This document shows positions 1 to 64,000 of a stretch of DNA of 64,000 nucleotides, piece after piece. Position numbers and translations under genes: made by a program. Location of the stretch: the NCBI GenBank assembly GCA_963802945.1, contig CAWDKY010000014.1, positions 1 through 64,000 on the forward strand, read 5' to 3'. The notes beneath the pieces are model-generated. The model was not told the origin of the DNA. It was given only the letters and a program-made list of their open reading frames with translations, and searched no databases. Numbering within the stretch: position 1 is the first letter of the stretch; every line of letters begins with the position of its first letter. The stretch is from an uncultured delta proteobacterium (GTDB lineage Bacteria; Desulfobacterota; RBG-13-43-22).

Positions 1-6
1 AATGTA

Positions 7-240
7 TTGCTTATCGAGGAAGGATCGGTGGTAACCGGCGTCGTCAAGAATCTGGCCGAATACGGGGCCTTCATCGACCTGGGCGGCATTGACGGCCTGC
101 TGCACGTCACCGATATTTCCTGGGGGCGCATCGCTCACCCCTCCGAAGTGCTGCACGTCGGCGAAGAGATCACGGTCAAGGTGCTTAAGTTCGACCGCGC
201 CAAGGAACGGGTGTCGCTCGGCATGAAGCAGTTGGCGCCC
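7..240 (+). pseudogene. rpsA: Internal fragment of ribosomal protein S1 (one S1 domain)
   Basis: [44 protein letters not shown]...VSLGMKQL is a typical RpsA S1 repeat. Similarity stops abruptly near 240. Confidence 0.85.
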
Positions 241-251
241 TATCTCGGGAG

Positions 252-566
252 TTGGCCCTTCCCGGCGGGTGCGTGCTCGGTCCCCGTCCGGTGAATCTCC
301 ACCTGGCCGGTTTTGCAAAACTGGGAGCAAAGATTAAAGAAGAGCATGGTTATGTGATTGCCTCTGCTGACCGGCTCTCCGGCAGCACGATTTTTTTCGA
401 TCGACCCAGCCACACCGGCACGGAAAATATCCTGATGGCTGCTTGCCTGGCCAAAGGCAACACCACCATTATAAATGCCGCCTGCGATCCGGAGGGGTGA
501 CGGATCTGGCCGACTTTCTTAACCGGATGGGTGCGAAAATCAAAGGTGCGGGAAGCTCGACTATCC
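252..566 (+). pseudogene. murA: Internal fragment of UDP-N-acetylglucosamine 1-carboxyvinyltransferase, frameshift near 496
   Basis: [17 protein letters not shown] (catalytic Cys loop) and [15 protein letters not shown]; continues in another frame as [22 protein letters not shown]. Both termini are missing. Confidence 0.85.
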
Positions 567-1625
567 TGTGCGATCCTCTAGGAGAGCCATCTGCCGCATA
601 TCCGATGTGATGCTCTCCAATTTATCGCGTGATGTCTTTGCTCTCTGATCTGGTTCCAAACTGCAGACGACGTCGTCTAGTCTCACGTTCGCCTCATACG
701 TGTTGAGTTTTCCAAGAGTGCGGCGGACAAATGCCAAACTCCTTCCTTCAAGGAATCGAAATATCGAGGGAATAAGGTATTCTTTTCTTTCTTCAAAAGT
801 GAGCCATTTGCGCCCAAGTGCTTCGGCGGCAAAGCCCGTCGTATTAGAGCCCCCGAATATGTCCAGGACAATGTCATTCTCATCGGTAAGCATCCTTATG
901 AAGAACGCGGGCAGCTCAGCAGGAAATCTCGCCGGGTGGCGCTCTAATCCTAGTTCCTTGCAGAGCCAGAGATAATTGGAGTTGCTGTCAGTATTGGGAA
1001 GAGTAAGTAAGTTGGAGGGTATAGCACCACCATTGTCCTTGCCAAAACTTGCACTGATGTCATGACCCGATGGCCGTTTCTTCGGCCTGTAGAAGCTGTT
1101 GGGATCCTGAATCAGTTTCTTCATCCGTTCGGAGTATGGTGCCAAGACCTTTCTGACATCGGCCTTTGGCGATTCTGTCTTGCTAAACCACCAGACTGTA
1201 TTGACCGAGTCCTTTGCGCGAATCTTACGCTTGTTCACCCACTCGATCGGGGAGGGTAGTTTGGCCGGATTAAACCAGTAGAAGTCTTCGGCTAAGTGAA
1301 ACCCTACGTCGTCGCAGAGTCTCAGGAGAACTCGGAAGTTGTACAGTGAGCGTGACGGTACGCCCGCTCGATATGCCCCGCCCAAATCTAGGACGAAGCT
1401 TCCGCTTTTCTTGAGGACTCTGAACACCTCCCTACTGAAAGGTGTTATCCATGTGACGTATTCTGTTTCTTCAACGTTGCCATAGGATTTCTGTCGCCTG
1501 AGTGCAAAGGGGGGTGAGGTGAGCACAAGATCGATGCTTTCATCGGCCACCTCGCTTAGCAGGGCAAGAGCATCACCGACGAATGCACGCCCCTGTTTCG
1601 TAAAATATAGTGGGGCTCTCTTCAT
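561..1625 (-). CDS. Site-specific DNA methyltransferase, N4-C/N6-A beta class (M.PvuII-like)
   Basis: Catalytic LTSPPF precedes the SAM-binding [10 protein letters not shown] (beta order); HPARFP motif. Confidence 0.92.
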
Positions 1626-1626
1626 T

Positions 1627-3115
1627 CTAAAACTCCGTTAGGCCGTCAATCCAACTCGCCAAAATCTGCCAGAGGACGCTCGCCGCAAAGTAGACCTCGG
1701 GGTCTGCTCTACAAATGGCGTCAACGTCGGCCTCGGCGAACCTTTCTTTACCGTGACCAACAATGTAGCTGACCCACCTCCTAAGATTGTCATCTGCATT
1801 GTGGAGTATGTCTCGGGGGTTAAAACTTCCAGTCCTGGCGAGCGCCCAGGATATCCCATCTCGTCTTGATGGGTCAGTGGTCTTCAGTAGGTCTACTACA
1901 TGGGTTACCTGTGGTTCAGCGATTTTCAGAAGTGCTCTTGCCGCTTCGGTTTTGACCTCTAAAGCGGTCGAATTGAAGGTATCTACCAAATGCCGTTGCC
2001 GTGGTTGCGGTCGCAAACTGCCCGAGAGCCCACGCTGCGCCCGCGCGAAGTTCTTCATCTCGTCCGGTATCCCGCAAGACCTCGATCAACAGGCTCTCGC
2101 TTCGGTTCTTGGGAATTTCTGATGCAACAATTAGGGTCTCAAGTTGGGTTTCTAGTGGAACATCCAATATAGCACTTCTCAACTTAGCCTCTATGAATGT
2201 CCATCCGGCAATGTGGTCGTGCGCCGCGAGGGCTGCTGCAGCCTCAAGCTGGACATAAATATCCTCTTCTGCGTGATTCATTCTGTCTTCAAGTGCAGGC
2301 CGGGCGGTTGTATACCCCCGATACCGAAGTGCTTTGACGGCGGCATAGCGCTCGCTCAGGTTTATGCTCGCTAGTTTTCCAATAAAGTAAGCTTCATCGA
2401 CATCAGGAGGGCACGTAAGAGTGAGTTGTAAGGGCACGACAGCCGCAACAATCTGATTTGGTTCGACAGTATCGTTAGTTTGAACCTGCGGAGTCAAAAC
2501 TATTGCGCCCTTACTTCGACTCAACTGGATTGTCTGGGCTCGTGAGGGAGTGACCGGCATCAAACGAAGTCTCGTCGCGGAGACTTCAGAAACCGTTGAT
2601 CTCTGATTGGCAACTGCGGATGTCCACACTACACGGATTTCTGATCCCTCTTCAACACCTTTAGGTTTCGTTATCGATACACGCTTTCCGGCAAAAGCAT
2701 CCCGCAAATCTTTGACACTGATGAAATGAACTGGGGATATGAGTTTCGGGTCTATGGGCGACTCGGCACTCTGCTCGAAGACGACGATGGAAACATAATC
2801 GTCGTCCCGCATTCCTGCATCCCACGCTCGCCTGGGGTCTTTTAACGAGTGTGACATAGAAATCTCTGGCTTTGTCTTGCCTCTAGACTCAACACGGAGT
2901 CCGGTCTTCAGACAGAGAATGTCGGGGACGCGAACACGCTTGATCTTGATCTTCTTCCATATCTTGAAACCGGTCGATCCTCGCTCAAGTTCGATGGGGT
3001 TGAATCCCAACGCCGCCAAACGCTTAATAGTTGCATTTGTACCTGCGGCGCCAACCGCCAGTTTTCTGAGAAAACTGTCATCGCTCTTAAAGTTAATCGC
3101 CACTATGCCACCCAT
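1627..3115 (-). CDS. Putative PD-(D/E)XK restriction endonuclease with C-terminal HEAT-like repeats; single frameshift near 1990
   Basis: N-terminal VPDILCLKTGLRVESRGK; HEAT-like units ERYAAVKAL, VQLEAAAAL, LRAGAAWALG, VKTEAARAL. ORFs 1916-3115 and 1627-2058 join by removing one T. Directly upstream of the MTase (1-bp gap). Confidence 0.6.
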
Positions 3116-3363
3116 TTCGGTTATTGCTCGTAGTCATGCCTTTCTCCGATATTGTCTTTTGGCCCTATTAATATACCTAATTTTAATAATTTTTATTCAA
3201 TATTTTAACATCTCATCATATTTAATAAAAGCTAAAAGTTACATAAAATTGTATAGGTATCCATTATTCCCGTTATTCCTCACGTGTTTTAATTCCCTTC
3301 GGATTCATCTTCCTCACGCCTTTTATTTCCAAGAAGAGGTGTCTTTCGCAATTCTCATAAAAT

Positions 3364-3402
3364 ACAAAATTGTTATAAAATTTTTAAAAAATACAAAATT
3401 GA
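3364..3402 (+). promoter_or_regulatory. Paired upstream boxes ACAAAATTGT / ACAAAATTGA (candidate enhancer-binding-protein sites)
   Basis: Boxes start at 3364 and 3393 (29-bp spacing), about 90 bp upstream of a sigma54 site. The same arrangement recurs at four other N promoters. Confidence 0.55.
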
Positions 3403-3482
3403 AATAATGCGGCATCGTCAGACGTTAATAAAAAATTAAGTTAACTCAGTGTATTTAATGCAATATTAAAATGCAAAACCAA

Positions 3483-3500
3483 TTGGCATGGATACTGCTT
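3483..3500 (+). promoter_or_regulatory. sigma54 -24/-12 promoter of porin gene
   Basis: TTGGCATGGATACTGCT: GG 3485-86, 10 nt, GC 3497-98. Confidence 0.75.
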
Positions 3501-3575
3501 ATTCATAAGAGTCAAAACGGATAGGATTTAAATCACCGAATTGTTAATCACCAAATTAAAGAAGGGAGAAGGAGA

Positions 3576-4751
3576 ATGACCAAGAGATTGTTGAGCATGA
3601 CCATGGCTGTTTTCATATTGTTGGGGCTTACCGTAACGGCCATGGCCGATGAGGCCAAGCCTGAAACAGCCAAACCTGAGGCGACACAGGCCGAGCCCGC
3701 CAAGCCGGCGGCCATGACCGTCGATCAAATAAAGGAACTCCTGGGGATGAGCATCTATCTGCAGGGGGGATATACCTACAACTTCAGAAACCCCGATTCC
3801 CAGGAAAATGATTTAAGGCTATTTGACCATAAGGCCAACAGCTTCACCCTGGACTTGGCCGAGTTGCAGTTTATGAAGGATGCGCCGATAGGGGGGATGG
3901 GATACAAACTGAAGGTGTCAGCCGGAGAAACGGCCAAGTACATTCATTCTCTTGGGCTGGGTATTGAGGATGGCCAGGCCCCGGCGGATACCGAAGCCTT
4001 TGATTTGACCGAGGCCTATATCCAATACAACGCCCCTCTGGGTAAGGGACTGAAGTTCACATTCGGAAAGTTTGCCACCTATATCGGGGCCGAGGTTATC
4101 GAAGCCAGAGACAACCCCAACTATTCTCGGTCCTTTTTATTTAACTATGCCATACCCTTTACCCATACCGGGCTGTCAATGGCCTATCCTTTTTCAGAAG
4201 CCGTGAGCACCAGCCTTTACATCGTTAACGGCTGGGACAAAGCCGTTGCCAACAACACGGGTAAGACCGGCGGGTTCAGTTTCGCTTGGACGCCCATAGA
4301 ACAACTGGCCATGAATTTCAACTTTATGTACGGGCCGGAGCAGAAAAATAATGACTCCAACAACCGGTTCCTCTTTGACTGGGTGGGGACCATCAAACCG
4401 ATTAAGAACTTGAGCTTAATCTTGAACACTGATTACGGCACCGAGCAGAAGGACCCTAATGCCGGGGGAGTGGATTCCAAATGGTATGGAGCGGCCGAGA
4501 TCGTCAAATATGATTTCAGTGATTGGTTCAGCCTGGCGCTGCGGGGTGAATACTTCGACGACCCGAATGGGGCCAGGACGGGAACGGTCCAGGCTTTGAA
4601 AGAAATAACCTTTACCACGGAATTTCGTATAGCCAAGGGGTTGATCCTCAGGCCCGAATACCGCCATGACTGGTCGGACCAGAACAGCTTCAATGGCGGC
4701 AAAGATAAAAATCAGGACACCATCGCTCTGGGCGTCATGTATACCTGGTAG
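3576..4751 (+). CDS. Outer-membrane beta-barrel porin (BBP2/DUF1597-like)
   Basis: Signal peptide, GKFATYIGAEVIE, NYSRSFLFNYAIPFTHTG, LRPEYRHDWS, C-terminal aromatic YTW; RBS GGAG. Confidence 0.85.
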   Translation: MTKRLLSMTMAVFILLGLTVTAMADEAKPETAKPEATQAEPAKPAAMTVDQIKELLGMSIYLQGGYTYNFRNPDSQENDLRLFDHKANSFTLDLAELQFMKDAPIGGMGYKLKVSAGETAKYIHSLGLGIEDGQAPADTEAFDLTEAYIQYNAPLGKGLKFTFGKFATYIGAEVIEARDNPNYSRSFLFNYAIPFTHTGLSMAYPFSEAVSTSLYIVNGWDKAVANNTGKTGGFSFAWTPIEQLAMNFNFMYGPEQKNNDSNNRFLFDWVGTIKPIKNLSLILNTDYGTEQKDPNAGGVDSKWYGAAEIVKYDFSDWFSLALRGEYFDDPNGARTGTVQALKEITFTTEFRIAKGLILRPEYRHDWSDQNSFNGGKDKNQDTIALGVMYTW

Positions 4752-4922
4752 TTAAAATATTTTCTGGAAATCTTGACCATGCGGCTCTGGCCGCGGCGGA
4801 GCTGGGGCCGCTCATTGCCCCAGTACAGGTTCAAGGTCTTATGAGAGGCCTGTTTAGATTAATGGTTTAAAAAAACACATAGAGGTACCTGACAGGTCAG
4901 GTACAAAAGTAAGGAGGAAATT

Positions 4923-6831
4923 ATGACAAACGAACAACCACCAGTCACCAGGGGAACGCTCGGTGTGACGGGTCTGACGATCAACGCCATGGCCCTAATC
5001 GCCCCCGGCGCATTCTTGTGGTTAACCTTTCAAATGCAATCGCTTTACGGAGCACCGATGGCCGGCATCGCTATGTGGTTCGGCATTTTCTTCGCCCTGT
5101 TGCTCTGTTTCGCTACAGCCATTAGTTACTCAGAATTGGCCAAGTTGTATCCCGGCCCCGGTTCGTCCTATCTGTATGCGGAGCAGGCCTTCCTTTCGAA
5201 GACCCACGCCTACAAGTTCGCCCGGATAGCAAAATTTTTCACCGGCTGGGCCAGTCACTTGTATTACTGGATGTATCCTGGGGTTATGGTCGGCGTGACG
5301 GCCATCTTGGGGGGGTTTTTACTCAGCCAGTTTTTCCCGGATACTTTCAGCAGCACCTATAACAGCCCGCTTTTCATGTTTCTCTTTTGCATCGTCTTCG
5401 CCCTCGGGGTGGCCTACATCGCCTTCCGGGGAATAACGGGCACGACGGCCGTCAATATGGTGATCAATATCATCCAGATCACGGCCCTGCTGATATTCAC
5501 CTTGATGGCCATCGGCTATCGGGTTCAGCATCCCCAAGGATCGACCGGTTACCACCTTTCCAACAGCATCGCCGTGAACTACCAGATCGCCCAGGTGCCG
5601 CAGAAAGACGCCAAGGGAAATCCGCTGCCGGTGCTCGACGCTGCCGGCAAGCCGACCATGAACAAGGAGGGCAAACCGGTCTTTCAAATGCAAGACGCCA
5701 TGGATGAGAAGACCGGTATGCCTGTGCCGGCCGACAAGGATGGCAAAGCAGTCACCGATCTGAAAGTGGCCGCACCGTTCACGGTCGACTATAAAGATGG
5801 GGCTATCACCAAGGATGATAAGGGGAACGAGGTGTTCAACTACCATTCGTCTGCCGCCTCGGTCGTTTATCCCCACGGGTTCAACTTTATCTTTATCCAG
5901 GCGGCCATCGCCATCCTGATCCTGGTCGGTTTCGAATCCATCACTGCCATGGGGGAGGAGGCCAAGCATCCGACGAGGGACATCCCTCGGGCCGTACTCC
6001 TGTCGCTGGCCATCCAGGGGGCGTTCTGCTACCTGATCGAGTATTTCGGCGCCAACTATCTGCTGCATAACGGCTACACCATGCGCGAACGCCGGCGCCT
6101 CAGGCGCGCCGTTGGGCGACATGATGGTCATCGTCGGCACCTGGCTTTTCGGCAGTTATGCCGCCGGAAAGGCATTCATGCTGGTCCAGGCCTTTACGGT
6201 CTTCCTGGCCCTGATCGGTACGACCCTTGCCTGCCTGAGCACCGGGGCCCGAGTCACCTATGCCATGGGCCGCGATGACGAAGTGCCGACGCACTTCGGT
6301 CTTCTGCACGGCAAAACTATGTCGCCCTACCGGGCCATCTGGACCCTGGGCATCATCTCGGCCATTATCGGCATAGTCACGGTGTTGGTGTATCTGGGCG
6401 GCCAGTCTACGGCGCTGGCGGCCCTGGACAAGCACAATTTCTGGTACAGCTTCGGCATCTTTTCGCCGGAGATGTATGTGAAACTGCCCAACACGCTGCT
6501 CATCGTCACCCTGGTCAGCAACTTCGGCACCTTCCTGCTCTATATGATGACCTGCTGGATCGCCATGGTGGCCTTCAAAGAGCATAAAAGCTTCAACGGC
6601 TTCAAGCATTTGGTTGTTCCGATCCTTGGTTTGTTGGCCAACCTGGTGATCATGCTCTTCTACTTGGTCGGGCCCTTTACGGTCGCTGGCATGAGCTGGA
6701 AGGAGCCTTACATCGCCCTGGGTTTCTGCACACTGTGGGGGGCATACGGCGTCTATCTACTTCCTGAAGACCAGCAAGACCAAAGGGAAAGAAATATTGG
6801 TCAGCAGACCGGTAAGATCATAGTTTGTTAA
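4923..6831 (+). CDS. APC-family amino acid/amine permease, frameshift near 6085 (a second possible shift near 6755 would end it at 6823)
   Basis: ALIAPGAF, YSELAKLYPGPGSSYLY, LVGFESITAMGEEAKHPTRDIPRA, then STGARVTYAMGRD in the second frame; many TM helices. Confidence 0.85.
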
Positions 6832-6849
6832 GAACCGTCTTTCAACAAG

Positions 6850-6895
6850 AGCTGGTCAGGAGGTCGGTCCTTAAGGACCGACCTCCTGACCAGCT
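6850..6895. repeat. Perfect 46-bp palindrome (possible terminator or mRNA-processing hairpin)
   Basis: AGCTGGTCAGGAGGTCGGTCCTT|AAGGACCGACCTCCTGACCAGCT, 23 matched pairs with no spacer. Confidence 0.9.
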
Positions 6896-6941
6896 TCATA
6901 GACTTTTAATTTCACAAAAAAAATGTTAACCTATTTAAATT

Positions 6942-8744
6942 ATGGAACTGACATACGCTGAACTTTCTTCACCCGGACCGGCCCGCGAGAACAACGAAGA
7001 TTTCGTCGGTTTCTGGCAACCGGAGACGCTGGAAGAAAAACGCAGCCGCGGCGCGGTGGCCGTGCTGGCCGACGGTGTAGGCGGGCTTAACCATGGCGAA
7101 GTGGCCAGCCGTCTGGCGGTAGAGACCGCCCTGAAGACCTTTCGCCAGGCCCCGGAAGGACATACCCCGCAGCAACTGCTTACCCAGATGTTCAATGCCG
7201 CTAATCTGGCGGTCTATGACAAAGGCATAGAAGATCACGGCAAGTCCCGCATGGCCACCACCCTGGACATCATTGTTTTCCGCGATAATGAAATCACCGT
7301 GGGCAATGTGGGGGATTCGCGGGTTTATCTGGTCCGCAAGGCCGAGATCAAACAACTGTCCACGGATCATACCTATATCGGCATGCAGCAAAAGTTGGGG
7401 TTGATTTCCGAGCAGGAGGGCAAGACTAGCGAAAACCGTTCCATCCTGACCCGCAGCATCGGCCAGGAGCCGATGATCCGGGTGGACGTGGAAAGTACTA
7501 TGGTGTTCAAGGGCGATCAGGTCGTACTTTGTTCCGACGGATTGTATGGCTATGTGGCCGACAGCGAGATCGCCGACATCGTCTCGCGCCTTTCCCCGGC
7601 CCAGGCCTGCCGTCAACTGGTCGCCCTGGCGGAGAAACGGGGCACGGACGATAATCTTTCTGTGCAGATTATTCAAATTAACGACCTGGAGAAGATCGCC
7701 TATTACCGTGGCGTCCCTATGTATGATGAAACGACAGACCCGACGACCCGTTACAATCTCCGGCCTGGGCAAACCCTCGACAACCGTTTCCTCATCAATG
7801 AGACTATCAGCCGCAGCGGTATGGCCACCATTTTCAAGGCCACCGACTTGAAAACCAAGGAGACCGTGGCTGTGAAAGTGCCCTTGATGGAGTTCGAGAG
7901 CGATCCGGGCTTCTACTCCCGGTTCCAACGGGAGGAAGAGATCGGAAGCCGCTTGAACCATCCCTACATCTTGAAATTCATTCCCGTGGACGAGAAAGAT
8001 CGCAGCCGGCCTTACATCGTCACCGAGTATCTCGGCGGCTATACCCTGGCCCACCTTTTGAACAGTGTCCGTCCCCTGCCTGAAAAGGACGCCGTCCAAC
8101 TGGCCGGCCGCATCTGTGACGCCTTGGCCTACATGCATGAGCACGGCGTCATCCATCGCGACTTGAAGCCCCAGAACATCATGATCTGCTACGACGGCAT
8201 GATCCGGATCATGGATTTCGGCATCGCCAAGGCCGCTGAGGGGAGACGAATCACCTTCACCGGCTTTACGCCGTCTGTGGGCACACCCGATTACATGGCC
8301 CCCGAGCAGGTCAAAGGGAAACGTGGAGACGAGCGGACCGACATTTATAGCCTCGGGGCCATCCTTTACGAAATGGTGGTCGGCGTGACCCCCTTCGAGT
8401 CTGAGAATGAAAATTTATTTGTCATTATGAACGCCCGGGTCACCGGTGACCCGGTGGCCCCGCGAAAAGTCAATCCGAAAGTCTCGCCCCAGGTGGAGGA
8501 GATCATCCTCCACGCCATGGAACGGGATCCCAAGAATCGCTATCCCACGGCCGCGACCATGAGGGCGGACCTGGACAACCCAAGCGCAGTGGAATTGACC
8601 GGGCGATGTGATCGACTACAGACGCCGAGGTCCTGGAGGCGCGGCTGGAAGAAAGCCTTCTGGATTGTTTTGGCTTCTCTGGTCCCGCTCATCCTCTTCC
8701 TCTTGGTATTGTTGCTGATTCTCCGCCGCGGCCCTTCGCATTGA
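6942..8744 (+). CDS. Bifunctional PP2C phosphatase / Hanks-type Ser/Thr kinase with C-terminal TM anchor
   Basis: PP2C: RENNED, LADGVGG, NVGDSRVY, LCSDGL, DDNLS. Kinase: VAVK, HRDLKPQN, DFG, GTPDYMAPE. Hydrophobic C-terminus. Confidence 0.93.
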   Translation: MELTYAELSSPGPARENNEDFVGFWQPETLEEKRSRGAVAVLADGVGGLNHGEVASRLAVETALKTFRQAPEGHTPQQLLTQMFNAANLAVYDKGIEDHGKSRMATTLDIIVFRDNEITVGNVGDSRVYLVRKAEIKQLSTDHTYIGMQQKLGLISEQEGKTSENRSILTRSIGQEPMIRVDVESTMVFKGDQVVLCSDGLYGYVADSEIADIVSRLSPAQACRQLVALAEKRGTDDNLSVQIIQINDLEKIAYYRGVPMYDETTDPTTRYNLRPGQTLDNRFLINETISRSGMATIFKATDLKTKETVAVKVPLMEFESDPGFYSRFQREEEIGSRLNHPYILKFIPVDEKDRSRPYIVTEYLGGYTLAHLLNSVRPLPEKDAVQLAGRICDALAYMHEHGVIHRDLKPQNIMICYDGMIRIMDFGIAKAAEGRRITFTGFTPSVGTPDYMAPEQVKGKRGDERTDIYSLGAILYEMVVGVTPFESENENLFVIMNARVTGDPVAPRKVNPKVSPQVEEIILHAMERDPKNRYPTAATMRADLDNPSAVELTGRCDRLQTPRSWRRGWKKAFWIVLASLVPLILFLLVLLLILRRGPSH

Positions 8745-8919
8745 GACTCCAAGATTGTGGGCGACTTGCTTCATGGATCACGTGAATTTGTATTTAAAAG
8801 GAAACAAGAAACCCAGAACAAACCCTGTGCCTATTGGGCAGAAACAAGTGGAAAAGTATACCCCTACGGACCATTTCAAAAATAATTAAGAGGAGAGGTT
8901 TTGTTTCTGTGATTTACTT

Positions 8920-9095
8920 CCTCGCCGATGCCACCTTGGATCGACTCGTACGTTCGGCTCATAAAATCATACTCAAAGGCAACTCTATGAGAAAATTTTG
9001 TTCCCCCTTGACTACACCCGTGTAGTATGACATTTTTTATTACAACGCAACGTCGCTTCGCTCCAATTCTCTGGACGGCATCAGCGGAATAGGCA
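8920..9095 (+). mobile_element. istB: IS21-family remnant: C-terminus of IstB helper ATPase and right end
   Basis: LADATLDRLVRSAHKIILKGNSMRK resembles the IstB C-terminus; followed by GTCGCTTCGCTCC...GGCATCAGCGGAATAGGCA, an IS21-like terminus. Confidence 0.65.
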
Positions 9096-9121
9096 TACCA
9101 AAACAATGAACAATTTATCAA

Positions 9122-9491
9122 CTATTCTCCTTATCCCGCACTTGTTTTAATTCCCTTCCCAGACATCTCCTTTACGTCTTTTATTTCCAAAAAAAAGGGA
9201 CTCTCGCAATTTTCAATAAATTACAAGAATGTTATAATATTTTTAAAAGAGACAATTATGTTATATTAAGGCATTTCAGATGTTAATGTAAAATTAAAGC
9301 AACTTATTGTAATTAATACAATAATAAAACGCAAACCCTATTGGATTGGATTATGCATAATTATAAAGGCAAAATGGATTGGGTCCAAATTCCCTCCCTT
9401 AATCATCAACTTATTAAAAAAGGAAAAGGGAAATGAAAAAGAGATTGTTGGGTGTGACCTTGCCTGTTTTTATGTTTTTGGGGCTTACCGT
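9122..9491 (+). repeat. Diverged duplicate of the porin promoter and first codons (copy of ~3262-3634)
   Basis: Colinear similarity, e.g. TGTTTTAATTCCCTTC, CTTTTATTTCCAA, AAGAGATTGTTG and TTGGGGCTTACCGT occur in both copies. Confidence 0.85.
9341..9358 (+). promoter_or_regulatory. sigma54 -24/-12 promoter (second copy) with paired boxes at 9223 and 9252
   Basis: TTGGATTGGATTATGCA: GG 9343-44, GC 9355-56; ACAAGAATGT and ACAATTATGT lie 29 bp apart. Confidence 0.6.
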
Positions 9492-9522
9492 GAAGAATGA
9501 CGAGCATTCAATTGGAGGTTAG
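9433..9522 (+). pseudogene. Truncated porin paralog (signal peptide only)
   Basis: MKKRLLGVTLPVFMFLGLTV vs porin MTKRLLSMTMAVFILLGLTV, then 9 unrelated codons and TAG. Confidence 0.8.
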
Positions 9523-9525
9523 ACT

Positions 9526-9849
9526 TTGACCTATATCGCTTGGCTGGTTTTCATTGGGGCGGCTATTCTGGAGGTCGGCGGTAACGCGGTTGTCCGCAAA
9601 GGGCTTCGTGGAAGCGGTCTTCTCATTATATTGGCGGGGTGTGTCATGTTGGGTTGTTACGGCCTGGTGGTCAACATGGTGAAATGGGATTTTTCAAAGC
9701 TGCTTGGCGTTTATGTGGCCATCTTTGCCCTAATAGGTATCTTGTTCGGACGATTCGTGTTTAACGAAAATATCCCAACCGCTACCTGGATGGGGCTGAT
9801 AGTCATTATTGGCGGCGGCCTGATCATTCAGTTCGGAAATCAGATATAG
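9526..9849 (+). CDS. Small 4-TM SMR/YnfA-like membrane protein
   Basis: 107 aa, four hydrophobic helices, membrane Glu in AAILEVGG; RBS GGAGG. Confidence 0.7.
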   Translation: MTYIAWLVFIGAAILEVGGNAVVRKGLRGSGLLIILAGCVMLGCYGLVVNMVKWDFSKLLGVYVAIFALIGILFGRFVFNENIPTATWMGLIVIIGGGLIIQFGNQI

Positions 9850-9917
9850 AGGTCGGAGTTCGACGAATCCTAATTTTAAAGTTTCAGGGAGCGCGAAAGC
9901 GTGCGTAAGGATTTATT

Positions 9918-11522
9918 ATGAACAAGAAAATCTTTTTTATACTAGCCATGCTTTTGTCTTTTCTGGCGGCCATGGTCGGCGGTCCTGGTTTCGCTGATGA
10001 GCCGGTAAATCCACGCACAAAAGTGTCGGCCCACGAGCCTGATCCCTCAGGTGCGAACACCGGCGGAGCACCCGACGTAGTCGGTGTGTCGGCGGGTGCT
10101 CCGACGGCCGATGACCTGAAGAAACTGGCTCCGAACGAGCCCCTGGCGGCCAAGCTGGCCGACGTGGTAGGCCATAATCGGATTGCCATCAATATAATTT
10201 GGACCCTCATGGCCGGCTTTCTGGTCATGTTCATGCAGGCCGGATTCGCCATGGTCGGGACCGGGTTCACCCAGGCGAAAAATGCTGGCCACACCATAGC
10301 CATGAACTTCATGGTCTATGGGATAGGACTGCTCGGTTACTGGATTTGCGGTTTTGCCTTTCAGATGGGCGGCGCAGGCGGGGGACCCTTAAGCGGCGGC
10401 ACGGCCCTCCTCAATCATGAAATCGTCCTCAGGCTCTTCGGAAAAGACCTCGGCCTTTGGGGGTCCAAGGGATTTTTCCTCTCCGGCCAGACCTATGACG
10501 CGGCGATCTTCGCCCTCTTCTTGTTTCAAATGTTGCTCATGAACATCACGGCCACGATCCCCATTGGTGCCATGGCCGAAAGGTGGAACTTCAAGTCCTT
10601 CGTTATCTATGCCTTTTTTGTAGGAGCTTTTCTCTACCCGCTTTTCGCCAACTGGGTGTGGGGCGGCGGCTGGCTGTCGCAATTAGGCAGGGATTTCGGC
10701 CTGGGGCATGGTCACGTAGATTTCGCAGGTTCATCCGTAGTTCATATGACGGGTGGTGTCGCGGCCCTGGCCGGGGCAATGGTGTTAGGACCGAGAATCG
10801 GGAAATATAAAAACGGGAGAATTATTGCCATTCCCGGACATCACATCCCCCTGGCGGTGGTGGGCACATTTGTCCTGGCCTTCGGGTGGTTTGGGCTCAA
10901 TGCCGGCTCCTCACTGGCAGGCACCGACTTGCGGATCGGTGTCATAGCCGTAAATACTATGTTGGCCTCGGCAGCCGGGGCTTTTTCCTCCATGCTCTAC
11001 ATGTGGATCAAATACGGCAAGCCCGATATTAGCATCATGTGCAACGGCCTGCTCGCCGGGTTGGTGGCCGTCAGCGCACCCTGTGCCTTTGTCACCGCCC
11101 CTTCGGCAGTGCTGATCGGGTTAGTGGCCGGCATTTTGGTCTGCCTCTCCGTATTTTTCGTGGAGCGGACCCTTAAAGTCGACGATCCAGTGGGCGCTTT
11201 CTCGGTACATGGCGTTAGTGGTGCCTGGGGCGTGCTTTCCTTAGGGCTTTTTGCGGATGGGACGTACGGGGAAGGGTTCAACGGCGTGGCCGGAACGGTG
11301 AAGGGGCTTTTCTATGGCGTCCCCTCCCAATTCATCGCCCAGTGTATCGGAATGTTGACCAACTTTATTTACGTATTCATCGCGGCCTACGCCTTCTTCA
11401 AGATCCTTGATCGGGTCATGGGCTTGAGGGTGCCGCCGGAAGTGGAAATTGAAGGTCTTGACCAGGCGGAACTGGCGGTGACGGCCTACCCGGATTTTAA
11501 CATCCGCAAGGTCATCCGCTGA
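9918..11522 (+). CDS. amt: Ammonium transporter (Amt) 1 with N-terminal extension; atypical gate residues
   Basis: FMQAGFAM, GAMAER, DFAGSSVVH, DDPVGAFSVHG, EIEGLD. Confidence 0.93.
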   Translation: MNKKIFFILAMLLSFLAAMVGGPGFADEPVNPRTKVSAHEPDPSGANTGGAPDVVGVSAGAPTADDLKKLAPNEPLAAKLADVVGHNRIAINIIWTLMAGFLVMFMQAGFAMVGTGFTQAKNAGHTIAMNFMVYGIGLLGYWICGFAFQMGGAGGGPLSGGTALLNHEIVLRLFGKDLGLWGSKGFFLSGQTYDAAIFALFLFQMLLMNITATIPIGAMAERWNFKSFVIYAFFVGAFLYPLFANWVWGGGWLSQLGRDFGLGHGHVDFAGSSVVHMTGGVAALAGAMVLGPRIGKYKNGRIIAIPGHHIPLAVVGTFVLAFGWFGLNAGSSLAGTDLRIGVIAVNTMLASAAGAFSSMLYMWIKYGKPDISIMCNGLLAGLVAVSAPCAFVTAPSAVLIGLVAGILVCLSVFFVERTLKVDDPVGAFSVHGVSGAWGVLSLGLFADGTYGEGFNGVAGTVKGLFYGVPSQFIAQCIGMLTNFIYVFIAAYAFFKILDRVMGLRVPPEVEIEGLDQAELAVTAYPDFNIRKVIR

Positions 11523-11585
11523 CAGGTTGAAAATGATATTGGAACTTAAGATTTTCTCAAATCGCAAAACGTAGGAGAATAAAAA

Positions 11586-11924
11586 ATGAAAAGGATAGAA
11601 GCAACCATCAATTTCTTTATGCTCGATGAAGTCAGAGAGGCCTTGAACGAGATCGGTGTCCAGGTGATGACGGTGACCAAGGTGAATGGGTTCGGAAGAC
11701 AGGAAAGCCACATCGAGTTTTACCGCGCCGCCAAGAACGATATTGCCTTTATTCCCAAGGTTAGGATTGAGGTGATCGCTGAAAACGGCCAGGTCGAAAA
11801 AGTTGTTACGACCATCCAGGACAAAGCCAAGACCGACGAGATCGGCGACGGAAAGATATTCGTCTCGCCCCTCGATCAAGTGATCAGGATAAGGGCCGGT
11901 GAGACCGGTGAAACCGCGATTTGA
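11586..11924 (+). CDS. glnK: PII family protein, divergent T-loop
   Basis: [28 protein letters not shown]; located after amt. Confidence 0.85.
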   Translation: MKRIEATINFFMLDEVREALNEIGVQVMTVTKVNGFGRQESHIEFYRAAKNDIAFIPKVRIEVIAENGQVEKVVTTIQDKAKTDEIGDGKIFVSPLDQVIRIRAGETGETAI

Positions 11925-12206
11925 GGGCTGGAAAATGCTCTCCGGCGGAAGCGGTCTCGCCCTCTCCTAGATAGGGTTCGTCATGGTAGGGAGTTTTGGT
12001 CTGGTGGTTGTATTGACTGCAGGATGATCATTCAGTCAGGGAATAAGATAAGGCTGTTTAAGTGATGTTCGTTAAAAGACAAAATTGCAATAAAGTCATT
12101 TTTTATTACATTTATGAAATTAAATGGATATCAACCATCAGGTGGTTTTTGAGGTAATATGAGGTAATATTATGTTATTGCAATAAAAAAATAGAAAATG
12201 ACGCTC

Positions 12207-12224
12207 TTGGCATGATTCCTGCCT
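12207..12224 (+). promoter_or_regulatory. sigma54 promoter of amt2-glnK with paired boxes at 12079 and 12108
   Basis: TTGGCATGATTCCTGC: GG 12209-10, GC 12221-22; ACAAAATTGC and ACATTTATGA lie 29 bp apart. Confidence 0.75.
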
Positions 12225-12275
12225 TTATATCAAAGTAAAAGTTTTATAAAATTTCAAAAGTGGAGGAAATCAGCC

Positions 12276-13855
<1,580 letters not shown>

Positions 13856-14130
13856 TTCTTAAAAAAACAAGGAGACAGAATCCAGAAGTCAGGAGTCAGA
13901 AGAAAGAATTTCCAACTTTTTTTGAAAAACACGGTTACGGGTTAGGAAATCGAAAACTTATATCTGGTCACAGTAACTCGTACCTCGCAACACGAAACAC
14001 GGGGAGGATAAATTACAAAAAAGTCTTTTATTTTAAAAAAATAATACAAATTTGTCATTTCATCGGGTAGGCAATCTCCAGCCAAATTTGATAACCGGTA
14101 GATATTTAATGGAAAAAACGAAGGGTTCTG

Positions 14131-14148
14131 ATGGTCGTTTTTTTGCAA
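14131..14148 (+). promoter_or_regulatory. sigma54 promoter of amt3 with boxes at 14015 and 14046
   Basis: ATGGTCGTTTTTTTGCA: GG 14133-34, GC 14145-46; ACAAAAAAGT and ACAAATTTGT upstream. Confidence 0.65.
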
Positions 14149-14173
14149 AGGGCAACTGATAGTTCCCAAAAAA

Positions 14174-15517
14174 ATGAAAATGAGGGCTATCATGAAACTA
14201 ACCAAATCTCTGTCGGTTGTCTTTTTTCTGTTTTTTTCTTTGATCGGGAGTGCCGTTTGGGCCGCTGATTCCCCATCTGTGGATACGGGTACCACGGCCT
14301 GGATGCTGATATCCACCGGCCTGGTATTGTTTATGATCCCCGGCCTGGCCATGTTTTACGGGGGGCTGGTCCGGAATAAAAATGTACTGGGCACTATGAT
14401 GCACAGTTTTATTGCCATGGCTATTATAGGTGTTCTTTGGTCGGTTTGCGGTTATTCCCTGGCCTTCGGTAAGAACATTCTCGGCGGATGGATCGGCTGG
14501 AATAATGATTATTTCTTTCTCAAAGGAATAGATGACACTATCCACAGCGCCGGGGTGCCGGAATATGTCGTGGCCATGTTTCAGGGAAAATTCGCCATCA
14601 TCACCCCGGCCCTTATTGCCGGGGCTTTTGCCGAAAGGGTGCGCTTTTGGAGTTACAGCCTTTTTATCACCTTGTGGTTTTTGTTGGTCTATTGTCCTTT
14701 ATGTCATTGGGTTTGGTCCGATGGCGGATTTCTCTTTAATATGGGAGCGCGAGGCCTGATCGATCTGGCCGGAGGGACGGTCATACACATTTCAGCCGGG
14801 GTAAGTGCCCTGGTGGCCGCTTTATATTTAGGCCCCAGACACGGTTACCCCAAAGCAGCCTTCCAGCCCAGCAACCTGGTCATGACCCTGATCGGTGCCG
14901 GTTTTTTGTGGGTGGGATGGTTCGGGTTCAATGCCGGCAGCACCGTCTCCAGCGGCTTGAATACGGCCCGGGCCTTGACTATGACCCAGCTCGCGGCTGC
15001 ATCCGGTTCTTTGACCTGGGTATTGATCGAAGGGATTCATTTAAAAAAGACGACCTCCCTGGGCTTTGCCACCGGTATATTGGCCGGTTTGGTGGCCATC
15101 ACCCCGGCGGCCGGGGTGGTTCAGCCTGTTGGGGCCCTGGTGCTTGGCGCCCTTTCTTCTTTATTTTGTTACAGCGCCATACTCCTCAAATACAAACTCG
15201 GTTATGACGATACATTGGATGTATTCGGGGTTCACGGGGTGGGTAGTGCCTCGGGAGTGCTTCTGCTCTCTTTTTTCATCCGTCCGAGTTGGATGGCCGA
15301 AGCGGTTCAGAAAGCCGGTGGGCACTGGACGGCCTGGAATCAGTTGGGCATTCAGGCCATGGGAGTCGGCGTGACTCTGTTGTACGCCGGAGTTTTGACC
15401 TTAATCTTGCTGATCGGTATTAATAAGATTTTCGGCTTTCGTTTGGATCAAGGAGATGAAATGGCCGGCATGGATGAAAGCCTGCACGGGGAAGACGGAT
15501 ATGGATTCTTGAGGTAG
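14174..15517 (+). CDS. amt: Ammonium transporter (Amt) 3 with signal peptide (start may be ~14192)
   Basis: MIPGLAMFYGG, FQGKFAIITPALI, DLAGGTVIH, WFGFNAGS, DDTLDVFGVHG. Confidence 0.95.
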   Translation: MKMRAIMKLTKSLSVVFFLFFSLIGSAVWAADSPSVDTGTTAWMLISTGLVLFMIPGLAMFYGGLVRNKNVLGTMMHSFIAMAIIGVLWSVCGYSLAFGKNILGGWIGWNNDYFFLKGIDDTIHSAGVPEYVVAMFQGKFAIITPALIAGAFAERVRFWSYSLFITLWFLLVYCPLCHWVWSDGGFLFNMGARGLIDLAGGTVIHISAGVSALVAALYLGPRHGYPKAAFQPSNLVMTLIGAGFLWVGWFGFNAGSTVSSGLNTARALTMTQLAAASGSLTWVLIEGIHLKKTTSLGFATGILAGLVAITPAAGVVQPVGALVLGALSSLFCYSAILLKYKLGYDDTLDVFGVHGVGSASGVLLLSFFIRPSWMAEAVQKAGGHWTAWNQLGIQAMGVGVTLLYAGVLTLILLIGINKIFGFRLDQGDEMAGMDESLHGEDGYGFLR

Positions 15518-15520
15518 TTC

Positions 15521-16249
15521 ATGAAAAGGAATTCGCTGATCATTACCCACAATACGACGGAAGGGGGAGGTCTTTTCGAAAAGATCTTAAAGGCCAAAGG
15601 TTGGCAACAGGAAATCCTGCCGCTTTATGCCGGAAAAGCATTGCCTGCTTCGGTAGAACCTTATGATCTGATTTTGATCATGGGCGGCCCTATGAGTGCC
15701 AATGACGAAGCCCGTTATCCATTTCTCAAAAAAGAACTCCCCTTTATCCGTCAGGTTTTAAAACTGGGAAAGCCTGTTTTGGGAATTTGTCTGGGGGCGC
15801 AATTGATGGCCAGATCCTTAGGGGCCAGGGTCTATCCCGGCCCTCATAAGGAGATCGGCTGGTATTTTCTGACCCAGACCCCTTCGGCCAGAACAGATCC
15901 CTTGTTTTCATTATTAGACCCCTGCTTCTTAGTCTTCCAATGGCACGGGGAAACATTCGATCTTCCTAACGGAGCGATTGGTCTGGCCGGCAACGAGGCC
16001 TACCCTCAGCAGGCCTTTCGTTTTGAGGATTGGGCCTATGGACTTCAATTTCACTTTGAGGTGACTGAGTCCATGATACAAACATGGCTGACCCAATGGG
16101 CTAAAGAGATAAAAAAAGCCAAGCCGCAGCCCCTGACTGCCCAAGATATCCTTCAAGACAGTCAGGTATATCTGGACCGGCTTCATAAACAGGTCTGGCT
16201 TTTTTTCGGACGTTATCTTGATTTTGTCGAAAAGGGGAAATTTTTATAA
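15521..16249 (+). CDS. Class I glutamine amidotransferase-like protein
   Basis: MGGPMS, GICLGAQL (nucleophile Cys), QWHGETF, QFHFE. Confidence 0.9.
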   Translation: MKRNSLIITHNTTEGGGLFEKILKAKGWQQEILPLYAGKALPASVEPYDLILIMGGPMSANDEARYPFLKKELPFIRQVLKLGKPVLGICLGAQLMARSLGARVYPGPHKEIGWYFLTQTPSARTDPLFSLLDPCFLVFQWHGETFDLPNGAIGLAGNEAYPQQAFRFEDWAYGLQFHFEVTESMIQTWLTQWAKEIKKAKPQPLTAQDILQDSQVYLDRLHKQVWLFFGRYLDFVEKGKFL

Positions 16250-16367
16250 TTCCGTTTTTGTAAAATATTTTTTTTAAAAAATAACAATTTTGTAATTTGA
16301 CGGATGACATCAATGTTCTTTTTTATACAACCGTTTAATTCCATTGCAAAAATAAATTTTAATCCCA

Positions 16368-16385
16368 ATGGTATATCAATTGCAT
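16368..16385 (+). promoter_or_regulatory. sigma54 promoter of glnB-glnD-glnA with box ACAATTTTGT at 16284
   Basis: TGGTATATCAATTGCA: GG 16370-71, GC 16382-83; weaker second box CCGTTTTTGT at 16252. Confidence 0.7.
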
Positions 16386-16449
16386 TAATTAGTATTAGCG
16401 TTTGTATAAGAATATGAGATAATGGCAGGAAATGAATGGGCAAAAATAA

Positions 16450-16809
<360 letters not shown>

Positions 16810-16817
16810 AAAACCGG

Positions 16818-16910
16818 TACTGGATACTCGATACTGGATGCTGGATAAATACCAGCGTAATCCGTTCCCAGTATCGTCTTTAGCTTTTATCCACTATCCA
16901 GCATCGAATA
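16818..16910. repeat. Inverted heptamer-repeat element (CTGGATA-type / TATCCAG-type)
   Basis: TACTGGATACTCGATACTGGATGCTGGATA ... TATCCACTATCCAGCATCGA. Confidence 0.75.
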
Positions 16911-16924
16911 ACCATTAACAACCA

Positions 16925-19525
16925 ATGACCGAACCTCTGCACAAAAAATATCTGCTCGACCAGCGTCAAAAGCTGAAGGAGCAGCATGATCATGATCAGG
17001 GAGAATCGGGCTTGACCATTGCCCACCGGCATGCCTCCTTCATCGATGTCTTTATTATTTCCGTTTTCAACAGCCTGGAGGTAAGGGCCCTTCTTGGCTT
17101 GGAGGGGGAAGACCCATCATTTGTAGTCGTGGGGCTGGGAGGATACGGACGAAAAGAACTATCCCCTTTTTCGGATATTGATCTGCTTTTTCTTTATCCT
17201 GAAAAAAATGACCTTCAGGTTGAAGAGGCCATCCGCAAGGTCCTCTATCCCCTCTGGGATGTAGGCTATGATCTGGGGTACACGGTTCAATCCATGGGGG
17301 ATTGCCTGGAAATGGCCCGAACAGAACCTCAATTTTTAACCGCTCTGCTTGATGCCAGACGAATAACCGGAAGCCCGGTCCTGGCCCAGTCTCTTAAAGA
17401 TCAAATAGGAAAACTTTTAAAGGAAGGGCAGGAGCTGCTTTGGCAGGATTGGATCCTGAAGGAAAGAGAGCAACGACATCTTCGTTATGGCGATTCGGCT
17501 TTTTTTCTGGAACCGCATTTAAAAGAAGGATTGGGCGGGCTTCGGGATATTCATTGCCTCCTGTGGATCGGAAAGGCCCTTTTTGAGGCCCCGGACTTCC
17601 GAGCTTTGGAAAAGGCTGGCCTTCTCTCCGCGGAGGATCGGGACACTTTAATTCATTCCGAAAAATATTTGCTTCGGATACGAAATCAACTCCATTACCT
17701 GGCCGGCAGGAAAACAGATCAGCTCTCTTTTGAATTTCAGGAGGCCATGGCCGAATGGGCCGGAATCAAAAAACAAGGAGATATCCTTCCGGTCGAGGTC
17801 TTCATGCGGGAGGTCTATAAGCACCTTCAACAAGTTCAGACCATCCATCAAAACTTTTTTGAAAGAATGGCCGAACAAAGGGAAACGGGGGAAAAGCACC
17901 GAGAAATTCTTGAACCGGGTATCTATCTTGAAGGAGGAAGGATTTATCTCGAATCGGCCCAGGTGATTCAGGATAATCCTCCTGTTCTGATGAAACTTTT
18001 TTGGTATGCCCTGAAGAAAGAAACCGTTCTCGGCCAGGAAACCATTCGATTGATTAAGCAAAACCTTTCCCTGATTGATGAGGCCTTTCAGAATTCCCGG
18101 CCGGTCAGTGAGCTTTTTTTGGAAATCATTAAAGACCTAAAAACCCCGCGGGAATTATTGGAAACCATGCTCCAAACCGGAGTGCTGACCCGCTATATTC
18201 CTGAATTTGAGGCCACGGTCTGCCGAACCCAATTCGATACCTACCATGTTTATACGGTGGATATCCATCTGCTCCTGACTCTGGTGGAATTGAAAAAGAT
18301 CGGTCGCGGATACTATCTGAAAGAAGAACCCTTGTTGTTCGGCATCTGGGGAGAGATTGAGGATTTTTCGGTCCTTTACCTGGCCAGTTTATTTCACGAC
18401 CTGGGCAAAGGTCAGGGGAATAATCATGCCCAACAAGGGGCCCTGATGATACCCAGGATTGCCGAGAGACTCAAGCTGCCCCTCCAGACTTCGAAAACGA
18501 TTTCCTATCTGGTGAAGAACCATCTCCTGTTGGTTGAGACGGCCCTTCGCCGGGACTTGAATGATGAAGAATTGATCATCCGCTGTGCCCGAACGATCCA
18601 GGAAACAGCAACCCTGAAAATGCTCTACCTGATCAGCTATGCTGATGCCCTGGCCACCAGTGCCCGAGCCTGGAATAATTGGAAATCCCTGCTGCTCAAG
18701 GAGTTATTTTTTAAGATACTCCATATCCTGGAAAAAGGAGAATGGGCCTCGGAATCAGCCCTGGAGGCCATAGAAACCTCCCAAAGGCAGGTTGTGGAAC
18801 TGCTGGAAAAGGAAATATCCAGCAAGGAAGTTAAAAATTTTTTAGAAGGAATGCCTTCTTCTTATCTGCTGTCTTTGCCTGCGGAGTCTATAGCCGAGCA
18901 TTTGCGATTACTACGCCAGATGGATGGAAAGCCCTTTCTCTGGACTGTAGAAAAAAAGGAAGATATCTATGAAATTTTTATTTGCTGTCATGATCGGCCG
19001 GGTTTGTTTTCCAGGCTCACCGGCGTATTGTCTTTAAACAACATCAATATCCTCGGGGCCCAGATTTTTACCCGCCCGGATAAAATAGCCCTGGATATTT
19101 TCCAGGTTAACCCGCCTTTGGATCCTTTATTTGCGGAAGAAACCTGGGAAAGGGTATATGATCAATTGACCAAGGCGGTTTCGGGTAAACTGTCTTTGGA
19201 TTATCGGCTGGCCAAAAAAAAATCCGGCCTGATGCTTTCTGCTGGACCGAGAATTGTAGCCGAAAGTCGAGTCATTATCGATAACCACGGCTCGGATTTT
19301 TGTTCTATCGTCGAGATTTACACCCAAGATCGTTTGGGCCTGCTTTACGCCATCACCAAAACCCTATCAGTGATGGAACTCAATATCTCTTTTGCCAAGA
19401 TTTCAACCAAAGTCGATCAGGTGGTGGATGTTTTTTATGTGACCGACCTGGAAGGGCAGAAAATTTTTGACGAGGAAAGGCTGGAAGAAATCAAGAAGGC
19501 GATTCTTTTCGCATTAACAGAATAG
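16925..19525 (+). CDS. glnD: [Protein-PII] uridylyltransferase / uridylyl-removing enzyme
   Basis: GLGGYGRKELSPFSDIDL, LEPHLKEGLGGLRD, YHVYTVDIH, FHDLGKG, two C-terminal ACT domains (DRPGL, DRLGLL). Confidence 0.97.
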   Translation: MTEPLHKKYLLDQRQKLKEQHDHDQGESGLTIAHRHASFIDVFIISVFNSLEVRALLGLEGEDPSFVVVGLGGYGRKELSPFSDIDLLFLYPEKNDLQVEEAIRKVLYPLWDVGYDLGYTVQSMGDCLEMARTEPQFLTALLDARRITGSPVLAQSLKDQIGKLLKEGQELLWQDWILKEREQRHLRYGDSAFFLEPHLKEGLGGLRDIHCLLWIGKALFEAPDFRALEKAGLLSAEDRDTLIHSEKYLLRIRNQLHYLAGRKTDQLSFEFQEAMAEWAGIKKQGDILPVEVFMREVYKHLQQVQTIHQNFFERMAEQRETGEKHREILEPGIYLEGGRIYLESAQVIQDNPPVLMKLFWYALKKETVLGQETIRLIKQNLSLIDEAFQNSRPVSELFLEIIKDLKTPRELLETMLQTGVLTRYIPEFEATVCRTQFDTYHVYTVDIHLLLTLVELKKIGRGYYLKEEPLLFGIWGEIEDFSVLYLASLFHDLGKGQGNNHAQQGALMIPRIAERLKLPLQTSKTISYLVKNHLLLVETALRRDLNDEELIIRCARTIQETATLKMLYLISYADALATSARAWNNWKSLLLKELFFKILHILEKGEWASESALEAIETSQRQVVELLEKEISSKEVKNFLEGMPSSYLLSLPAESIAEHLRLLRQMDGKPFLWTVEKKEDIYEIFICCHDRPGLFSRLTGVLSLNNINILGAQIFTRPDKIALDIFQVNPPLDPLFAEETWERVYDQLTKAVSGKLSLDYRLAKKKSGLMLSAGPRIVAESRVIIDNHGSDFCSIVEIYTQDRLGLLYAITKTLSVMELNISFAKISTKVDQVVDVFYVTDLEGQKIFDEERLEEIKKAILFALTE

Positions 19526-19586
19526 AATTTTACAAAGGCAATTTATTTCTACAGGTTGCTGAAAAAAAACCAAGGAGGAAATTAAA

Positions 19587-20999
<1,413 letters not shown>

Positions 21000-21012
21000 A
21001 GCAAACAATAAA

Positions 21013-21105
21013 TAGGGTCAAGGAATCCAGGATTCGAGGATGCAAGGGTTTTATTTATTAAGCCTTTAACTTGAATCCGTGACCTCTTGACCCTATGAAT
21101 CCTAT
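21013..21105. repeat. Inverted heptamer-repeat element after glnA
   Basis: AGGGTCAAGGAATCCAGGATTCGAGGATGCAAGGG ... CTTGAATCCGTGACCTCTTGACCCTATGAATCCT. Confidence 0.7.
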
Positions 21106-21320
21106 GTTTTATGACTATGGCAAGAATTGAATAAACCTCTGCCGATCTTTTAACGATTGGTGAGTACGAAAACACCTTCGGCGTTCGGAGAACTAAATTT
21201 TCATATTTTTTGGGCCCCGCCCCAAGCAGGTAAGAGAACTTAGAACGAATCCAAAATAGTTAACCAATTTGCCAAAAAATTTTTTATAGAAATTCAGGCA
21301 AATTTTTTGTATAAAAAAGT

Positions 21321-21338
21321 TTGGCGATATTTTTGCAG
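21321..21338 (+). promoter_or_regulatory. sigma54 promoter of mvhD-metVF-glt operon
   Basis: TTGGCGATATTTTTGCA: GG 21323-24, GC 21335-36. Confidence 0.75.
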
Positions 21339-21440
21339 AAATAATCTTTAAGGTAGCCATCGACCAGACAATTCCGGAATTCTCTGAGTCATCTGCCCCT
21401 CGGGTTGTTTTTCCCGTGACTATGCAAAACCCATATAAGG

Positions 21441-21866
21441 ATGTCTATGAATAGTGAAACCTTGGAGTTAAATGTTGCCATCTTTTATTGTCAGCAGTTG
21501 GATCCCGATCATGATGGCAATCGACGGGTCATCGAAAAAGAATTAGGGACCCGGATCAAATTTTTCCCAATGCCCTGTAGCGGGCGGATAGAGCCGCTCC
21601 ATTTTTTAAGAGCCTTTGAATCAGGAGCAGATTTGGTTTATCTGATTACTTGCCCGGAGAAGGTTTGTCGTTATCAGCAGGGAAATGTGCGGGCCGGGAA
21701 AAGAATCACCTTTGCCCAAAAATTGATCAAAGAGATTGGATTGGATCCGGAACGATTGAAGCTGACCATGGCCCGTCCTCCTCTCCCTAAAAGGATTGAC
21801 CTTTTGACCCGAGAATTATTCTCGGAAGCTCCGGTAAAAGGGCACTCTCTGTTGGGAAGATTGTAG
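21441..21866 (+). CDS. mvhD: MvhD/FlpD-type [2Fe-2S] subunit (hydrogenase delta-like)
   Basis: FYC, MPCSGRI, AFESGAD, C-x4-CRYQQGN, IGLDPERL. Confidence 0.85.
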   Translation: MSMNSETLELNVAIFYCQQLDPDHDGNRRVIEKELGTRIKFFPMPCSGRIEPLHFLRAFESGADLVYLITCPEKVCRYQQGNVRAGKRITFAQKLIKEIGLDPERLKLTMARPPLPKRIDLLTRELFSEAPVKGHSLLGRL

Positions 21867-21959
21867 AAGAAAAGGATTCAAGGGTTCAAGTGAAAATATA
21901 AAAACCCTTAAACCCTGTTCATTAATTGGGGGGAGAACCTGAAAGAAAACAAATAATAA

Positions 21960-22128
21960 GGTAGGCTTTTGCAAAAGTCCAGTAGCGTCATTCCGGTCCC
22001 GCATCAAGTGCGGGATAGACTCCAGCCGGAATCCAGGAAGATGGTACTAGTTCCCGATTTTCGTTGGGACGGTTTCTGGACACCGGCTTTTGCCGGTGTG
22101 ACGAAATTTGAAAGATTTGCAAGAACCT
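21960..22128. repeat. Nested palindromic REP/MITE-like element
   Basis: Outer TTTGCAAAAGT...GATTTGCAAGA; inner GTCATTCCGG...CCGGAATCCA and CTGGACACCGGCTTTTGCCGGTGTGAC; hairpin TCCCGCATCAAGTGCGGGA. Confidence 0.7.
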
Positions 22129-22161
22129 CAAAAGAATAATCTTAATGGAGATTAACAACCA

Positions 22162-22830
22162 ATGATTACCGCCGAAAGAAAACCTTTAGATGAAATCATT
22201 GCCATGATTTCCCCTTTCAAAAAGGTGTTGATCGTGGGGTGTGCAAGCTGTGTGGCCGAGTGCGCTGCCGGCGGGGAAAAGGAAGTGGGACTTCTGGCCT
22301 CGGCCCTGCGGATGGATGCCCGGATGACCACTCGGGAAATGGAGACCAGAGAAATCACCCTGGAACGGCAATGCGTTTATGAATTTATCGATCAGTTGAC
22401 CGGACTAATCGATCAATACGATGCCGTGCTTTCCTTGGCCTGTGGGGCCGGGGTTCAGGCCGTGGCTGAAGTCTTTCCGAATAGTTCCATCCTTCCCGCT
22501 TTAAACACCTCTTTCCTGGGACAAACCAAGGAGGCCGGTCTCTGGCTGGAGAACTGCCGTGGTTGCGGCGACTGCCGCCTTCATTTATTTGCCGATATTT
22601 GCCCGGTCACCCGCTGTGCCAAACAGATCTTTAACGGGCCTTGCGGTGGTTCTCAGGAAGGTCAATGTGAAGTCAATCCCGATACCCCTTGTGCCTGGGA
22701 CCTGATTGTCCATCGGTTGGAAGAAAGGGGTCAACTGGATCTTCTGGAGGAGGTCTATGCCCCGGCCGACTGGTCAAAAAAACAAGGGGCCGGACCTCGA
22801 AAAATCATCAGGGAGGATCAACAGAATTGA
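22162..22830 (+). CDS. metV: Methylene-THF reductase Fe-S/Zn subunit MetV (MTHFR_C)
   Basis: MITAERKP, GCxxCxxxCxxGG, RQC, ACGAG, CRGCGDC, CPVTRCAK..NGPCGG..C..CAW. Confidence 0.9.
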   Translation: MITAERKPLDEIIAMISPFKKVLIVGCASCVAECAAGGEKEVGLLASALRMDARMTTREMETREITLERQCVYEFIDQLTGLIDQYDAVLSLACGAGVQAVAEVFPNSSILPALNTSFLGQTKEAGLWLENCRGCGDCRLHLFADICPVTRCAKQIFNGPCGGSQEGQCEVNPDTPCAWDLIVHRLEERGQLDLLEEVYAPADWSKKQGAGPRKIIREDQQN

Positions 22831-23754
22831 AAACAGAAAGCCAGCTTAAAAAAGTATTAACCGCTGGAGAGTTTGCGGTAACGGCCGAGTGTGGCCCTCC
22901 CAAAGGGGCCGATCCGGAGGTCATAGTTAAAAAAGGCCGCATCCTTAAAGGTTTTGTGGATAGTGTCAATGTCACCGACAATCAGACCGGCGTAGTCCGT
23001 CTTATCCAGCCTGGCGGCTTGTGCCCTGCTCCGTCAGGAAGGGCTCGATCCTGTGTTCCAAATGGTGGTCCGGGATCGAAACCGGATTGCCCTCCAATCC
23101 GACATCCTGGGGGCCTCGGCCCTGGGGATCCGGAATATCCTCTGTTTGAGCGGCGACCATCAATCCTTCGGCAATCAAACTCAGGCCCTGGGGGTCTTTG
23201 ATCTGGATTCGATCCAATTGATCCAAACAGTCCGACGGATGCGTGACCAGGCCCAAATCATCGGCGGCGAGGCCATCACCCGACCACCGGAACTTTTTAT
23301 TGGTGCGGCCGCCAATCCCTTTGCCGATCCATTTTTTTACCGGGTTATCCGGCTGGCCAAGAAGGTCAAAGCCGGTGTCGAATTTATCCAAACCCAGTGT
23401 ATTTACAATCTGGACCGGTTTAAAGACTGGATGACCCAGGTACAGGATCGGGGTCTCCATGAAAAGGTTTATATCCTGGGCGGGATTACGCCCTTGAAAT
23501 CAGCCAGGATGGCCGAGTACATGAAAAATAAGGTGGCCGGAATGGATATTCCCGAAGCCTTGATCCGGCGAATGAAAGCAGTCCCGGCCAAGGAACAAAG
23601 GCAGGAAGGGCTGAAAATCAGCCTGGAGACCATCCAGGCCCTTAAAGAAATGGAAGGGATCCACGGGATCCATATCATGTCCATTGAATGGGAAGAGGCG
23701 GTCCCCCAAATTGTGGAACAAGCCGGGCTGATGCCCAGACCAAGGGTTAGTTAG
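22827..23754 (+). CDS. metF: 5,10-methylene-THF reductase, frameshift near 23003
   Basis: TTG start overlapping the metV stop; VTAECGPPKG, VNVTDNQ, then RDRNRIALQSDILGA, LSGDH, VFDLDS, FIQTQ, GIHIM. Confidence 0.9.
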
Positions 23755-23828
23755 GAGTAATGAGTTCGGAGTTCAGAGGTTTAGGTTGTGACAAAATTTT
23801 ACTCCGAACACCTGAACTTCGAACCTTC
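23753..23828. repeat. Inverted heptamer-repeat element
   Basis: GAGTAATGAGTTCGGAGTTCAGAG ... ACTCCGAACACCTGAACTTCGAAC. Confidence 0.65.
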
Positions 23829-23859
23829 GATTTTGCATATTCTATTAAAGAGGTAAAGA

Positions 23860-25246
23860 ATGCCACCCAAATATCATATTCAAACCTCCACGGTGCCCAA
23901 TCGTTTTCCCACGGTTATCCGTTCCGGGGTCATTGCCTGGGAAGAGGGATGCCTTAAATGCCCCAAGTGCGTCAAGCGGGAATGTGTTTATGGGGTTTAT
24001 GACAAACGGAATCTCGATTCTCGTTTGATGTCCGATTCGCTGGACAGTTTATGCAAGGATTGTTTCCGCTGCGTACAGAATTGCCCGAACCGTCTGATCC
24101 ATAAGGCCTTGAATCCCGCTTATAAGAATCTGGGAGACAGTTACTGGACCCCGGAGATCATCTCCAAGCTCTGGTATCAGGCCGAAACCGGGCGTATCCC
24201 GGTTTCCGGTGCCGGATACGGAGGCCCTTTTTCCGGATCGGGGTTTGACGCCATGTGGACGGACATGTCCGAGATCGTTCGACCCACCCGGGATGGGATT
24301 CATGGCCGGGAGTATATCAGCACCCAGGTAGATCTGGGACGGAAACATCAGGCCCTGGAGTTTGATGCGCAGGGGAATCTTTTGTCTCCTGTTTTTCCTT
24401 CAGTGGAGATCCCTTTGCCGATCATCTTCGATATATTGCCCTGGTCTCCCCCTCGGGATCGCATCAATCACACCCTGCTTCGGGCAGCAAAAGAAATGGG
24501 GACCTTTACCATTATTGCCCAGGAAGATTGGCATCCGAGCCTGAACCGTTATTTAAATCATATCATGCTCTATCTGACCGGGGATCCTGAGCAGTTTGAA
24601 AAAGACATCCTCAAAAGACTCCGTTTGATCGAGATCCCTGACGGACCTGATGTACTGTAACAGGCAGCGATGGCTTAAAGAAATAAATCCTGAAGCCGTT
24701 ATTGCTGTTCGAATCCCCTTGAGCCCCCAGGCAGCGGAGCGGTCCATGGAACTCACCCGATCAGGCGTGGAAATCCTCCATTTTATGGCCGATGAATTCG
24801 GCCGGGAACAGGGGGAGGCTCCCATCTTTATTAAAGACCGGATCAAAGAGGTCCACTTGCATTTGGTTAAAAACGGCTTCCGGGATCAGGTTACCATCTT
24901 AGCCGGCGGCGGTGTGACCATGGCTGAAGACCTGGCCAAGCTGATCATTTGCGGGGCCGATGCCGTTACCGTGGATATCCCTCTTCTGGTGGCTTTGGAA
25001 TGTCGTGTTTGCCGACGTTGTGCTGAAGGCATTCCCTGTCCGGTGAATATTGCCCAGATCTATCCTCCCCGGGGAGAGGCCCGTATCAGGAATCTGATAG
25101 CCGGTTGGTACAACCAGCTTTTGGAAGTCATGGGGGCCATGGGCATGCGGGAGGCCCGGCGCCTGCGGGGTGAAATGGGCAGGGCCATGTTTTTTGAAGA
25201 TCTGGAAAGGGAGATTTTTCTCCCTTTGAGTAATAAAAGGAATTGA
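23860..25246 (+). CDS. Glutamate-synthase-related FMN-domain protein with N-terminal ferredoxin domain (degenerate active site); frameshift near 24658
   Basis: CLKCPKC and CKDCFRCVQNCP; FDAMWTDMSEIVRPTRDG; ILAGGG, GADAV, ALECRVCRRC..CP, EVMGAMG..RRLRGE. Removing one T at ~24658 fuses the two ORFs. Confidence 0.82.
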
Positions 25247-25249
25247 TCA

Positions 25250-26764
25250 ATGTCTGATGTTTCACAATTTATTCCCCCAGAGGTGAAGGCAGCGCCGACC
25301 CGCTTTCGCCACGCCTTGAGCAAGTTCCGTATTGTTATCGGAAAGGATTGTGACAATTGCGGCCTTTGTCTCAAGCTTTGCCCCTATGGGGTCTATCAAT
25401 CGGGGGCCAAACGTCCCAAAGTGGACAAGGATTATCTGTGCCGTGGTCCGGCCTGCCAAAAGAATGAATTTTTTTGTGTTTCCCGCTGTCCAAAGGAAGC
25501 CATCACCATGAATCCCAATCCCTCCTTTGAGGTGTTGGGGGATAAAAGGTGGACGGCCGATCTGCTGGCCGGCACCTGGTATATGGCCGAGACCGGCGAG
25601 ATCCCTCATGAAGGGCTTAATTATAAAACCGGTGATTCGAGAGGGGGTTTTGATAAACTCCGACTGGTCTTCCCTTTGAACAAAACCCTGGACTGCCCGG
25701 ATGAGGCAATTTCCCTGGCCTTGGCGCTTAACCGCACCGGGGACGGGCGTCCCGAGATAACCCTGCCGGTTCCATTTTATTTAGGGGGTATGTCTTTCGG
25801 GTCGGTGAGTATAGTCACCATGCTCTCCAGGGTGCAGGCTGCCAAGGCTTGGGGAACTTTCTGTTGCACCGGTGAGGGAGGATATCCGGATGACCTGATC
25901 CCTTATGATGATTATGTGATTACCCAGGTGGCCACCGGGTTGTTTGGAGTTCGTGAAGAGACCATCCAGCGGGTTCGGATCGTGGAGTTTAAATACGCCC
26001 AGGGGGCCAAACCAGGTTTGGGCGGCCATCTTCTGGGAGACAAGGTAACCCCTGAGGTGGCTCGTATGCGTGAGGCCGTAGTCGGGAGCTCCTTGTTTTC
26101 TCCCTTCCCCTTTCACAGTGTTTATTCAGTGGAGGATCATAAGAAGCATATCGACTGGATCAAAGAGATTAATCCCCGGGCTTTAGTTTCGGTAAAGGTT
26201 TCCACCCCGACTGATGTGGACATGGTAGCCGTGGGCAGCTATTTTGCCGGGGCCCATATCCTTCAACTGGATGGCAGTTACGGGGGGACCGGGGCTGCTC
26301 CCGATATCGCCAAAAAAAACATTGCCATGCCTATTGAGTATGCCATTCCGAAGGTTCATAAGTTTCTTAAAGATGAAGGGATCCGAGACCGGCTGACCTT
26401 GATTGCCAGCGGCGGGATCAGGACCGCTTATGACGCAGCCAAGATTATTGCTTTGGGTGCCGATGGCGTTTGTCTGGGCACAGCCGATTTAGTGGCCTTA
26501 GAGTGTCTTCGCTGCCATAACTGTGAATCGGGCCGAGGCTGTGCCCGGGGTATTGCCACAACTGATCCTGAATTAACCGAGCTTATCTCTCTGGATTGGG
26601 GAACCCAACGGATCATCAATCTCTACGGGGCCTGGATGAAACAACTGACTTCAATCTTAAAACGTCTGGGGCTGACAAAAGTCAGCGACCTGATGGGACG
26701 CTGGGATTGCCTGGCCCATTTGGATTATATGAAGGCTGAAGAGATAGAAGGAGAGTTGGAATAA
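25250..26764 (+). CDS. gltB: Glutamate synthase FMN-binding subunit with ferredoxin domain (archaeal-type split GOGAT)
   Basis: CDNCGLCLKLCP, GGMSFGS, CTGEGG, QVATGLFG, KYAQGAKPGLGGHL, DGSYGGTGAA, ASGGIR, CLRCHNC. Confidence 0.92.
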   Translation: MSDVSQFIPPEVKAAPTRFRHALSKFRIVIGKDCDNCGLCLKLCPYGVYQSGAKRPKVDKDYLCRGPACQKNEFFCVSRCPKEAITMNPNPSFEVLGDKRWTADLLAGTWYMAETGEIPHEGLNYKTGDSRGGFDKLRLVFPLNKTLDCPDEAISLALALNRTGDGRPEITLPVPFYLGGMSFGSVSIVTMLSRVQAAKAWGTFCCTGEGGYPDDLIPYDDYVITQVATGLFGVREETIQRVRIVEFKYAQGAKPGLGGHLLGDKVTPEVARMREAVVGSSLFSPFPFHSVYSVEDHKKHIDWIKEINPRALVSVKVSTPTDVDMVAVGSYFAGAHILQLDGSYGGTGAAPDIAKKNIAMPIEYAIPKVHKFLKDEGIRDRLTLIASGGIRTAYDAAKIIALGADGVCLGTADLVALECLRCHNCESGRGCARGIATTDPELTELISLDWGTQRIINLYGAWMKQLTSILKRLGLTKVSDLMGRWDCLAHLDYMKAEEIEGELE

Positions 26765-26772
26765 ATAAGAAA

Positions 26773-27077
26773 ACAGAATCCAGAATTCATGAGTCAGGAG
26801 TCAGAATAAAAACGGAATAAACCAAGATTGATAAGCTTGTAAAAAGTAGTCAAACCACATTTCGGTCATTCCGGGCTTGAGTCGTTCGGCTTCGCCGAAC
26901 TTTAAGCAAAGACTCCCTTTGGGAGTCGGCCGGAATCCAGGAAATTCCACCCTTCTGGACTCCGGCGCCTGCCCCGGACCTGATCCGGGGTTCGCCGGGG
27001 TGATGACTTTTTACGAATCCAACAGTCATGGAATCTTAAACTTCTTCTGAATTCTGAATTCTGGCTCCTGAATTCTA
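26773..27077. repeat. Composite nested repeat: heptamer arms around a REP/MITE-like core
   Basis: CAGAATCCAGAATTCATGAGTCAGGAGTCAGAAT ... TTCTGAATTCTGAATTCTGGCTCCTGAATTCT enclosing TTGTAAAAAGT...ACTTTTTACGA, GTCATTCCGGG...CCGGAATCCA and several hairpins. Confidence 0.78.
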
Positions 27078-27097
27078 AATTAAAAAAGGTTTTACTT

Positions 27098-29728
27098 ATG
27101 CATCAACAATCTATTGCCCAAGCTATCATCAATTCCCGTGCCCGGTTATTGGAAAAGGTCCATCGTTCCCTTCTCCTTCCCCGGCAGCCTGAGGCTGAAG
27201 AAGGGGGCTGCGGGGTTACCGGATTTGCCTGCAATATTCCGCTCAGCGGCCGCCATATCTTTGAACCTTCCGTTCAGATGCACAACCGCGGAAACGGGAA
27301 AGGTGGCGGCATCGCCGCAGTGGGTTTGGAGGCTGCAAAACTGGGCGTGGATCAGGCCACCCTGGAAACGGATTTTCTATTACAGATCGCCCTGCTGGAT
27401 CCAGCGGTGCTTCCCGAATTGGAATCTCGCTACATCCGTCCCCATTTTCAAATAGACCATGAGACCTTTGTCCCTACCGTCGGTGACTTTCGGGATGTCC
27501 CAGGTTTGGAAATGGAACCGCCTCAGGTCAAACGGTATTTCGTTCAGGTTAAGCCCGACGTCCTGTCCGCTTTTCAGCGAGAAAGGCATTTGGAAAAATT
27601 GTCTCCGGGAAAAGCGGCCGAAGAATTCGTTTATCAAAACACCTTTCAAATAAACCAAAATTATTACAGTTCCCTGGGTGAAAAAAAGGCCTTTGTCCTC
27701 TCCCACGGCCGGAACATGATGATTTTAAAAATCGTCGGCTATGCCGAACAGGTGGCCCAGTATTATCGCCTGGAAGACTTTAAGGCCCATGTCTGGATGG
27801 CCCACCAGCGCTATCCCACGAAAGGCCGGGTTTGGCATCCCGGGGGAGCCCATCCATTCAGCGGTCTGGACGAGGCCCTGGTCCATAACGGGGATTTTGC
27901 CAATTATTATTCGGTCAGTGAATATCTCTATCAGCGAAACGTGATCCCTCTGTTTTTGACCGATACGGAAGTCTCGATCCAGGTCTTCGATTTGCTAAAT
28001 CGGGTTTATGGCTACCCCTTGGAATACATCATTGAATCCCTGGCCCCGACCACGGAAATGGATTTTGATCAGCTCCCTTTGGACAAACAAAAGATCTACC
28101 GCCAGATCCAGGCTACCCAGATTCACGGCTCGCCTGACGGGCCCTGGTTTTTCATCATCGCCCGCAATATTACCGGACAACGGACCTATCAATTGATCGG
28201 CATCACCGATACGGCCATGCTCAGACCCCAGGTCTTTGCCCTGCAAAAAGGAGAGGTGGAGATCGGTCTGATCTGCTCTGAAAAACAGGCCATTGATGCC
28301 ACTCTGCAGTCTCTGGCCAAGGAAGATCCCAGGTTCGGCACCACGGCCGACCGCTATTGGAATGCCCGGGGAGGCAGTTATACCGACGGTGGGGCCTTTA
28401 TTTTTACGGTTAAGGAAACGGCAACCGATCAATGGCACCTCACCTGCCAGGATAAATTCGGCCGGGCCATCGATATCCCTGCGGACCGAACCCCTTTTGA
28501 TTTTCGAGTTGAATTAAAACCTGTGCCTTTGAAAGCGGGGATGGCCAAAAAGGTAAAGCAGAAATTGGAAGCCGAGGATATCGTCTCCCTGTTTTCTTCT
28601 CTGAAGAGTTCCATTGAACAATGGGATTACGCTCAGTTCAACGATTTTTTAAGTCACCTGGCGGTTCTGGCCAAAGAGGAAAAATTAACCGAAGGGGTCA
28701 TCGAGTTATTTACCCTGCTGCTGGATCGAAGGTACCCTACGGGAACCAAACGACGCCGCTCCATTTTGCAGATGGTCACCCAGGCCCTTGAAAACCTATT
28801 TAAAGAAGTCCCTTTTTTGAACGAGGCTAAAGGGAGGTCATTTCTTAAGATCGATTATGCCCATCGCATTTCCATTCGAGCCCCTGAAGCCGGAGAAAAA
28901 TTTCTGGTCATCAATGCCGGGCAGTTTCCCCCGGAAGGGGAGGACTGTGATGCCCGCCTGGTGGTCGAGGCTTACGAGCTGGGTTGGAAACGGTTTGTCG
29001 GCTATGGCTACCGGGGTCAACGATTTCTGGGTAATGGTCTTGGGCCGGAAACTAAAGGGGTTCGTATTGATGCTTACGGGAGCACCGGTGACTATTTGGC
29101 CTCGGGCATTGACGGCCTGGAGATTTTTGTGCATGGCAATGCCCAGGATCAACTGGGTCAGATCCTTAAAACCGGCAAGTTAGTGGTCCACGGCGATGTG
29201 GGTCAGACTTTCTTATATGGGGCCAAAGGCGGGGAGGTTTATGTCCTGGGCAATGCCGCCGGACGGCCTTTGATTAATGCCGTGGGCCGGCCCAAGGTGG
29301 TCATCAACGGCACGGCCCTGGATTTTCTGGCTGAATCCTTTATGGCCGGGGATCCCCATAACGGGGGAGGATTTGTCGTTGTCAACGGCCTGAACATTGA
29401 CTCGCAAGGGAACATTGTCCCCCAGGAAACACCGTATCCCGGCGCGAACCTCTTTTCCCTGGCCTCGGGCGGGGCCATTTATATCCGGGATCCCTATCAA
29501 AAGATCGTTCCCGAACAACTTAACGGTGGGGAGCTGGTTCCCTTCTCAGAGCAGGACTGGCAACTCATCCTGCCTTTCCTTCAAGAGAACGAACGCCTCT
29601 TCGGCATTTCCATTGAGGATCACCTTTTGACCGTCGACGGTCAAAGGCACACACCATCTGAGGTTTATCGCACCGTCCAGCCGGCCAAGCAGACGGTCCT
29701 GGCCGGCGGGCTGGATGAGTGGGAATAG
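27098..29728 (+). CDS. gltB: Glutamate synthase class II amidotransferase domain fused to C-terminal GXGXG beta-helix domain
   Basis: EEGGCGV, MHNRGNGKGGG, AHQRYPT, GAHPF, VHNGD, TDTE, DGPWF, LRP; C-terminal GDYLASG, VHGNAQD, GDVGQTFLYGAKGG, GNAAGR, FLAES, ASGGAIYIR. Confidence 0.92.
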   Translation: MHQQSIAQAIINSRARLLEKVHRSLLLPRQPEAEEGGCGVTGFACNIPLSGRHIFEPSVQMHNRGNGKGGGIAAVGLEAAKLGVDQATLETDFLLQIALLDPAVLPELESRYIRPHFQIDHETFVPTVGDFRDVPGLEMEPPQVKRYFVQVKPDVLSAFQRERHLEKLSPGKAAEEFVYQNTFQINQNYYSSLGEKKAFVLSHGRNMMILKIVGYAEQVAQYYRLEDFKAHVWMAHQRYPTKGRVWHPGGAHPFSGLDEALVHNGDFANYYSVSEYLYQRNVIPLFLTDTEVSIQVFDLLNRVYGYPLEYIIESLAPTTEMDFDQLPLDKQKIYRQIQATQIHGSPDGPWFFIIARNITGQRTYQLIGITDTAMLRPQVFALQKGEVEIGLICSEKQAIDATLQSLAKEDPRFGTTADRYWNARGGSYTDGGAFIFTVKETATDQWHLTCQDKFGRAIDIPADRTPFDFRVELKPVPLKAGMAKKVKQKLEAEDIVSLFSSLKSSIEQWDYAQFNDFLSHLAVLAKEEKLTEGVIELFTLLLDRRYPTGTKRRRSILQMVTQALENLFKEVPFLNEAKGRSFLKIDYAHRISIRAPEAGEKFLVINAGQFPPEGEDCDARLVVEAYELGWKRFVGYGYRGQRFLGNGLGPETKGVRIDAYGSTGDYLASGIDGLEIFVHGNAQDQLGQILKTGKLVVHGDVGQTFLYGAKGGEVYVLGNAAGRPLINAVGRPKVVINGTALDFLAESFMAGDPHNGGGFVVVNGLNIDSQGNIVPQETPYPGANLFSLASGGAIYIRDPYQKIVPEQLNGGELVPFSEQDWQLILPFLQENERLFGISIEDHLLTVDGQRHTPSEVYRTVQPAKQTVLAGGLDEWE

Positions 29729-29813
29729 AAAGCATACTTTTTTTATCCTTCCTCGTTGTTCCTCGTGCCTCTTCCCTCACCCCTCCCGCCTCGTGCCTTG
29801 TGCTTTTTTTCCC

Positions 29814-29850
29814 TTGACTTCCCCCCTTTTTCCACGTTTATCTTTAGCCG
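29814..29850 (+). repeat. Short copy of repeated promoter-like element
   Basis: CCCTTGACTTCCCCCCTTTTTCC...TTATCTTTAGC matches the copies at 31112, 42250 and 43578. Confidence 0.55.
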
Positions 29851-29954
29851 CTTCCAATTTTTCAATCAGTATGTTAAAATATCAAAAATATTTACCTTAA
29901 TAACTTGTTGAATATGAATTTCATAAAATTCTGGAAATCTGTGGGAGGTTTCAG

Positions 29955-30167
29955 ATGAAAAATAAAACTTTCACTGCTGTGCTCCATAAAGAAGATGAGT
30001 TGTAGGTTGCTGAATGCCCTGAAGTGGGCACGGTGAGTCAGGGGTATACGATTGAAGAAGCCATAGCCAATCTGAAGGGAGCAACTGAATTATATTTAGA
30101 AGAACTTCCTATTAAGGAATTCTCAAAGTCGCTTATGACCACTTTCGAGGTAGCAGTCAATGCCTAA
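29955..30167 (+). pseudogene. hicB: HicB-family antitoxin with internal amber stop (30003-05), followed by ~10-codon hicA remnant (MPKLTRLSG, from 30160)
   Basis: MKNKTFTAVLHKEDEL*VAECPEVGTVSQGYTIEEAIANLKGATELYLEE; RBS GGAGG. Not in the ORF track. Confidence 0.8.
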
Positions 30168-30283
30168 ACTCACCAGGCTTTCCGGTGTGGTTAATTTATA
30201 ATATTAATAAGTTAGAGAATTGGTCGTCAAATACAATCAGTAAAAGCCAATCTGGGGTGTAAAAAGATCAAAGAGGCAAAAAA

Positions 30284-30589
30284 ATGATTAAGAAAAACCG
30301 CATCGAACTTCCGAAAAAACGCTTAGAAAAATTTTGCAGGAATTATCATATCAGTAAACTCTCCCTCTTTGGTTCGGTCCTCCGAGATGATTTTAAGGCC
30401 TCGAGTGATATTGACCTTTTGGTGGAATTTGAAACAGGATTCAAAGTGGGTCTTCTTAAGATGGCCCGAATAGAAAATGAATTATCAGAGATCTTAGGCC
30501 GAAAAGTTGATTTGCGTACTCCTGGGGACCTGAGTCGATATTTCAGGGGGGAAGTGCTGGAAAGCGCAGAGGTAGCCTATGCGCAATGA
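30284..30589 (+). CDS. mntA: Minimal nucleotidyltransferase (MNT) antitoxin
   Basis: LFGSVLRDDF..SDIDLLVEF, LGRKVDL. Confidence 0.9.
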   Translation: MIKKNRIELPKKRLEKFCRNYHISKLSLFGSVLRDDFKASSDIDLLVEFETGFKVGLLKMARIENELSEILGRKVDLRTPGDLSRYFRGEVLESAEVAYAQ

Positions 30590-30920
30590 TGATTTGATCC
30601 GTCTGAGGCATATGTTGGATGCAGCCAGAGAGGCGGTGGACTTTGCCCGTAATAAAACAAAAGAAGATTTTGATAATGATCGAATGCCAATTCTTTCTAT
30701 CGTTAAATCCATTGAGATTATAGGTGAGGCGGCGTCAAGGGTCACGAAAGAAGGTCGCGACACGCAACCAGAAATACCATGGATGGATATCGTGGCCATG
30801 AGAAATAGATTAATACATGTTTATTTCGATATTGACGTTAATCGGGTCTGGGACACCATCACTGATGACCTCCCTCCCCTGATAACAGTTCTTGAAAAGA
30901 TCCTTAATTCTAAAACGTAA
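30579..30920 (+). CDS. hepT: HEPN (DUF86) RNase toxin
   Basis: EIIGEAA, IPW, MRNRLIHVY (RX4HXY); overlaps the MNT stop. Confidence 0.9.
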   Translation: MRNDDLIRLRHMLDAAREAVDFARNKTKEDFDNDRMPILSIVKSIEIIGEAASRVTKEGRDTQPEIPWMDIVAMRNRLIHVYFDIDVNRVWDTITDDLPPLITVLEKILNSKT

Positions 30921-31111
30921 TTTTGCGGGAGGACGTAAGAGGCAACATTGTTCATGTTTTTTCTCTAAGTTCCATTGATCTCTCTGTTTTGAGCCTTAAG
31001 TTTCTTTATTTTCGCCGAACTCCCCACCACGAATTATATTTTCTTAATTTTCCCTATAATCTATTGGCTATCATCTATGAACTGGTTTTTTTTGCCTCCG
31101 TCAAAAAACCC

Positions 31112-31302
31112 TTGACTTTCCCCCTTTTTCCCTTTATTTTCCTGGTATTATCTTTGGGCTTTTTTTAAAGTTTAAGTTTCTTTTTTTCGACGAACGACGA
31201 ACGTCTTTTCAAAAAAGTTTTTCTTTTTCTGGAGTTAACATTTCCTTGCTTTTGAAGTAAGTTATCCGGCCAAAAGACCGGTCGAAGTGATAGCTGAACA
31301 GA
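31112..31302 (+). repeat. ~200-nt repeated intergenic element with sigma70-like promoter (TTGACT-17-TATTTT)
   Basis: Colinear with 42250-42468 through TATTATCTTTGGGCTTT, CGAACGAC, CGGCCAA..CCGGT.GAA, GATAGCTGAACAGA. Confidence 0.8.
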
Positions 31303-31566
31303 CATTTCTTTTTTCGAACGTTTAAGAAATTATTTATTTGAGAAGTTTAGAAACTTGAGGTCGCAATTTGTGACCTCAAGTCCATCCAATTGGGACGGAA
31401 TCCGCTTTGACGGGACTGACATTTTAGCTGAGGGACGGGATACAGAAAGCAGAATGCAAAGAAAAAAGACCTGATAAACATATAAAAGGCACCTCGCGCA
31501 TACCAAGGAAAGAGGTTTCCTGGTATGTAAGGGAGAGAGAATCAATCAAACCCTAGGAGGTGCCTT

Positions 31567-32589
31567 ATGAATAGATTATACGCAGGAACGGATCTTCACA
31601 GCAACAACAATTTTCTTGGGATTATGGATGAGAAAGGGAAAAGGATTTTCAAGAAGCGACTTTCTAATGATCCTCGAGAGGTCTTGGATAGTCTTGAATC
31701 GTTTCAAGAAGAGATGATTGGGATTGTGGTGGAATCGACCTATAACTGGTACTGGCTGGTGGATGCCTTGATGGATGAGGGGTACGAGGTCCATTTGGCC
31801 AATCCCGCAGCCATTGAACAATATTCGGGATTAAAACATGCCGATGATAAGCACGATGCCTTTTGGTTGGCCGATATGTTGCGGTTGGGGATTTTACCGG
31901 AAGGATATATCTATCCCAAGGAGGATCGGCCTATCCGAGACCTGTTGAGAAAGAGGGGACATTTGGTCAGGCTCAGGACTTCGCTTATACTCAGCCTGCA
32001 GAACATAATCACCAGGAATTGCGGATTCAAGTTAGGAGGGAATCAGATCAAGAGACTCAAAGAAAATAAGGTTTCTCCCATCTTGGCCGGGCAGGAAGAC
32101 CTGGCGCTGAGTGGGAAGGTTAGCAAGGAGACGATTGACTTCCTGACTTATCAAATTAAACAAGTAGAGAACGTGGTCCAAAACAAGGTCGAATTGAAAG
32201 ATCAATACCAATACCTTCAGACCATTTGCGGCGTTGGTAAAATATTATCTTTAACGATCATGCTGGAAACCGGGCCTATCGAGCGGTTCAGCAAAGTCGG
32301 CCATTATACTTCCTACTGTCGTAAGGTGCCGAGTAAGTGGACCAGTAACCACAAAACCAAAGGGAAAGGTAATAAGAAAAACGGCAATAAATACCTGGCC
32401 TGGGCCTTCTCAGAAGCGGCTGAGCTGGCTCGCCGCTACGATAAACCGGCTAGGGCTTACTACAACAAGAAATCGGCCAAGACCAACTTCATGGTGGCCC
32501 ACACGGCCCTGGCTCATAAACTGGCCCGGGCGGCCTATTTCGTAATGAGGGATCAGGTGCCCTTTGATCCCGCAAAGGTCTTTGCCTAA
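31567..32589 (+). CDS. IS110-family transposase (DEDD RuvC-like)
   Basis: GTDLHS, VVES, KHADDKHDA, TICGVGKI, SKWTSN, GNKYLAWAFSEAA, ALAHKLAR. Confidence 0.95.
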   Translation: MNRLYAGTDLHSNNNFLGIMDEKGKRIFKKRLSNDPREVLDSLESFQEEMIGIVVESTYNWYWLVDALMDEGYEVHLANPAAIEQYSGLKHADDKHDAFWLADMLRLGILPEGYIYPKEDRPIRDLLRKRGHLVRLRTSLILSLQNIITRNCGFKLGGNQIKRLKENKVSPILAGQEDLALSGKVSKETIDFLTYQIKQVENVVQNKVELKDQYQYLQTICGVGKILSLTIMLETGPIERFSKVGHYTSYCRKVPSKWTSNHKTKGKGNKKNGNKYLAWAFSEAAELARRYDKPARAYYNKKSAKTNFMVAHTALAHKLARAAYFVMRDQVPFDPAKVFA

Positions 32590-33014
32590 GAGTTGGCTGG
32601 AGCGGTGAACCTGACTTGGGGGTTGGCGTAACCATTAGACCTGATTGGTAACCCGCTCCACCCAAGGGCCTTCAGCCTCTTTACTGCCCAGGCCGTGAAC
32701 CATTTAGAGGTTGGTTAAAAACCACAAGATCTGTCATTAAACATTTGGGCACGGCCTGGAACTGAAGATTTTCTGGTCCGCCCCCAATGGCGGAAGGGGT
32801 CTTGATAGAATATGGCAAGGCAGTGTGGTGGTACGCTCCTTACCTTTCAATGGCCTTGATCCTGATGGGTGACTGGTGCAGTGAAGCACTTACTGACACT
32901 TTAACCTTTGAAATTTCAGCAAGGGTAAAGACGTTGAAAACCTGGGGTAGTTCTAACACGTCCATTCCCTGCAAGAAAAAATGTCCATTCTTGCATACGC
33001 TGAATCTTTTTCTC
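32590..33014 (+). ncRNA. Candidate IS110 bridge/seek RNA region
   Basis: Structured non-coding end (GGAGCGG..CCGCTCC; TCCGCC..GGCGGA; GTGC..GCAC) with a 9-nt match to the element right end. Bridge/seekRNA is established for this family; its expression here is inferred. Confidence 0.55.
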
Positions 33015-33089
33015 TTGACAGGGCCTTTTAATGGGTGACCCCCGACCTTTACGGTTTTTGTTGATTTCAACCCAAGCGGAGGGATTTTC

Positions 33090-34082
33090 ATGAAAAACAA
33101 GAGGATACTTTTCATTATCATCGCAATATTGGTGCTTGCGGGTCTGATATTGGTGCTGAACCGAAGCAAGAAGTCTGCCGCGAAAGTCGGTATTATTGAG
33201 CCTATCGTCCATATTGCAGTCTTAGATATCACTAAGGGCATTCGTGAAGGACTCCAAGAGATCGATGCGACCAGATTTCAAATTCTGGTGAAAAACGCAA
33301 GCAGTGATGCATCCACAATTCCACAGATACTGGCACAATACAAAGATGCCGGCGTCACCATATTCGTACCGATCTTTACCCAGACGGCCCAAGCAACAAA
33401 ATCCGGCGTCGGAAATAATAAGATCGTCTTCGCTGCAGTAACAGATCCAGTCGCTGCCCAATTACTCACAAATCCTGCAATTCCGGAGGGCAACATCACG
33501 GGCGTCAGCGATCTCTGGCCCATAGGCGCACAATTTGATCTCATAAAGGAGATTTTGCCGAATGCGAAAAGAATTGGTATCCTTGTCGACCCTAATGATC
33601 CGAGTTCGGCTGTGACCCTGCCATTGATCAGGGCGCAGGCCAAACAGAAGGTGTTTGAACTCGTCGAGAAACCCGTTAATTCAGTGACAGAAGTCGCTCA
33701 GGCATTGCCGATCCTCAAAGGAAAAGTTGATTGCCTCTTCACCGCAAACGACGTCACCGTCACCAAGGCATTTCCCGCCCTTGTCGCTTACGCCATTGAA
33801 AATAAGATTCCCTTGTTTGCAGGTGATTATTCCTCAGTGCAACGGGGGGCAATCGGAGCCATCGGGCAGAACTACTACAATGTGGGGAGGGAAGCCGCCA
33901 AGCTCATTGTGGCCATTGCGGACGGAACAAAGGTATCACAACTCCCTGTGCGCTACACGGAAGGTGGAGATTTGTATCTGAATGCTGCCGCTGCTGACAA
34001 AATGGGCGTCACATTGACAGACACCCTACGTAAAAAAGCCAAGGTTACCTATACCAAAATTACGGAAGGTGAAGTGAAGTAA
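33090..34082 (+). CDS. ABC transporter substrate-binding protein (COG2984, Trp/Tyr-type)
   Basis: N-terminal anchor, VFAAVTDPV, GNITGVSD, KRIGIL, DYSSVQRGA, LYLN...A..MGV. Confidence 0.88.
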   Translation: MKNKRILFIIIAILVLAGLILVLNRSKKSAAKVGIIEPIVHIAVLDITKGIREGLQEIDATRFQILVKNASSDASTIPQILAQYKDAGVTIFVPIFTQTAQATKSGVGNNKIVFAAVTDPVAAQLLTNPAIPEGNITGVSDLWPIGAQFDLIKEILPNAKRIGILVDPNDPSSAVTLPLIRAQAKQKVFELVEKPVNSVTEVAQALPILKGKVDCLFTANDVTVTKAFPALVAYAIENKIPLFAGDYSSVQRGAIGAIGQNYYNVGREAAKLIVAIADGTKVSQLPVRYTEGGDLYLNAAAADKMGVTLTDTLRKKAKVTYTKITEGEVK

Positions 34083-34087
34083 TCAAG

Positions 34088-34468
34088 TTGAAGAAGAACG
34101 CGCAATTAGAACATTTGGCAGTCAAACCATCCCCTATACATGGGAAGGGACTCTTTACTAGCGAAGACATTAGCCCTGGGAAACTCGTGTATGAGTCCGA
34201 CCGCTATACAATATTACGAAGACCTTTTTATGCCAGCATCCAAAGGTCTCCGACAGAACACCTGCTGGAAGAAATGCTGAGGTGGGAAAATCATTCTTGT
34301 GTGCCTAACACCGCATTGAACTTTGACGGTCCGTTTATCCGACTCACTTCTATCTCATCAATCATTGCTGGCAGTGAACTAGTCTGCGACTACCGGGATA
34401 CTGAGGATTCGATTCCGCTCCCGTTTAAATGTAATTGTGGGCATTGTCCAGGCATTATAATAAAATAA
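34088..34468 (+). CDS. SET-domain methyltransferase with post-SET Cys motif
   Basis: SPIHGKGLF, NHSCVPN, GSELVCDY, FKCNCGHC; TTG start 5 bp after the SBP gene. Confidence 0.88.
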   Translation: MKKNAQLEHLAVKPSPIHGKGLFTSEDISPGKLVYESDRYTILRRPFYASIQRSPTEHLLEEMLRWENHSCVPNTALNFDGPFIRLTSISSIIAGSELVCDYRDTEDSIPLPFKCNCGHCPGIIIK

Positions 34469-34478
34469 AGGGTGGTAA

Positions 34479-35324
34479 ATGTATCAACTGACATCAATCC
34501 TTGAACTCTCATGCATATTCAGTTTGGTGTCCCTGGCTGCTATTCTAACCTTCCGTTTCGCTGGCTTTCCCGATTTGTCCGTTGATGGAGTTTTTGGGTT
34601 TGGAGCCATAATATTCGCAAAGTGTCTGTTGAGTGGACTAGGCGTCCCGCTCTCGTTTCTCGTTGCCTTGTGTGCTGGTGCACTGGTAGGGGGTCTGACC
34701 GCTCTGCTTGCGGACCGGCTTCACATCAATCCACTCCTTGCAAGCGTTCTCGTTCTCACGATTCTCTATACCCTCAATCTTCGCATCCTTGGCAAGGCAA
34801 ATCAGCCTTTGTATGGCCTGCTGACGTCCGTGTGGTCGTCCCCAACCGTGCGTCTCGGAGTATTTGCAGCATTCGCGGTGATAGTACTCGCATCATCCTA
34901 CGTTTTCTTTAGAACAGAACTGGGCGCCGGACTTCGCTGTACAGGTTCCTCGCCGGAGTTCCTCACTTCAGTCGGTCGAAGTGTTTCCGCGTTTAAGATT
35001 GCATTGGTGGCTCTTTCGGGCGCATGCGTCGCAGCGGCCGGCGCGCTCATTGCCCTGAAGTTTCACTTCGCCGACGTTTCAACAGGAACAGGGACGATTG
35101 TTATTGGCATTGCAGCACTGATCATTGGAGAGAGGACATGCAGCAGAGAGAATCTACTGTCGCAGATCCTCGCCGCGCCAAGTGGCATCTTGCTGTATCA
35201 ATTGATGGTCGGGGTTGCTTTGTCGCTGGGAACATCCCCAACTGATGTAAAACTTGGAACAGGGGTAATAGCAATCGCCCTGCTTGCGTTGAGCCGTGAT
35301 GAACGAGATAGAATACTTACTTGA
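34479..35324 (+). CDS. ABC transporter permease (COG4120)
   Basis: FPDLSVDG, INPLLAS, YTLNLRILG, TELGAGLR, FADVSTGTG. Confidence 0.88.
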   Translation: MYQLTSILELSCIFSLVSLAAILTFRFAGFPDLSVDGVFGFGAIIFAKCLLSGLGVPLSFLVALCAGALVGGLTALLADRLHINPLLASVLVLTILYTLNLRILGKANQPLYGLLTSVWSSPTVRLGVFAAFAVIVLASSYVFFRTELGAGLRCTGSSPEFLTSVGRSVSAFKIALVALSGACVAAAGALIALKFHFADVSTGTGTIVIGIAALIIGERTCSRENLLSQILAAPSGILLYQLMVGVALSLGTSPTDVKLGTGVIAIALLALSRDERDRILT

Positions 35325-36021
35325 GGTAGAGAAGATATCCAAGAGTTTTGATCGCCCCGAAGGCGGTAAACTCATGGTCCTAAAGGATGTTTCTCTTTCG
35401 ATTAACGGCCCCACCGTGGTCGCACTCATGGGGCCGAATGGATCCGGTAAGACAACCCTCATTAGGATCATAGCAGGAGAGATCGATCCCTCTTCCGGTA
35501 AAGTTCGCTTGTCGGGAGAAGACGTGACTGCGAGAGCGCAGTACCTGCGCACCCGCCGTATCGGATGGGTCCATCAAGAGAGTCACAAGTCGCTCGCTTC
35601 CGAGCTCACGGTCCGCGAAATTATGGCTATTGCATCAAAGCGTCAAGGTCACCTTGGCATAAAATTCCCTGCTTCCACAGAGGCGAAGGAAACCATTGCC
35701 GCGATATCGAGAGGTGCAACGGCATTCATCGAGGATGTTGAGTCTGTACAAACAAGACACCTGTCGGGCGGACAGCGCCAATTGCTCGCCTTAATCGTCG
35801 CTGTATTGGGAAATCCGTCACTCTTACTTCTCGACGAGCATAGGGCTTCTTTAGATGAGAAATTCAAGAACGTCGCGGATGAGATCGTGCTGGGATATGT
35901 TACAAAGTCAAAAGCACTTGCTGTGGCGGCCACCCATGACGAGGACTGGGTCCGGCATAGCACCTCGAAGATCGCATACCTCGCGGATGGAATACTAAAA
36001 ATCCGCGACCGGGCCAAATGA
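35296..36021 (+). CDS. ABC transporter ATP-binding protein
   Basis: GPNGSGKT, LSGGQRQ, LLLDEH, ATH. Confidence 0.92.
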   Translation: MMNEIEYLLEVEKISKSFDRPEGGKLMVLKDVSLSINGPTVVALMGPNGSGKTTLIRIIAGEIDPSSGKVRLSGEDVTARAQYLRTRRIGWVHQESHKSLASELTVREIMAIASKRQGHLGIKFPASTEAKETIAAISRGATAFIEDVESVQTRHLSGGQRQLLALIVAVLGNPSLLLLDEHRASLDEKFKNVADEIVLGYVTKSKALAVAATHDEDWVRHSTSKIAYLADGILKIRDRAK

Positions 36022-36029
36022 GGTAGACC

Positions 36030-36330
36030 ATGAGAAACTTGGATGTCCTTTTCTGCACAGCTCTCGACGAGGAGTCTTATGTACTTGAAGCTTGGATGCG
36101 TGAGGATGCAAGGGTCATAGAGGAGCCCTACGACTTTCTGGTGGTGGAAAAGAAGGTTGGTCAGGCGCAACTTTTGATTGGGCTGCAGGTTTTCGGCGAA
36201 ATGGGCAATGTAAGTTCTGCAATAAACCTAAGCCGAGCTCTCCCCGTCAACTCCAGCCGAGATGCGTTTTCTCACGGGTGTGACGGATGGCTATCATAAA
36301 ACCACGGCCGGTGTAATTGGATATCTTTAA
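36030..36330 (+). pseudogene. Truncated/frameshifted N-terminus of a nucleosidase (PNP_UDP_1) paralog
   Basis: DVLFCTALDEE...MGNVSSAINL parallels DILFCSARSEE...MGNVNAAMRL of the next gene; other frames continue as QPRCVF and LTGVTDGY. Confidence 0.6.
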
Positions 36331-36392
36331 GATGACTGCTTGATAACTAAACATATACGAAAACCTGTGACTCCACAAAGCGAGGTGTTTCC

Positions 36393-38390
36393 ATGAGCAC
36401 TGATATTCTTTTTTGTTCAGCACGATCCGAAGAGATGTTAATCTTTGAATACTGGTGTGCAAGGAAGAAGCGGAGAAATACAATTACTCCTGCATCCTGC
36501 AGCGTTTATGAGATTGTTGTGAATGGGGAACGTCTCAGGATGGCATGCGGTAGTCTTAATACCATGGGAAATGTTAACGCAGCCATGAGGCTTAACGACA
36601 TGATCCGAGACAGTAATCCGAAAGCCGTGATAATGATAGGATTGGCGTGCGGTTATTACAGAGACAAAAATACCTTTAAGCAGGGAGACGTTGGATATGG
36701 GGGACATGTCGTGTACACTTCTTATAGCACGTTACGAGAAGCAAGAAGTGTTGAACAAAGAGCAGCAGAAGGGAAGCAGGATCCAGGTTTTTTTGAAATC
36801 GAGGGTCGATATTCAACACCTTACCAAGCCGAACCTTACTTGATTACTGCTGCTCAGCATGTATCTGGACAGGGTAGCACTATGTGGCGCAAGGAAGCAC
36901 AATCGTTTTTCAAGCGTTACGAAACAAAATGGGAAAAAGACATTTCTGTCGAGCAATATCCCCCTCAGTCAAAAATCCCTAGGGGGTTGAAAGCTCATGC
37001 GGTCACGATCGGGTCTGGTGAGTCCGTGATCAAATCGAAACGTTTTCAGGACATGGTGGTCGGGTATTACAAAGCACTTAAGCATGCCGAAATGCAACCC
37101 GTTCGCATGTTTGAGATGGAGGCGTATGGGGTCGCTGGCATATGCAAATCGCTCCAGATACCTTTTCTTGTCGTTAAAGGGATAAGCGATCACGGGGAGA
37201 GTGAAAACAAATTAGCACACGATAGCCCCCAAAAAAAGGATTCAAATCGTCTCTCGGCTATTTGTTCCGCAACCAGTTTTGCTCTCCAAGTTATCAAAGA
37301 TCAGGCATTTCTGCAATACATAAAGTCATACCCTTTGAATGAGGGATATAAAGAGAACCGGTGTTTACATCCCGGCGTACCCAGATGTGAGTACAAAGTA
37401 AGTTATACGGAAGATGGTCGTCCGGTCCAACCATGCGCCGATTGGGGATTTCGGTATCATGATATATGGGGCCGAGAAGCACCTGTGACCCGCGTTTTTG
37501 AAGGTGTCTCGCCTACAATATATTCACGCATCTTGGCTGAGTATTTTACAAGTCTATTATCTTACACAGACACAGATGAAAAAGTCACTCTCTTCTTTCA
37601 CTATTCGCCCGCCGACCTGTTACATTATTTTCGAGATTTACACGTGGAAACCTTAGGTGGAGAGGCAAATGATCTCGAAAGTGAACTCGATAAAAAGTGG
37701 CCCACTTGGCGAGAAACTAATTTTAATTGGGGTGCTCTTGGCCTGGAAGAGAAACGGCGCATCGCAAAAAAGTTAGTCGTGATCGGACGTAGAGCGAGTA
37801 TTGACTTAAGGCATTTCGGGCTTATGGACATAAAATGTAATGAACTCATCAATAAGGGGGTTGGCTTTGAGGATCTTAAAAAAAGGGTATGTCGGGTGAT
37901 CGTATGCAACTATAATGACCCAAAACAGGTAATCGAGAATCCCCTGTATATTTTATACCCGGCCTTGCTGGGCATTTGCGTTCCGTCGTTAATCATTAAA
38001 GAAGAAAGATTGAGAAATAGTTCGGTGGTCGATGACGTATGTTTCATTCAGGCGCCATTTTTATCTGTACCCGAGAACAAAGAAGAAAAGATCCAAATCT
38101 TGCGATTTGGTATACGCAGTAACACTGTGATTCTGTCTGGAAAAGAATGTGAGGAATCCAGGAAACACAACATAAACCATAAACTCATCAACGATTTTAC
38201 AGACCAGTGGGAAAACACGGAACTACGTAAACCTATCGACCGTTTCCCGTTTGTTACTCTGATAAATAAATTTGTTGCGCTCTTTGAGACGCCGACTGAC
38301 GAAGATGGCTTGTGGGCAAACAGTCTTTTGGCGTTCAAGGAAGATCATGATTTTTTTAAGAAACCTCCGGAAAATGGCTGGGACGCTTAA
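36393..38390 (+). CDS. MTA/SAH-nucleosidase-like (PNP_UDP_1) domain fused to ~350-aa unknown C-terminal region
   Basis: MGNVNAA, MIGLACG, GDV, IGSGESVI, FEMEAYGVA, VVKGISDHG. Confidence 0.78.
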   Translation: MSTDILFCSARSEEMLIFEYWCARKKRRNTITPASCSVYEIVVNGERLRMACGSLNTMGNVNAAMRLNDMIRDSNPKAVIMIGLACGYYRDKNTFKQGDVGYGGHVVYTSYSTLREARSVEQRAAEGKQDPGFFEIEGRYSTPYQAEPYLITAAQHVSGQGSTMWRKEAQSFFKRYETKWEKDISVEQYPPQSKIPRGLKAHAVTIGSGESVIKSKRFQDMVVGYYKALKHAEMQPVRMFEMEAYGVAGICKSLQIPFLVVKGISDHGESENKLAHDSPQKKDSNRLSAICSATSFALQVIKDQAFLQYIKSYPLNEGYKENRCLHPGVPRCEYKVSYTEDGRPVQPCADWGFRYHDIWGREAPVTRVFEGVSPTIYSRILAEYFTSLLSYTDTDEKVTLFFHYSPADLLHYFRDLHVETLGGEANDLESELDKKWPTWRETNFNWGALGLEEKRRIAKKLVVIGRRASIDLRHFGLMDIKCNELINKGVGFEDLKKRVCRVIVCNYNDPKQVIENPLYILYPALLGICVPSLIIKEERLRNSSVVDDVCFIQAPFLSVPENKEEKIQILRFGIRSNTVILSGKECEESRKHNINHKLINDFTDQWENTELRKPIDRFPFVTLINKFVALFETPTDEDGLWANSLLAFKEDHDFFKKPPENGWDA

Positions 38391-38534
38391 AGCTGTCATG
38401 TCACAATAGTTATTAATTTTGGTAGAGTAGAAAGTTATAAGAGGGGATGCTGGTACTAAAACGACTTATTTTTCCCTTTAGGCCGATTGTTTTTGATTTA
38501 ACAAGTTCCAACCACCAATTTATATCTTTGGTCT

Positions 38535-39221
38535 TTACTTCGTCGAAAGGGTTTTTCGTTTGTTGCTACGAAACCGTTTAATGCATGTGAGAATGTTATC
38601 AGTCCAATCTGCATCGGCATGTTTTGACACCGGCTGAAACTTCATGATCAGGTTTGTATTTTCACCACTTGGCAACAGCCATTTGGACGGAATGTACATG
38701 AAATCGCTCCATTGTCCTGTTGAGGGATGCATGGACACAGCCAGAATGTCAAATTCATCAAATCTATACGGTCTTGTAGCAACGCCGTTTTTAGTCCCGC
38801 CCCTGGTCTTTTGTGTCTCAACAACCCATTTTTCAGCCGAAAAAATTCTGTAGCCTTCATTTGCGGTCATGGGGCGTTGGTTTTTTTGTCGTTGCATCTT
38901 GACCTGAATTCGGATTGTGCCAATACTGTCTTGGATATTGAAATCATAGGGTTGATCGCCTTCCGTACTTATATCATGCCATCCTTTCAGGTTTTCAATT
39001 ACATCTTTTTTGAAGGCGGCCTCGGCAATAATACCACGTATACCTCTTAAAGTGAGGTCACTTGCTCTTGAAATGGCTTCAAGGATGATCTCGGCCTTGC
39101 ATCCAAGTTTTGTTTCAAGGGGGTGGATGTTAACCCTGGCTCTGATATACTGCAGTAATTCACTACATTGGTCATCACTGCAATCATCTATCAGTTGCTT
39201 GATTTCCTTTAAATTTACCAT
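38535..39221 (-). CDS. Putative type II restriction endonuclease (PD-(D/E)XK)
   Basis: RGIIAEAAF...PYDF...IRIQVK; overlaps the HTH gene and lies next to a divergent MTase. Confidence 0.65.
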   Translation of the reverse strand: MVNLKEIKQLIDDCSDDQCSELLQYIRARVNIHPLETKLGCKAEIILEAISRASDLTLRGIRGIIAEAAFKKDVIENLKGWHDISTEGDQPYDFNIQDSIGTIRIQVKMQRQKNQRPMTANEGYRIFSAEKWVVETQKTRGGTKNGVATRPYRFDEFDILAVSMHPSTGQWSDFMYIPSKWLLPSGENTNLIMKFQPVSKHADADWTDNILTCIKRFRSNKRKTLSTK

Positions 39222-39435
39222 GTTTTCTTCTTGGGCGCCCCGCAGGCCCGTCCTTCAATTCAAGAACTTCCTGCTTGTTGACGAGCGAATAGCCCCCTAT
39301 TTCGAGAGTTTTTAATTTACCTTTTTTTACCAGCTTGGAAATCGCCTGACGTGTGACGCCCCTCAGTCTTGCCGCCTCCGCCTGAGATACCCACTGGGAG
39401 AGGGCAATATTTTTTTGATATAAATTGGTTGACAA
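39184..39435 (-). CDS. Excisionase/HTH_17-like DNA-binding protein, probable RM controller
   Basis: WVSQAEAARLRGVTRQAISKLVKKGKL; C-R operon divergent from M. Confidence 0.7.
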   Translation of the reverse strand: MSTNLYQKNIALSQWVSQAEAARLRGVTRQAISKLVKKGKLKTLEIGGYSLVNKQEVLELKDGPAGRPRRKHGKFKGNQATDR

Positions 39436-39457
39436 TGTTAACCCAATATGATATTTT
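39427..39457 (+). promoter_or_regulatory. sigma70 promoter of MTase (TTGACA-17-TATTTT) overlapped by near-palindrome GGTTGACA-A-TGTTAACC
   Basis: -35 at 39429-34, -10 at 39452-57; palindrome 39427-43 has one mismatch. Confidence 0.6.
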
Positions 39458-39499
39458 TATTTTGTCGGTTTTGTGTTATTATATAGATAAGAGGTAAGT

Positions 39500-40474
39500 A
39501 TGCAAACTTCCATTTTCAATCAGTTGGCAAGGAAGCAAAATTTCCGCGAACTTCTTGTTGATATCAAGCCATATTATGCAACCGATTTCGGGGCCGCCTA
39601 TTGGGGCAATTCCTTAGAGATAATGGGGCGGATTCCGGACGGCTCTGTTAATGCGGTGATTACTTCCCCTCCTTATGCCCTTCAATTTAAAAAAGAATAT
39701 GGAAACGTATCAAAAACTGATTATGTATCATGGTTTATCCCTTTTGCAAAGGAGATTTTAAGGATACTCCGGGAAGATGGAAGCTTTATATTGAACATAG
39801 GAGGAAGCTATAACAGGGGGGCGCCTACTCGTTCAATATACCATTTCAAGCTTCTGATTGCCCTTGTTGAAGAGGTTGGGTTCCATTTGGCGCAGGAATG
39901 TTTCTGGTATAACCCTGCTAAAATGCCCATGCCGGCTGAATGGGTAACGGTACGCCGGATTCGCATTAAGGATTCAGTAGAGTATGTATGGTGGTTTTCT
40001 AAAACCCCTTGGCCAAAGGCAAACAACCGGAACGTGCTAAAACCTTACAGCAAGGACATGATGCGGTTAAATCAGCGGGGTGTCCGCGCAACCGTCCGTC
40101 CATCCGGTCACAACATTAGATCGACTTTTGATAAAGTTGACGCCGGTGGCTCTATTCCCGCTAATTTTTTTGAAGATGAAACCGCCCCGGATCTGCTCAG
40201 ATTCGGTAATAATGCAGCAAATGACCCATATACAATCAAATGCAAAGAGGCCGGGATAAAAATACACCCGGCCAGATTTCCTGCTGTTTTACCTGAATTT
40301 TTTATCAAATTGCTTTCCGATGAATATGATGTGGTGCTTGATCCTTTTGCCGGGTCAAACACCACCGGGGCCACTGCTGAAAGTTTGAATAGACGATGGA
40401 TTGCGATAGAAAGTATAGAAGAATATTTAAGGGCAAGCAAGTTCAGGTTTGAAGATATAAGAGGTGTGAAATAA
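39500..40474 (+). CDS. Site-specific DNA methyltransferase, N4-C/N6-A beta class
   Basis: [22 protein letters not shown]; homologous to 561-1625. Confidence 0.93.
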
Positions 40475-40490
40475 ATCCATCCCGATTGCA

Positions 40491-40832
40491 CTATGGAATC
40501 CCCGTGGACATGACCATCGTACAACACGGAACGCTGGGACTAAGACAACTTATTTTTTCCATGGACAATGGACAGGAACTATAAAGGACGTCCCTCTCTG
40601 CCTTTATCCTCACCGGGCAATCGCAGCCCTCGAAATCCCGAACTCCTGACTTCCATAACAGGTAATCTTTGCCCCCACCCTCGAATATTTTCCAGTCAAT
40701 TCCTTCAGCCTCAATTCCTGCTCCAATCCGTTTCTTCCTCAATTTGATCAACTTATTACTTGTTATTTTGGCCGGAAAAAGGATAATGGGTTCCCGGTTT
40801 CTGTCGCCTGGTATCTGGACCTTTTTGAGCAA
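40491..40832 (-). CDS. Hypothetical protein (doubtful)
   Basis: 113-aa ORF fills the gap; no recognised motif. Confidence 0.25.
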   Translation of the reverse strand: MLKKVQIPGDRNREPIILFPAKITSNKLIKLRKKRIGAGIEAEGIDWKIFEGGGKDYLLWKSGVRDFEGCDCPVRIKAERDVLYSSCPLSMEKISCLSPSVPCCTMVMSTGIP

Positions 40833-40976
40833 CCTGTAAAAATAAGTTTTTCCGCATCCTGTTAATTCGGATGAGTGCAGTCAGCCGTCAGCCTTCGGCT
40901 ATCAGTAAATGCTTTTAATGACAGTGGGTTGGCTAAATGCTGATTGCTGGAAGCTCTATACCAATTAGATAGTTGA

Positions 40977-42137
40977 ATGAATCGAATGGAAAAAACCGCG
41001 GACATCGTCATCATCGGCGGCGGGATCATCGGGACGAGCATCGCCTTTCATCTGGCCCGGAAAAAGACCAAAGGGGTCGTGCTCCTGGAAAAGGGTATGC
41101 TGGGTGAAGGGTCCACGGCCAAATGCGCCGGGGGTATACGGTCCCAATTCTCTACGGAGATCAACATCCGCTTCTCTCTGGAGAGTTTGAACTTCTGGAA
41201 CCATTTTCAAGAAATCATGGGGACTGAGCTTTATTTTAAAAAAGTCGGCTACCTTTTCTTGGCTGCCAGCGAAGACGAGTGGGCCATATTTAAAAACAAT
41301 TCGGACCTCCAGCACCAATTCGGAATCCCCGTGGAACTTCTATCCCCCCAAGAAATTCAATACCGCTGGCCCTATCTGCGGGTGGATGATCTTAAGGGGG
41401 GAACTTTTTGTACCTGGGACGGATACGCCGGGCCTTACGAAGCCCTGAGCGGCTTCACCCGGGGGGCGAGGGCCGGCGGGGTAAAAATCTTTGAGCAGAC
41501 CGAAGTCCTCCAGATTCTGCGAAACAAGAACCAGGTGACCGGCGTTCGGACTTCTCGGGGTGATATTGCTTCGCCCATCGTAGTCAATGCGGCCGGCCCC
41601 TTCGCCGGTGAGGTGGGCAAACGGGCCGGGGCCGACGTGCCGGTTCAACCTTTTCGCCGGCAGCTATTCTTCACCGGGCCATTCCCCCACATTCCCGATC
41701 CCATTCCTCTGGTCATCGACTTTCACCAGGGCTGGTATTTCCGAAGAGAGGGAGCGGGTTTGTTGATTTCCGGGCCCAAGGACGCATTCCCTTCCTTTAA
41801 TCTGAACGTGGATTATGAGGCCATGGTGGAGGTGGCCGGAAACTCCATGCACCGGGTGCCTATCATGGAGAAGGCGGCCATTGACCGCGGCTGGGCCGGG
41901 TCTTACGAGATCTCTCCCGATAACCAGGCCATATTGGGAGAATTTCCCGGATTGAGAGGCTTCTTCCTGGCCAATGGCTTCAGCGGCCACGGCTTCCAGC
42001 ACAGCCCGGCAGTGGGAAAATGCATGGCCGAGCTGATCCTTGGGGAAAAACCTTTCCTCGACATCTCCTGTCTCTCCCTTGAGCGCTTCGCCAAAGGAGA
42101 ATTGATCCGAGAGCCCCTCACCGCCTTCAAAGACTAA
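40977..42137 (+). CDS. FAD-dependent amine/amino-acid oxidoreductase (sarcosine oxidase beta / DadA family)
   Basis: IIGGGIIG, GSTAKCAGG, VVNAAG, WAGSYEISPD, GFSGHGFQHSP. Confidence 0.9.
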   Translation: MNRMEKTADIVIIGGGIIGTSIAFHLARKKTKGVVLLEKGMLGEGSTAKCAGGIRSQFSTEINIRFSLESLNFWNHFQEIMGTELYFKKVGYLFLAASEDEWAIFKNNSDLQHQFGIPVELLSPQEIQYRWPYLRVDDLKGGTFCTWDGYAGPYEALSGFTRGARAGGVKIFEQTEVLQILRNKNQVTGVRTSRGDIASPIVVNAAGPFAGEVGKRAGADVPVQPFRRQLFFTGPFPHIPDPIPLVIDFHQGWYFRREGAGLLISGPKDAFPSFNLNVDYEAMVEVAGNSMHRVPIMEKAAIDRGWAGSYEISPDNQAILGEFPGLRGFFLANGFSGHGFQHSPAVGKCMAELILGEKPFLDISCLSLERFAKGELIREPLTAFKD

Positions 42138-42249
42138 GCGGGTCCTGGATTAAACCGTATGGAGGGTGGCGGGGAATTTAGGGTCCTATTGACTTCATGT
42201 TCCCTTTTGAGCTTTGAGCTAAATTTTTGCCCCGCAAGGCAAAAATTAG

Positions 42250-42468
42250 TTGACTTTCCCCCTTTTTCCTTTTATTTTCTTACTATTATCTTTGGGCTTT
42301 CAGTCTTGAGGTTAAAGTTTTTTTTCGCCGAACGACCCTGTCCCTCGCAGGCGCCGCACGACGAACGTTTTTTAAACCCTCTCATCCTTAAGTTGTGAAG
42401 TTCATATTTCTTGGCCTGTTGAATGAGGTTCTTCGGCCAAGGGCCGGTTGAATGGATAGCTGAACAGA
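42250..42468 (+). repeat. Second full copy of ~200-nt promoter-like element, with a ~22-nt GC-rich insertion
   Basis: TTGACT-17-TATTTT; aligns with 31112-31302; insert CCTGTCCCTCGCAGGCGCCGCA lies between CGAC repeats. Confidence 0.8.
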
Positions 42469-42550
42469 TAATCCTTATTTATAAATATAAAAAAATAGCC
42501 CGATGTAATGATGTTACGAACTTCTTCAAAAGAAAGGAGGTTATTCCATT

Positions 42551-43204
42551 ATGTTCTGCTCAAATTGCGGCACAAGGATTGAAGAGGAGGTGAAATTTTG
42601 CCCTAATTGTGGCAATGGAATCGGCAGCAGCGGACTTCAAACAACTAAATCCTCTTATGGTGTGGTTGACGCTGATAGCCCGTTTAGAATTCAAGGGGAA
42701 AAAAGGGAAAAATTCTCTTCAAGCCCGGCTGCCATCAGCGATATGGATAAATTGAATCTTTTTCTTTTGGTAGGGGGTCTCTGTTATTTTATCGGGTTTT
42801 TTCTGTCCTGGGTAGAGGTTATGTCGGCTCCCCTTTCAGGTTTGGATATAATCAAAACATCTTCTGGACTATATCAGGTTTTGTCTTTGGTTCTTTTATT
42901 TTTCCCTATTGGCGGAGGATTTATTATCTATTATTTTTTTACAAAGAATCCCCGCCTAAGAAGACTATCGTATCTTAGCTGGATCATTCCTATATTATGT
43001 ATCATTATAATTATAATATTAATTATAATAGCCACGGCCTTTCCGGAGGATTTCGATATAAAATCAGCATTTGAAATGATGATGGGGCAAAAGTTTAGCG
43101 ATTTTTTCAGTATCTTTGAGTTTATTGGCCTTGGTATATACGTGATCATTGCAGGAATGATTTGCCTCATGATAGGAACTGGTAAAAAGAGGCCTTCTTT
43201 CTGA
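42551..43204 (+). CDS. Zinc-ribbon domain membrane protein
   Basis: FCSNCG...FCPNCG, then ~4 TM helices; RBS AGGAGG. Confidence 0.82.
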   Translation: MFCSNCGTRIEEEVKFCPNCGNGIGSSGLQTTKSSYGVVDADSPFRIQGEKREKFSSSPAAISDMDKLNLFLLVGGLCYFIGFFLSWVEVMSAPLSGLDIIKTSSGLYQVLSLVLLFFPIGGGFIIYYFFTKNPRLRRLSYLSWIIPILCIIIIIILIIIATAFPEDFDIKSAFEMMMGQKFSDFFSIFEFIGLGIYVIIAGMICLMIGTGKKRPSF

Positions 43205-43577
43205 AACGGGTCATGGTTTGAAGTCAAATACTTTTAAGCAGAATGACCGGCCTAGGCAAAAATCACTAACGATAGCTAATAAAGGATGATTTCCCAATAG
43301 GGTCTGACAAAACATTACCTTGGAATAATGAATCCGTTGTGAAAAGGGGTCTAGTCTGCTCTTGACTATTTGTGGAAAATTGGACCCCATTTTCTTTTTC
43401 CCATAATTGATAAACGCTCAACCCCGACTTTTTTCTTTTAAGCCTATTTTTAACCTGGGACTTTGTCCTTTTTCCTTTATCTCTCCTGCCTCAGTTCTCC
43501 CATGGTTCGGCCTTTCCGCCCTTTGGTTTGGTCGCTGAACGACGAAGGATGAACACCAAACGTCTTTTACTTTTCCC

Positions 43578-43695
43578 TTGACTTACCCCCTTCCCCCCTT
43601 TATTTATTTATAATATCTTTAGCTTTTTTTATTTTCGTCGAAGGCCGAACGTTTTTTACAGCCTTTCCCACTTATTTGTGAGGTTAATATTTCTT
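43578..43695 (+). repeat. Third (partial) copy of promoter-like element
   Basis: TTGACT-17-TATTTA, ATATCTTTAGC, TTTTCGTCGAAGGCCGAACGTTTTT, GTGAGGTTAATATTTC. Confidence 0.65.
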
Positions 43696-43722
43696 TTTTA
43701 TTTTCTAACAGGAGGACAGGCT

Positions 43723-44241
43723 ATGAAAGAAACACCCGATTATGAAAAGTATCCGGTCAGTGAAGAGGAAATGGGTAAACGGTATAAGAACTGGACAGAG
43801 ACTTTGGCCCGGCAGATGGTTGTCTTATTTCGAGTCGGAAAAGAGGTCGGCGGGGAGAAATTTATTGAGCGTCTGAAAGAAGAGTATTACAAAGACGGCC
43901 AGAAAGGCGCCAAGATGTGGATGCGCATGACGGGAACCACCCCGGAAGATTTTCACGACTGTATGGCCCTGCCCAAGGTGCACGACTTGATCGACGATAC
44001 TTATGCCAATTATTGGGACGGGTATGTCCAGCATACGCCAAAAGCCTTTGAGAAAGAACTCAAAACCTGCCCGGTGGCGAAGACTTGGTCCAGGGAACCG
44101 GATATATGCGGCATCCTGTTGGGGTCATCGATGAAGGGCATGGCAGAGTCGCTGAATCCGAAGTTCAAGGCCAGCGGCTTTACGAAATTGCTGCCCAAAG
44201 GGGACAATTGCTGCCGGTTCTGCATTTCATTGGAAGATTAG
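43723..44241 (+). CDS. L-2-amino-thiazoline-4-carboxylate hydrolase-like (V4R-type) protein
   Basis: RBS GGAGG before ATG 43723; CPVAKTW...C...LNP...LPKGDNCCRF. Confidence 0.65.
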   Translation: MKETPDYEKYPVSEEEMGKRYKNWTETLARQMVVLFRVGKEVGGEKFIERLKEEYYKDGQKGAKMWMRMTGTTPEDFHDCMALPKVHDLIDDTYANYWDGYVQHTPKAFEKELKTCPVAKTWSREPDICGILLGSSMKGMAESLNPKFKASGFTKLLPKGDNCCRFCISLED

Positions 44242-44293
44242 TGAAGTGGCAGGAAGCCACGTTTTACATCATGAAACTTAGGAGGGAATAGAA

Positions 44294-45274
44294 ATGGCAA
44301 AGATCAATACCGTCCTTGGCCCGATTGATCCAGAGTCCCTGGGTCTCACCTTAGCCCACGAGCATATTATTGCCGGATATCCCGGATGGGAGTGCGATCC
44401 GTTGTCCAGGCCCTATAATCGGGAAAAAATTGTTAACGTTTGTCTGAGAAATCTCGAATCGGTGAAGGCCTATGGTGTCAATGCCATTGTTGATGCCACG
44501 CCTCTCGATCTGTCCAGGGATGTCGATGTGATGAGGGATGTTTCAGAAAGACTCCAGGTTCATATCGTCTGTTCCACAGGCCGGTATACGGAAAATGAGG
44601 GCAAATGGATCTATCTTCGGCAGAGAGAGAGAAGCAAAATCGGCGAGATGAAGACCGAGCTCTATGAAGGCTTTATGCAGGAACTGACTTGCGGCATTGG
44701 TCAAAGCGGTATCAGGCCGGGTGTCATTAAGGTAGCGTCGGGATTGAATTGTATCTCGCTGTGCGAGGAAGCAACGCTGAGGGCGGCGGCTCAAGCCAGC
44801 AAAGAAACTGGTGCGCCCATTATGACCCACACCGAAGGTGGAACGATGGGACCGGAGCAGGCCGATCTGCTTATTGGTGAAGGCGTGAGTCCGCAAAAGA
44901 TCATGATTGGCCATATGTGCGGCAATCCTTCCTTGGCCTATCAGATGGAGGTGTTGGGCAGAGGGGTCTACATGGCCTTCGATCGGTTCGGTATCGAGAT
45001 GTTTGTTCCGGATCAGGTACGCATCGCCGTACTGATCGGTCTGTTGGGGATGGGCTATGCCGACCGCATCATGATGTCCCAAGATTTCACGGCTTGCGGC
45101 TATGGCCGGGGCGGCAGGCTGCCTGCAGAAGAGGCCAAAAAAGTTGGCGTTAACTGGTCCTTTACGAATATCTTTCGCAACATCATACCGGCCCTCAAGA
45201 AGGCTGGCATAAGCAGTGACCAGATCAAAACCATGACGATTGACAATCCAAGGCGCTTTTTGAGCGGCCTTTAG
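44294..45274 (+). CDS. Phosphotriesterase-family metallohydrolase
   Basis: GLTLAHEHI, IVDATP, GVIK, IMTHT, IGH, FDRFG, MSQD, DNPRR. Confidence 0.9.
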   Translation: MAKINTVLGPIDPESLGLTLAHEHIIAGYPGWECDPLSRPYNREKIVNVCLRNLESVKAYGVNAIVDATPLDLSRDVDVMRDVSERLQVHIVCSTGRYTENEGKWIYLRQRERSKIGEMKTELYEGFMQELTCGIGQSGIRPGVIKVASGLNCISLCEEATLRAAAQASKETGAPIMTHTEGGTMGPEQADLLIGEGVSPQKIMIGHMCGNPSLAYQMEVLGRGVYMAFDRFGIEMFVPDQVRIAVLIGLLGMGYADRIMMSQDFTACGYGRGGRLPAEEAKKVGVNWSFTNIFRNIIPALKKAGISSDQIKTMTIDNPRRFLSGL

Positions 45275-45436
45275 AGGACCCATTACCCGTTTTAAAGCAT
45301 TGGGTTAACAATTGTTGTGGATTTCTAAGTGAGGAATTTATGGTAACACCTTAGTAAATATGCTACGTCTTCCTTTTGAATTTTACTGTTCAATGAAATA
45401 GGGATAAATAGTCAGATCAAAGAAGAGGCACATCCT

Positions 45437-45745
45437 ATGAGGAAATGTAAGATTACGGTATTGGAAACCCAATTTAACGAAAAGCTTGCCAAAGAGTATG
45501 GCGTCGAAAATATTGGCCCATGCCCATTCCATAAAGTTGGGCAGATTTTTGAGGCGGGTTATGCAAAACCCGAGGGCTTTTGCGACGAAGCCTGGAAAGC
45601 GGTATCGCATTACGTATTCGCCCTGGTGCATGGCGCTCAGGGTACATTCTACGGCAATCGTTGGGTGCGGCAGGAAGGCGTCTCCATCAATAGTTGTAAT
45701 GACGGGCTCCGCCCCGTTATTTTCAAACTCGAGCGGGCCGATTAA
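45437..45745 (+). CDS. TIGR04076-family protein
   Basis: KITV, GPCP, KPEGFCDEAW, SCNDGLRPVIFKLER. Confidence 0.85.
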   Translation: MRKCKITVLETQFNEKLAKEYGVENIGPCPFHKVGQIFEAGYAKPEGFCDEAWKAVSHYVFALVHGAQGTFYGNRWVRQEGVSINSCNDGLRPVIFKLERAD

Positions 45746-46084
45746 GAAAAAGGATATTAACAGGTGCTGAAAAAAGACTCATCGATGGATTCCAAAAATG
45801 GAGATTGATAATAAAATATTTTAAAGGAAAGAGGAAAAGAGAAATGAGCTCAATTAAATCCAATGGCGAAGAGTTCCGCGAACCAGACTTTGTTTAATAA
45901 TTTCGCATTTGCGGGGAACCCGCTGCCCGCAGGAAGAAAAATATCCCCAAGTGGTTATGACGATAAGCTTTATACCCACCCCACACCCCGTGTCGTAAAA
46001 GACTGATTGATTTAATTATTTTCCCCATGATATAATCCATACAATTTAGTCTTGGTAAGATAAAAGAGACTACTGGAATGCACT

Positions 46085-48098
46085 ATGAAAATTTTCAGTG
46101 GATTGACGAATAAATTATTTAAATTAAATTTGCAAAACCGTATCGTCGTGGGATCCATGATCGCCACGCTGCTGACCGGTTTCGTGGCCACCTTCATAGG
46201 GATATGGACGATCAACAAAAGTACCATAGACGAGGTAAAAAACAGGGTCCGGCAGGACATCAATACGGCAAAATTGATCTATAACCAGACTCTGGATAAG
46301 ATCGCCACCCGTATTCTCTTCACAGCCGAAAGTTCGGATCTTCAGGCGATCATGGTCAACCACGAATACTCCAAGATGGCATTTTTGCGAGGCTTAATCC
46401 GGAATGAACAGAAGACTCCGATTCAAGGCGATGAAATATTCCTGGATATGGTCACGGTGATCGATGGGCGCGGGAACGTCCTCTATCGGGCGGCAAACCC
46501 GGGAGATCAGGGGAGACAATATGCTCTGGCTGCCGGTGGCAAAAAAATGTCTGGAAAACAAATCACCGCAATTATCCACCGAACTCCTGCCTATTAACAA
46601 GATCCTCAGGGAGAATCCGAGTCTCATTGATCGAGCCACCATGGAAATCATCAAAATACCACTCTCTTATGACACCCAAGAGAAACAATTGTCCGACGGT
46701 ATGGTGATGATGGCGGCCTATCCCCTCTTTGATAAGGATAATAAATTGATGGGGGCCATCATGGGGGGGGTTCTCCTGAATAAAGACAATACTATCGTGG
46801 ACAAAGTCAAAGAAACCGTATATCAGGGGGAAAAATACAAAGGCCGAGATATGGGTGTGGCCACGATATTTCAGGGTGGTGTTAGAATATCGACCAACGT
46901 CATGACCAAAGAAAACAAGAGGGCTATCGGCACGACCTTGTCCAAGGAGGTCTATGACCGGGTCATCGTACAGGGCCGAGATTGGGTGGGCAGGGCCTTT
47001 GTGGTCGATGACTGGTATATCACCACTTACACTCCGATTTACAATATGAATAAGAATCTCATTGGGGTCCTCTATGTCGGTCTGTTGGAGTCCAAATACA
47101 GGGATATCCGCTGGAATATGATATGGATCAACACCAGTATCACCGGTCTGGCCGTGGTGATTGCCTTTATCATTTCTGTTTTCCTGACTAATACGATCGT
47201 CAAAAGGATACGTATATTGAAGGAAGCCGCGGAAGCTATCGCTGCCGGTAATTTAGACTATCAACTGCCTCCCGATAAAATCTCCGGATTCGACATGCTG
47301 GATGAGGCCTTCAATTTTATGTCCAAGTCCTTGAAAGACCAGAATGAAAAGCTGCACAAGGCCTACCTTCAACTGGCCGGAACAGAAAAATTGACCGCCC
47401 TGGGTGAAATGGCCTCGGGGGTCGCCCATGAAGTCAACAACCCCCTCGGGGGGATCCTCCTTTACAGCAATCTCGTTCTCGAAGATATTCCGGAGGATTC
47501 CCCGGCCCGGGAAAACATGCAGAAAATCATCTACCAGACCAACCGTTGCAAAGAAATCGTTCAGAGCCTCCTTGACTTTGCCAGGACACCTACCGGCGAT
47601 ATGGTGCCTCTCAAGATCAATAATGTCGTCAATACTTCTCTTAATCTTATCAAGCAGCAGGCCATGTTCCACGGCATTGAAATTAAGACCAGTCTGTCAG
47701 AGAATCTTCCGGAAATCATCGGGGACAGGGCCAGGTTGGAGGAGGTTTTTCTAAATCTTTTCATCAATGCCGCCGATGCCATGAACGGCAAAGGGTTGCT
47801 GACCATAAAGACAAAACTTACCTCCAATAATTCAATAAAAGTTTTGGTAACGGATACCGGTGAAGGGATAGACAAGGAACACCTTCAGCATATATTCGAA
47901 CCTTTCTTTACGACCAAAGAACCCGGTAAGGGAACAGGCCTGGGACTTTCCATCGTCTACGGCATCATCAAAAAGCATAACGGTCTCATCGAAGCGGAGA
48001 GCGAACCCGGAAAGGGCACGACCTTTATCATTTCCCTTCCCTCCTATATCAGCAAACTCACCGGGCTGGATGGGGATTTTTTTAGTCGATTTTTTTAA
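46085..48098 (+). CDS. Cache-HAMP sensor histidine kinase, frameshift near 46500
   Basis: TM, ATIFQGGVRISTNV (Cache), HAMP, AHEVNNPL, N-box, DTGEGI, FFTTK, GTGLGL. Confidence 0.88.
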
Positions 48099-48101
48099 TC
48101 T

Positions 48102-49462
48102 ATGAAAAAAGAAGAAAAGCAAATCCCGAAAAAGAAAATCCTCATCATCGATGATGAAGAATCCATACGCGACGGATGCACGCAGGTCTTGTCCCGGAAA
48201 GGCTTCCAGGTTGAAAGTACCGGCGATGCCCTTTTGGGGCAGGAGATGGCCCTCAAGAATATTTATGATGTCATCCTGCTGGACATCCGGATGCCCAAAA
48301 TGGATGGTTTGGAAATTCTCAAGAAGCTCAAAGTCGAAAAAAACATCTCGGCCAAAGTCATCATCATTACCGGTTATGGCAGCATACCGATGGCGGTCGA
48401 GGCGATGAGACAAGGCGCCTTCAATTTTCTCAGCAAGCCTTACTCGGCAGCGGCATCTGAGAGGGGCGGTTGAAGAGGCTTTGAGGCAGTTTGATGGGGG
48501 CGGAGTAGAAAAAGGACTTTCCGTATTAATCGGCAGCAGCGACTACATGAAAGAGCTCAAAGAATCCATTGGTAGAATTGCCCATACCGACAGCACCGTT
48601 CTCATTACCGGAGAGAGCGGGACAGGCAAGGAACTGGTCGCTCGCACCATCCACAACCTCAGCAAAAGGGGTGATCAGCCGTTTATTCCCGTTGACTGTT
48701 CTTCGCTGGTGGAGACCCTCATGGAAAGCGAACTTTTCGGACATGTCAAGGGGGCCTACAGCGGGGCCACCGAATCACGGGAGGGCCGCTTTCAGATGGC
48801 TGACAAGGGCACCTTGTTTTTAGATGAGATTTCCAACATCAACCTCAACATACAGGCCAAACTGCTTAGGGTGATCCAGGAGCAGGAAGTGCCCAAAGTT
48901 GGCCGATCGTCGCCCGAGAAGATCGATGTCAGGCTGATCACCGCCACCAATAAAGACATCAGATCGAAATTGATTCCGGCAGGTTCAGGGAGGATCTATT
49001 TTACAGGATTTCCGTTGTGCCGCTCCATATAAAGCCATTGTGTGAACATAAAGCCGATATTCTGCCTATTGCCCAGCATTACCTGGAGATATTCATTGCC
49101 AAGTACGAAAGCAGGTAAGAGGCTTCTCAGAAGAAGCCAAAAAATCCCTGGTCGCTTATCGCTGGCCGGGCAATGTCCGGGAGTTGAAGAATACCATAGA
49201 ACGCCTCTGTGTACTCTGCGACCATGAGGTCGTCGACCTTTCCGATATATTCTATTACGGTCAAAACGATCATAGCAAGGCCTCTGTTTTGGATTCTATG
49301 ACCGGCAGGATGACCCTGATCGATGTGGAAAAAGAACATATCGTCAAAGCCCTGCGCCACTTTCACTACCAGATCAACAAGACGGCTCAATTCCTGGGCA
49401 TTGACAGGAAGACCCTTCGGATAAAGATGCGTAATTACGGCATCAATATTGAGGAACCGTAA
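48102..49462 (+). CDS. sigma54-dependent response regulator (REC-AAA-Fis HTH), about three frameshifts (~48456, ~48968, ~49110)
   Basis: IIDDE/LLDIRMP receiver; GESGTGKE, ESELFGHVKGAYSGA, LFLDEI, RFREDLFYR, WPGNVREL, TAQFLGIDRKTL. Confidence 0.87.
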
Positions 49463-49906
49463 AACCGCCAATCCCTATGGCAGCAACATTATATTGATTT
49501 ACTACCGCATTAACTGCCTTTAAATCAAAAAAGAAATTTTTTATCCCACCCGGCCAGAAAAGTTAAGTTTGATTCGAGGCAGGCCGGGATGTCCCTCCGG
49601 TCCCCTAAGCCGATTTCGGGCATGGTGTCGGCCTGCTTTCAACATCAAGTTCATGTTGGGACCCGGCAAAGTCCCGCCTCTGGCGGGATTGGCTTATGGG
49701 TGGAGAGCTTAAAAAAACAAGACCCCCCGATGACCCTGACCTGGAATGTTAGAGTTAAATTCTCAGATCAGAGAGTGTAAGAACCCAATAAACCGATATT
49801 TTAATTCAGGGGGCTATCCGCCTCACCAACGGGGATTTTTACCCCTTATATATGGTTTTTTTGTCTTATCTATAAAAATCTTATTAAAATATCATGAGGT
49901 TACAAT

Positions 49907-49924
49907 CTGGCATCATCATTGCTT
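49907..49924 (+). promoter_or_regulatory. sigma54 promoter of response-regulator/hybrid-kinase pair
   Basis: CTGGCATCATCATTGCT: GG 49909-10, GC 49921-22; GGGG..CCCC boxes lie ~80-100 bp upstream. Confidence 0.72.
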
Positions 49925-49956
49925 ATATCTATTATTAAATAAAAAAATGGAGGTGA

Positions 49957-50352
49957 ATGACCATGGCAGCAAAGAAAAAAATTCTCTTAATCGACGATGA
50001 CAAAGATTTTCTCTTTGCCACCAAGCTTATCCTTGAAAAAGGTGGGTATGAGGTGTTTATGGCCGAAGACGGGAAAACCGGCGTGGAGATGTGGAAATCC
50101 GTATCTCCGGACTTGGCCATCATTGATATGATGATGGAGACCTGGGGTGAAGGATTCTCGGTACTGAATAAAATTCGGGCCACCGATACGGGAAAGAATA
50201 CACCGCTATTTATGTTGAGTGCCGTTGACCTCCAGGGCCCCTATCAGTCATTTGAAGCGCCCGAGAATTTTCCCAAGGTAAACAAGGTGCTGCATAAACC
50301 CGTGAAGGCGGAAGACCTTCTCCGGTTCATTGCCCATGAACTGGGTGCCTAG
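49957..50352 (+). CDS. Single-domain response regulator
   Basis: LLIDDD, IIDMMM, MLSA, HKP. Confidence 0.88.
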   Translation: MTMAAKKKILLIDDDKDFLFATKLILEKGGYEVFMAEDGKTGVEMWKSVSPDLAIIDMMMETWGEGFSVLNKIRATDTGKNTPLFMLSAVDLQGPYQSFEAPENFPKVNKVLHKPVKAEDLLRFIAHELGA

Positions 50353-50359
50353 TGATGCG

Positions 50360-51486
50360 ATGAAAAATGAAAAGCCGCTGATTTTAATAATCGATGATGA
50401 GGAATCCTTACGGGACGGGTGCAGGCAGTCGCTGGAAAAATCCGGATATTCCGTTATAACCACCGGGGAGGGAGTTGAAGGCATCAAGATCGCCCGGGAG
50501 AATAAACCGGAAATTGCCTTTGTGGATCTCAAGATGCCGGGTATCTCGGGGATGGAAATCATTGATATCCTGTCTAAAGAGATCCCCGACATCGTACTGA
50601 TTATGATCACCGGATACGCGACGATTTTATCCGCAGTGGAAGCCATACAGAAAGGGGCCTACGATTACCTTCCCAAACCCTTCAGCCCGGATCAATTGAG
50701 GAGCGTCGCCAGGCGAGGCCTCGATCATCGCACACTCAAGATGGAAACCAGAAGACTGAGGGAAGAAAAGGAGCAGATGGAGAAAATCTTCATCACCTTT
50801 GTCAGCCACGAAATGCGTTCCCCCCTCGTCGTTATTCGACAATATATCGAATCCCTGAAAGCCATTGCCGGTGATCGCTTTGATAAAGACGTCACCGAGA
50901 TCATAGAAAGGTGCGGCATACGCATCCAAGGTCTTGAAGAACTCATTGAACACTGGCTGGATATAGCCGGATAGAAGCCGGTACCTTTGTTCAAAAGAAA
51001 GAGACCCTAAGCTTGTCTCACATTCTGGCCAGGATTGAAGAAGAAATGAACCCCGTTTGTAAGGCGAAAGGAATTGGTCTGGAAATCAATGTGCCGGATA
51101 AGCTGCTGGATATCATCGGGGACGAGGAAAGCCTGGTGCGAGTGTTTACCAATATCATAGGCAATGCAACCAAATACACTCCCCAGGGCGGGAAAATAAC
51201 CATATCAGCTCAGAGAGAAGACTATTTCATCACCGTTAGTATAGCAGACTCCGGGAGCGGCATTCCCCAGGATAAGCTTCCCTTTATCTTCGAACCTTTT
51301 TTCAGGGTGAAGGGTAAGGATGAACGCCAGGAAGGCTCCGGTCTCGGCCTTACCTTCTGTAAAAAAATTATGGAATCTCATGGAGGGGAAATCTCGGCCG
51401 CCTCAAAGGAAGGAGAAGGCACAACATTCATGCTGAAGATCCCTGCTCGTTTGTCCGCAACGGGAGTTTCTCAAACGTCTTCTTAA
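50360..51486 (+). CDS. Hybrid receiver-histidine kinase, frameshift near 50970
   Basis: IIDDE, VDLKMPG, ITGYA, PKP; VSHEMRSPL; NIIGNATKYT, DSGSGI, GSGLGL. Confidence 0.86.
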
Positions 51487-51689
51487 GCTAAAGGATGTGC
51501 ATAAAAACTTAAATGGCCTTCATGATGATATTGGCTGGTGTAATGCGGGTGAGCCGAAGCCTTGAACACTTTGAAGGGGAAGAAAAACATTAGGGTTCCC
51601 TTTTTCAAGGGAATGATGTTATAATTGTCAAGGTTCGCCTGCACTAAGGGGCATGGTGATTAATATTATAATTTACACGATATTAAACT

Positions 51690-51896
51690 ATGCAGTACGA
51701 TGACGAAAATTCTTACAGGTTTCACGAGAAAGACGCCCCTGACCGGTGTTTCATTTGTAAGGAAGTGATTCCGGAACTTATGGTCTTTCGCCACATCGAA
51801 AGCATGATGCTGGTTCACATCTGCCGGGACTGCATCTATGAAAATATCGCCGATTATCTCCTGGATAATACCAGACCCTGGACCGGAGATAAGTAG
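51690..51896 (+). CDS. Small hypothetical protein with CxxC...CxxC
   Basis: RCFICK...HICRDC, 68 aa. Confidence 0.55.
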   Translation: MQYDDENSYRFHEKDAPDRCFICKEVIPELMVFRHIESMMLVHICRDCIYENIADYLLDNTRPWTGDK

Positions 51897-52250
51897 ATAT
51901 TCGGGTAATTACGTTTGACCCAAGAATGAAAAATTTCAAGATTCTCCCCCCTGGTTTAAAATTAAGCGGTTTTTAGGGTAGCTCTTCTCAGCGGGATTAG
52001 GTGGTCCAAATCCTCAGCCTCGATTTTTCTCATCTTTATACCCTCTCCAGACGTTTGGTGATCTCAGTGAGCGCCTCTCTCGAAGGCCGCTCCTTAAAAG
52101 GTTTGATAGATCGTATCCTATAAGCCTGGCCTTACATCAGACTCGATTGGACTATAGGATATAACTATAGGATATAACTTGCCCCTATTGGAGAGATATG
52201 CTACTATTCCCAAAAAGATTATTATGGCAGAAATTTTAAAGGGGGAAATC

Positions 52251-52679
52251 ATGGCTTCGGTAAATAAGGTTATTTTGATCGGAAACCTCGGGGCTGATCC
52301 GGAACTGCGTTATACGGCCACAGGAACGGCAGTAGCCAATTTTAACCTGGCCACCCGGGATAACTGGACCAGTAAAGACGGGAACAAGGAAGAACGTACC
52401 GAATGGCATCGGATCGTAGCCTGGGGACGTTTAGGGGAAATCTGCGGTGAGTATCTGGTCAAAGGCAAGCAGGTTTATATCGAAGGCAAGCTGCGCACCC
52501 GAAGCTGGGAAGACCGGGACGGGAATAAACGCTATACCACCGAAGTCCTGGCCCAGACCATGCAGATGTTGGGACCGGCCGGGGAACGGGTTTCTTCTGA
52601 AAGGGAAGTAGGAAACAAAGATTTCGGCAGCGAACCGCAGGGTGGAGGGCCCTTTCCCGAAGAGGACATTCCTTTTTAA
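52251..52679 (+). CDS. ssb: Single-stranded DNA-binding protein
   Basis: [38 protein letters not shown]-terminal EDIPF; start at 52251 after GGGGG. Confidence 0.97.
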
Positions 52680-52787
52680 TACCAAGAACAGCTAAATGCT
52701 GAAAGATCAAAGCAGGAAATATAAAGTTCAGGGAATCCTTTTTTCATGATTCGTGGCCTCCTGCCCCAAGCGGGGCATGAAGGTTGA

Positions 52788-52892
52788 GTTCGAAAATACG
52801 AATAATGAATTTCGAACACCGAATTTCGAATCATGAACGGATTGGTTTCTTTCTGTCTTCGATTCAATATTCGTAATTCGATATTCGACGTT
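52788..52892. repeat. Inverted heptamer-repeat element between convergent ssb and hemA
   Basis: CGAATAATGAATTTCGAACACCGAATTTCGAATCATGAA ... TTCGATTCAATATTCGTAATTCGATATTCG. Confidence 0.7.
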
Positions 52893-52924
52893 TTCCTGCT
52901 TCGTGGCGCTCCCCGGGGCATGTT

Positions 52925-54205
52925 TTATGAGTCTTCCCGTCCTGTATCGATCTTGAAAATTTTTTGAACCTGATCAATTTTTTCATCTTGGTGATCATCA
53001 TGGCCCGGTTCTTTTAAAAAAGAGATGGGATCATGGAGGATCTTGTTGATCATGGAACCGGCCATTTGTTCAACTGCCTTTTGCTGCTCGGCTGTTAAAC
53101 CCTCCAAGACCGGCCCGGCTTTTTTCCATTCCCCCTGAAAGATATCCTCTACTTTTTTCCGCAGGCCGATAATGGTTGGGACAACCTCCAGTTCCTTCAG
53201 CCAGGAACGAAACTTGATACCCTCTTCCTGAACGATCCTTTCGGCTTGCAGGGCCTCTTGTTTTCTTTCGGCCATATTTTGATGGACTATTCCCTGGAGG
53301 TCATCCATATCATAAAGAAAGACATTATCCATTTCATTGATCCGGGGATCGATATCCCTGGGTAGGGCGATATCGATGAAGAAAAGGGGCCGTTGTTTTC
53401 TTTGTTTCATGATACCTTTAACCTGCGGGTAAGAGATAATCCTCTCCTGGGCCCCGGTAGAACTGATGACGATATCGCTTTCCAATAAGGCGGAGGGGAT
53501 CTCTTCCAGGGAAACGGCCTGGCCTTGCCATCGCCTGGCCAGTTCCATGGCCCGTTCCAAAGTCCGATTGGCCACGATAATTTTCCGGACCTGGTTATTC
53601 AAGAGGTGTTCCGCGGCCAGCTCGGCCATTTCTCCGGCTCCGATCAAAAGGCATTTTTTCCCGGATAGATTCTGAAAAATCTTTTTGGCCAGTTCCACGG
53701 CGGCAAAACTGATGGATACTGCGTGACTGCCGATCCCGGTTTCGGTGCGGATGCGTTTGGCCACGGAAAAGGTCTTGTGAAGCAGGCGATTGAGGATGAC
53801 GCCGGTGGTGTGATACTTGACCGCTTCCCGATAAGCTTCTTTGATCTGCCCCAGGATCTGAGGTTCTCCTATGACCAGGGAGTCCAAACCGGCCGCAACT
53901 CGAAACAGGTGCCGGACAGCCTCATCCGCCTGATAAATATAAATCGCCGGTAAAAGGTCGGAAGGGGAAAGGAGATGTCCGTCGGACCAATAGGTTAACA
54001 ACTCCTGGATCACCTGATCCGGTTCATCGGCAGCAAAAAGGATTTCAACCCGGTTGCAGGTGGAAAGGAAAAGAGTTTCCTTAATTCCGGGAACTCCTTT
54101 AAGGAAGGAAAAATCCGGCCCTTTTTGATTTAAAAACTCGGTCAGCCGTTCCCGCAGGGCCACCTCGGCGGTGTTATGATTTAGACCAATAATAACCAAT
54201 TCCAA
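52925..54205 (-). CDS. hemA: Glutamyl-tRNA reductase
   Basis: GLNH, STCNRVE, GLDSLVIGEPQILGQ, IGAGEM, DIALPRD. Confidence 0.97.
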   Translation of the reverse strand: MELVIIGLNHNTAEVALRERLTEFLNQKGPDFSFLKGVPGIKETLFLSTCNRVEILFAADEPDQVIQELLTYWSDGHLLSPSDLLPAIYIYQADEAVRHLFRVAAGLDSLVIGEPQILGQIKEAYREAVKYHTTGVILNRLLHKTFSVAKRIRTETGIGSHAVSISFAAVELAKKIFQNLSGKKCLLIGAGEMAELAAEHLLNNQVRKIIVANRTLERAMELARRWQGQAVSLEEIPSALLESDIVISSTGAQERIISYPQVKGIMKQRKQRPLFFIDIALPRDIDPRINEMDNVFLYDMDDLQGIVHQNMAERKQEALQAERIVQEEGIKFRSWLKELEVVPTIIGLRKKVEDIFQGEWKKAGPVLEGLTAEQQKAVEQMAGSMINKILHDPISFLKEPGHDDHQDEKIDQVQKIFKIDTGREDS

Positions 54206-54207
54206 AA

Positions 54208-55071
54208 TTAAATCCTTTTTTCAGATTCCTGGCTCTGAACGGCAGGGGCTTTAAAAGCCGAAAAGCTATGGTATCCTTTAACCAGAAAATTTACACCTAA
54301 GAAGGAAAAGGTCAATATTAGAAACCCGATAATGGAGATCATGGCCGAACGCCGGCCCCGCCATCCGGACACCAGACGGCCGTGCAGCAGGGCGGCATAA
54401 AGCAGCCAGGTAATCAAGGACCAAACCTCTTTGGGATCCCACCTCCAGAAGGTACCCAGGGTGTATTGGGCAAAGATCGACCCGCTGAGCATGCCCAGGG
54501 TTAAAAGAGGGAATCCGAGAATCAGGCAGTTATAATTCAGTGCATCCAAGACCTCCAGCGAGGGAAGCCGATAATAAAGAGGGCCTAAATGTTTGGATTT
54601 GATCTGGCGTTCCTGGATGAGATACATGATCCCGGCCAAAAAGGCGACGGCAAATACCCCGTTGCCGATAAAGATGGTTACTATGTGAACCATCAACCAA
54701 ATATTATGCAGCAGGGGATTAACCGGTCCGGTTTGATGGGGAAGAAAGGACGAGCTGATCATCATCACTGCGGCTAGGGGAGAAAGAAAAGAGCCCAGTA
54801 CCATGATGTTGAATCGAATCTGGATTAAAAGGTATACTCCGATGATGGCCCAGGCAAAAAACGATAAGGACTCCTGTAAATTATGAACCGGGAAATAGCC
54901 GGTTTGAATAGTCCAGAAGCCGATAGTGAACGTATGGATTAAAAATCCCAGAAAGAGAAAGCCGAAAGAAATTCGGGCCAGGGGTTTGAGTTGAAAAACA
55001 ATAAATAGAATATAACCCAAAGTGCCCAGCAAATAGAGACTTAATGTGCATTTGAAAAAGAAAACGGCCAT
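54208..55071 (-). CDS. ccsA: Cytochrome c biogenesis protein CcsA/CcsB
   Basis: WLMVH, FWRWDPKEVWS (WWD domain), GYHSF. Confidence 0.92.
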   Translation of the reverse strand: MAVFFFKCTLSLYLLGTLGYILFIVFQLKPLARISFGFLFLGFLIHTFTIGFWTIQTGYFPVHNLQESLSFFAWAIIGVYLLIQIRFNIMVLGSFLSPLAAVMMISSSFLPHQTGPVNPLLHNIWLMVHIVTIFIGNGVFAVAFLAGIMYLIQERQIKSKHLGPLYYRLPSLEVLDALNYNCLILGFPLLTLGMLSGSIFAQYTLGTFWRWDPKEVWSLITWLLYAALLHGRLVSGWRGRRSAMISIIGFLILTFSFLGVNFLVKGYHSFSAFKAPAVQSQESEKRI

Positions 55072-55077
55072 GAGTCC

Positions 55078-55764
55078 TCACTGAAGGGAAGGGAACAGTT
55101 TATCTAAAAGTTCGGTTAAGTTGGCCCGGGGGAAAGGCGGCTTCAGGAGGCGGTCCATAAGAGCAAACAGGGATTCAAAAGCCCCGGTTTCCAACCAGGA
55201 CAAGATTGGAGCGGTGACCAAGGTTTCAAAAATTTTTTGGTTTTCCTCCTGGGACATTTTGCGGGCCAGGACCTCGTTGCGTATTTGACCCAACAACTCC
55301 AGATATGGGCCGTAGATTTCGGGAAACTTTTCTTCCAAATCCAGACGAATTTTTTTGGACAAAGCCGGGCTTTTCCCGGCAGTGGAAACAGCAATGGTCA
55401 GATCGCCGCGGCAGACCAGAGAGGGGAGGATAAAATTGCATTCATTGGGCTCATCGGCGATATTGCACAGTATCCGGTGTTCTTTGGCCTCCCGGCCGAT
55501 TTTCTTGTTGAGTTCCGAATCATCGGTGGCCCCGATGACCAGGAGCATCTCTTTAAGGTATTCGGTCTGGTAAGATGAGGCCAGAAGAATAATCCGACCC
55601 TGCTGCACTTCTTCTCTAAGATAAGGGGTCAGTTCCTGGCTGATCAGATAAACTTTGGCCGAGCAGGATTGCAGGGTCTTTACCTTTCGTTCCCCCACTT
55701 GCCCTCCCCCAACAACCAAACAGGGGGTATTTTGTAAATCCAAAAAGACAGGATAATAACGCAT
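55078..55764 (-). CDS. sirC: Precorrin-2 dehydrogenase / sirohydrochlorin ferrochelatase (CysG N-terminal, SirC)
   Basis: YYPVFLDL, VVGGGQVGERK, GATDD, NIAD, VSTAGKSPAL. Confidence 0.92.
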   Translation of the reverse strand: MRYYPVFLDLQNTPCLVVGGGQVGERKVKTLQSCSAKVYLISQELTPYLREEVQQGRIILLASSYQTEYLKEMLLVIGATDDSELNKKIGREAKEHRILCNIADEPNECNFILPSLVCRGDLTIAVSTAGKSPALSKKIRLDLEEKFPEIYGPYLELLGQIRNEVLARKMSQEENQKIFETLVTAPILSWLETGAFESLFALMDRLLKPPFPRANLTELLDKLFPSLQ

Positions 55765-55796
55765 AAAATTGCTCGGTTTAGTTAGAGAATAAATGA

Positions 55797-55940
55797 CAAG
55801 AATCCAGAATCCAGAAGTCAGAATTCAGAATAAAAACACTTGAACTTTTTTTAACCCTTGAATCCTTTGTTTAAAGTCCAGGGTTTTTACTTCCGAGCCG
55901 TTCACTTGAATCCTTGACCCCTTGACCCCTCGAATCCTTT
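55797..55940. repeat. Heptamer tandem repeats of two families
   Basis: CAAGAATCCAGAATCCAGAAGTCAGAATTCAGAAT and CTTGAATCCTTGACCCCTTGACCCCTCGAATCCTT. Confidence 0.72.
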
Positions 55941-56097
55941 GTTTTTTTTTAACATCTTATCATGAATTACCCTCTTGTCAACTTTTAGGCTTAATAACCA
56001 ATAGTTGATAATCAAAGCCAAATAGTGTATTAAATATAAAAATACGGTTCAAGTTCTTCGTCTAACAAAAAACAAAACCAGAAATCGGTTATTAATC

Positions 56098-57637
56098 ATG
56101 GCTACAGAATTACTGATCAATGCCCGTTCCTATGAAACCCGTGTGGCGGTGATCGAAAATAATATCCTGGCCGAGCTCCATGTCGAGCGGCCCAGCCGAT
56201 ACAGTCTGGCCGGTAATATCTATAAGGGTCGGGTGGTCCGGGTATTGCCTGGGATGCAGGCCGCCTTTGTCGATATCGGACTGGAACGGGCGGCCTTTCT
56301 TTATATTACCGATGTAACCGACAATTTTGAAGAGTTCGAGGCCATGATGAAGGAAGAGGAGGAAGACCCGGAGGAAGAGTCTGGGCGAACTGGAAGTCGA
56401 ACTCGAAGAAAAAGTGACATCCCGTCAACCTTATTTTAATATTGAGGACCTGCTTAATGAAGGGCAGGAACTACTGGTCCAGGTTGTCCGGGAACCACTC
56501 GGTTCAAAGGGTGCCCGGATCACCACTCACATCTCTTTACCCGGTCGTCATTTAGTCCTCATGCCCACCATGGATCATATTGGTGTTTCCCGCCGTATTG
56601 AAGATGAAACGGAGCGGAAAAAACTTAGAGAATTTTTAAGTGAGATCAAACCGGATGGATTTGGATTGATTGCCAGGACGGCCAGCGAAGGGGCACTCAA
56701 GGACAAGATCAAGACTGAAATGGATTTTTTGATCAAGCTTTGGAACAATATCCAACAAAAAATGCCCCGGGCTTCTATTTCCAGCCTTATTTACCAGGAT
56801 TTGAATATTACCCTCCGGGCGGTCAGGGATCTTTTTACCAAGGAAGTTGATCGCCTGGTGATCGATTCCCGGCCGGAATATGAGCAGATTCTTCAATTTA
56901 TCGATACTTTTATGCCTAAATTGAAACATCTGGTCCACTTATACGAAGGGAAAGAGCCCCTTTTTGACGGCTATGGAATCGAGGTGGAAGTGGGACGGGC
57001 CTTGGGCAAAAAGGTCTGGTTGAAATCAGGCGGCTATATCGTTATTGAAGCTACCGAGGCCTTGACCTCGATCGATGTCAATACCGGTCGTTATGTGGGC
57101 AAGAGGAATCTGGAAGAAACCATTCTTAAGACCAACTTGGAGGCCGTCAAAGAGATTGCCTACCAGTTGCGGCTGCGCAATATCGGCGGATTGGTGGTTA
57201 TTGATTTTATTGATATGGAAAAAAAGAGCGACCGGGAAAAGGTTTTTAATGCCCTGAAAGAAGCCCTGAAACGAGACAAGAACAAGACCAATGTTCTTAA
57301 GATGTCCGAACTGGGGTTGATTGAAATGACCCGGAAACGGACCCGTGAAAATTTGACTCGGCTGTTCCGGGAACCTTGTTTTTATTGCGAGGGTGAAGGT
57401 TGGCTGAAATCCAAAAATTCCATTTGCTATCAGATCTTCCGGCAGATTGAGCGAGAGGCCTGGGAAATGCCTGGAGATAGCCTGACCTTGCAGGTCCATC
57501 CGGAAATTGCCGGTCTGCTTCTGGATGAAGAGCATCCGGCCATGGAAGAAGTGGAACAAAGGATCGGCAAGAGGATCTCCGTGGAGTCCAAAGAAGCCAT
57601 GCATCTGGAACAATTTAAAATTTATAATGATAAATAG
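56098..57637 (+). CDS. rng: Ribonuclease G (Rne/Rng family), frameshift near 56382
   Basis: GNIYKGRV..VLPGMQAAFVDIG, KGARIT, LKSGGY, IDVNTG, LRLRNIGGLVVIDFIDM, CFYCEG. Confidence 0.93.
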
Positions 57638-57699
57638 TCCGATTTTTTGTTTTTTCTTGACAGTGGAATAACTCTTAAGATAGATGTTTCGATAAAGCT

Positions 57700-57774
57700 G
57701 GGCGGGTAGCTCAGCGGGAGAGCATCGGCCTTACAAGCCGAGGGTCACAGGTTCAAATCCTGTTCCGCCTACCA
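57700..57774 (+). tRNA. tRNA-Val(TAC)
   Basis: GGGCGGGTAGCTCAG...TCGGC-CTTACAA-GCCGA...GGTTCAAATCC...CCGCCTACCA. Confidence 0.96.
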
Positions 57775-57789
57775 TTTACCATTTTGATC

Positions 57790-57866
<77 letters not shown>

Positions 57867-57867
57867 A

Positions 57868-57913
57868 TACATTGAAGCTTCCCGTCCGAAACAGAACGAG
57901 GAGCTTCAATGTA
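57868..57913 (+). terminator. Hairpin after tRNA pair
   Basis: TACATTGAAGCTT...GAGCTTCAATGTA, with a T-rich tract shortly downstream. Confidence 0.5.
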
Positions 57914-58055
57914 CTCGCGAATCTTGTTTTTTTATTGACATCGTTTTTCTTTTTCAATAAGCTCTTAAAAACTTTAGAAGATTAAGGATGGGGTCATCCC
58001 CGGTCTACCGCAAACTAGACGTGAACGATTTCCCATTTCAGAAGGCCCTCCAAAT

Positions 58056-58523
58056 ATGTTTGTTTCGCAATCAGGTAAAGGCTTTTTGTTGATCATCCTC
58101 CTTATTTTGATTTTGGGAGTGGTGGGTCTGTGGTTGTTTTCCTCTCAATTAGGGTTCCCCCTAGAAGGCTCGGAGAAGGAAGATGTGCATATTGTTCTTT
58201 CCCAAGAGGGAACTACTGCGGAACATGTCTGGGCCATAACAGGATATGGGGTAATCCTGGACTGTGAAGGAGTAATCGATTCTCCTCCGGGAACTTACTT
58301 ACTTACCATTATGGCCGATGATGAGGTGGCCTATGAAGGAAAGTTAATGGCCGGCCAAAAACATCAATATAAACTGAAGACCCGCTGGGGGAGGGCCATG
58401 ACCATTATTACCCACAAGCTTAAAGGATTAAGTGGCCAAAAAGAGGTCAAGGTTACCTACCTTTTTACCTACACCTATTCCTATAAAAGCCTCCTGAATC
58501 GTTTGATCCCTTGGGGGGATTAA
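58056..58523 (+). CDS. Hypothetical protein with N-terminal TM/signal
   Basis: 155-aa ORF, hydrophobic N-terminus, beta-rich remainder. Confidence 0.6.
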   Translation: MFVSQSGKGFLLIILLILILGVVGLWLFSSQLGFPLEGSEKEDVHIVLSQEGTTAEHVWAITGYGVILDCEGVIDSPPGTYLLTIMADDEVAYEGKLMAGQKHQYKLKTRWGRAMTIITHKLKGLSGQKEVKVTYLFTYTYSYKSLLNRLIPWGD

Positions 58524-58638
58524 CACGATTTTTAATGTTCCTCCCATCCCAATCTTCTTTTTGACAGCCTATTGATTTTAGGATAAACCTATGTTTGAAT
58601 GGTTACTATGGTTACTAGATAAGATAAGGAGTTAAGCT

Positions 58639-59487
58639 ATGCAAGAAACCAAACCCGTTAAATTTTCCGGGGCCAAGAAATACGTACTGGATGAAGAATT
58701 GGCCAAGATCGTCAATATTACCATGGGACTGGAAATGCCCTTACTGCTAAAAGGAGAACCCGGAACAGGCAAGACCATGCTGGCTCATGCCATTGCCGAA
58801 ACCTTCGGCCTGCGATTGATTGTTCTTAATGTCAAGTCGAGCATGAAGTTGATCGATGCCCTCTACCAATACGATACCTTGACCCGTTTAAACGACAGCC
58901 GTTTCGGGGACTCCAAACGGGATGTCAGCAACATAGAAGATTATATCAAAATGGGCAAAATCGGTCAGGCCTTTACAGCCGAAGAAAAGGTGGTCTTGCT
59001 GATTGATGAGATCGACAAGGCCGACACCGATTTCCAGGACGATATGCTGGATGTTCTGGACCAAATGGAATTTGATATTATCGAGATCGATAAAACCATT
59101 TCAGCCAAGCATCGGCCGATTATTATTATAACCTCCAATGCCAAAAAAGACTTGTCTGATCCCTTTTTAGGCCGCTGCAACTTTCACCATATTGCCTTTC
59201 CCGAACCGGCTATGATGAGGAGTATTATTCATGTCCATTTCCCTAATATCGACCAGGAGCTGCTGGATAGTGCCATCCAAACCTTTTATCGTCTCCGGGA
59301 TATTAGGGGAATCGAAAAAAAACCGGCTACCCGGGAATTGATCAACTGGCTCCGGGCCTTGAGATCCGATCCGGACTTCAAGGTCAAGGACCTGATCAAA
59401 GGTGAGGTCCCTTTTTTGGGGGTTTTGTTCAAAAAGAGTCAGGATTATGTGGTGGCTCAAGCCAGCGTGGGCCATGGAAAAAGATAA
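58639..59487 (+). CDS. MoxR-family AAA+ ATPase
   Basis: GEPGTGKT, LLIDEIDKAD, IITSN, KKPATRELINW. Confidence 0.92.
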   Translation: MQETKPVKFSGAKKYVLDEELAKIVNITMGLEMPLLLKGEPGTGKTMLAHAIAETFGLRLIVLNVKSSMKLIDALYQYDTLTRLNDSRFGDSKRDVSNIEDYIKMGKIGQAFTAEEKVVLLIDEIDKADTDFQDDMLDVLDQMEFDIIEIDKTISAKHRPIIIITSNAKKDLSDPFLGRCNFHHIAFPEPAMMRSIIHVHFPNIDQELLDSAIQTFYRLRDIRGIEKKPATRELINWLRALRSDPDFKVKDLIKGEVPFLGVLFKKSQDYVVAQASVGHGKR

Positions 59488-59496
59488 GATCTAACT

Positions 59497-60690
59497 ATGT
59501 TTGTAGATTTTTTTTATTTTTTAAAAAAAGTGGGGATCCCGGTATCTCCCACCTCTTTCTTGAGGCTGCAGAAGGCCCTCGGAATGGGGTTGATCAATTC
59601 CTTGGATGACTTGTACATTGCCGCCCGGACTATCCTGGTTAAGAGTGAGCGTTATTTCGATTTATACGATCAGGCCTTTGCCCACCAATTCCGCGGAATG
59701 GAATTCAAGGAAGTGGATGACTTTGAAATAACGGATGAGCTCCGGGCCATGTTGGAAGAATGGCTGAAAAAGCCTGAAGACCTGGCCCAGGCCCTGGGGT
59801 TGGATGAAGACGAACTTAAAAATATGACCCCGGAGGAACTGCTCCAATACTTCCTGGATCGGTTAAAGGAACAAACCGAAGAGCACCATGGCGGTAAAAA
59901 ATGGATCGGGACCAGCGGAACTTCTCCGGTCGGTCACTCTGGCTTTCACCCGGGAGGTATGCGGGTGGGCGGAGTAGGGGGAGGCAAGTCGGCCGTCAAG
60001 GTGGCCCTGGATCGCCGATACAAGGATTATTCCCAACAAGGACCGCTGACCCAGTCCCAGATCGGGGAGGCCTTGAAACGACTCCGACATATGGTGCCGG
60101 TAGGACCCAGAGATAGGATCAATATCGACAAAACCATTTATGAAACCATGAAGAATGCCGGTGAAATCGAGATTATTTTTGATCAAAGCCTTAAAGACCG
60201 GTTAAAGGTGATCCTGGCGATCGATAACGGCGGCTGGTCTATGGATCCATATGTCGGCCTGGTCCAGACCCTTTTTAATTATGCGCGGGACCAGTTCAAG
60301 GATCTGAAGACTTTTTTCTTTCACAATACCATCTACGATTATCTGTGGGAAGATCCTCCAAGGCGGTCTAAGCCTTTTCCCACCGATCATCTGGTCCGCC
60401 TGGACCCCGAAACCCGGTTCATTATCGTCGGGGATGCCAGTATGGCCCCTTATGAATTGATGGGCAACGACGGTTACATTTATGTAGGTGAGCGTTCCGG
60501 TAGACCGAGTTACGAAAGGCTGAAGTTCATTGCCGATACCTTCAGCCATGCCCTATGGATCAACCCGGTCATGGCCTCGGATTGGGGGTATACCAGGACC
60601 ATCACCCAGATTCGGGAACTCTTTCCCATGTTCGAACTGACCTTAGACGGCCTGGAAAAGGCTGTGACCCAGATGATGACCAAGCACTAA
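59497..60690 (+). CDS. VWA-domain (CoxE-like) partner of MoxR
   Basis: HHGGKKWIGTSGTSPVG, IDNGGWSM, FFHN, VGDASMAPYEL, WINP. Confidence 0.88.
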   Translation: MFVDFFYFLKKVGIPVSPTSFLRLQKALGMGLINSLDDLYIAARTILVKSERYFDLYDQAFAHQFRGMEFKEVDDFEITDELRAMLEEWLKKPEDLAQALGLDEDELKNMTPEELLQYFLDRLKEQTEEHHGGKKWIGTSGTSPVGHSGFHPGGMRVGGVGGGKSAVKVALDRRYKDYSQQGPLTQSQIGEALKRLRHMVPVGPRDRINIDKTIYETMKNAGEIEIIFDQSLKDRLKVILAIDNGGWSMDPYVGLVQTLFNYARDQFKDLKTFFFHNTIYDYLWEDPPRRSKPFPTDHLVRLDPETRFIIVGDASMAPYELMGNDGYIYVGERSGRPSYERLKFIADTFSHALWINPVMASDWGYTRTITQIRELFPMFELTLDGLEKAVTQMMTKH

Positions 60691-60715
60691 CCAAAATTAT
60701 TTTAAAACCTTGGTT

Positions 60716-60853
60716 AAAATCCGAAATCCGAATTTCGAAATCCGAAACAAATTAAATGAGCAAATTCCCGAATTCAAAACGTTTTTGTTTTGGTCTTTTA
60801 GATTTGGGACCTTCGGGCTTATTTCAGATTTTGTGCTTCGAATTTCGGATTTA
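60716..60853. repeat. Inverted heptamer-repeat element
   Basis: AAATCCGAAATCCGAATTTCGAAATCCGAAAC ... TTTCAGATTTTGTGCTTCGAATTTCGGATTT. Confidence 0.78.
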
Positions 60854-60931
60854 AAGATTACGCCGGTTCAAATTTTAGAAACAAATTTCTAAGATCGAGT
60901 AAAGAAAAAATCCAATTTATAGGATTATCCC

Positions 60932-61126
60932 ATGAATGGAAAAAACCGGGCGGATATTTCAACGGGAGCCCGGGGACAGGTTGTTCAGAAACAGGATCAG
61001 CATTCCGGTAAACTGACAGAAGGGATTGTCAAGGATATTCTTACCAAATCCCTCAATCATCCCCATGGAATCAAAGTTCGGCTGACTAGCGGCGTGATAG
61101 GCCGGGTGAAAGAAGGCCTTCCCTAA
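60932..61126 (+). CDS. YwbE/DUF2196-family protein
   Basis: KQDQHSGKLTEGIVKDILT.S..HPHGIKVRL..G.IGRV. Confidence 0.85.
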   Translation: MNGKNRADISTGARGQVVQKQDQHSGKLTEGIVKDILTKSLNHPHGIKVRLTSGVIGRVKEGLP

Positions 61127-61166
61127 CTATAATAGTTGGGTTTAAAGAAAAATATTAAGGTAAAAA

Positions 61167-63245
61167 ATGCCGAACCGATTAATTAATGAAAAAAGTCCTT
61201 ATCTTCTTCAACACGCCCATAACCCCGTTGACTGGTATCCCTGGGGGCAGGAAGCCTTTGAAAAAGCCAAGGGAGAAGACCAACCGATTTTTCTTTCCAT
61301 CGGTTACGCCACCTGTCACTGGTGCCATGTCATGGCCAATGAATCCTTTGAGGATGAAGAGGTGGCCCACTTGTTGAACCAGTCCTTTGTGTCCATTAAA
61401 GTGGATCGAGAAGAACGGCCGGACATTGATCAGGTTTATATGTCGGTCTGCCAGGCCTTGACCAGCCAGGGAGGCTGGCCCCTGTCCATTTTTATGACCC
61501 CGGAAGGAAAACCTTTTTTTGCCGGGACTTATTTCCCCAAGAGAAGTCGTTTAGGTATGTTAGGATTTCTTGAAATATTGATCCAGATCGCATCCCTCTG
61601 GCAGCGGGATCGTGATAGTATGATTAAAGCCGGAGATGAGACCAGCGAGGTCATTCAAAAAAAGACCGATTACGATTTCGAAGGTCCGTCGTTAACCGAT
61701 CAAGCCCTGGAGTTAGGCTGCCAGCAGCTGCAGAATGTCTTTGATCCCCAATGGGGCGGATTTGGTGCTGCTCCCAAATTTCCCACACCCCATCATCTGA
61801 CTTTCCTTTTGCGTCGCCATAGACGTCGGCAGGATCCCCAGGTCCGGACTATGATCGAAAAGACCCTGCAACACATGCGATTTGGAGGTATCTTTGATCA
61901 GATCGGATGGGGATTCCATCGTTATTCGGTGGATGAAAAATGGTTCGTCCCCCATTTTGAAAAGATGCTTTATGATCAGGCCCTACTGGCCATGGCCTAT
62001 ATCGAGGCTTATCAGTCCCTGCAAAATGCCTTTCACGCCCGGGTGTGCCGGGAAGTCTTCGGCTATGTTTTAAGAGATATGACCTCTCCCGAAGGGGGCT
62101 TTTACTCCGCCGAAGATGCCGACAGTGAGGGGAAAGAAGGGTTTTTTTATCTCTGGACCTATCAACAGGTCAGGGATTCATTTGATCGGGACACAGCAGA
62201 TATCTTTTGCCGTTTTTATAACATCACCCCAGCCGGAAATTTTGAAGAAGGGGAAAATATCCCTTATATTTCCATGTCGCCTGAGGAATTTGCTCAAAAA
62301 GAAAAGATGGGGCTCGAGGAATTGGAAACCTTACTAAACGAGGCTCGCGAGCGGCTTTTTTCAATCCGGGGTGATCGGGTACCTCCTTTAAAAGATGATA
62401 AAATCCTGACTTCCTGGAATGGGCTGATGATCGCGGCCCTGGCCAAAGGCACCCAGGCCTTGGGTGATCCGATCTATGCCCTGGCAGCGGTAAAGGCAGC
62501 TTTGTTTATTTTGGAAAAAATGCGTACTCCCTCAGGCGGGCTTTATCATCGATACCGGGAGGGTCATATCGCTCATCCGGGTTTTCTTGAGGATTATGCC
62601 TTTTTCATCTGGGGACTGATCGAATTGTATGAAACCGTTTTTGATATCCATTTTCTCAAGGAAGCGGTTGCCCTCAATGAACGTCTGATCGACTTGTTCT
62701 GGGATCAGGAGAATGGCGGCTGTTATTTTACGGCCAAGGAAGGTGAAAGGCTTCTTTTTCGGGGGAAAGACCTTTATGACGGGGCGATCCCTTCCGGCAA
62801 TTCAATCACCGCCCTGAATTTTCTACGTCTGGGCCGATTGACTGGAAACACCGAGCTGGAGCAAAGGGCAGATCAGCTATTCAGACATTTTTCAACCGTT
62901 GTGGCCGGATATCCGATGGCCTATACCCAATTTCTCAATGCCTTGGACTTTGGGCTTGGTCCCAGTCAGGAGATTGTGGTGGCCGGTAATTCGAAGGAAG
63001 CCGCCACCCGGGAGATGATTTCGCTTGTTCACCGGAGCTTTTTACCCAACAAGGTCTTGTTGTTGAGGCCTGACAAGGAAAAAGAGGCGCAAAAGGCCTT
63101 TCAGCTTTCTCCTTTTTTAGAAGCACTAAAACCAATTAATAACCAGCCAACAGTTTTTCTTTGTTCCCAATATGCCTGCCGGTCCCCCATAGTGGAATTA
63201 GAAGAGTTAAAAAAGGGGATTTCTGTGAAACTGGAGACGGGTTGA
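61167..63245 (+). CDS. YyaL/SSP411 thioredoxin-domain protein (DUF255)
   Basis: [62 protein letters not shown]. Confidence 0.94.
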
Positions 63246-63274
63246 AGCAATAAATTATAGAAAGGATATGAAAT

Positions 63275-64000
63275 ATGGATAAAAAAATAACAGAAGGTAT
63301 GAAAGCCTTTTTTGAACAACTGGGTCTGCCGGAAGAACCTTTTGGGGTTTTTTATACCGATCAACAGCCGGAAAAAGGGTATTCTCCAAAATCGGGAAAT
63401 TTACCGACTGCAGAGATGGAGAAAAAAGGAGAAGTCAACTGGGGTTCAGTTTTTGAGAATTTTTCATGTGTTATTGGAAATATCTGGCGGGCCCGGCGTA
63501 TGGGGAGCCTGGCCTATTTTGACCGGGAACGGTTCGGCTGCCTGGGCGGGTCTTTTTATCTGGGTTTTTTAAAACCTCAATTGGATTTCATCGCTTATTA
63601 TATTTCAACCGGGATCCCTAACCAGATCCAGGGAGAACATTACCTGGAATCGCCTGAAATAACCCGCCACTTCTTTCAGACCGTTGACCCCAGGCCGGCC
63701 CCGGCCCGTTATTGTGTCTTCAAACCCATCAGTCAGTTTGCCATAAATGAACAGCCGGAACTGGTTATCTTTTTTGCACGTGGGGAAATTCTTTGCGGCT
63801 TGAATCAACTGGCCACCTTTGTTACCAACGATTTTGAGGCCGTTAGCTCCCCTTTTGGGGCCGGATGCACCAATCTTGTTACCTGGCCTTTAAAATACCT
63901 GGCAGAAGGGAAACTTAAAGCGGTTTTGGGAAGCTGGGATCCTTCGGATCGAAAATTTTTAAAACCAGACGAGCTAACCTTTACCGTCCCTTTGGCAATG
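63275..64000 (+). CDS. DUF169-family protein (runs off the window end)
   Basis: Open frame from ATG 63275: CVIGNIWRAR, FGCLGGSFYLGF, YISTG, VFKP, SPFGAGC, WDPSDR. Absent from the ORF track because there is no stop. Confidence 0.75.
   Translation, partial: MDKKITEGMKAFFEQLGLPEEPFGVFYTDQQPEKGYSPKSGNLPTAEMEKKGEVNWGSVFENFSCVIGNIWRARRMGSLAYFDRERFGCLGGSFYLGFLKPQLDFIAYYISTGIPNQIQGEHYLESPEITRHFFQTVDPRPAPARYCVFKPISQFAINEQPELVIFFARGEILCGLNQLATFVTNDFEAVSSPFGAGCTNLVTWPLKYLAEGKLKAVLGSWDPSDRKFLKPDELTFTVPLAM

Follow-up and report, generated by a model that had tools for sequence, protein, structure and literature searches.

One operon for methylenetetrahydrofolate reductase and the only recognisable glutamate synthase of a peat bacterium

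In a peat bacterium, the genes of methylenetetrahydrofolate reductase (MTHFR), a small Fe-S connector gene and the only glutamate synthase (GOGAT) make up one operon. We tentatively propose, with somewhat less than even confidence, that the products form one Fe-S-wired complex in which the oxidation of methyl-tetrahydrofolate (methyl-THF), the donor we infer, would feed GOGAT. The operon arrangement is common to many anaerobic relatives, which suggests a common electron wire for C1 metabolism and nitrogen assimilation.

Operon layout and transcription signals

Within the window, the whole 64,000-nucleotide stretch analysed here, an ORF and domain search recovered every gene named in the preliminary description on the forward strand. 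Downstream of glnA, the order is a sigma54-like site, mvhD, metV, metF, gltB', gltB and a gene for fused amidotransferase (GAT) and GXGXG domains:

19587..20999, + strand: glnA, type I glutamine synthetase, upstream neighbour (Gln-synt_C, 434.8 bits; TIGR00653, 657.5 bits, cut-off 429)
20997..21111, no strand: imperfect 42-nt inverted repeat directly 3' of the glnA stop, part of a multi-copy element (inverted-repeat search)
21322..21337, + strand: sigma54-type -24/-12 promoter-like site, TGGCGA-N5-TTGCA (pattern match, TGGCGATATTTTTGCA)
21441..21866, + strand: mvhD (FlpD family), small [2Fe-2S] electron-transfer protein (PF02662, 76.9 bits)
21867..22161, no strand: mvhD-metV spacer with a short repeat element (up to 37 genome copies)
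22162..22830, + strand: metV, MTHFR small Fe-S subunit, DUF5981 (PF12225, 120.9 bits)
22827..23754, + strand: metF, MTHFR catalytic subunit (PF02219, 113 bits; frame break near 23003)
23860..25246, + strand: gltB', degenerate GOGAT FMN-subunit paralogue (two ORFs; break at 24657-24662)
25250..26764, + strand: gltB, catalytic FMN/Fe-S synthase subunit with N-terminal 2x[4Fe-4S] (PF01645, 296.6 bits)
26765..27097, no strand: gltB-GAT spacer, MITE-like insertion between 39-nt inverted repeats (its ends occur 16 and 11 times in the genome)
27098..29728, + strand: fused class-II glutamine amidotransferase, linker and GXGXG beta-helix, 876 aa (PF01493, 49.9 bits; GATase_6, 25.2 bits)

The TTG start codon of metF overlaps the metV stop, and all four Cys of MvhD are unchanged in 30 of 30 aligned homologues. 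As previously described, the window lacks gltD and hdrABC, with no GltD-type or Hdr families among the 56 ORFs scanned. Nitrogen genes lie 5' of the operon (amtB-glnB three times, glnB, glnD and glnA) and are present at 54 of the 113 loci surveyed.

A single sigma54 promoter, as claimed in the preliminary description, is plausible given the match, which lies 104 nt 5' of the mvhD ATG, but the statistics alone are not strong: the window contains TGGYRN6TTGCW three times (0.93 expected), a count reached by 8 of 100 shuffles. All three matches are on the forward strand and 5' of genes, and sigma54-like sites precede mvhD in 12 of 100 loci, including four same-genus relatives. Such a promoter would switch the operon on under nitrogen limitation.

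Three spacers (glnA-mvhD, mvhD-metV and gltB-GAT) carry multi-copy short elements; the metF-gltB' spacer (105 nt) is unique. The glnA-mvhD element has up to about 19 copies in the genome. Many unrelated peat contigs terminate at 21986 and 22035, within the mvhD-metV spacer, which spans about 100 nt in relatives, and contigs of relatives lack 26764-27114 in the gltB-GAT spacer. An independent promoter before 23860 is unsupported, the distance from the metF stop to the gltB' start having a median of 17.5 nt across 64 loci. In the window's own family this gap is 93-230 nt, so that an internal promoter could exist here. The wide gap, together with the repeat elements between several operon genes, would also suit two separate, merely co-regulated enzymes, MvhD-MetVF acting with a distal Hdr and GOGAT depending on ferredoxin, their adjacency reflecting regulation or descent. 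In keeping with this, the cited part of a survey has metFV-mvhD often apart from hdrABC, a distal Hdr being assumed (PMC6085437). Against it, the metF-gltB' spacer is 30 nt or shorter in 40 of the 64 loci, some of the genes overlapping.

A split glutamate synthase with a non-catalytic paralogue

The first glt gene was initially read as an amidotransferase; motif comparison corrects this to a degenerate FMN-subunit paralogue, the amidotransferase and GXGXG domains being fused in the third glt gene. GltB' has retained its 2x[4Fe-4S] domain along with a TIM barrel bearing a four-Cys motif, giving three Cys clusters in all, and lacks the substrate/FMN motifs GGMSFGS, TGEGG, AQGAKPGxGG (a 44-aa deletion) and GGTGA; judged by sequence, it is non-catalytic. 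Its model (pLDDT 78.8) finds its best fold matches among GltS large subunits. GltB carries GGMSFGS, AQGAKPGxGG, DGxYGGTGA and the four-Cys motif, and at two loci GltB' and GltB form a single polypeptide (974 and 1052 aa). In the third protein, which has a PDB match to FwdC, the amidotransferase nucleophile is Cys38, following a propeptide of ~37 aa, similar in length to that of Azospirillum GltB; the deposited chain lengths of bacterial GOGAT PDB entries, 1515 and 1479, differ by 36. The motifs EGGCGV, HQRYPT, HNGDF and TDTE are unchanged in 30 of 30 sequences. By its motifs, the GOGAT core looks catalytically competent.

In archaeal-type split glutamate synthase, as in Methanocaldococcus jannaschii, amidotransferase, FMN/Fe-S and GXGXG proteins are separate. 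The enzyme described here is likewise split, has N-terminal 2x[4Fe-4S] in its FMN subunit, lacks GltD and is glutamine-dependent by motifs, but it differs in the 876-aa fusion of amidotransferase and GXGXG, in the extra non-catalytic GltB' with its three Cys clusters and in the linkage to MvhD and MetVF. The barrels of GltB and of GltB' both match the large-subunit FMN domain of GltBD and ferredoxin-GOGAT (PDB 1ea0, 6s6s, 1ofd, 7mfm), whereas here the proteins are split, with no central domain as such, no GltD and a four-Cys rather than three-Cys barrel motif. PF04898 matches weakly here and appears in the precomputed domain lists of many relatives, and GltB' may for this reason stand in for the GOGAT central domain. 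The putative F420H2-dependent methanogen glutamate synthases FGltS(I) and FGltS(II), put forward from gene context in the cited portion of PMC3448663, similarly join an archaeal-type GOGAT core to a dedicated input subunit that is neither GltD nor free ferredoxin. Their input is an FrhB/FdhB-like F420H2 dehydrogenase, compared with MvhD and MetVF here, and the FrhB-type family was not found among the window ORFs scanned.

A search of the genome (estimated 100% complete) turned up neither a second PF01645 gene of weight nor a glutamate dehydrogenase of the PF00208 family. On sequence grounds, the locus is the cell's only recognisable glutamate synthase, archaeal-type, split, glutamine-dependent and composed of three proteins. 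A distal GltD is an unlikely electron donor, as both stand-alone GltD-like genes of the genome adjoin PyrK-like genes (Nfn/Sud type context).

Because MgsABC has the same three domain types, the preliminary description offered an anaerobic N-methylglutamate methylamine route as an alternative, in which the Glt-like trio would be an MgsABC-like N-methylglutamate synthase feeding methylene-THF; the adjacent folate enzyme also speaks for it. We reject this route as highly improbable. A net non-redox transfer needs no redox equipment, so the 2x[4Fe-4S] and four-Cys motifs of both TIM-barrel subunits and the linked [2Fe-2S] protein count against it, as do the complete set of glutamine-hydrolysis motifs, the lack of sarcosine-oxidase-like mgd genes on the mapped loci (read from gene maps, not a family search) and the scores of linked GlnA-like genes (509.7 and 523.1 bits) relative to the type I cut-off of 429. 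The position of this sole GOGAT candidate within an amtB/glnB/glnD/glnA cluster argues in the same direction.

Conservation of the linkage and the MvhD-GltB' contact

Linkage unique to this genome, a possibility left by the preliminary description, proved false: it recurs across the phylum, in 14 family codes or more, and also in records that carry the label of another phylum, and is kept in several gene orders. The survey took in loci through their similarity to GltB', so that the following counts lean towards relatives and are not independent. Where 2.7 kb or more upstream of gltB' was available (98 distinct loci), mvhD lay upstream of gltB' in 95 and the full mvhD-metV-metF-gltB' order was present in 63; others had mvhD-metV-gltB' (n = 10), mvhD-?-metF-gltB' (n = 3) or, instead, metV, metF or both on the downstream side of the GOGAT genes (n = 7). 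Of the same 98, eight have mvhD with neither metV nor metF on either side, four lack metV/metF upstream with downstream sequence too short to tell, and three carry neither mvhD nor metV nor metF. MetVF can thus be dispensed with, and these organisms must have a different donor. After gltB' comes gltB (105 of 106 loci), followed by the GAT-GXGXG gene (92 of 93).

GOGAT-linked MetFs fall into at least two well-separated lineages among Hdr-linked MetFs. Forcing them into one clade cost 253.9 lnL (p-AU 3.6e-8), rejecting a single origin, in a test whose groups were named after a first MetF tree had been viewed. The tree suggests that metF was recruited repeatedly to the GOGAT locus. Acetyl-CoA synthase (PF03598) is encoded here, and a search of 41 genomes found it in 36, making methyl-THF a central intermediate in most carriers.

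Complex modelling of MvhD with GltB' gave an ipSAE of 0.73 (runs 0.70, 0.75 and 0.73) against 0.00 for the best control; 58 of 80 solved complexes reach that mark, as do 2 of 110 mismatched pairs. The predicted interface covers GltB' residues 23-29, 52-62 and 81-90 of the ferredoxin domain and 384-392 of the barrel Cys loop, and adjoins Cys17, Cys46 and Cys76 of MvhD. These models support docking of the MvhD cluster region on the ferredoxin domain and barrel Cys loop, though likeness to the solved MvhD-HdrA complex may have guided them, given the weak match between this ferredoxin domain and HdrA 581-634 (5odc). We know of no HdrA-free MvhD complex. An upstream mvhD and the CxxCxxCx5C motif of the GltB' barrel are both present at 115 loci and both absent at 8, with three exceptions (two at contig ends), and lineages without mvhD also lack the motif.

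This joint loss, the predicted interface at cluster loops, the retention of mvhD beside gltB' at the eight loci without metVF and a neighbourhood that persists through varying gene orders and two or more lineages of MetF make two merely co-regulated enzymes improbable.

Electron donors and frame breaks

In the proposed complex, GltB, GltB' and the amidotransferase/GXGXG protein would constitute GOGAT, and MvhD, docked on GltB' through its [2Fe-2S] cluster, would be the electron entry. A dedicated MetV-MetF methylene-THF reductase, probably co-transcribed with GOGAT here and in most relatives, would most likely form the opposite terminus of this Fe-S wire. Electrons would pass from the MetF flavin through the MetV clusters, MvhD, the GltB' clusters and the GltB clusters to the GltB FMN, for a net reaction of methyl-THF + glutamine + 2-oxoglutarate to methylene-THF + 2 glutamate. 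The methylene/methyl-THF couple lies at about -200 mV and 2-oxoglutarate+NH4+/glutamate at about -120 to -140 mV; with glutamine hydrolysis as an extra driving force, methyl-THF-driven glutamate synthesis is exergonic. The wire outlined in the preliminary description is supported by gene order, the predicted MvhD-GltB' interface and joint loss; that MetV touches MvhD, which way the electrons flow and that methyl-THF is the donor are what we infer beyond these.

A separate metVF was also found, in a cluster on another contig (C17) with the order hdrL, mvhD (with an in-frame TGA), metV and metF. Its MetV is 50% identical to that of the operon, and its MetF 62% and 58% identical in two frames. 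Other metF copies fetched from carrier genomes are mostly in hdrL/hdrA-mvhD-metV-metF clusters; the GOGAT genes thus occupy the place of HdrL in the window operon. In the Moorella thermoacetica MetFV-HdrABC-MvhD system, as presented in the cited sections of PMC6085437, the mvhD-metV-metF trio, the acetogen-type MetF and DUF5981 in MetV are shared with our operon, which differs in having GOGAT genes in place of hdrABC/hdrL. HdrL, described in the relevant part of PMC2702500 for Desulfobacterium autotrophicum, of the same phylum, is an HdrA fused to a GltD-like module and is paired with MvhD; the hdrL-mvhD pair lies beside metVF in these genomes. Both systems link Hdr-type proteins with glutamate-synthase-type modules, HdrL through the small-subunit (GltD) NAD(P)H module and the window operon through large-subunit modules with no NAD(P)H site.

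The main rival to methyl-THF-fed GOGAT, which we consider somewhat unlikely, is that the shared wire of MvhD, MetV, GltB' and GltB is fed externally, by reduced ferredoxin via the ferredoxin-like domains or by an HdrL/HdrA flavoprotein via MvhD. MetF (reducing methylene-THF) and GltB would then both be electron sinks, and methyl-THF would not be the GOGAT reductant. Acetogen MetVF is reported, in the cited portions of PMC8515935 and PMC8760232, to take electrons from reduced ferredoxin, which could feed both flavins. The GltD-like NAD(P)H module carried by HdrL and the superclusters hdrL-mvhD-metV-(mvhD)-metF-(mvhD)-gltB' at five loci (L069, L070, L202, L204, L213) fit an HdrL-fed hub as well. 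The eight loci lacking metV/metF on both sides, with four more unjudgeable downstream, point the same way, as do the many HdrA-like genes in five of five genomes checked, which could act in trans. In one 99% complete genome (G243), the GOGAT-linked metF is the only MTHFR match, so that the enzyme must also run reductively there. Against an external donor, hdrL is nearby at 9 of 113 loci and missing at 104, and this genome's own HdrL has its own mvhD-metV-metF on C17. It would also be unexplained why two sinks are kept in one operon and re-joined independently, short of an exchange of electrons between them or a dedicated donor common to both.

The frame breaks bear on whether the operon is functional in this strain. 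An extra base near 23003 in metF, a single-base insertion relative to a close relative (G138), shifts the frame, and a net +1 break splits gltB' into two ORFs; in relatives gltB' is a single open frame of about 460-512 aa (98% identical in G138). Decay, with both genes true pseudogenes carrying net +1 frameshifts, is compatible with the other readings and in our view unlikely. In its favour, an alignment of ~15 kb with the G138 region (94-96% identity) has no coding indels but these two, both are outside long homopolymers, mobile repeats have inserted in three operon spacers, and 1.8 kb 3' of the operon there is an IS110 transposase. Against it, the search for a replacement found neither a glutamate dehydrogenase nor a second GOGAT, and both genes are stop-free and well conserved apart from one break each. 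The metF extra base is missing from contigs of four of four runs, and the gltB' frame is intact in those of three, the fourth having no contig across the site. With relatives intact and three more breaks in two unrelated window genes (one for an NtrC-type activator, split over three frames, the other for a hybrid kinase, split over two), the assembly-specific breaks are probably sequencing or assembly errors, to which many splits of the same locus in sister assemblies also point.

Gene content and conservation of the mvhD-GOGAT linkage

The glutamate synthase (GOGAT) of the window is the sole GOGAT candidate of the genome, has no NAD(P)H subunit and carries an unusually long Fe-S chain. By its domains the core is a split, archaeal-type member of the glutamate synthase family, predicted to convert glutamine and 2-oxoglutarate plus two electrons to two glutamate. 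The gene content that the preliminary description had placed after glnA (mvhD, metV, metF and three GOGAT-type genes) was confirmed in the window by profile matches. All three GOGAT-type genes are present, but the amidotransferase and GXGXG domains are joined in the last of them (hereafter GAT-GXGXG), and the first is no amidotransferase and is instead a degenerate Fe-S paralogue of the FMN subunit gltB (hereafter gltB'). The reported absence of gltD and hdrABC also held, with no GltD-type or Hdr family matched among the 56 window ORFs scanned; the window thus differs from NAD(P)H-GOGAT (GltBD), in which GltD (Fer4_20 + Pyr_redox_2) is the small subunit. Two stand-alone GltD-like genes of the genome (G000, GCA_963802945.1; 4.37 Mb in 72 contigs, completeness estimate 100%, contamination 6.7%) lie beside PyrK-like genes.

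Features of the nitrogen-assimilation cluster upstream of mvhD and of the mvhD-GOGAT operon
9918-15517, + strand: three amtB-glnB pairs in tandem
15521-16249, + strand: class-I glutamine amidotransferase
16468-16809, + strand: glnB
16925-19525, + strand: glnD
19587-20999, + strand: glnA
21322-21337: sigma54-type site TGGCGATATTTTTGCA
21441-21866, + strand: mvhD (PF02662, 76.9 bits)
22162-22830, + strand: metV (PF12225, 120.9 bits)
22827-23754, + strand: metF (PF02219, 113 bits)
23860-24660 and 24650-25246, + strand: gltB', as two ORFs
25250-26764, + strand: gltB (PF01645, 296.6 bits), with a 2x[4Fe-4S] motif at the N-terminus
27098-29728, + strand: GAT-GXGXG, 876 aa, class-II glutamine amidotransferase plus GXGXG domain (PF01493, 49.9 bits)

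The nitrogen cluster at 9918-20999 is unusually large and lies entirely on one strand.

The N-terminal ORF of gltB', searched in 401 genomes of the phylum, matched 207 at E <= 1e-3 (about 115 strongly among the matches listed), and 594 gltB' stretches were confirmed among species-representative genomes, mostly from Desulfobacterota genomes of peat, sediment or groundwater origin. Flanking sequence, up to 10 kb per side, was collected for 40 of the matched genomes and the best 80 of the 594 stretches. Removal of 7 duplicates left 113 distinct loci, 98 of which had at least 2.7 kb of upstream sequence. MvhD was nearly always encoded with the GOGAT, and MetVF in most lineages.

Gene orders at 98 loci, chosen by similarity to GltB' and including relatives that are not independent of each other
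mvhD-metV-metF-gltB': 63 loci
mvhD-metV-gltB': 10 loci
mvhD-?-metF-gltB': 3 loci
mvhD-gltB', with metV and/or metF downstream of the GOGAT genes: 7 loci
mvhD-gltB' only: 8 loci
mvhD-gltB', downstream sequence not assessable: 4 loci
none of mvhD, metV and metF: 3 loci

The gltB gene followed gltB' in 105 of 106 loci, and GAT-GXGXG came next in 92 of 93. The metF stop and gltB' start were separated by a median of 17.5 nt (<= 30 nt in 40 of 64 loci), with gaps of 93-230 nt in the window's family. Neighbourhoods of 20 weaker matches, collected outside the tally, held more of each type, including six loci without mvhD and three superclusters of the order hdrL-mvhD-metV-(mvhD)-metF-(mvhD)-gltB'. No hdrABC or HdrA-like partner was encoded in the window or in 104 of the 113 loci. 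By record title, the carriers were mainly Syntrophales, Syntrophorhabdales, Desulfomonilaceae, Desulfobacca, Desulfatiglandales, Desulfobacterales and Desulfarculaceae, with a few labelled Thermodesulfovibrionia, Dissulfurispiraceae, Pirellulales, Latescibacterota and Desantisbacteria.

In many relatives (L038-L042, L057-L063, L071, L205, L214-L218 and others), the gene immediately preceding mvhD encodes a type I glutamine synthetase of 442 aa that shares 36-41% identity with GlnA of the window, giving a glutamine synthetase-MvhD-GOGAT row. Within the window's genus, the glnA type preceding mvhD varies between genomes.

Other metF copies fetched from the carrier genomes lay mostly in hdrL/hdrA-mvhD-metV-metF clusters. 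G000 itself has a second methylene-THF reductase (MTHFR) cluster on another contig (L006, C17:30624-37332), comprising a 1478-aa HdrA/GltD-like HdrL, mvhD, metV and an intact metF; its MetF and MetV are 62% and 50% identical, respectively, to those of the window. The C17 mvhD is broken by in-frame TGA codons, possibly encoding selenocysteine. In a tree of 124 MetF rows (quick search, LG+G4), the upstream-type GOGAT-linked MetFs formed one group of 63 rows (62 GOGAT-linked and one from a truncated contig) adjoining an Hdr-linked group of 30, the downstream-type GOGAT-linked MetFs were nested in another Hdr-type lineage that had strong support, and those of the superclusters made up a third group. 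Forcing all GOGAT-linked MetFs together in a 72-row subsample was 253.9 lnL worse (p-AU 3.6e-8), a formal test weakened by the groups having been named after the first tree was seen. MetVF and GOGAT have therefore become or remained neighbours in several gene orders and with MetF drawn from at least two lineages, a pattern that speaks for a functional link and against mere chance proximity.

GOGAT subunits and the predicted contact with MvhD

GAT-GXGXG had a mean column identity of 66%, and its EGGC38GV, HQRYPT, HNGDF and TDTE motifs, which we take to be the nucleophile, glutamine-binding and oxyanion motifs of class-II amidotransferases, were invariant in 30 of 30 aligned sequences, Cys38 being preceded by a propeptide of about 37 residues. 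The class-II (Ntn) amidotransferase domain was thus recognized on motifs (a nucleophile Cys with Arg-x-Pro/Ser-Thr, Asn-Gly and Asp motifs), the Pfam GATase_6 match reaching only 25.2 bits against a cut-off of 27, while the GXGXG domain (residues 642-809) exceeded its cut-off of 32.5 bits and matched FwdC in the PDB. GltB retains all synthase and FMN motifs together with its Fe-S cluster motif.

GltB' does not qualify as a synthase domain: it lacks GGMSFGS, TGEGG, QVATG, GGTGA and a 44-residue block containing AQGAKPGxGG. What it keeps is a pair of CxxCxxCxxxC motifs, the SGG...GAD stretch that binds phosphate and, within the barrel, a CxxCxxCx5C motif. Fold and complex models were built on intact orthologues from G138, a genome of the same genus. 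The GltB' model (mean pLDDT 78.8) was a TIM barrel that in fold matched glutamate synthase large subunits best and FMN-dependent hydroxy-acid oxidases next, and its profile matched residues 974-1161 of the Azospirillum enzyme. We read GltB' as a putative non-catalytic Fe-S subunit of GOGAT; that it might be the counterpart of the GltS central domain is an idea to which PF04898 added only weak matches. The invariant segment 116-148 (...MWTDMSEIVRPTRDGIHG...), modelled at pLDDT below 50, may be an interface or docking segment.

No part of the family is better conserved than this segment (window about 24205-24303; model from L037), GAGYGG...MWTDMSEIVRPTRDGIHGREY, which has no GltB counterpart. 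GltB' and GltB are fused in two loci from genomes of other families (L072:7474-10398, 974 aa; L073:7369-10527, 1052 aa), and further open frames of about 1000 aa occur among the gltB' matches listed. In public sources, members of the family are labelled 'ferredoxin', 'hypothetical protein' or 'glutamate synthase-related protein', and no NCBIfam model matched GltB' at 1e-10.

MvhD, which has four invariant Cys, was modelled with GltB' from G138 in a two-chain prediction using the pair's own alignments and three controls. The pair reached an ipSAE of 0.73 (runs 0.70, 0.75 and 0.73) against 0.00 for the best control. Of 80 solved complexes, 58 attained that mark, as did 2 of 110 mismatched pairs; partner pLDDT was no lower than 78, and the runs had 95% or more of their contacts in common. 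The predicted interface comprised MvhD residues beside Cys17, Cys46 and Cys76 and, in GltB', the ferredoxin domain (23-29, 52-62, 81-90) and the barrel Cys-motif loop (384-392). The solved MvhD-HdrA complex may have contributed to this score, as the ferredoxin domain of GltB' shows a weak match to HdrA 581-634 of 5odc. An independent observation agrees with the model: upstream mvhD and the GltB' barrel Cys motif were both present in 115 loci and both absent from 8, which look like one lineage and may reflect a single event, with 3 exceptions, two of them at contig ends.

In L074-L076, L200 and L208-L211, GltB' has ...ARLYEEPEK... in place of CxxCxxCx5C, and neither mvhD nor metVF stands beside the GOGAT genes.

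Electron donor of the GOGAT

The established reductants of glutamate synthases are NAD(P)H and ferredoxin; a third, F420H2, has been suggested on the basis of gene neighbourhoods. MvhD, in known complexes, plugs hydrogenase, formate dehydrogenase or MetFV into HdrA. MetF, MetV and MvhD occur together in the window as in the MetFV-HdrABC-MvhD MTHFR, although the window trio lacks an Hdr partner at its locus. Our tentative preference, held a little short of even confidence, is that MetVF is the electron-donating module: MvhD would plug MetVF into GltB', electrons would flow from methyl-THF to the FMN of GltB, and methyl-THF, glutamine and 2-oxoglutarate would yield methylene-THF and two glutamate. 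With methyl-THF electrons at about -200 mV, such glutamate formation would be exergonic. G000 encodes acetyl-CoA synthase, as do 36 of the 41 genomes searched, making methyl-THF a central intermediate in most carriers; because the enzyme is present whatever the operon type, it did not discriminate when a correlation of the Wood-Ljungdahl pathway with operon type was considered.

In the main alternative, the same Fe-S wire would be fed from outside, by ferredoxin or by HdrL/HdrA (HdrL being an HdrA-type flavoprotein with a GltD-like NAD(P)H module), with both flavins as sinks. This we consider somewhat unlikely, even with several observations on its side: the superclusters carry hdrL, some loci have mvhD and no metVF, the only MTHFR match of one carrier (G243) is the GOGAT-linked copy, and acetogen MetVF is reported to be ferredoxin-dependent (PMC8515935, PMC8760232). 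HdrA-like genes were numerous in 5 of 5 carrier genomes checked and HdrL/HdrA-like genes occur elsewhere in G000, and an HdrA-type partner could possibly act in trans. Mere co-regulation of two enzymes, by comparison, fits poorly with the repeated joining of MetF lineages and with the MvhD-GltB' evidence, and we judge it improbable.

A methylamine route of the N-methylglutamate type, raised as an alternative in the preliminary description, is rejected as extremely improbable. MgsABC, as we understand its definition, consists of three Glt-like subunits that receive no redox Fe-S input and are linked with gmaS and mgdABCD, whereas the window enzyme has Fe-S domains, MvhD and the full set of glutamine-hydrolysis motifs; the GlnA-like genes linked to it pass the NCBI cut-off for type I glutamine synthetase (TIGR00653), its setting is an ammonium-assimilation regulon, and no match to an Mgs-named NCBIfam model appeared. 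Conceptually, the closest earlier case is the putative F420H2-dependent GOGAT (FGltS) of methanogens, likewise deduced from gene context, in which an FrhB/FdhB-like F420-binding subunit lies beside the synthase subunit (PMC3448663). No FrhB/FdhB-like Pfam family occurred among the window ORFs scanned.

A wider scheme, which we regard as quite unlikely, would place MTHFR and GOGAT on a single modular Fe-S machine, each serving as a high-potential arm and MvhD acting as the universal plug. HdrL of the superclusters (hdrL-mvhD-metV-metF-mvhD-gltB'-gltB-GAT) would bifurcate, splitting NAD(P)H electrons between a downhill path to methylene-THF or 2-iminoglutarate and an uphill path to ferredoxin, and nitrogen assimilation would then conserve energy by flavin-based electron bifurcation. 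Where HdrL is missing, as in the window, methyl-THF would reduce GOGAT directly. In either form, GOGAT would join the terminal partners of Hdr/MvhD-type electron routing.

In the open-access main texts searched, we found no description of mvhD or metVF linked to glutamate synthase large-subunit genes; relative to that literature, the conserved MTHFR-GOGAT union, the GltB' subunit and an MvhD with a non-HdrA partner, the last suggested by modelling, are new. The genomic evidence is strong and the family broad, and the biochemical claim is a prediction from them. If true, an MTHFR-wired GOGAT would be a new and apparently widespread class of electron input, bearing on the electron donor of GltD-less archaeal-type GOGAT in anaerobes and on acceptors for methyl-THF electrons in organisms running the Wood-Ljungdahl pathway oxidatively. 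A large, vaguely annotated family would become definable as a non-catalytic Fe-S GOGAT subunit, and a metF adjoining gltB should not automatically be annotated as a Wood-Ljungdahl MTHFR.

Frame breaks and genomic setting of the operon

Two operon genes are interrupted in the assembly: metF runs in one frame up to ...VVRL and then in the next, and gltB' breaks at 24657-24662. Aligned over about 15 kb to the same region of G138 (94-96% nucleotide identity), G000 showed one extra base at about 23003 in metF and a net +1 at 24657-24662 in gltB', with no other indel falling within coding sequence. The gltB' of relatives is a single uninterrupted frame of about 460-512 aa (462 aa and 98% identical in G138). 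Peat-metagenome contigs, which derive from relatives of the source strain (run shares <= 0.20) and not the strain itself, had the intact metF site in 4 of 4 runs and the intact gltB' site in 3 of 4, the fourth having no contig across it. Bearing on assembly quality, three further frame breaks occurred in unrelated window genes, an NtrC-type sigma54 activator at 48099-49462 that is spread over three frames (receiver; AAA; lid + HTH_8) and a hybrid histidine kinase at 50306-51486 that occupies two, and sister assemblies contained many splits in the mvhD-GOGAT locus. Loss of GOGAT would also be costly, because neither a second substantial PF01645 gene nor a glutamate dehydrogenase (PF00208) turned up in G000. 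The breaks in metF and gltB' are thus probably assembly errors, and frameshifts real in the source strain are rather unlikely.

The loose sigma54 pattern TGGYRN6TTGCW matched three times in the window against 0.93 expected (at least three in 8 of 100 shuffles), always upstream of + strand genes; a second sigma54-like match lies at 16369-16384, ahead of glnB. A promoter and terminator scan gave no convincing sigma70 promoter before 23860 and no terminator within the operon, weak evidence either way since counts were near shuffle expectation. An Rfam scan of 20900-30400 at E <= 1 returned one chance-level match and no THF, SAM or glutamine riboswitch. Three operon spacers hold short multi-copy elements (up to 19, 37 and 16 genome copies), and the 105-nt metF-gltB' spacer is unique.

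A repeat of about 50 nt at 21986-22036 has roughly 37 genome copies and also occurs in many unrelated peat contigs, and 26765-27097 is a MITE-like insert with 39-nt inverted ends, absent from relatives. Directly downstream of the operon (30284-32589) lie a nucleotidyltransferase/HepT-like (MNT-HEPN) toxin-antitoxin pair and an IS110-family transposase, and a 252-nt segment at about 29936-30187 is repeated at about 95% identity on two further contigs. Elsewhere in the window, a single ORF encodes a PP2C phosphatase and Ser/Thr protein kinase (6942-8744), and a small SET-domain protein sits within an ABC-transporter gene row (34088-34468).
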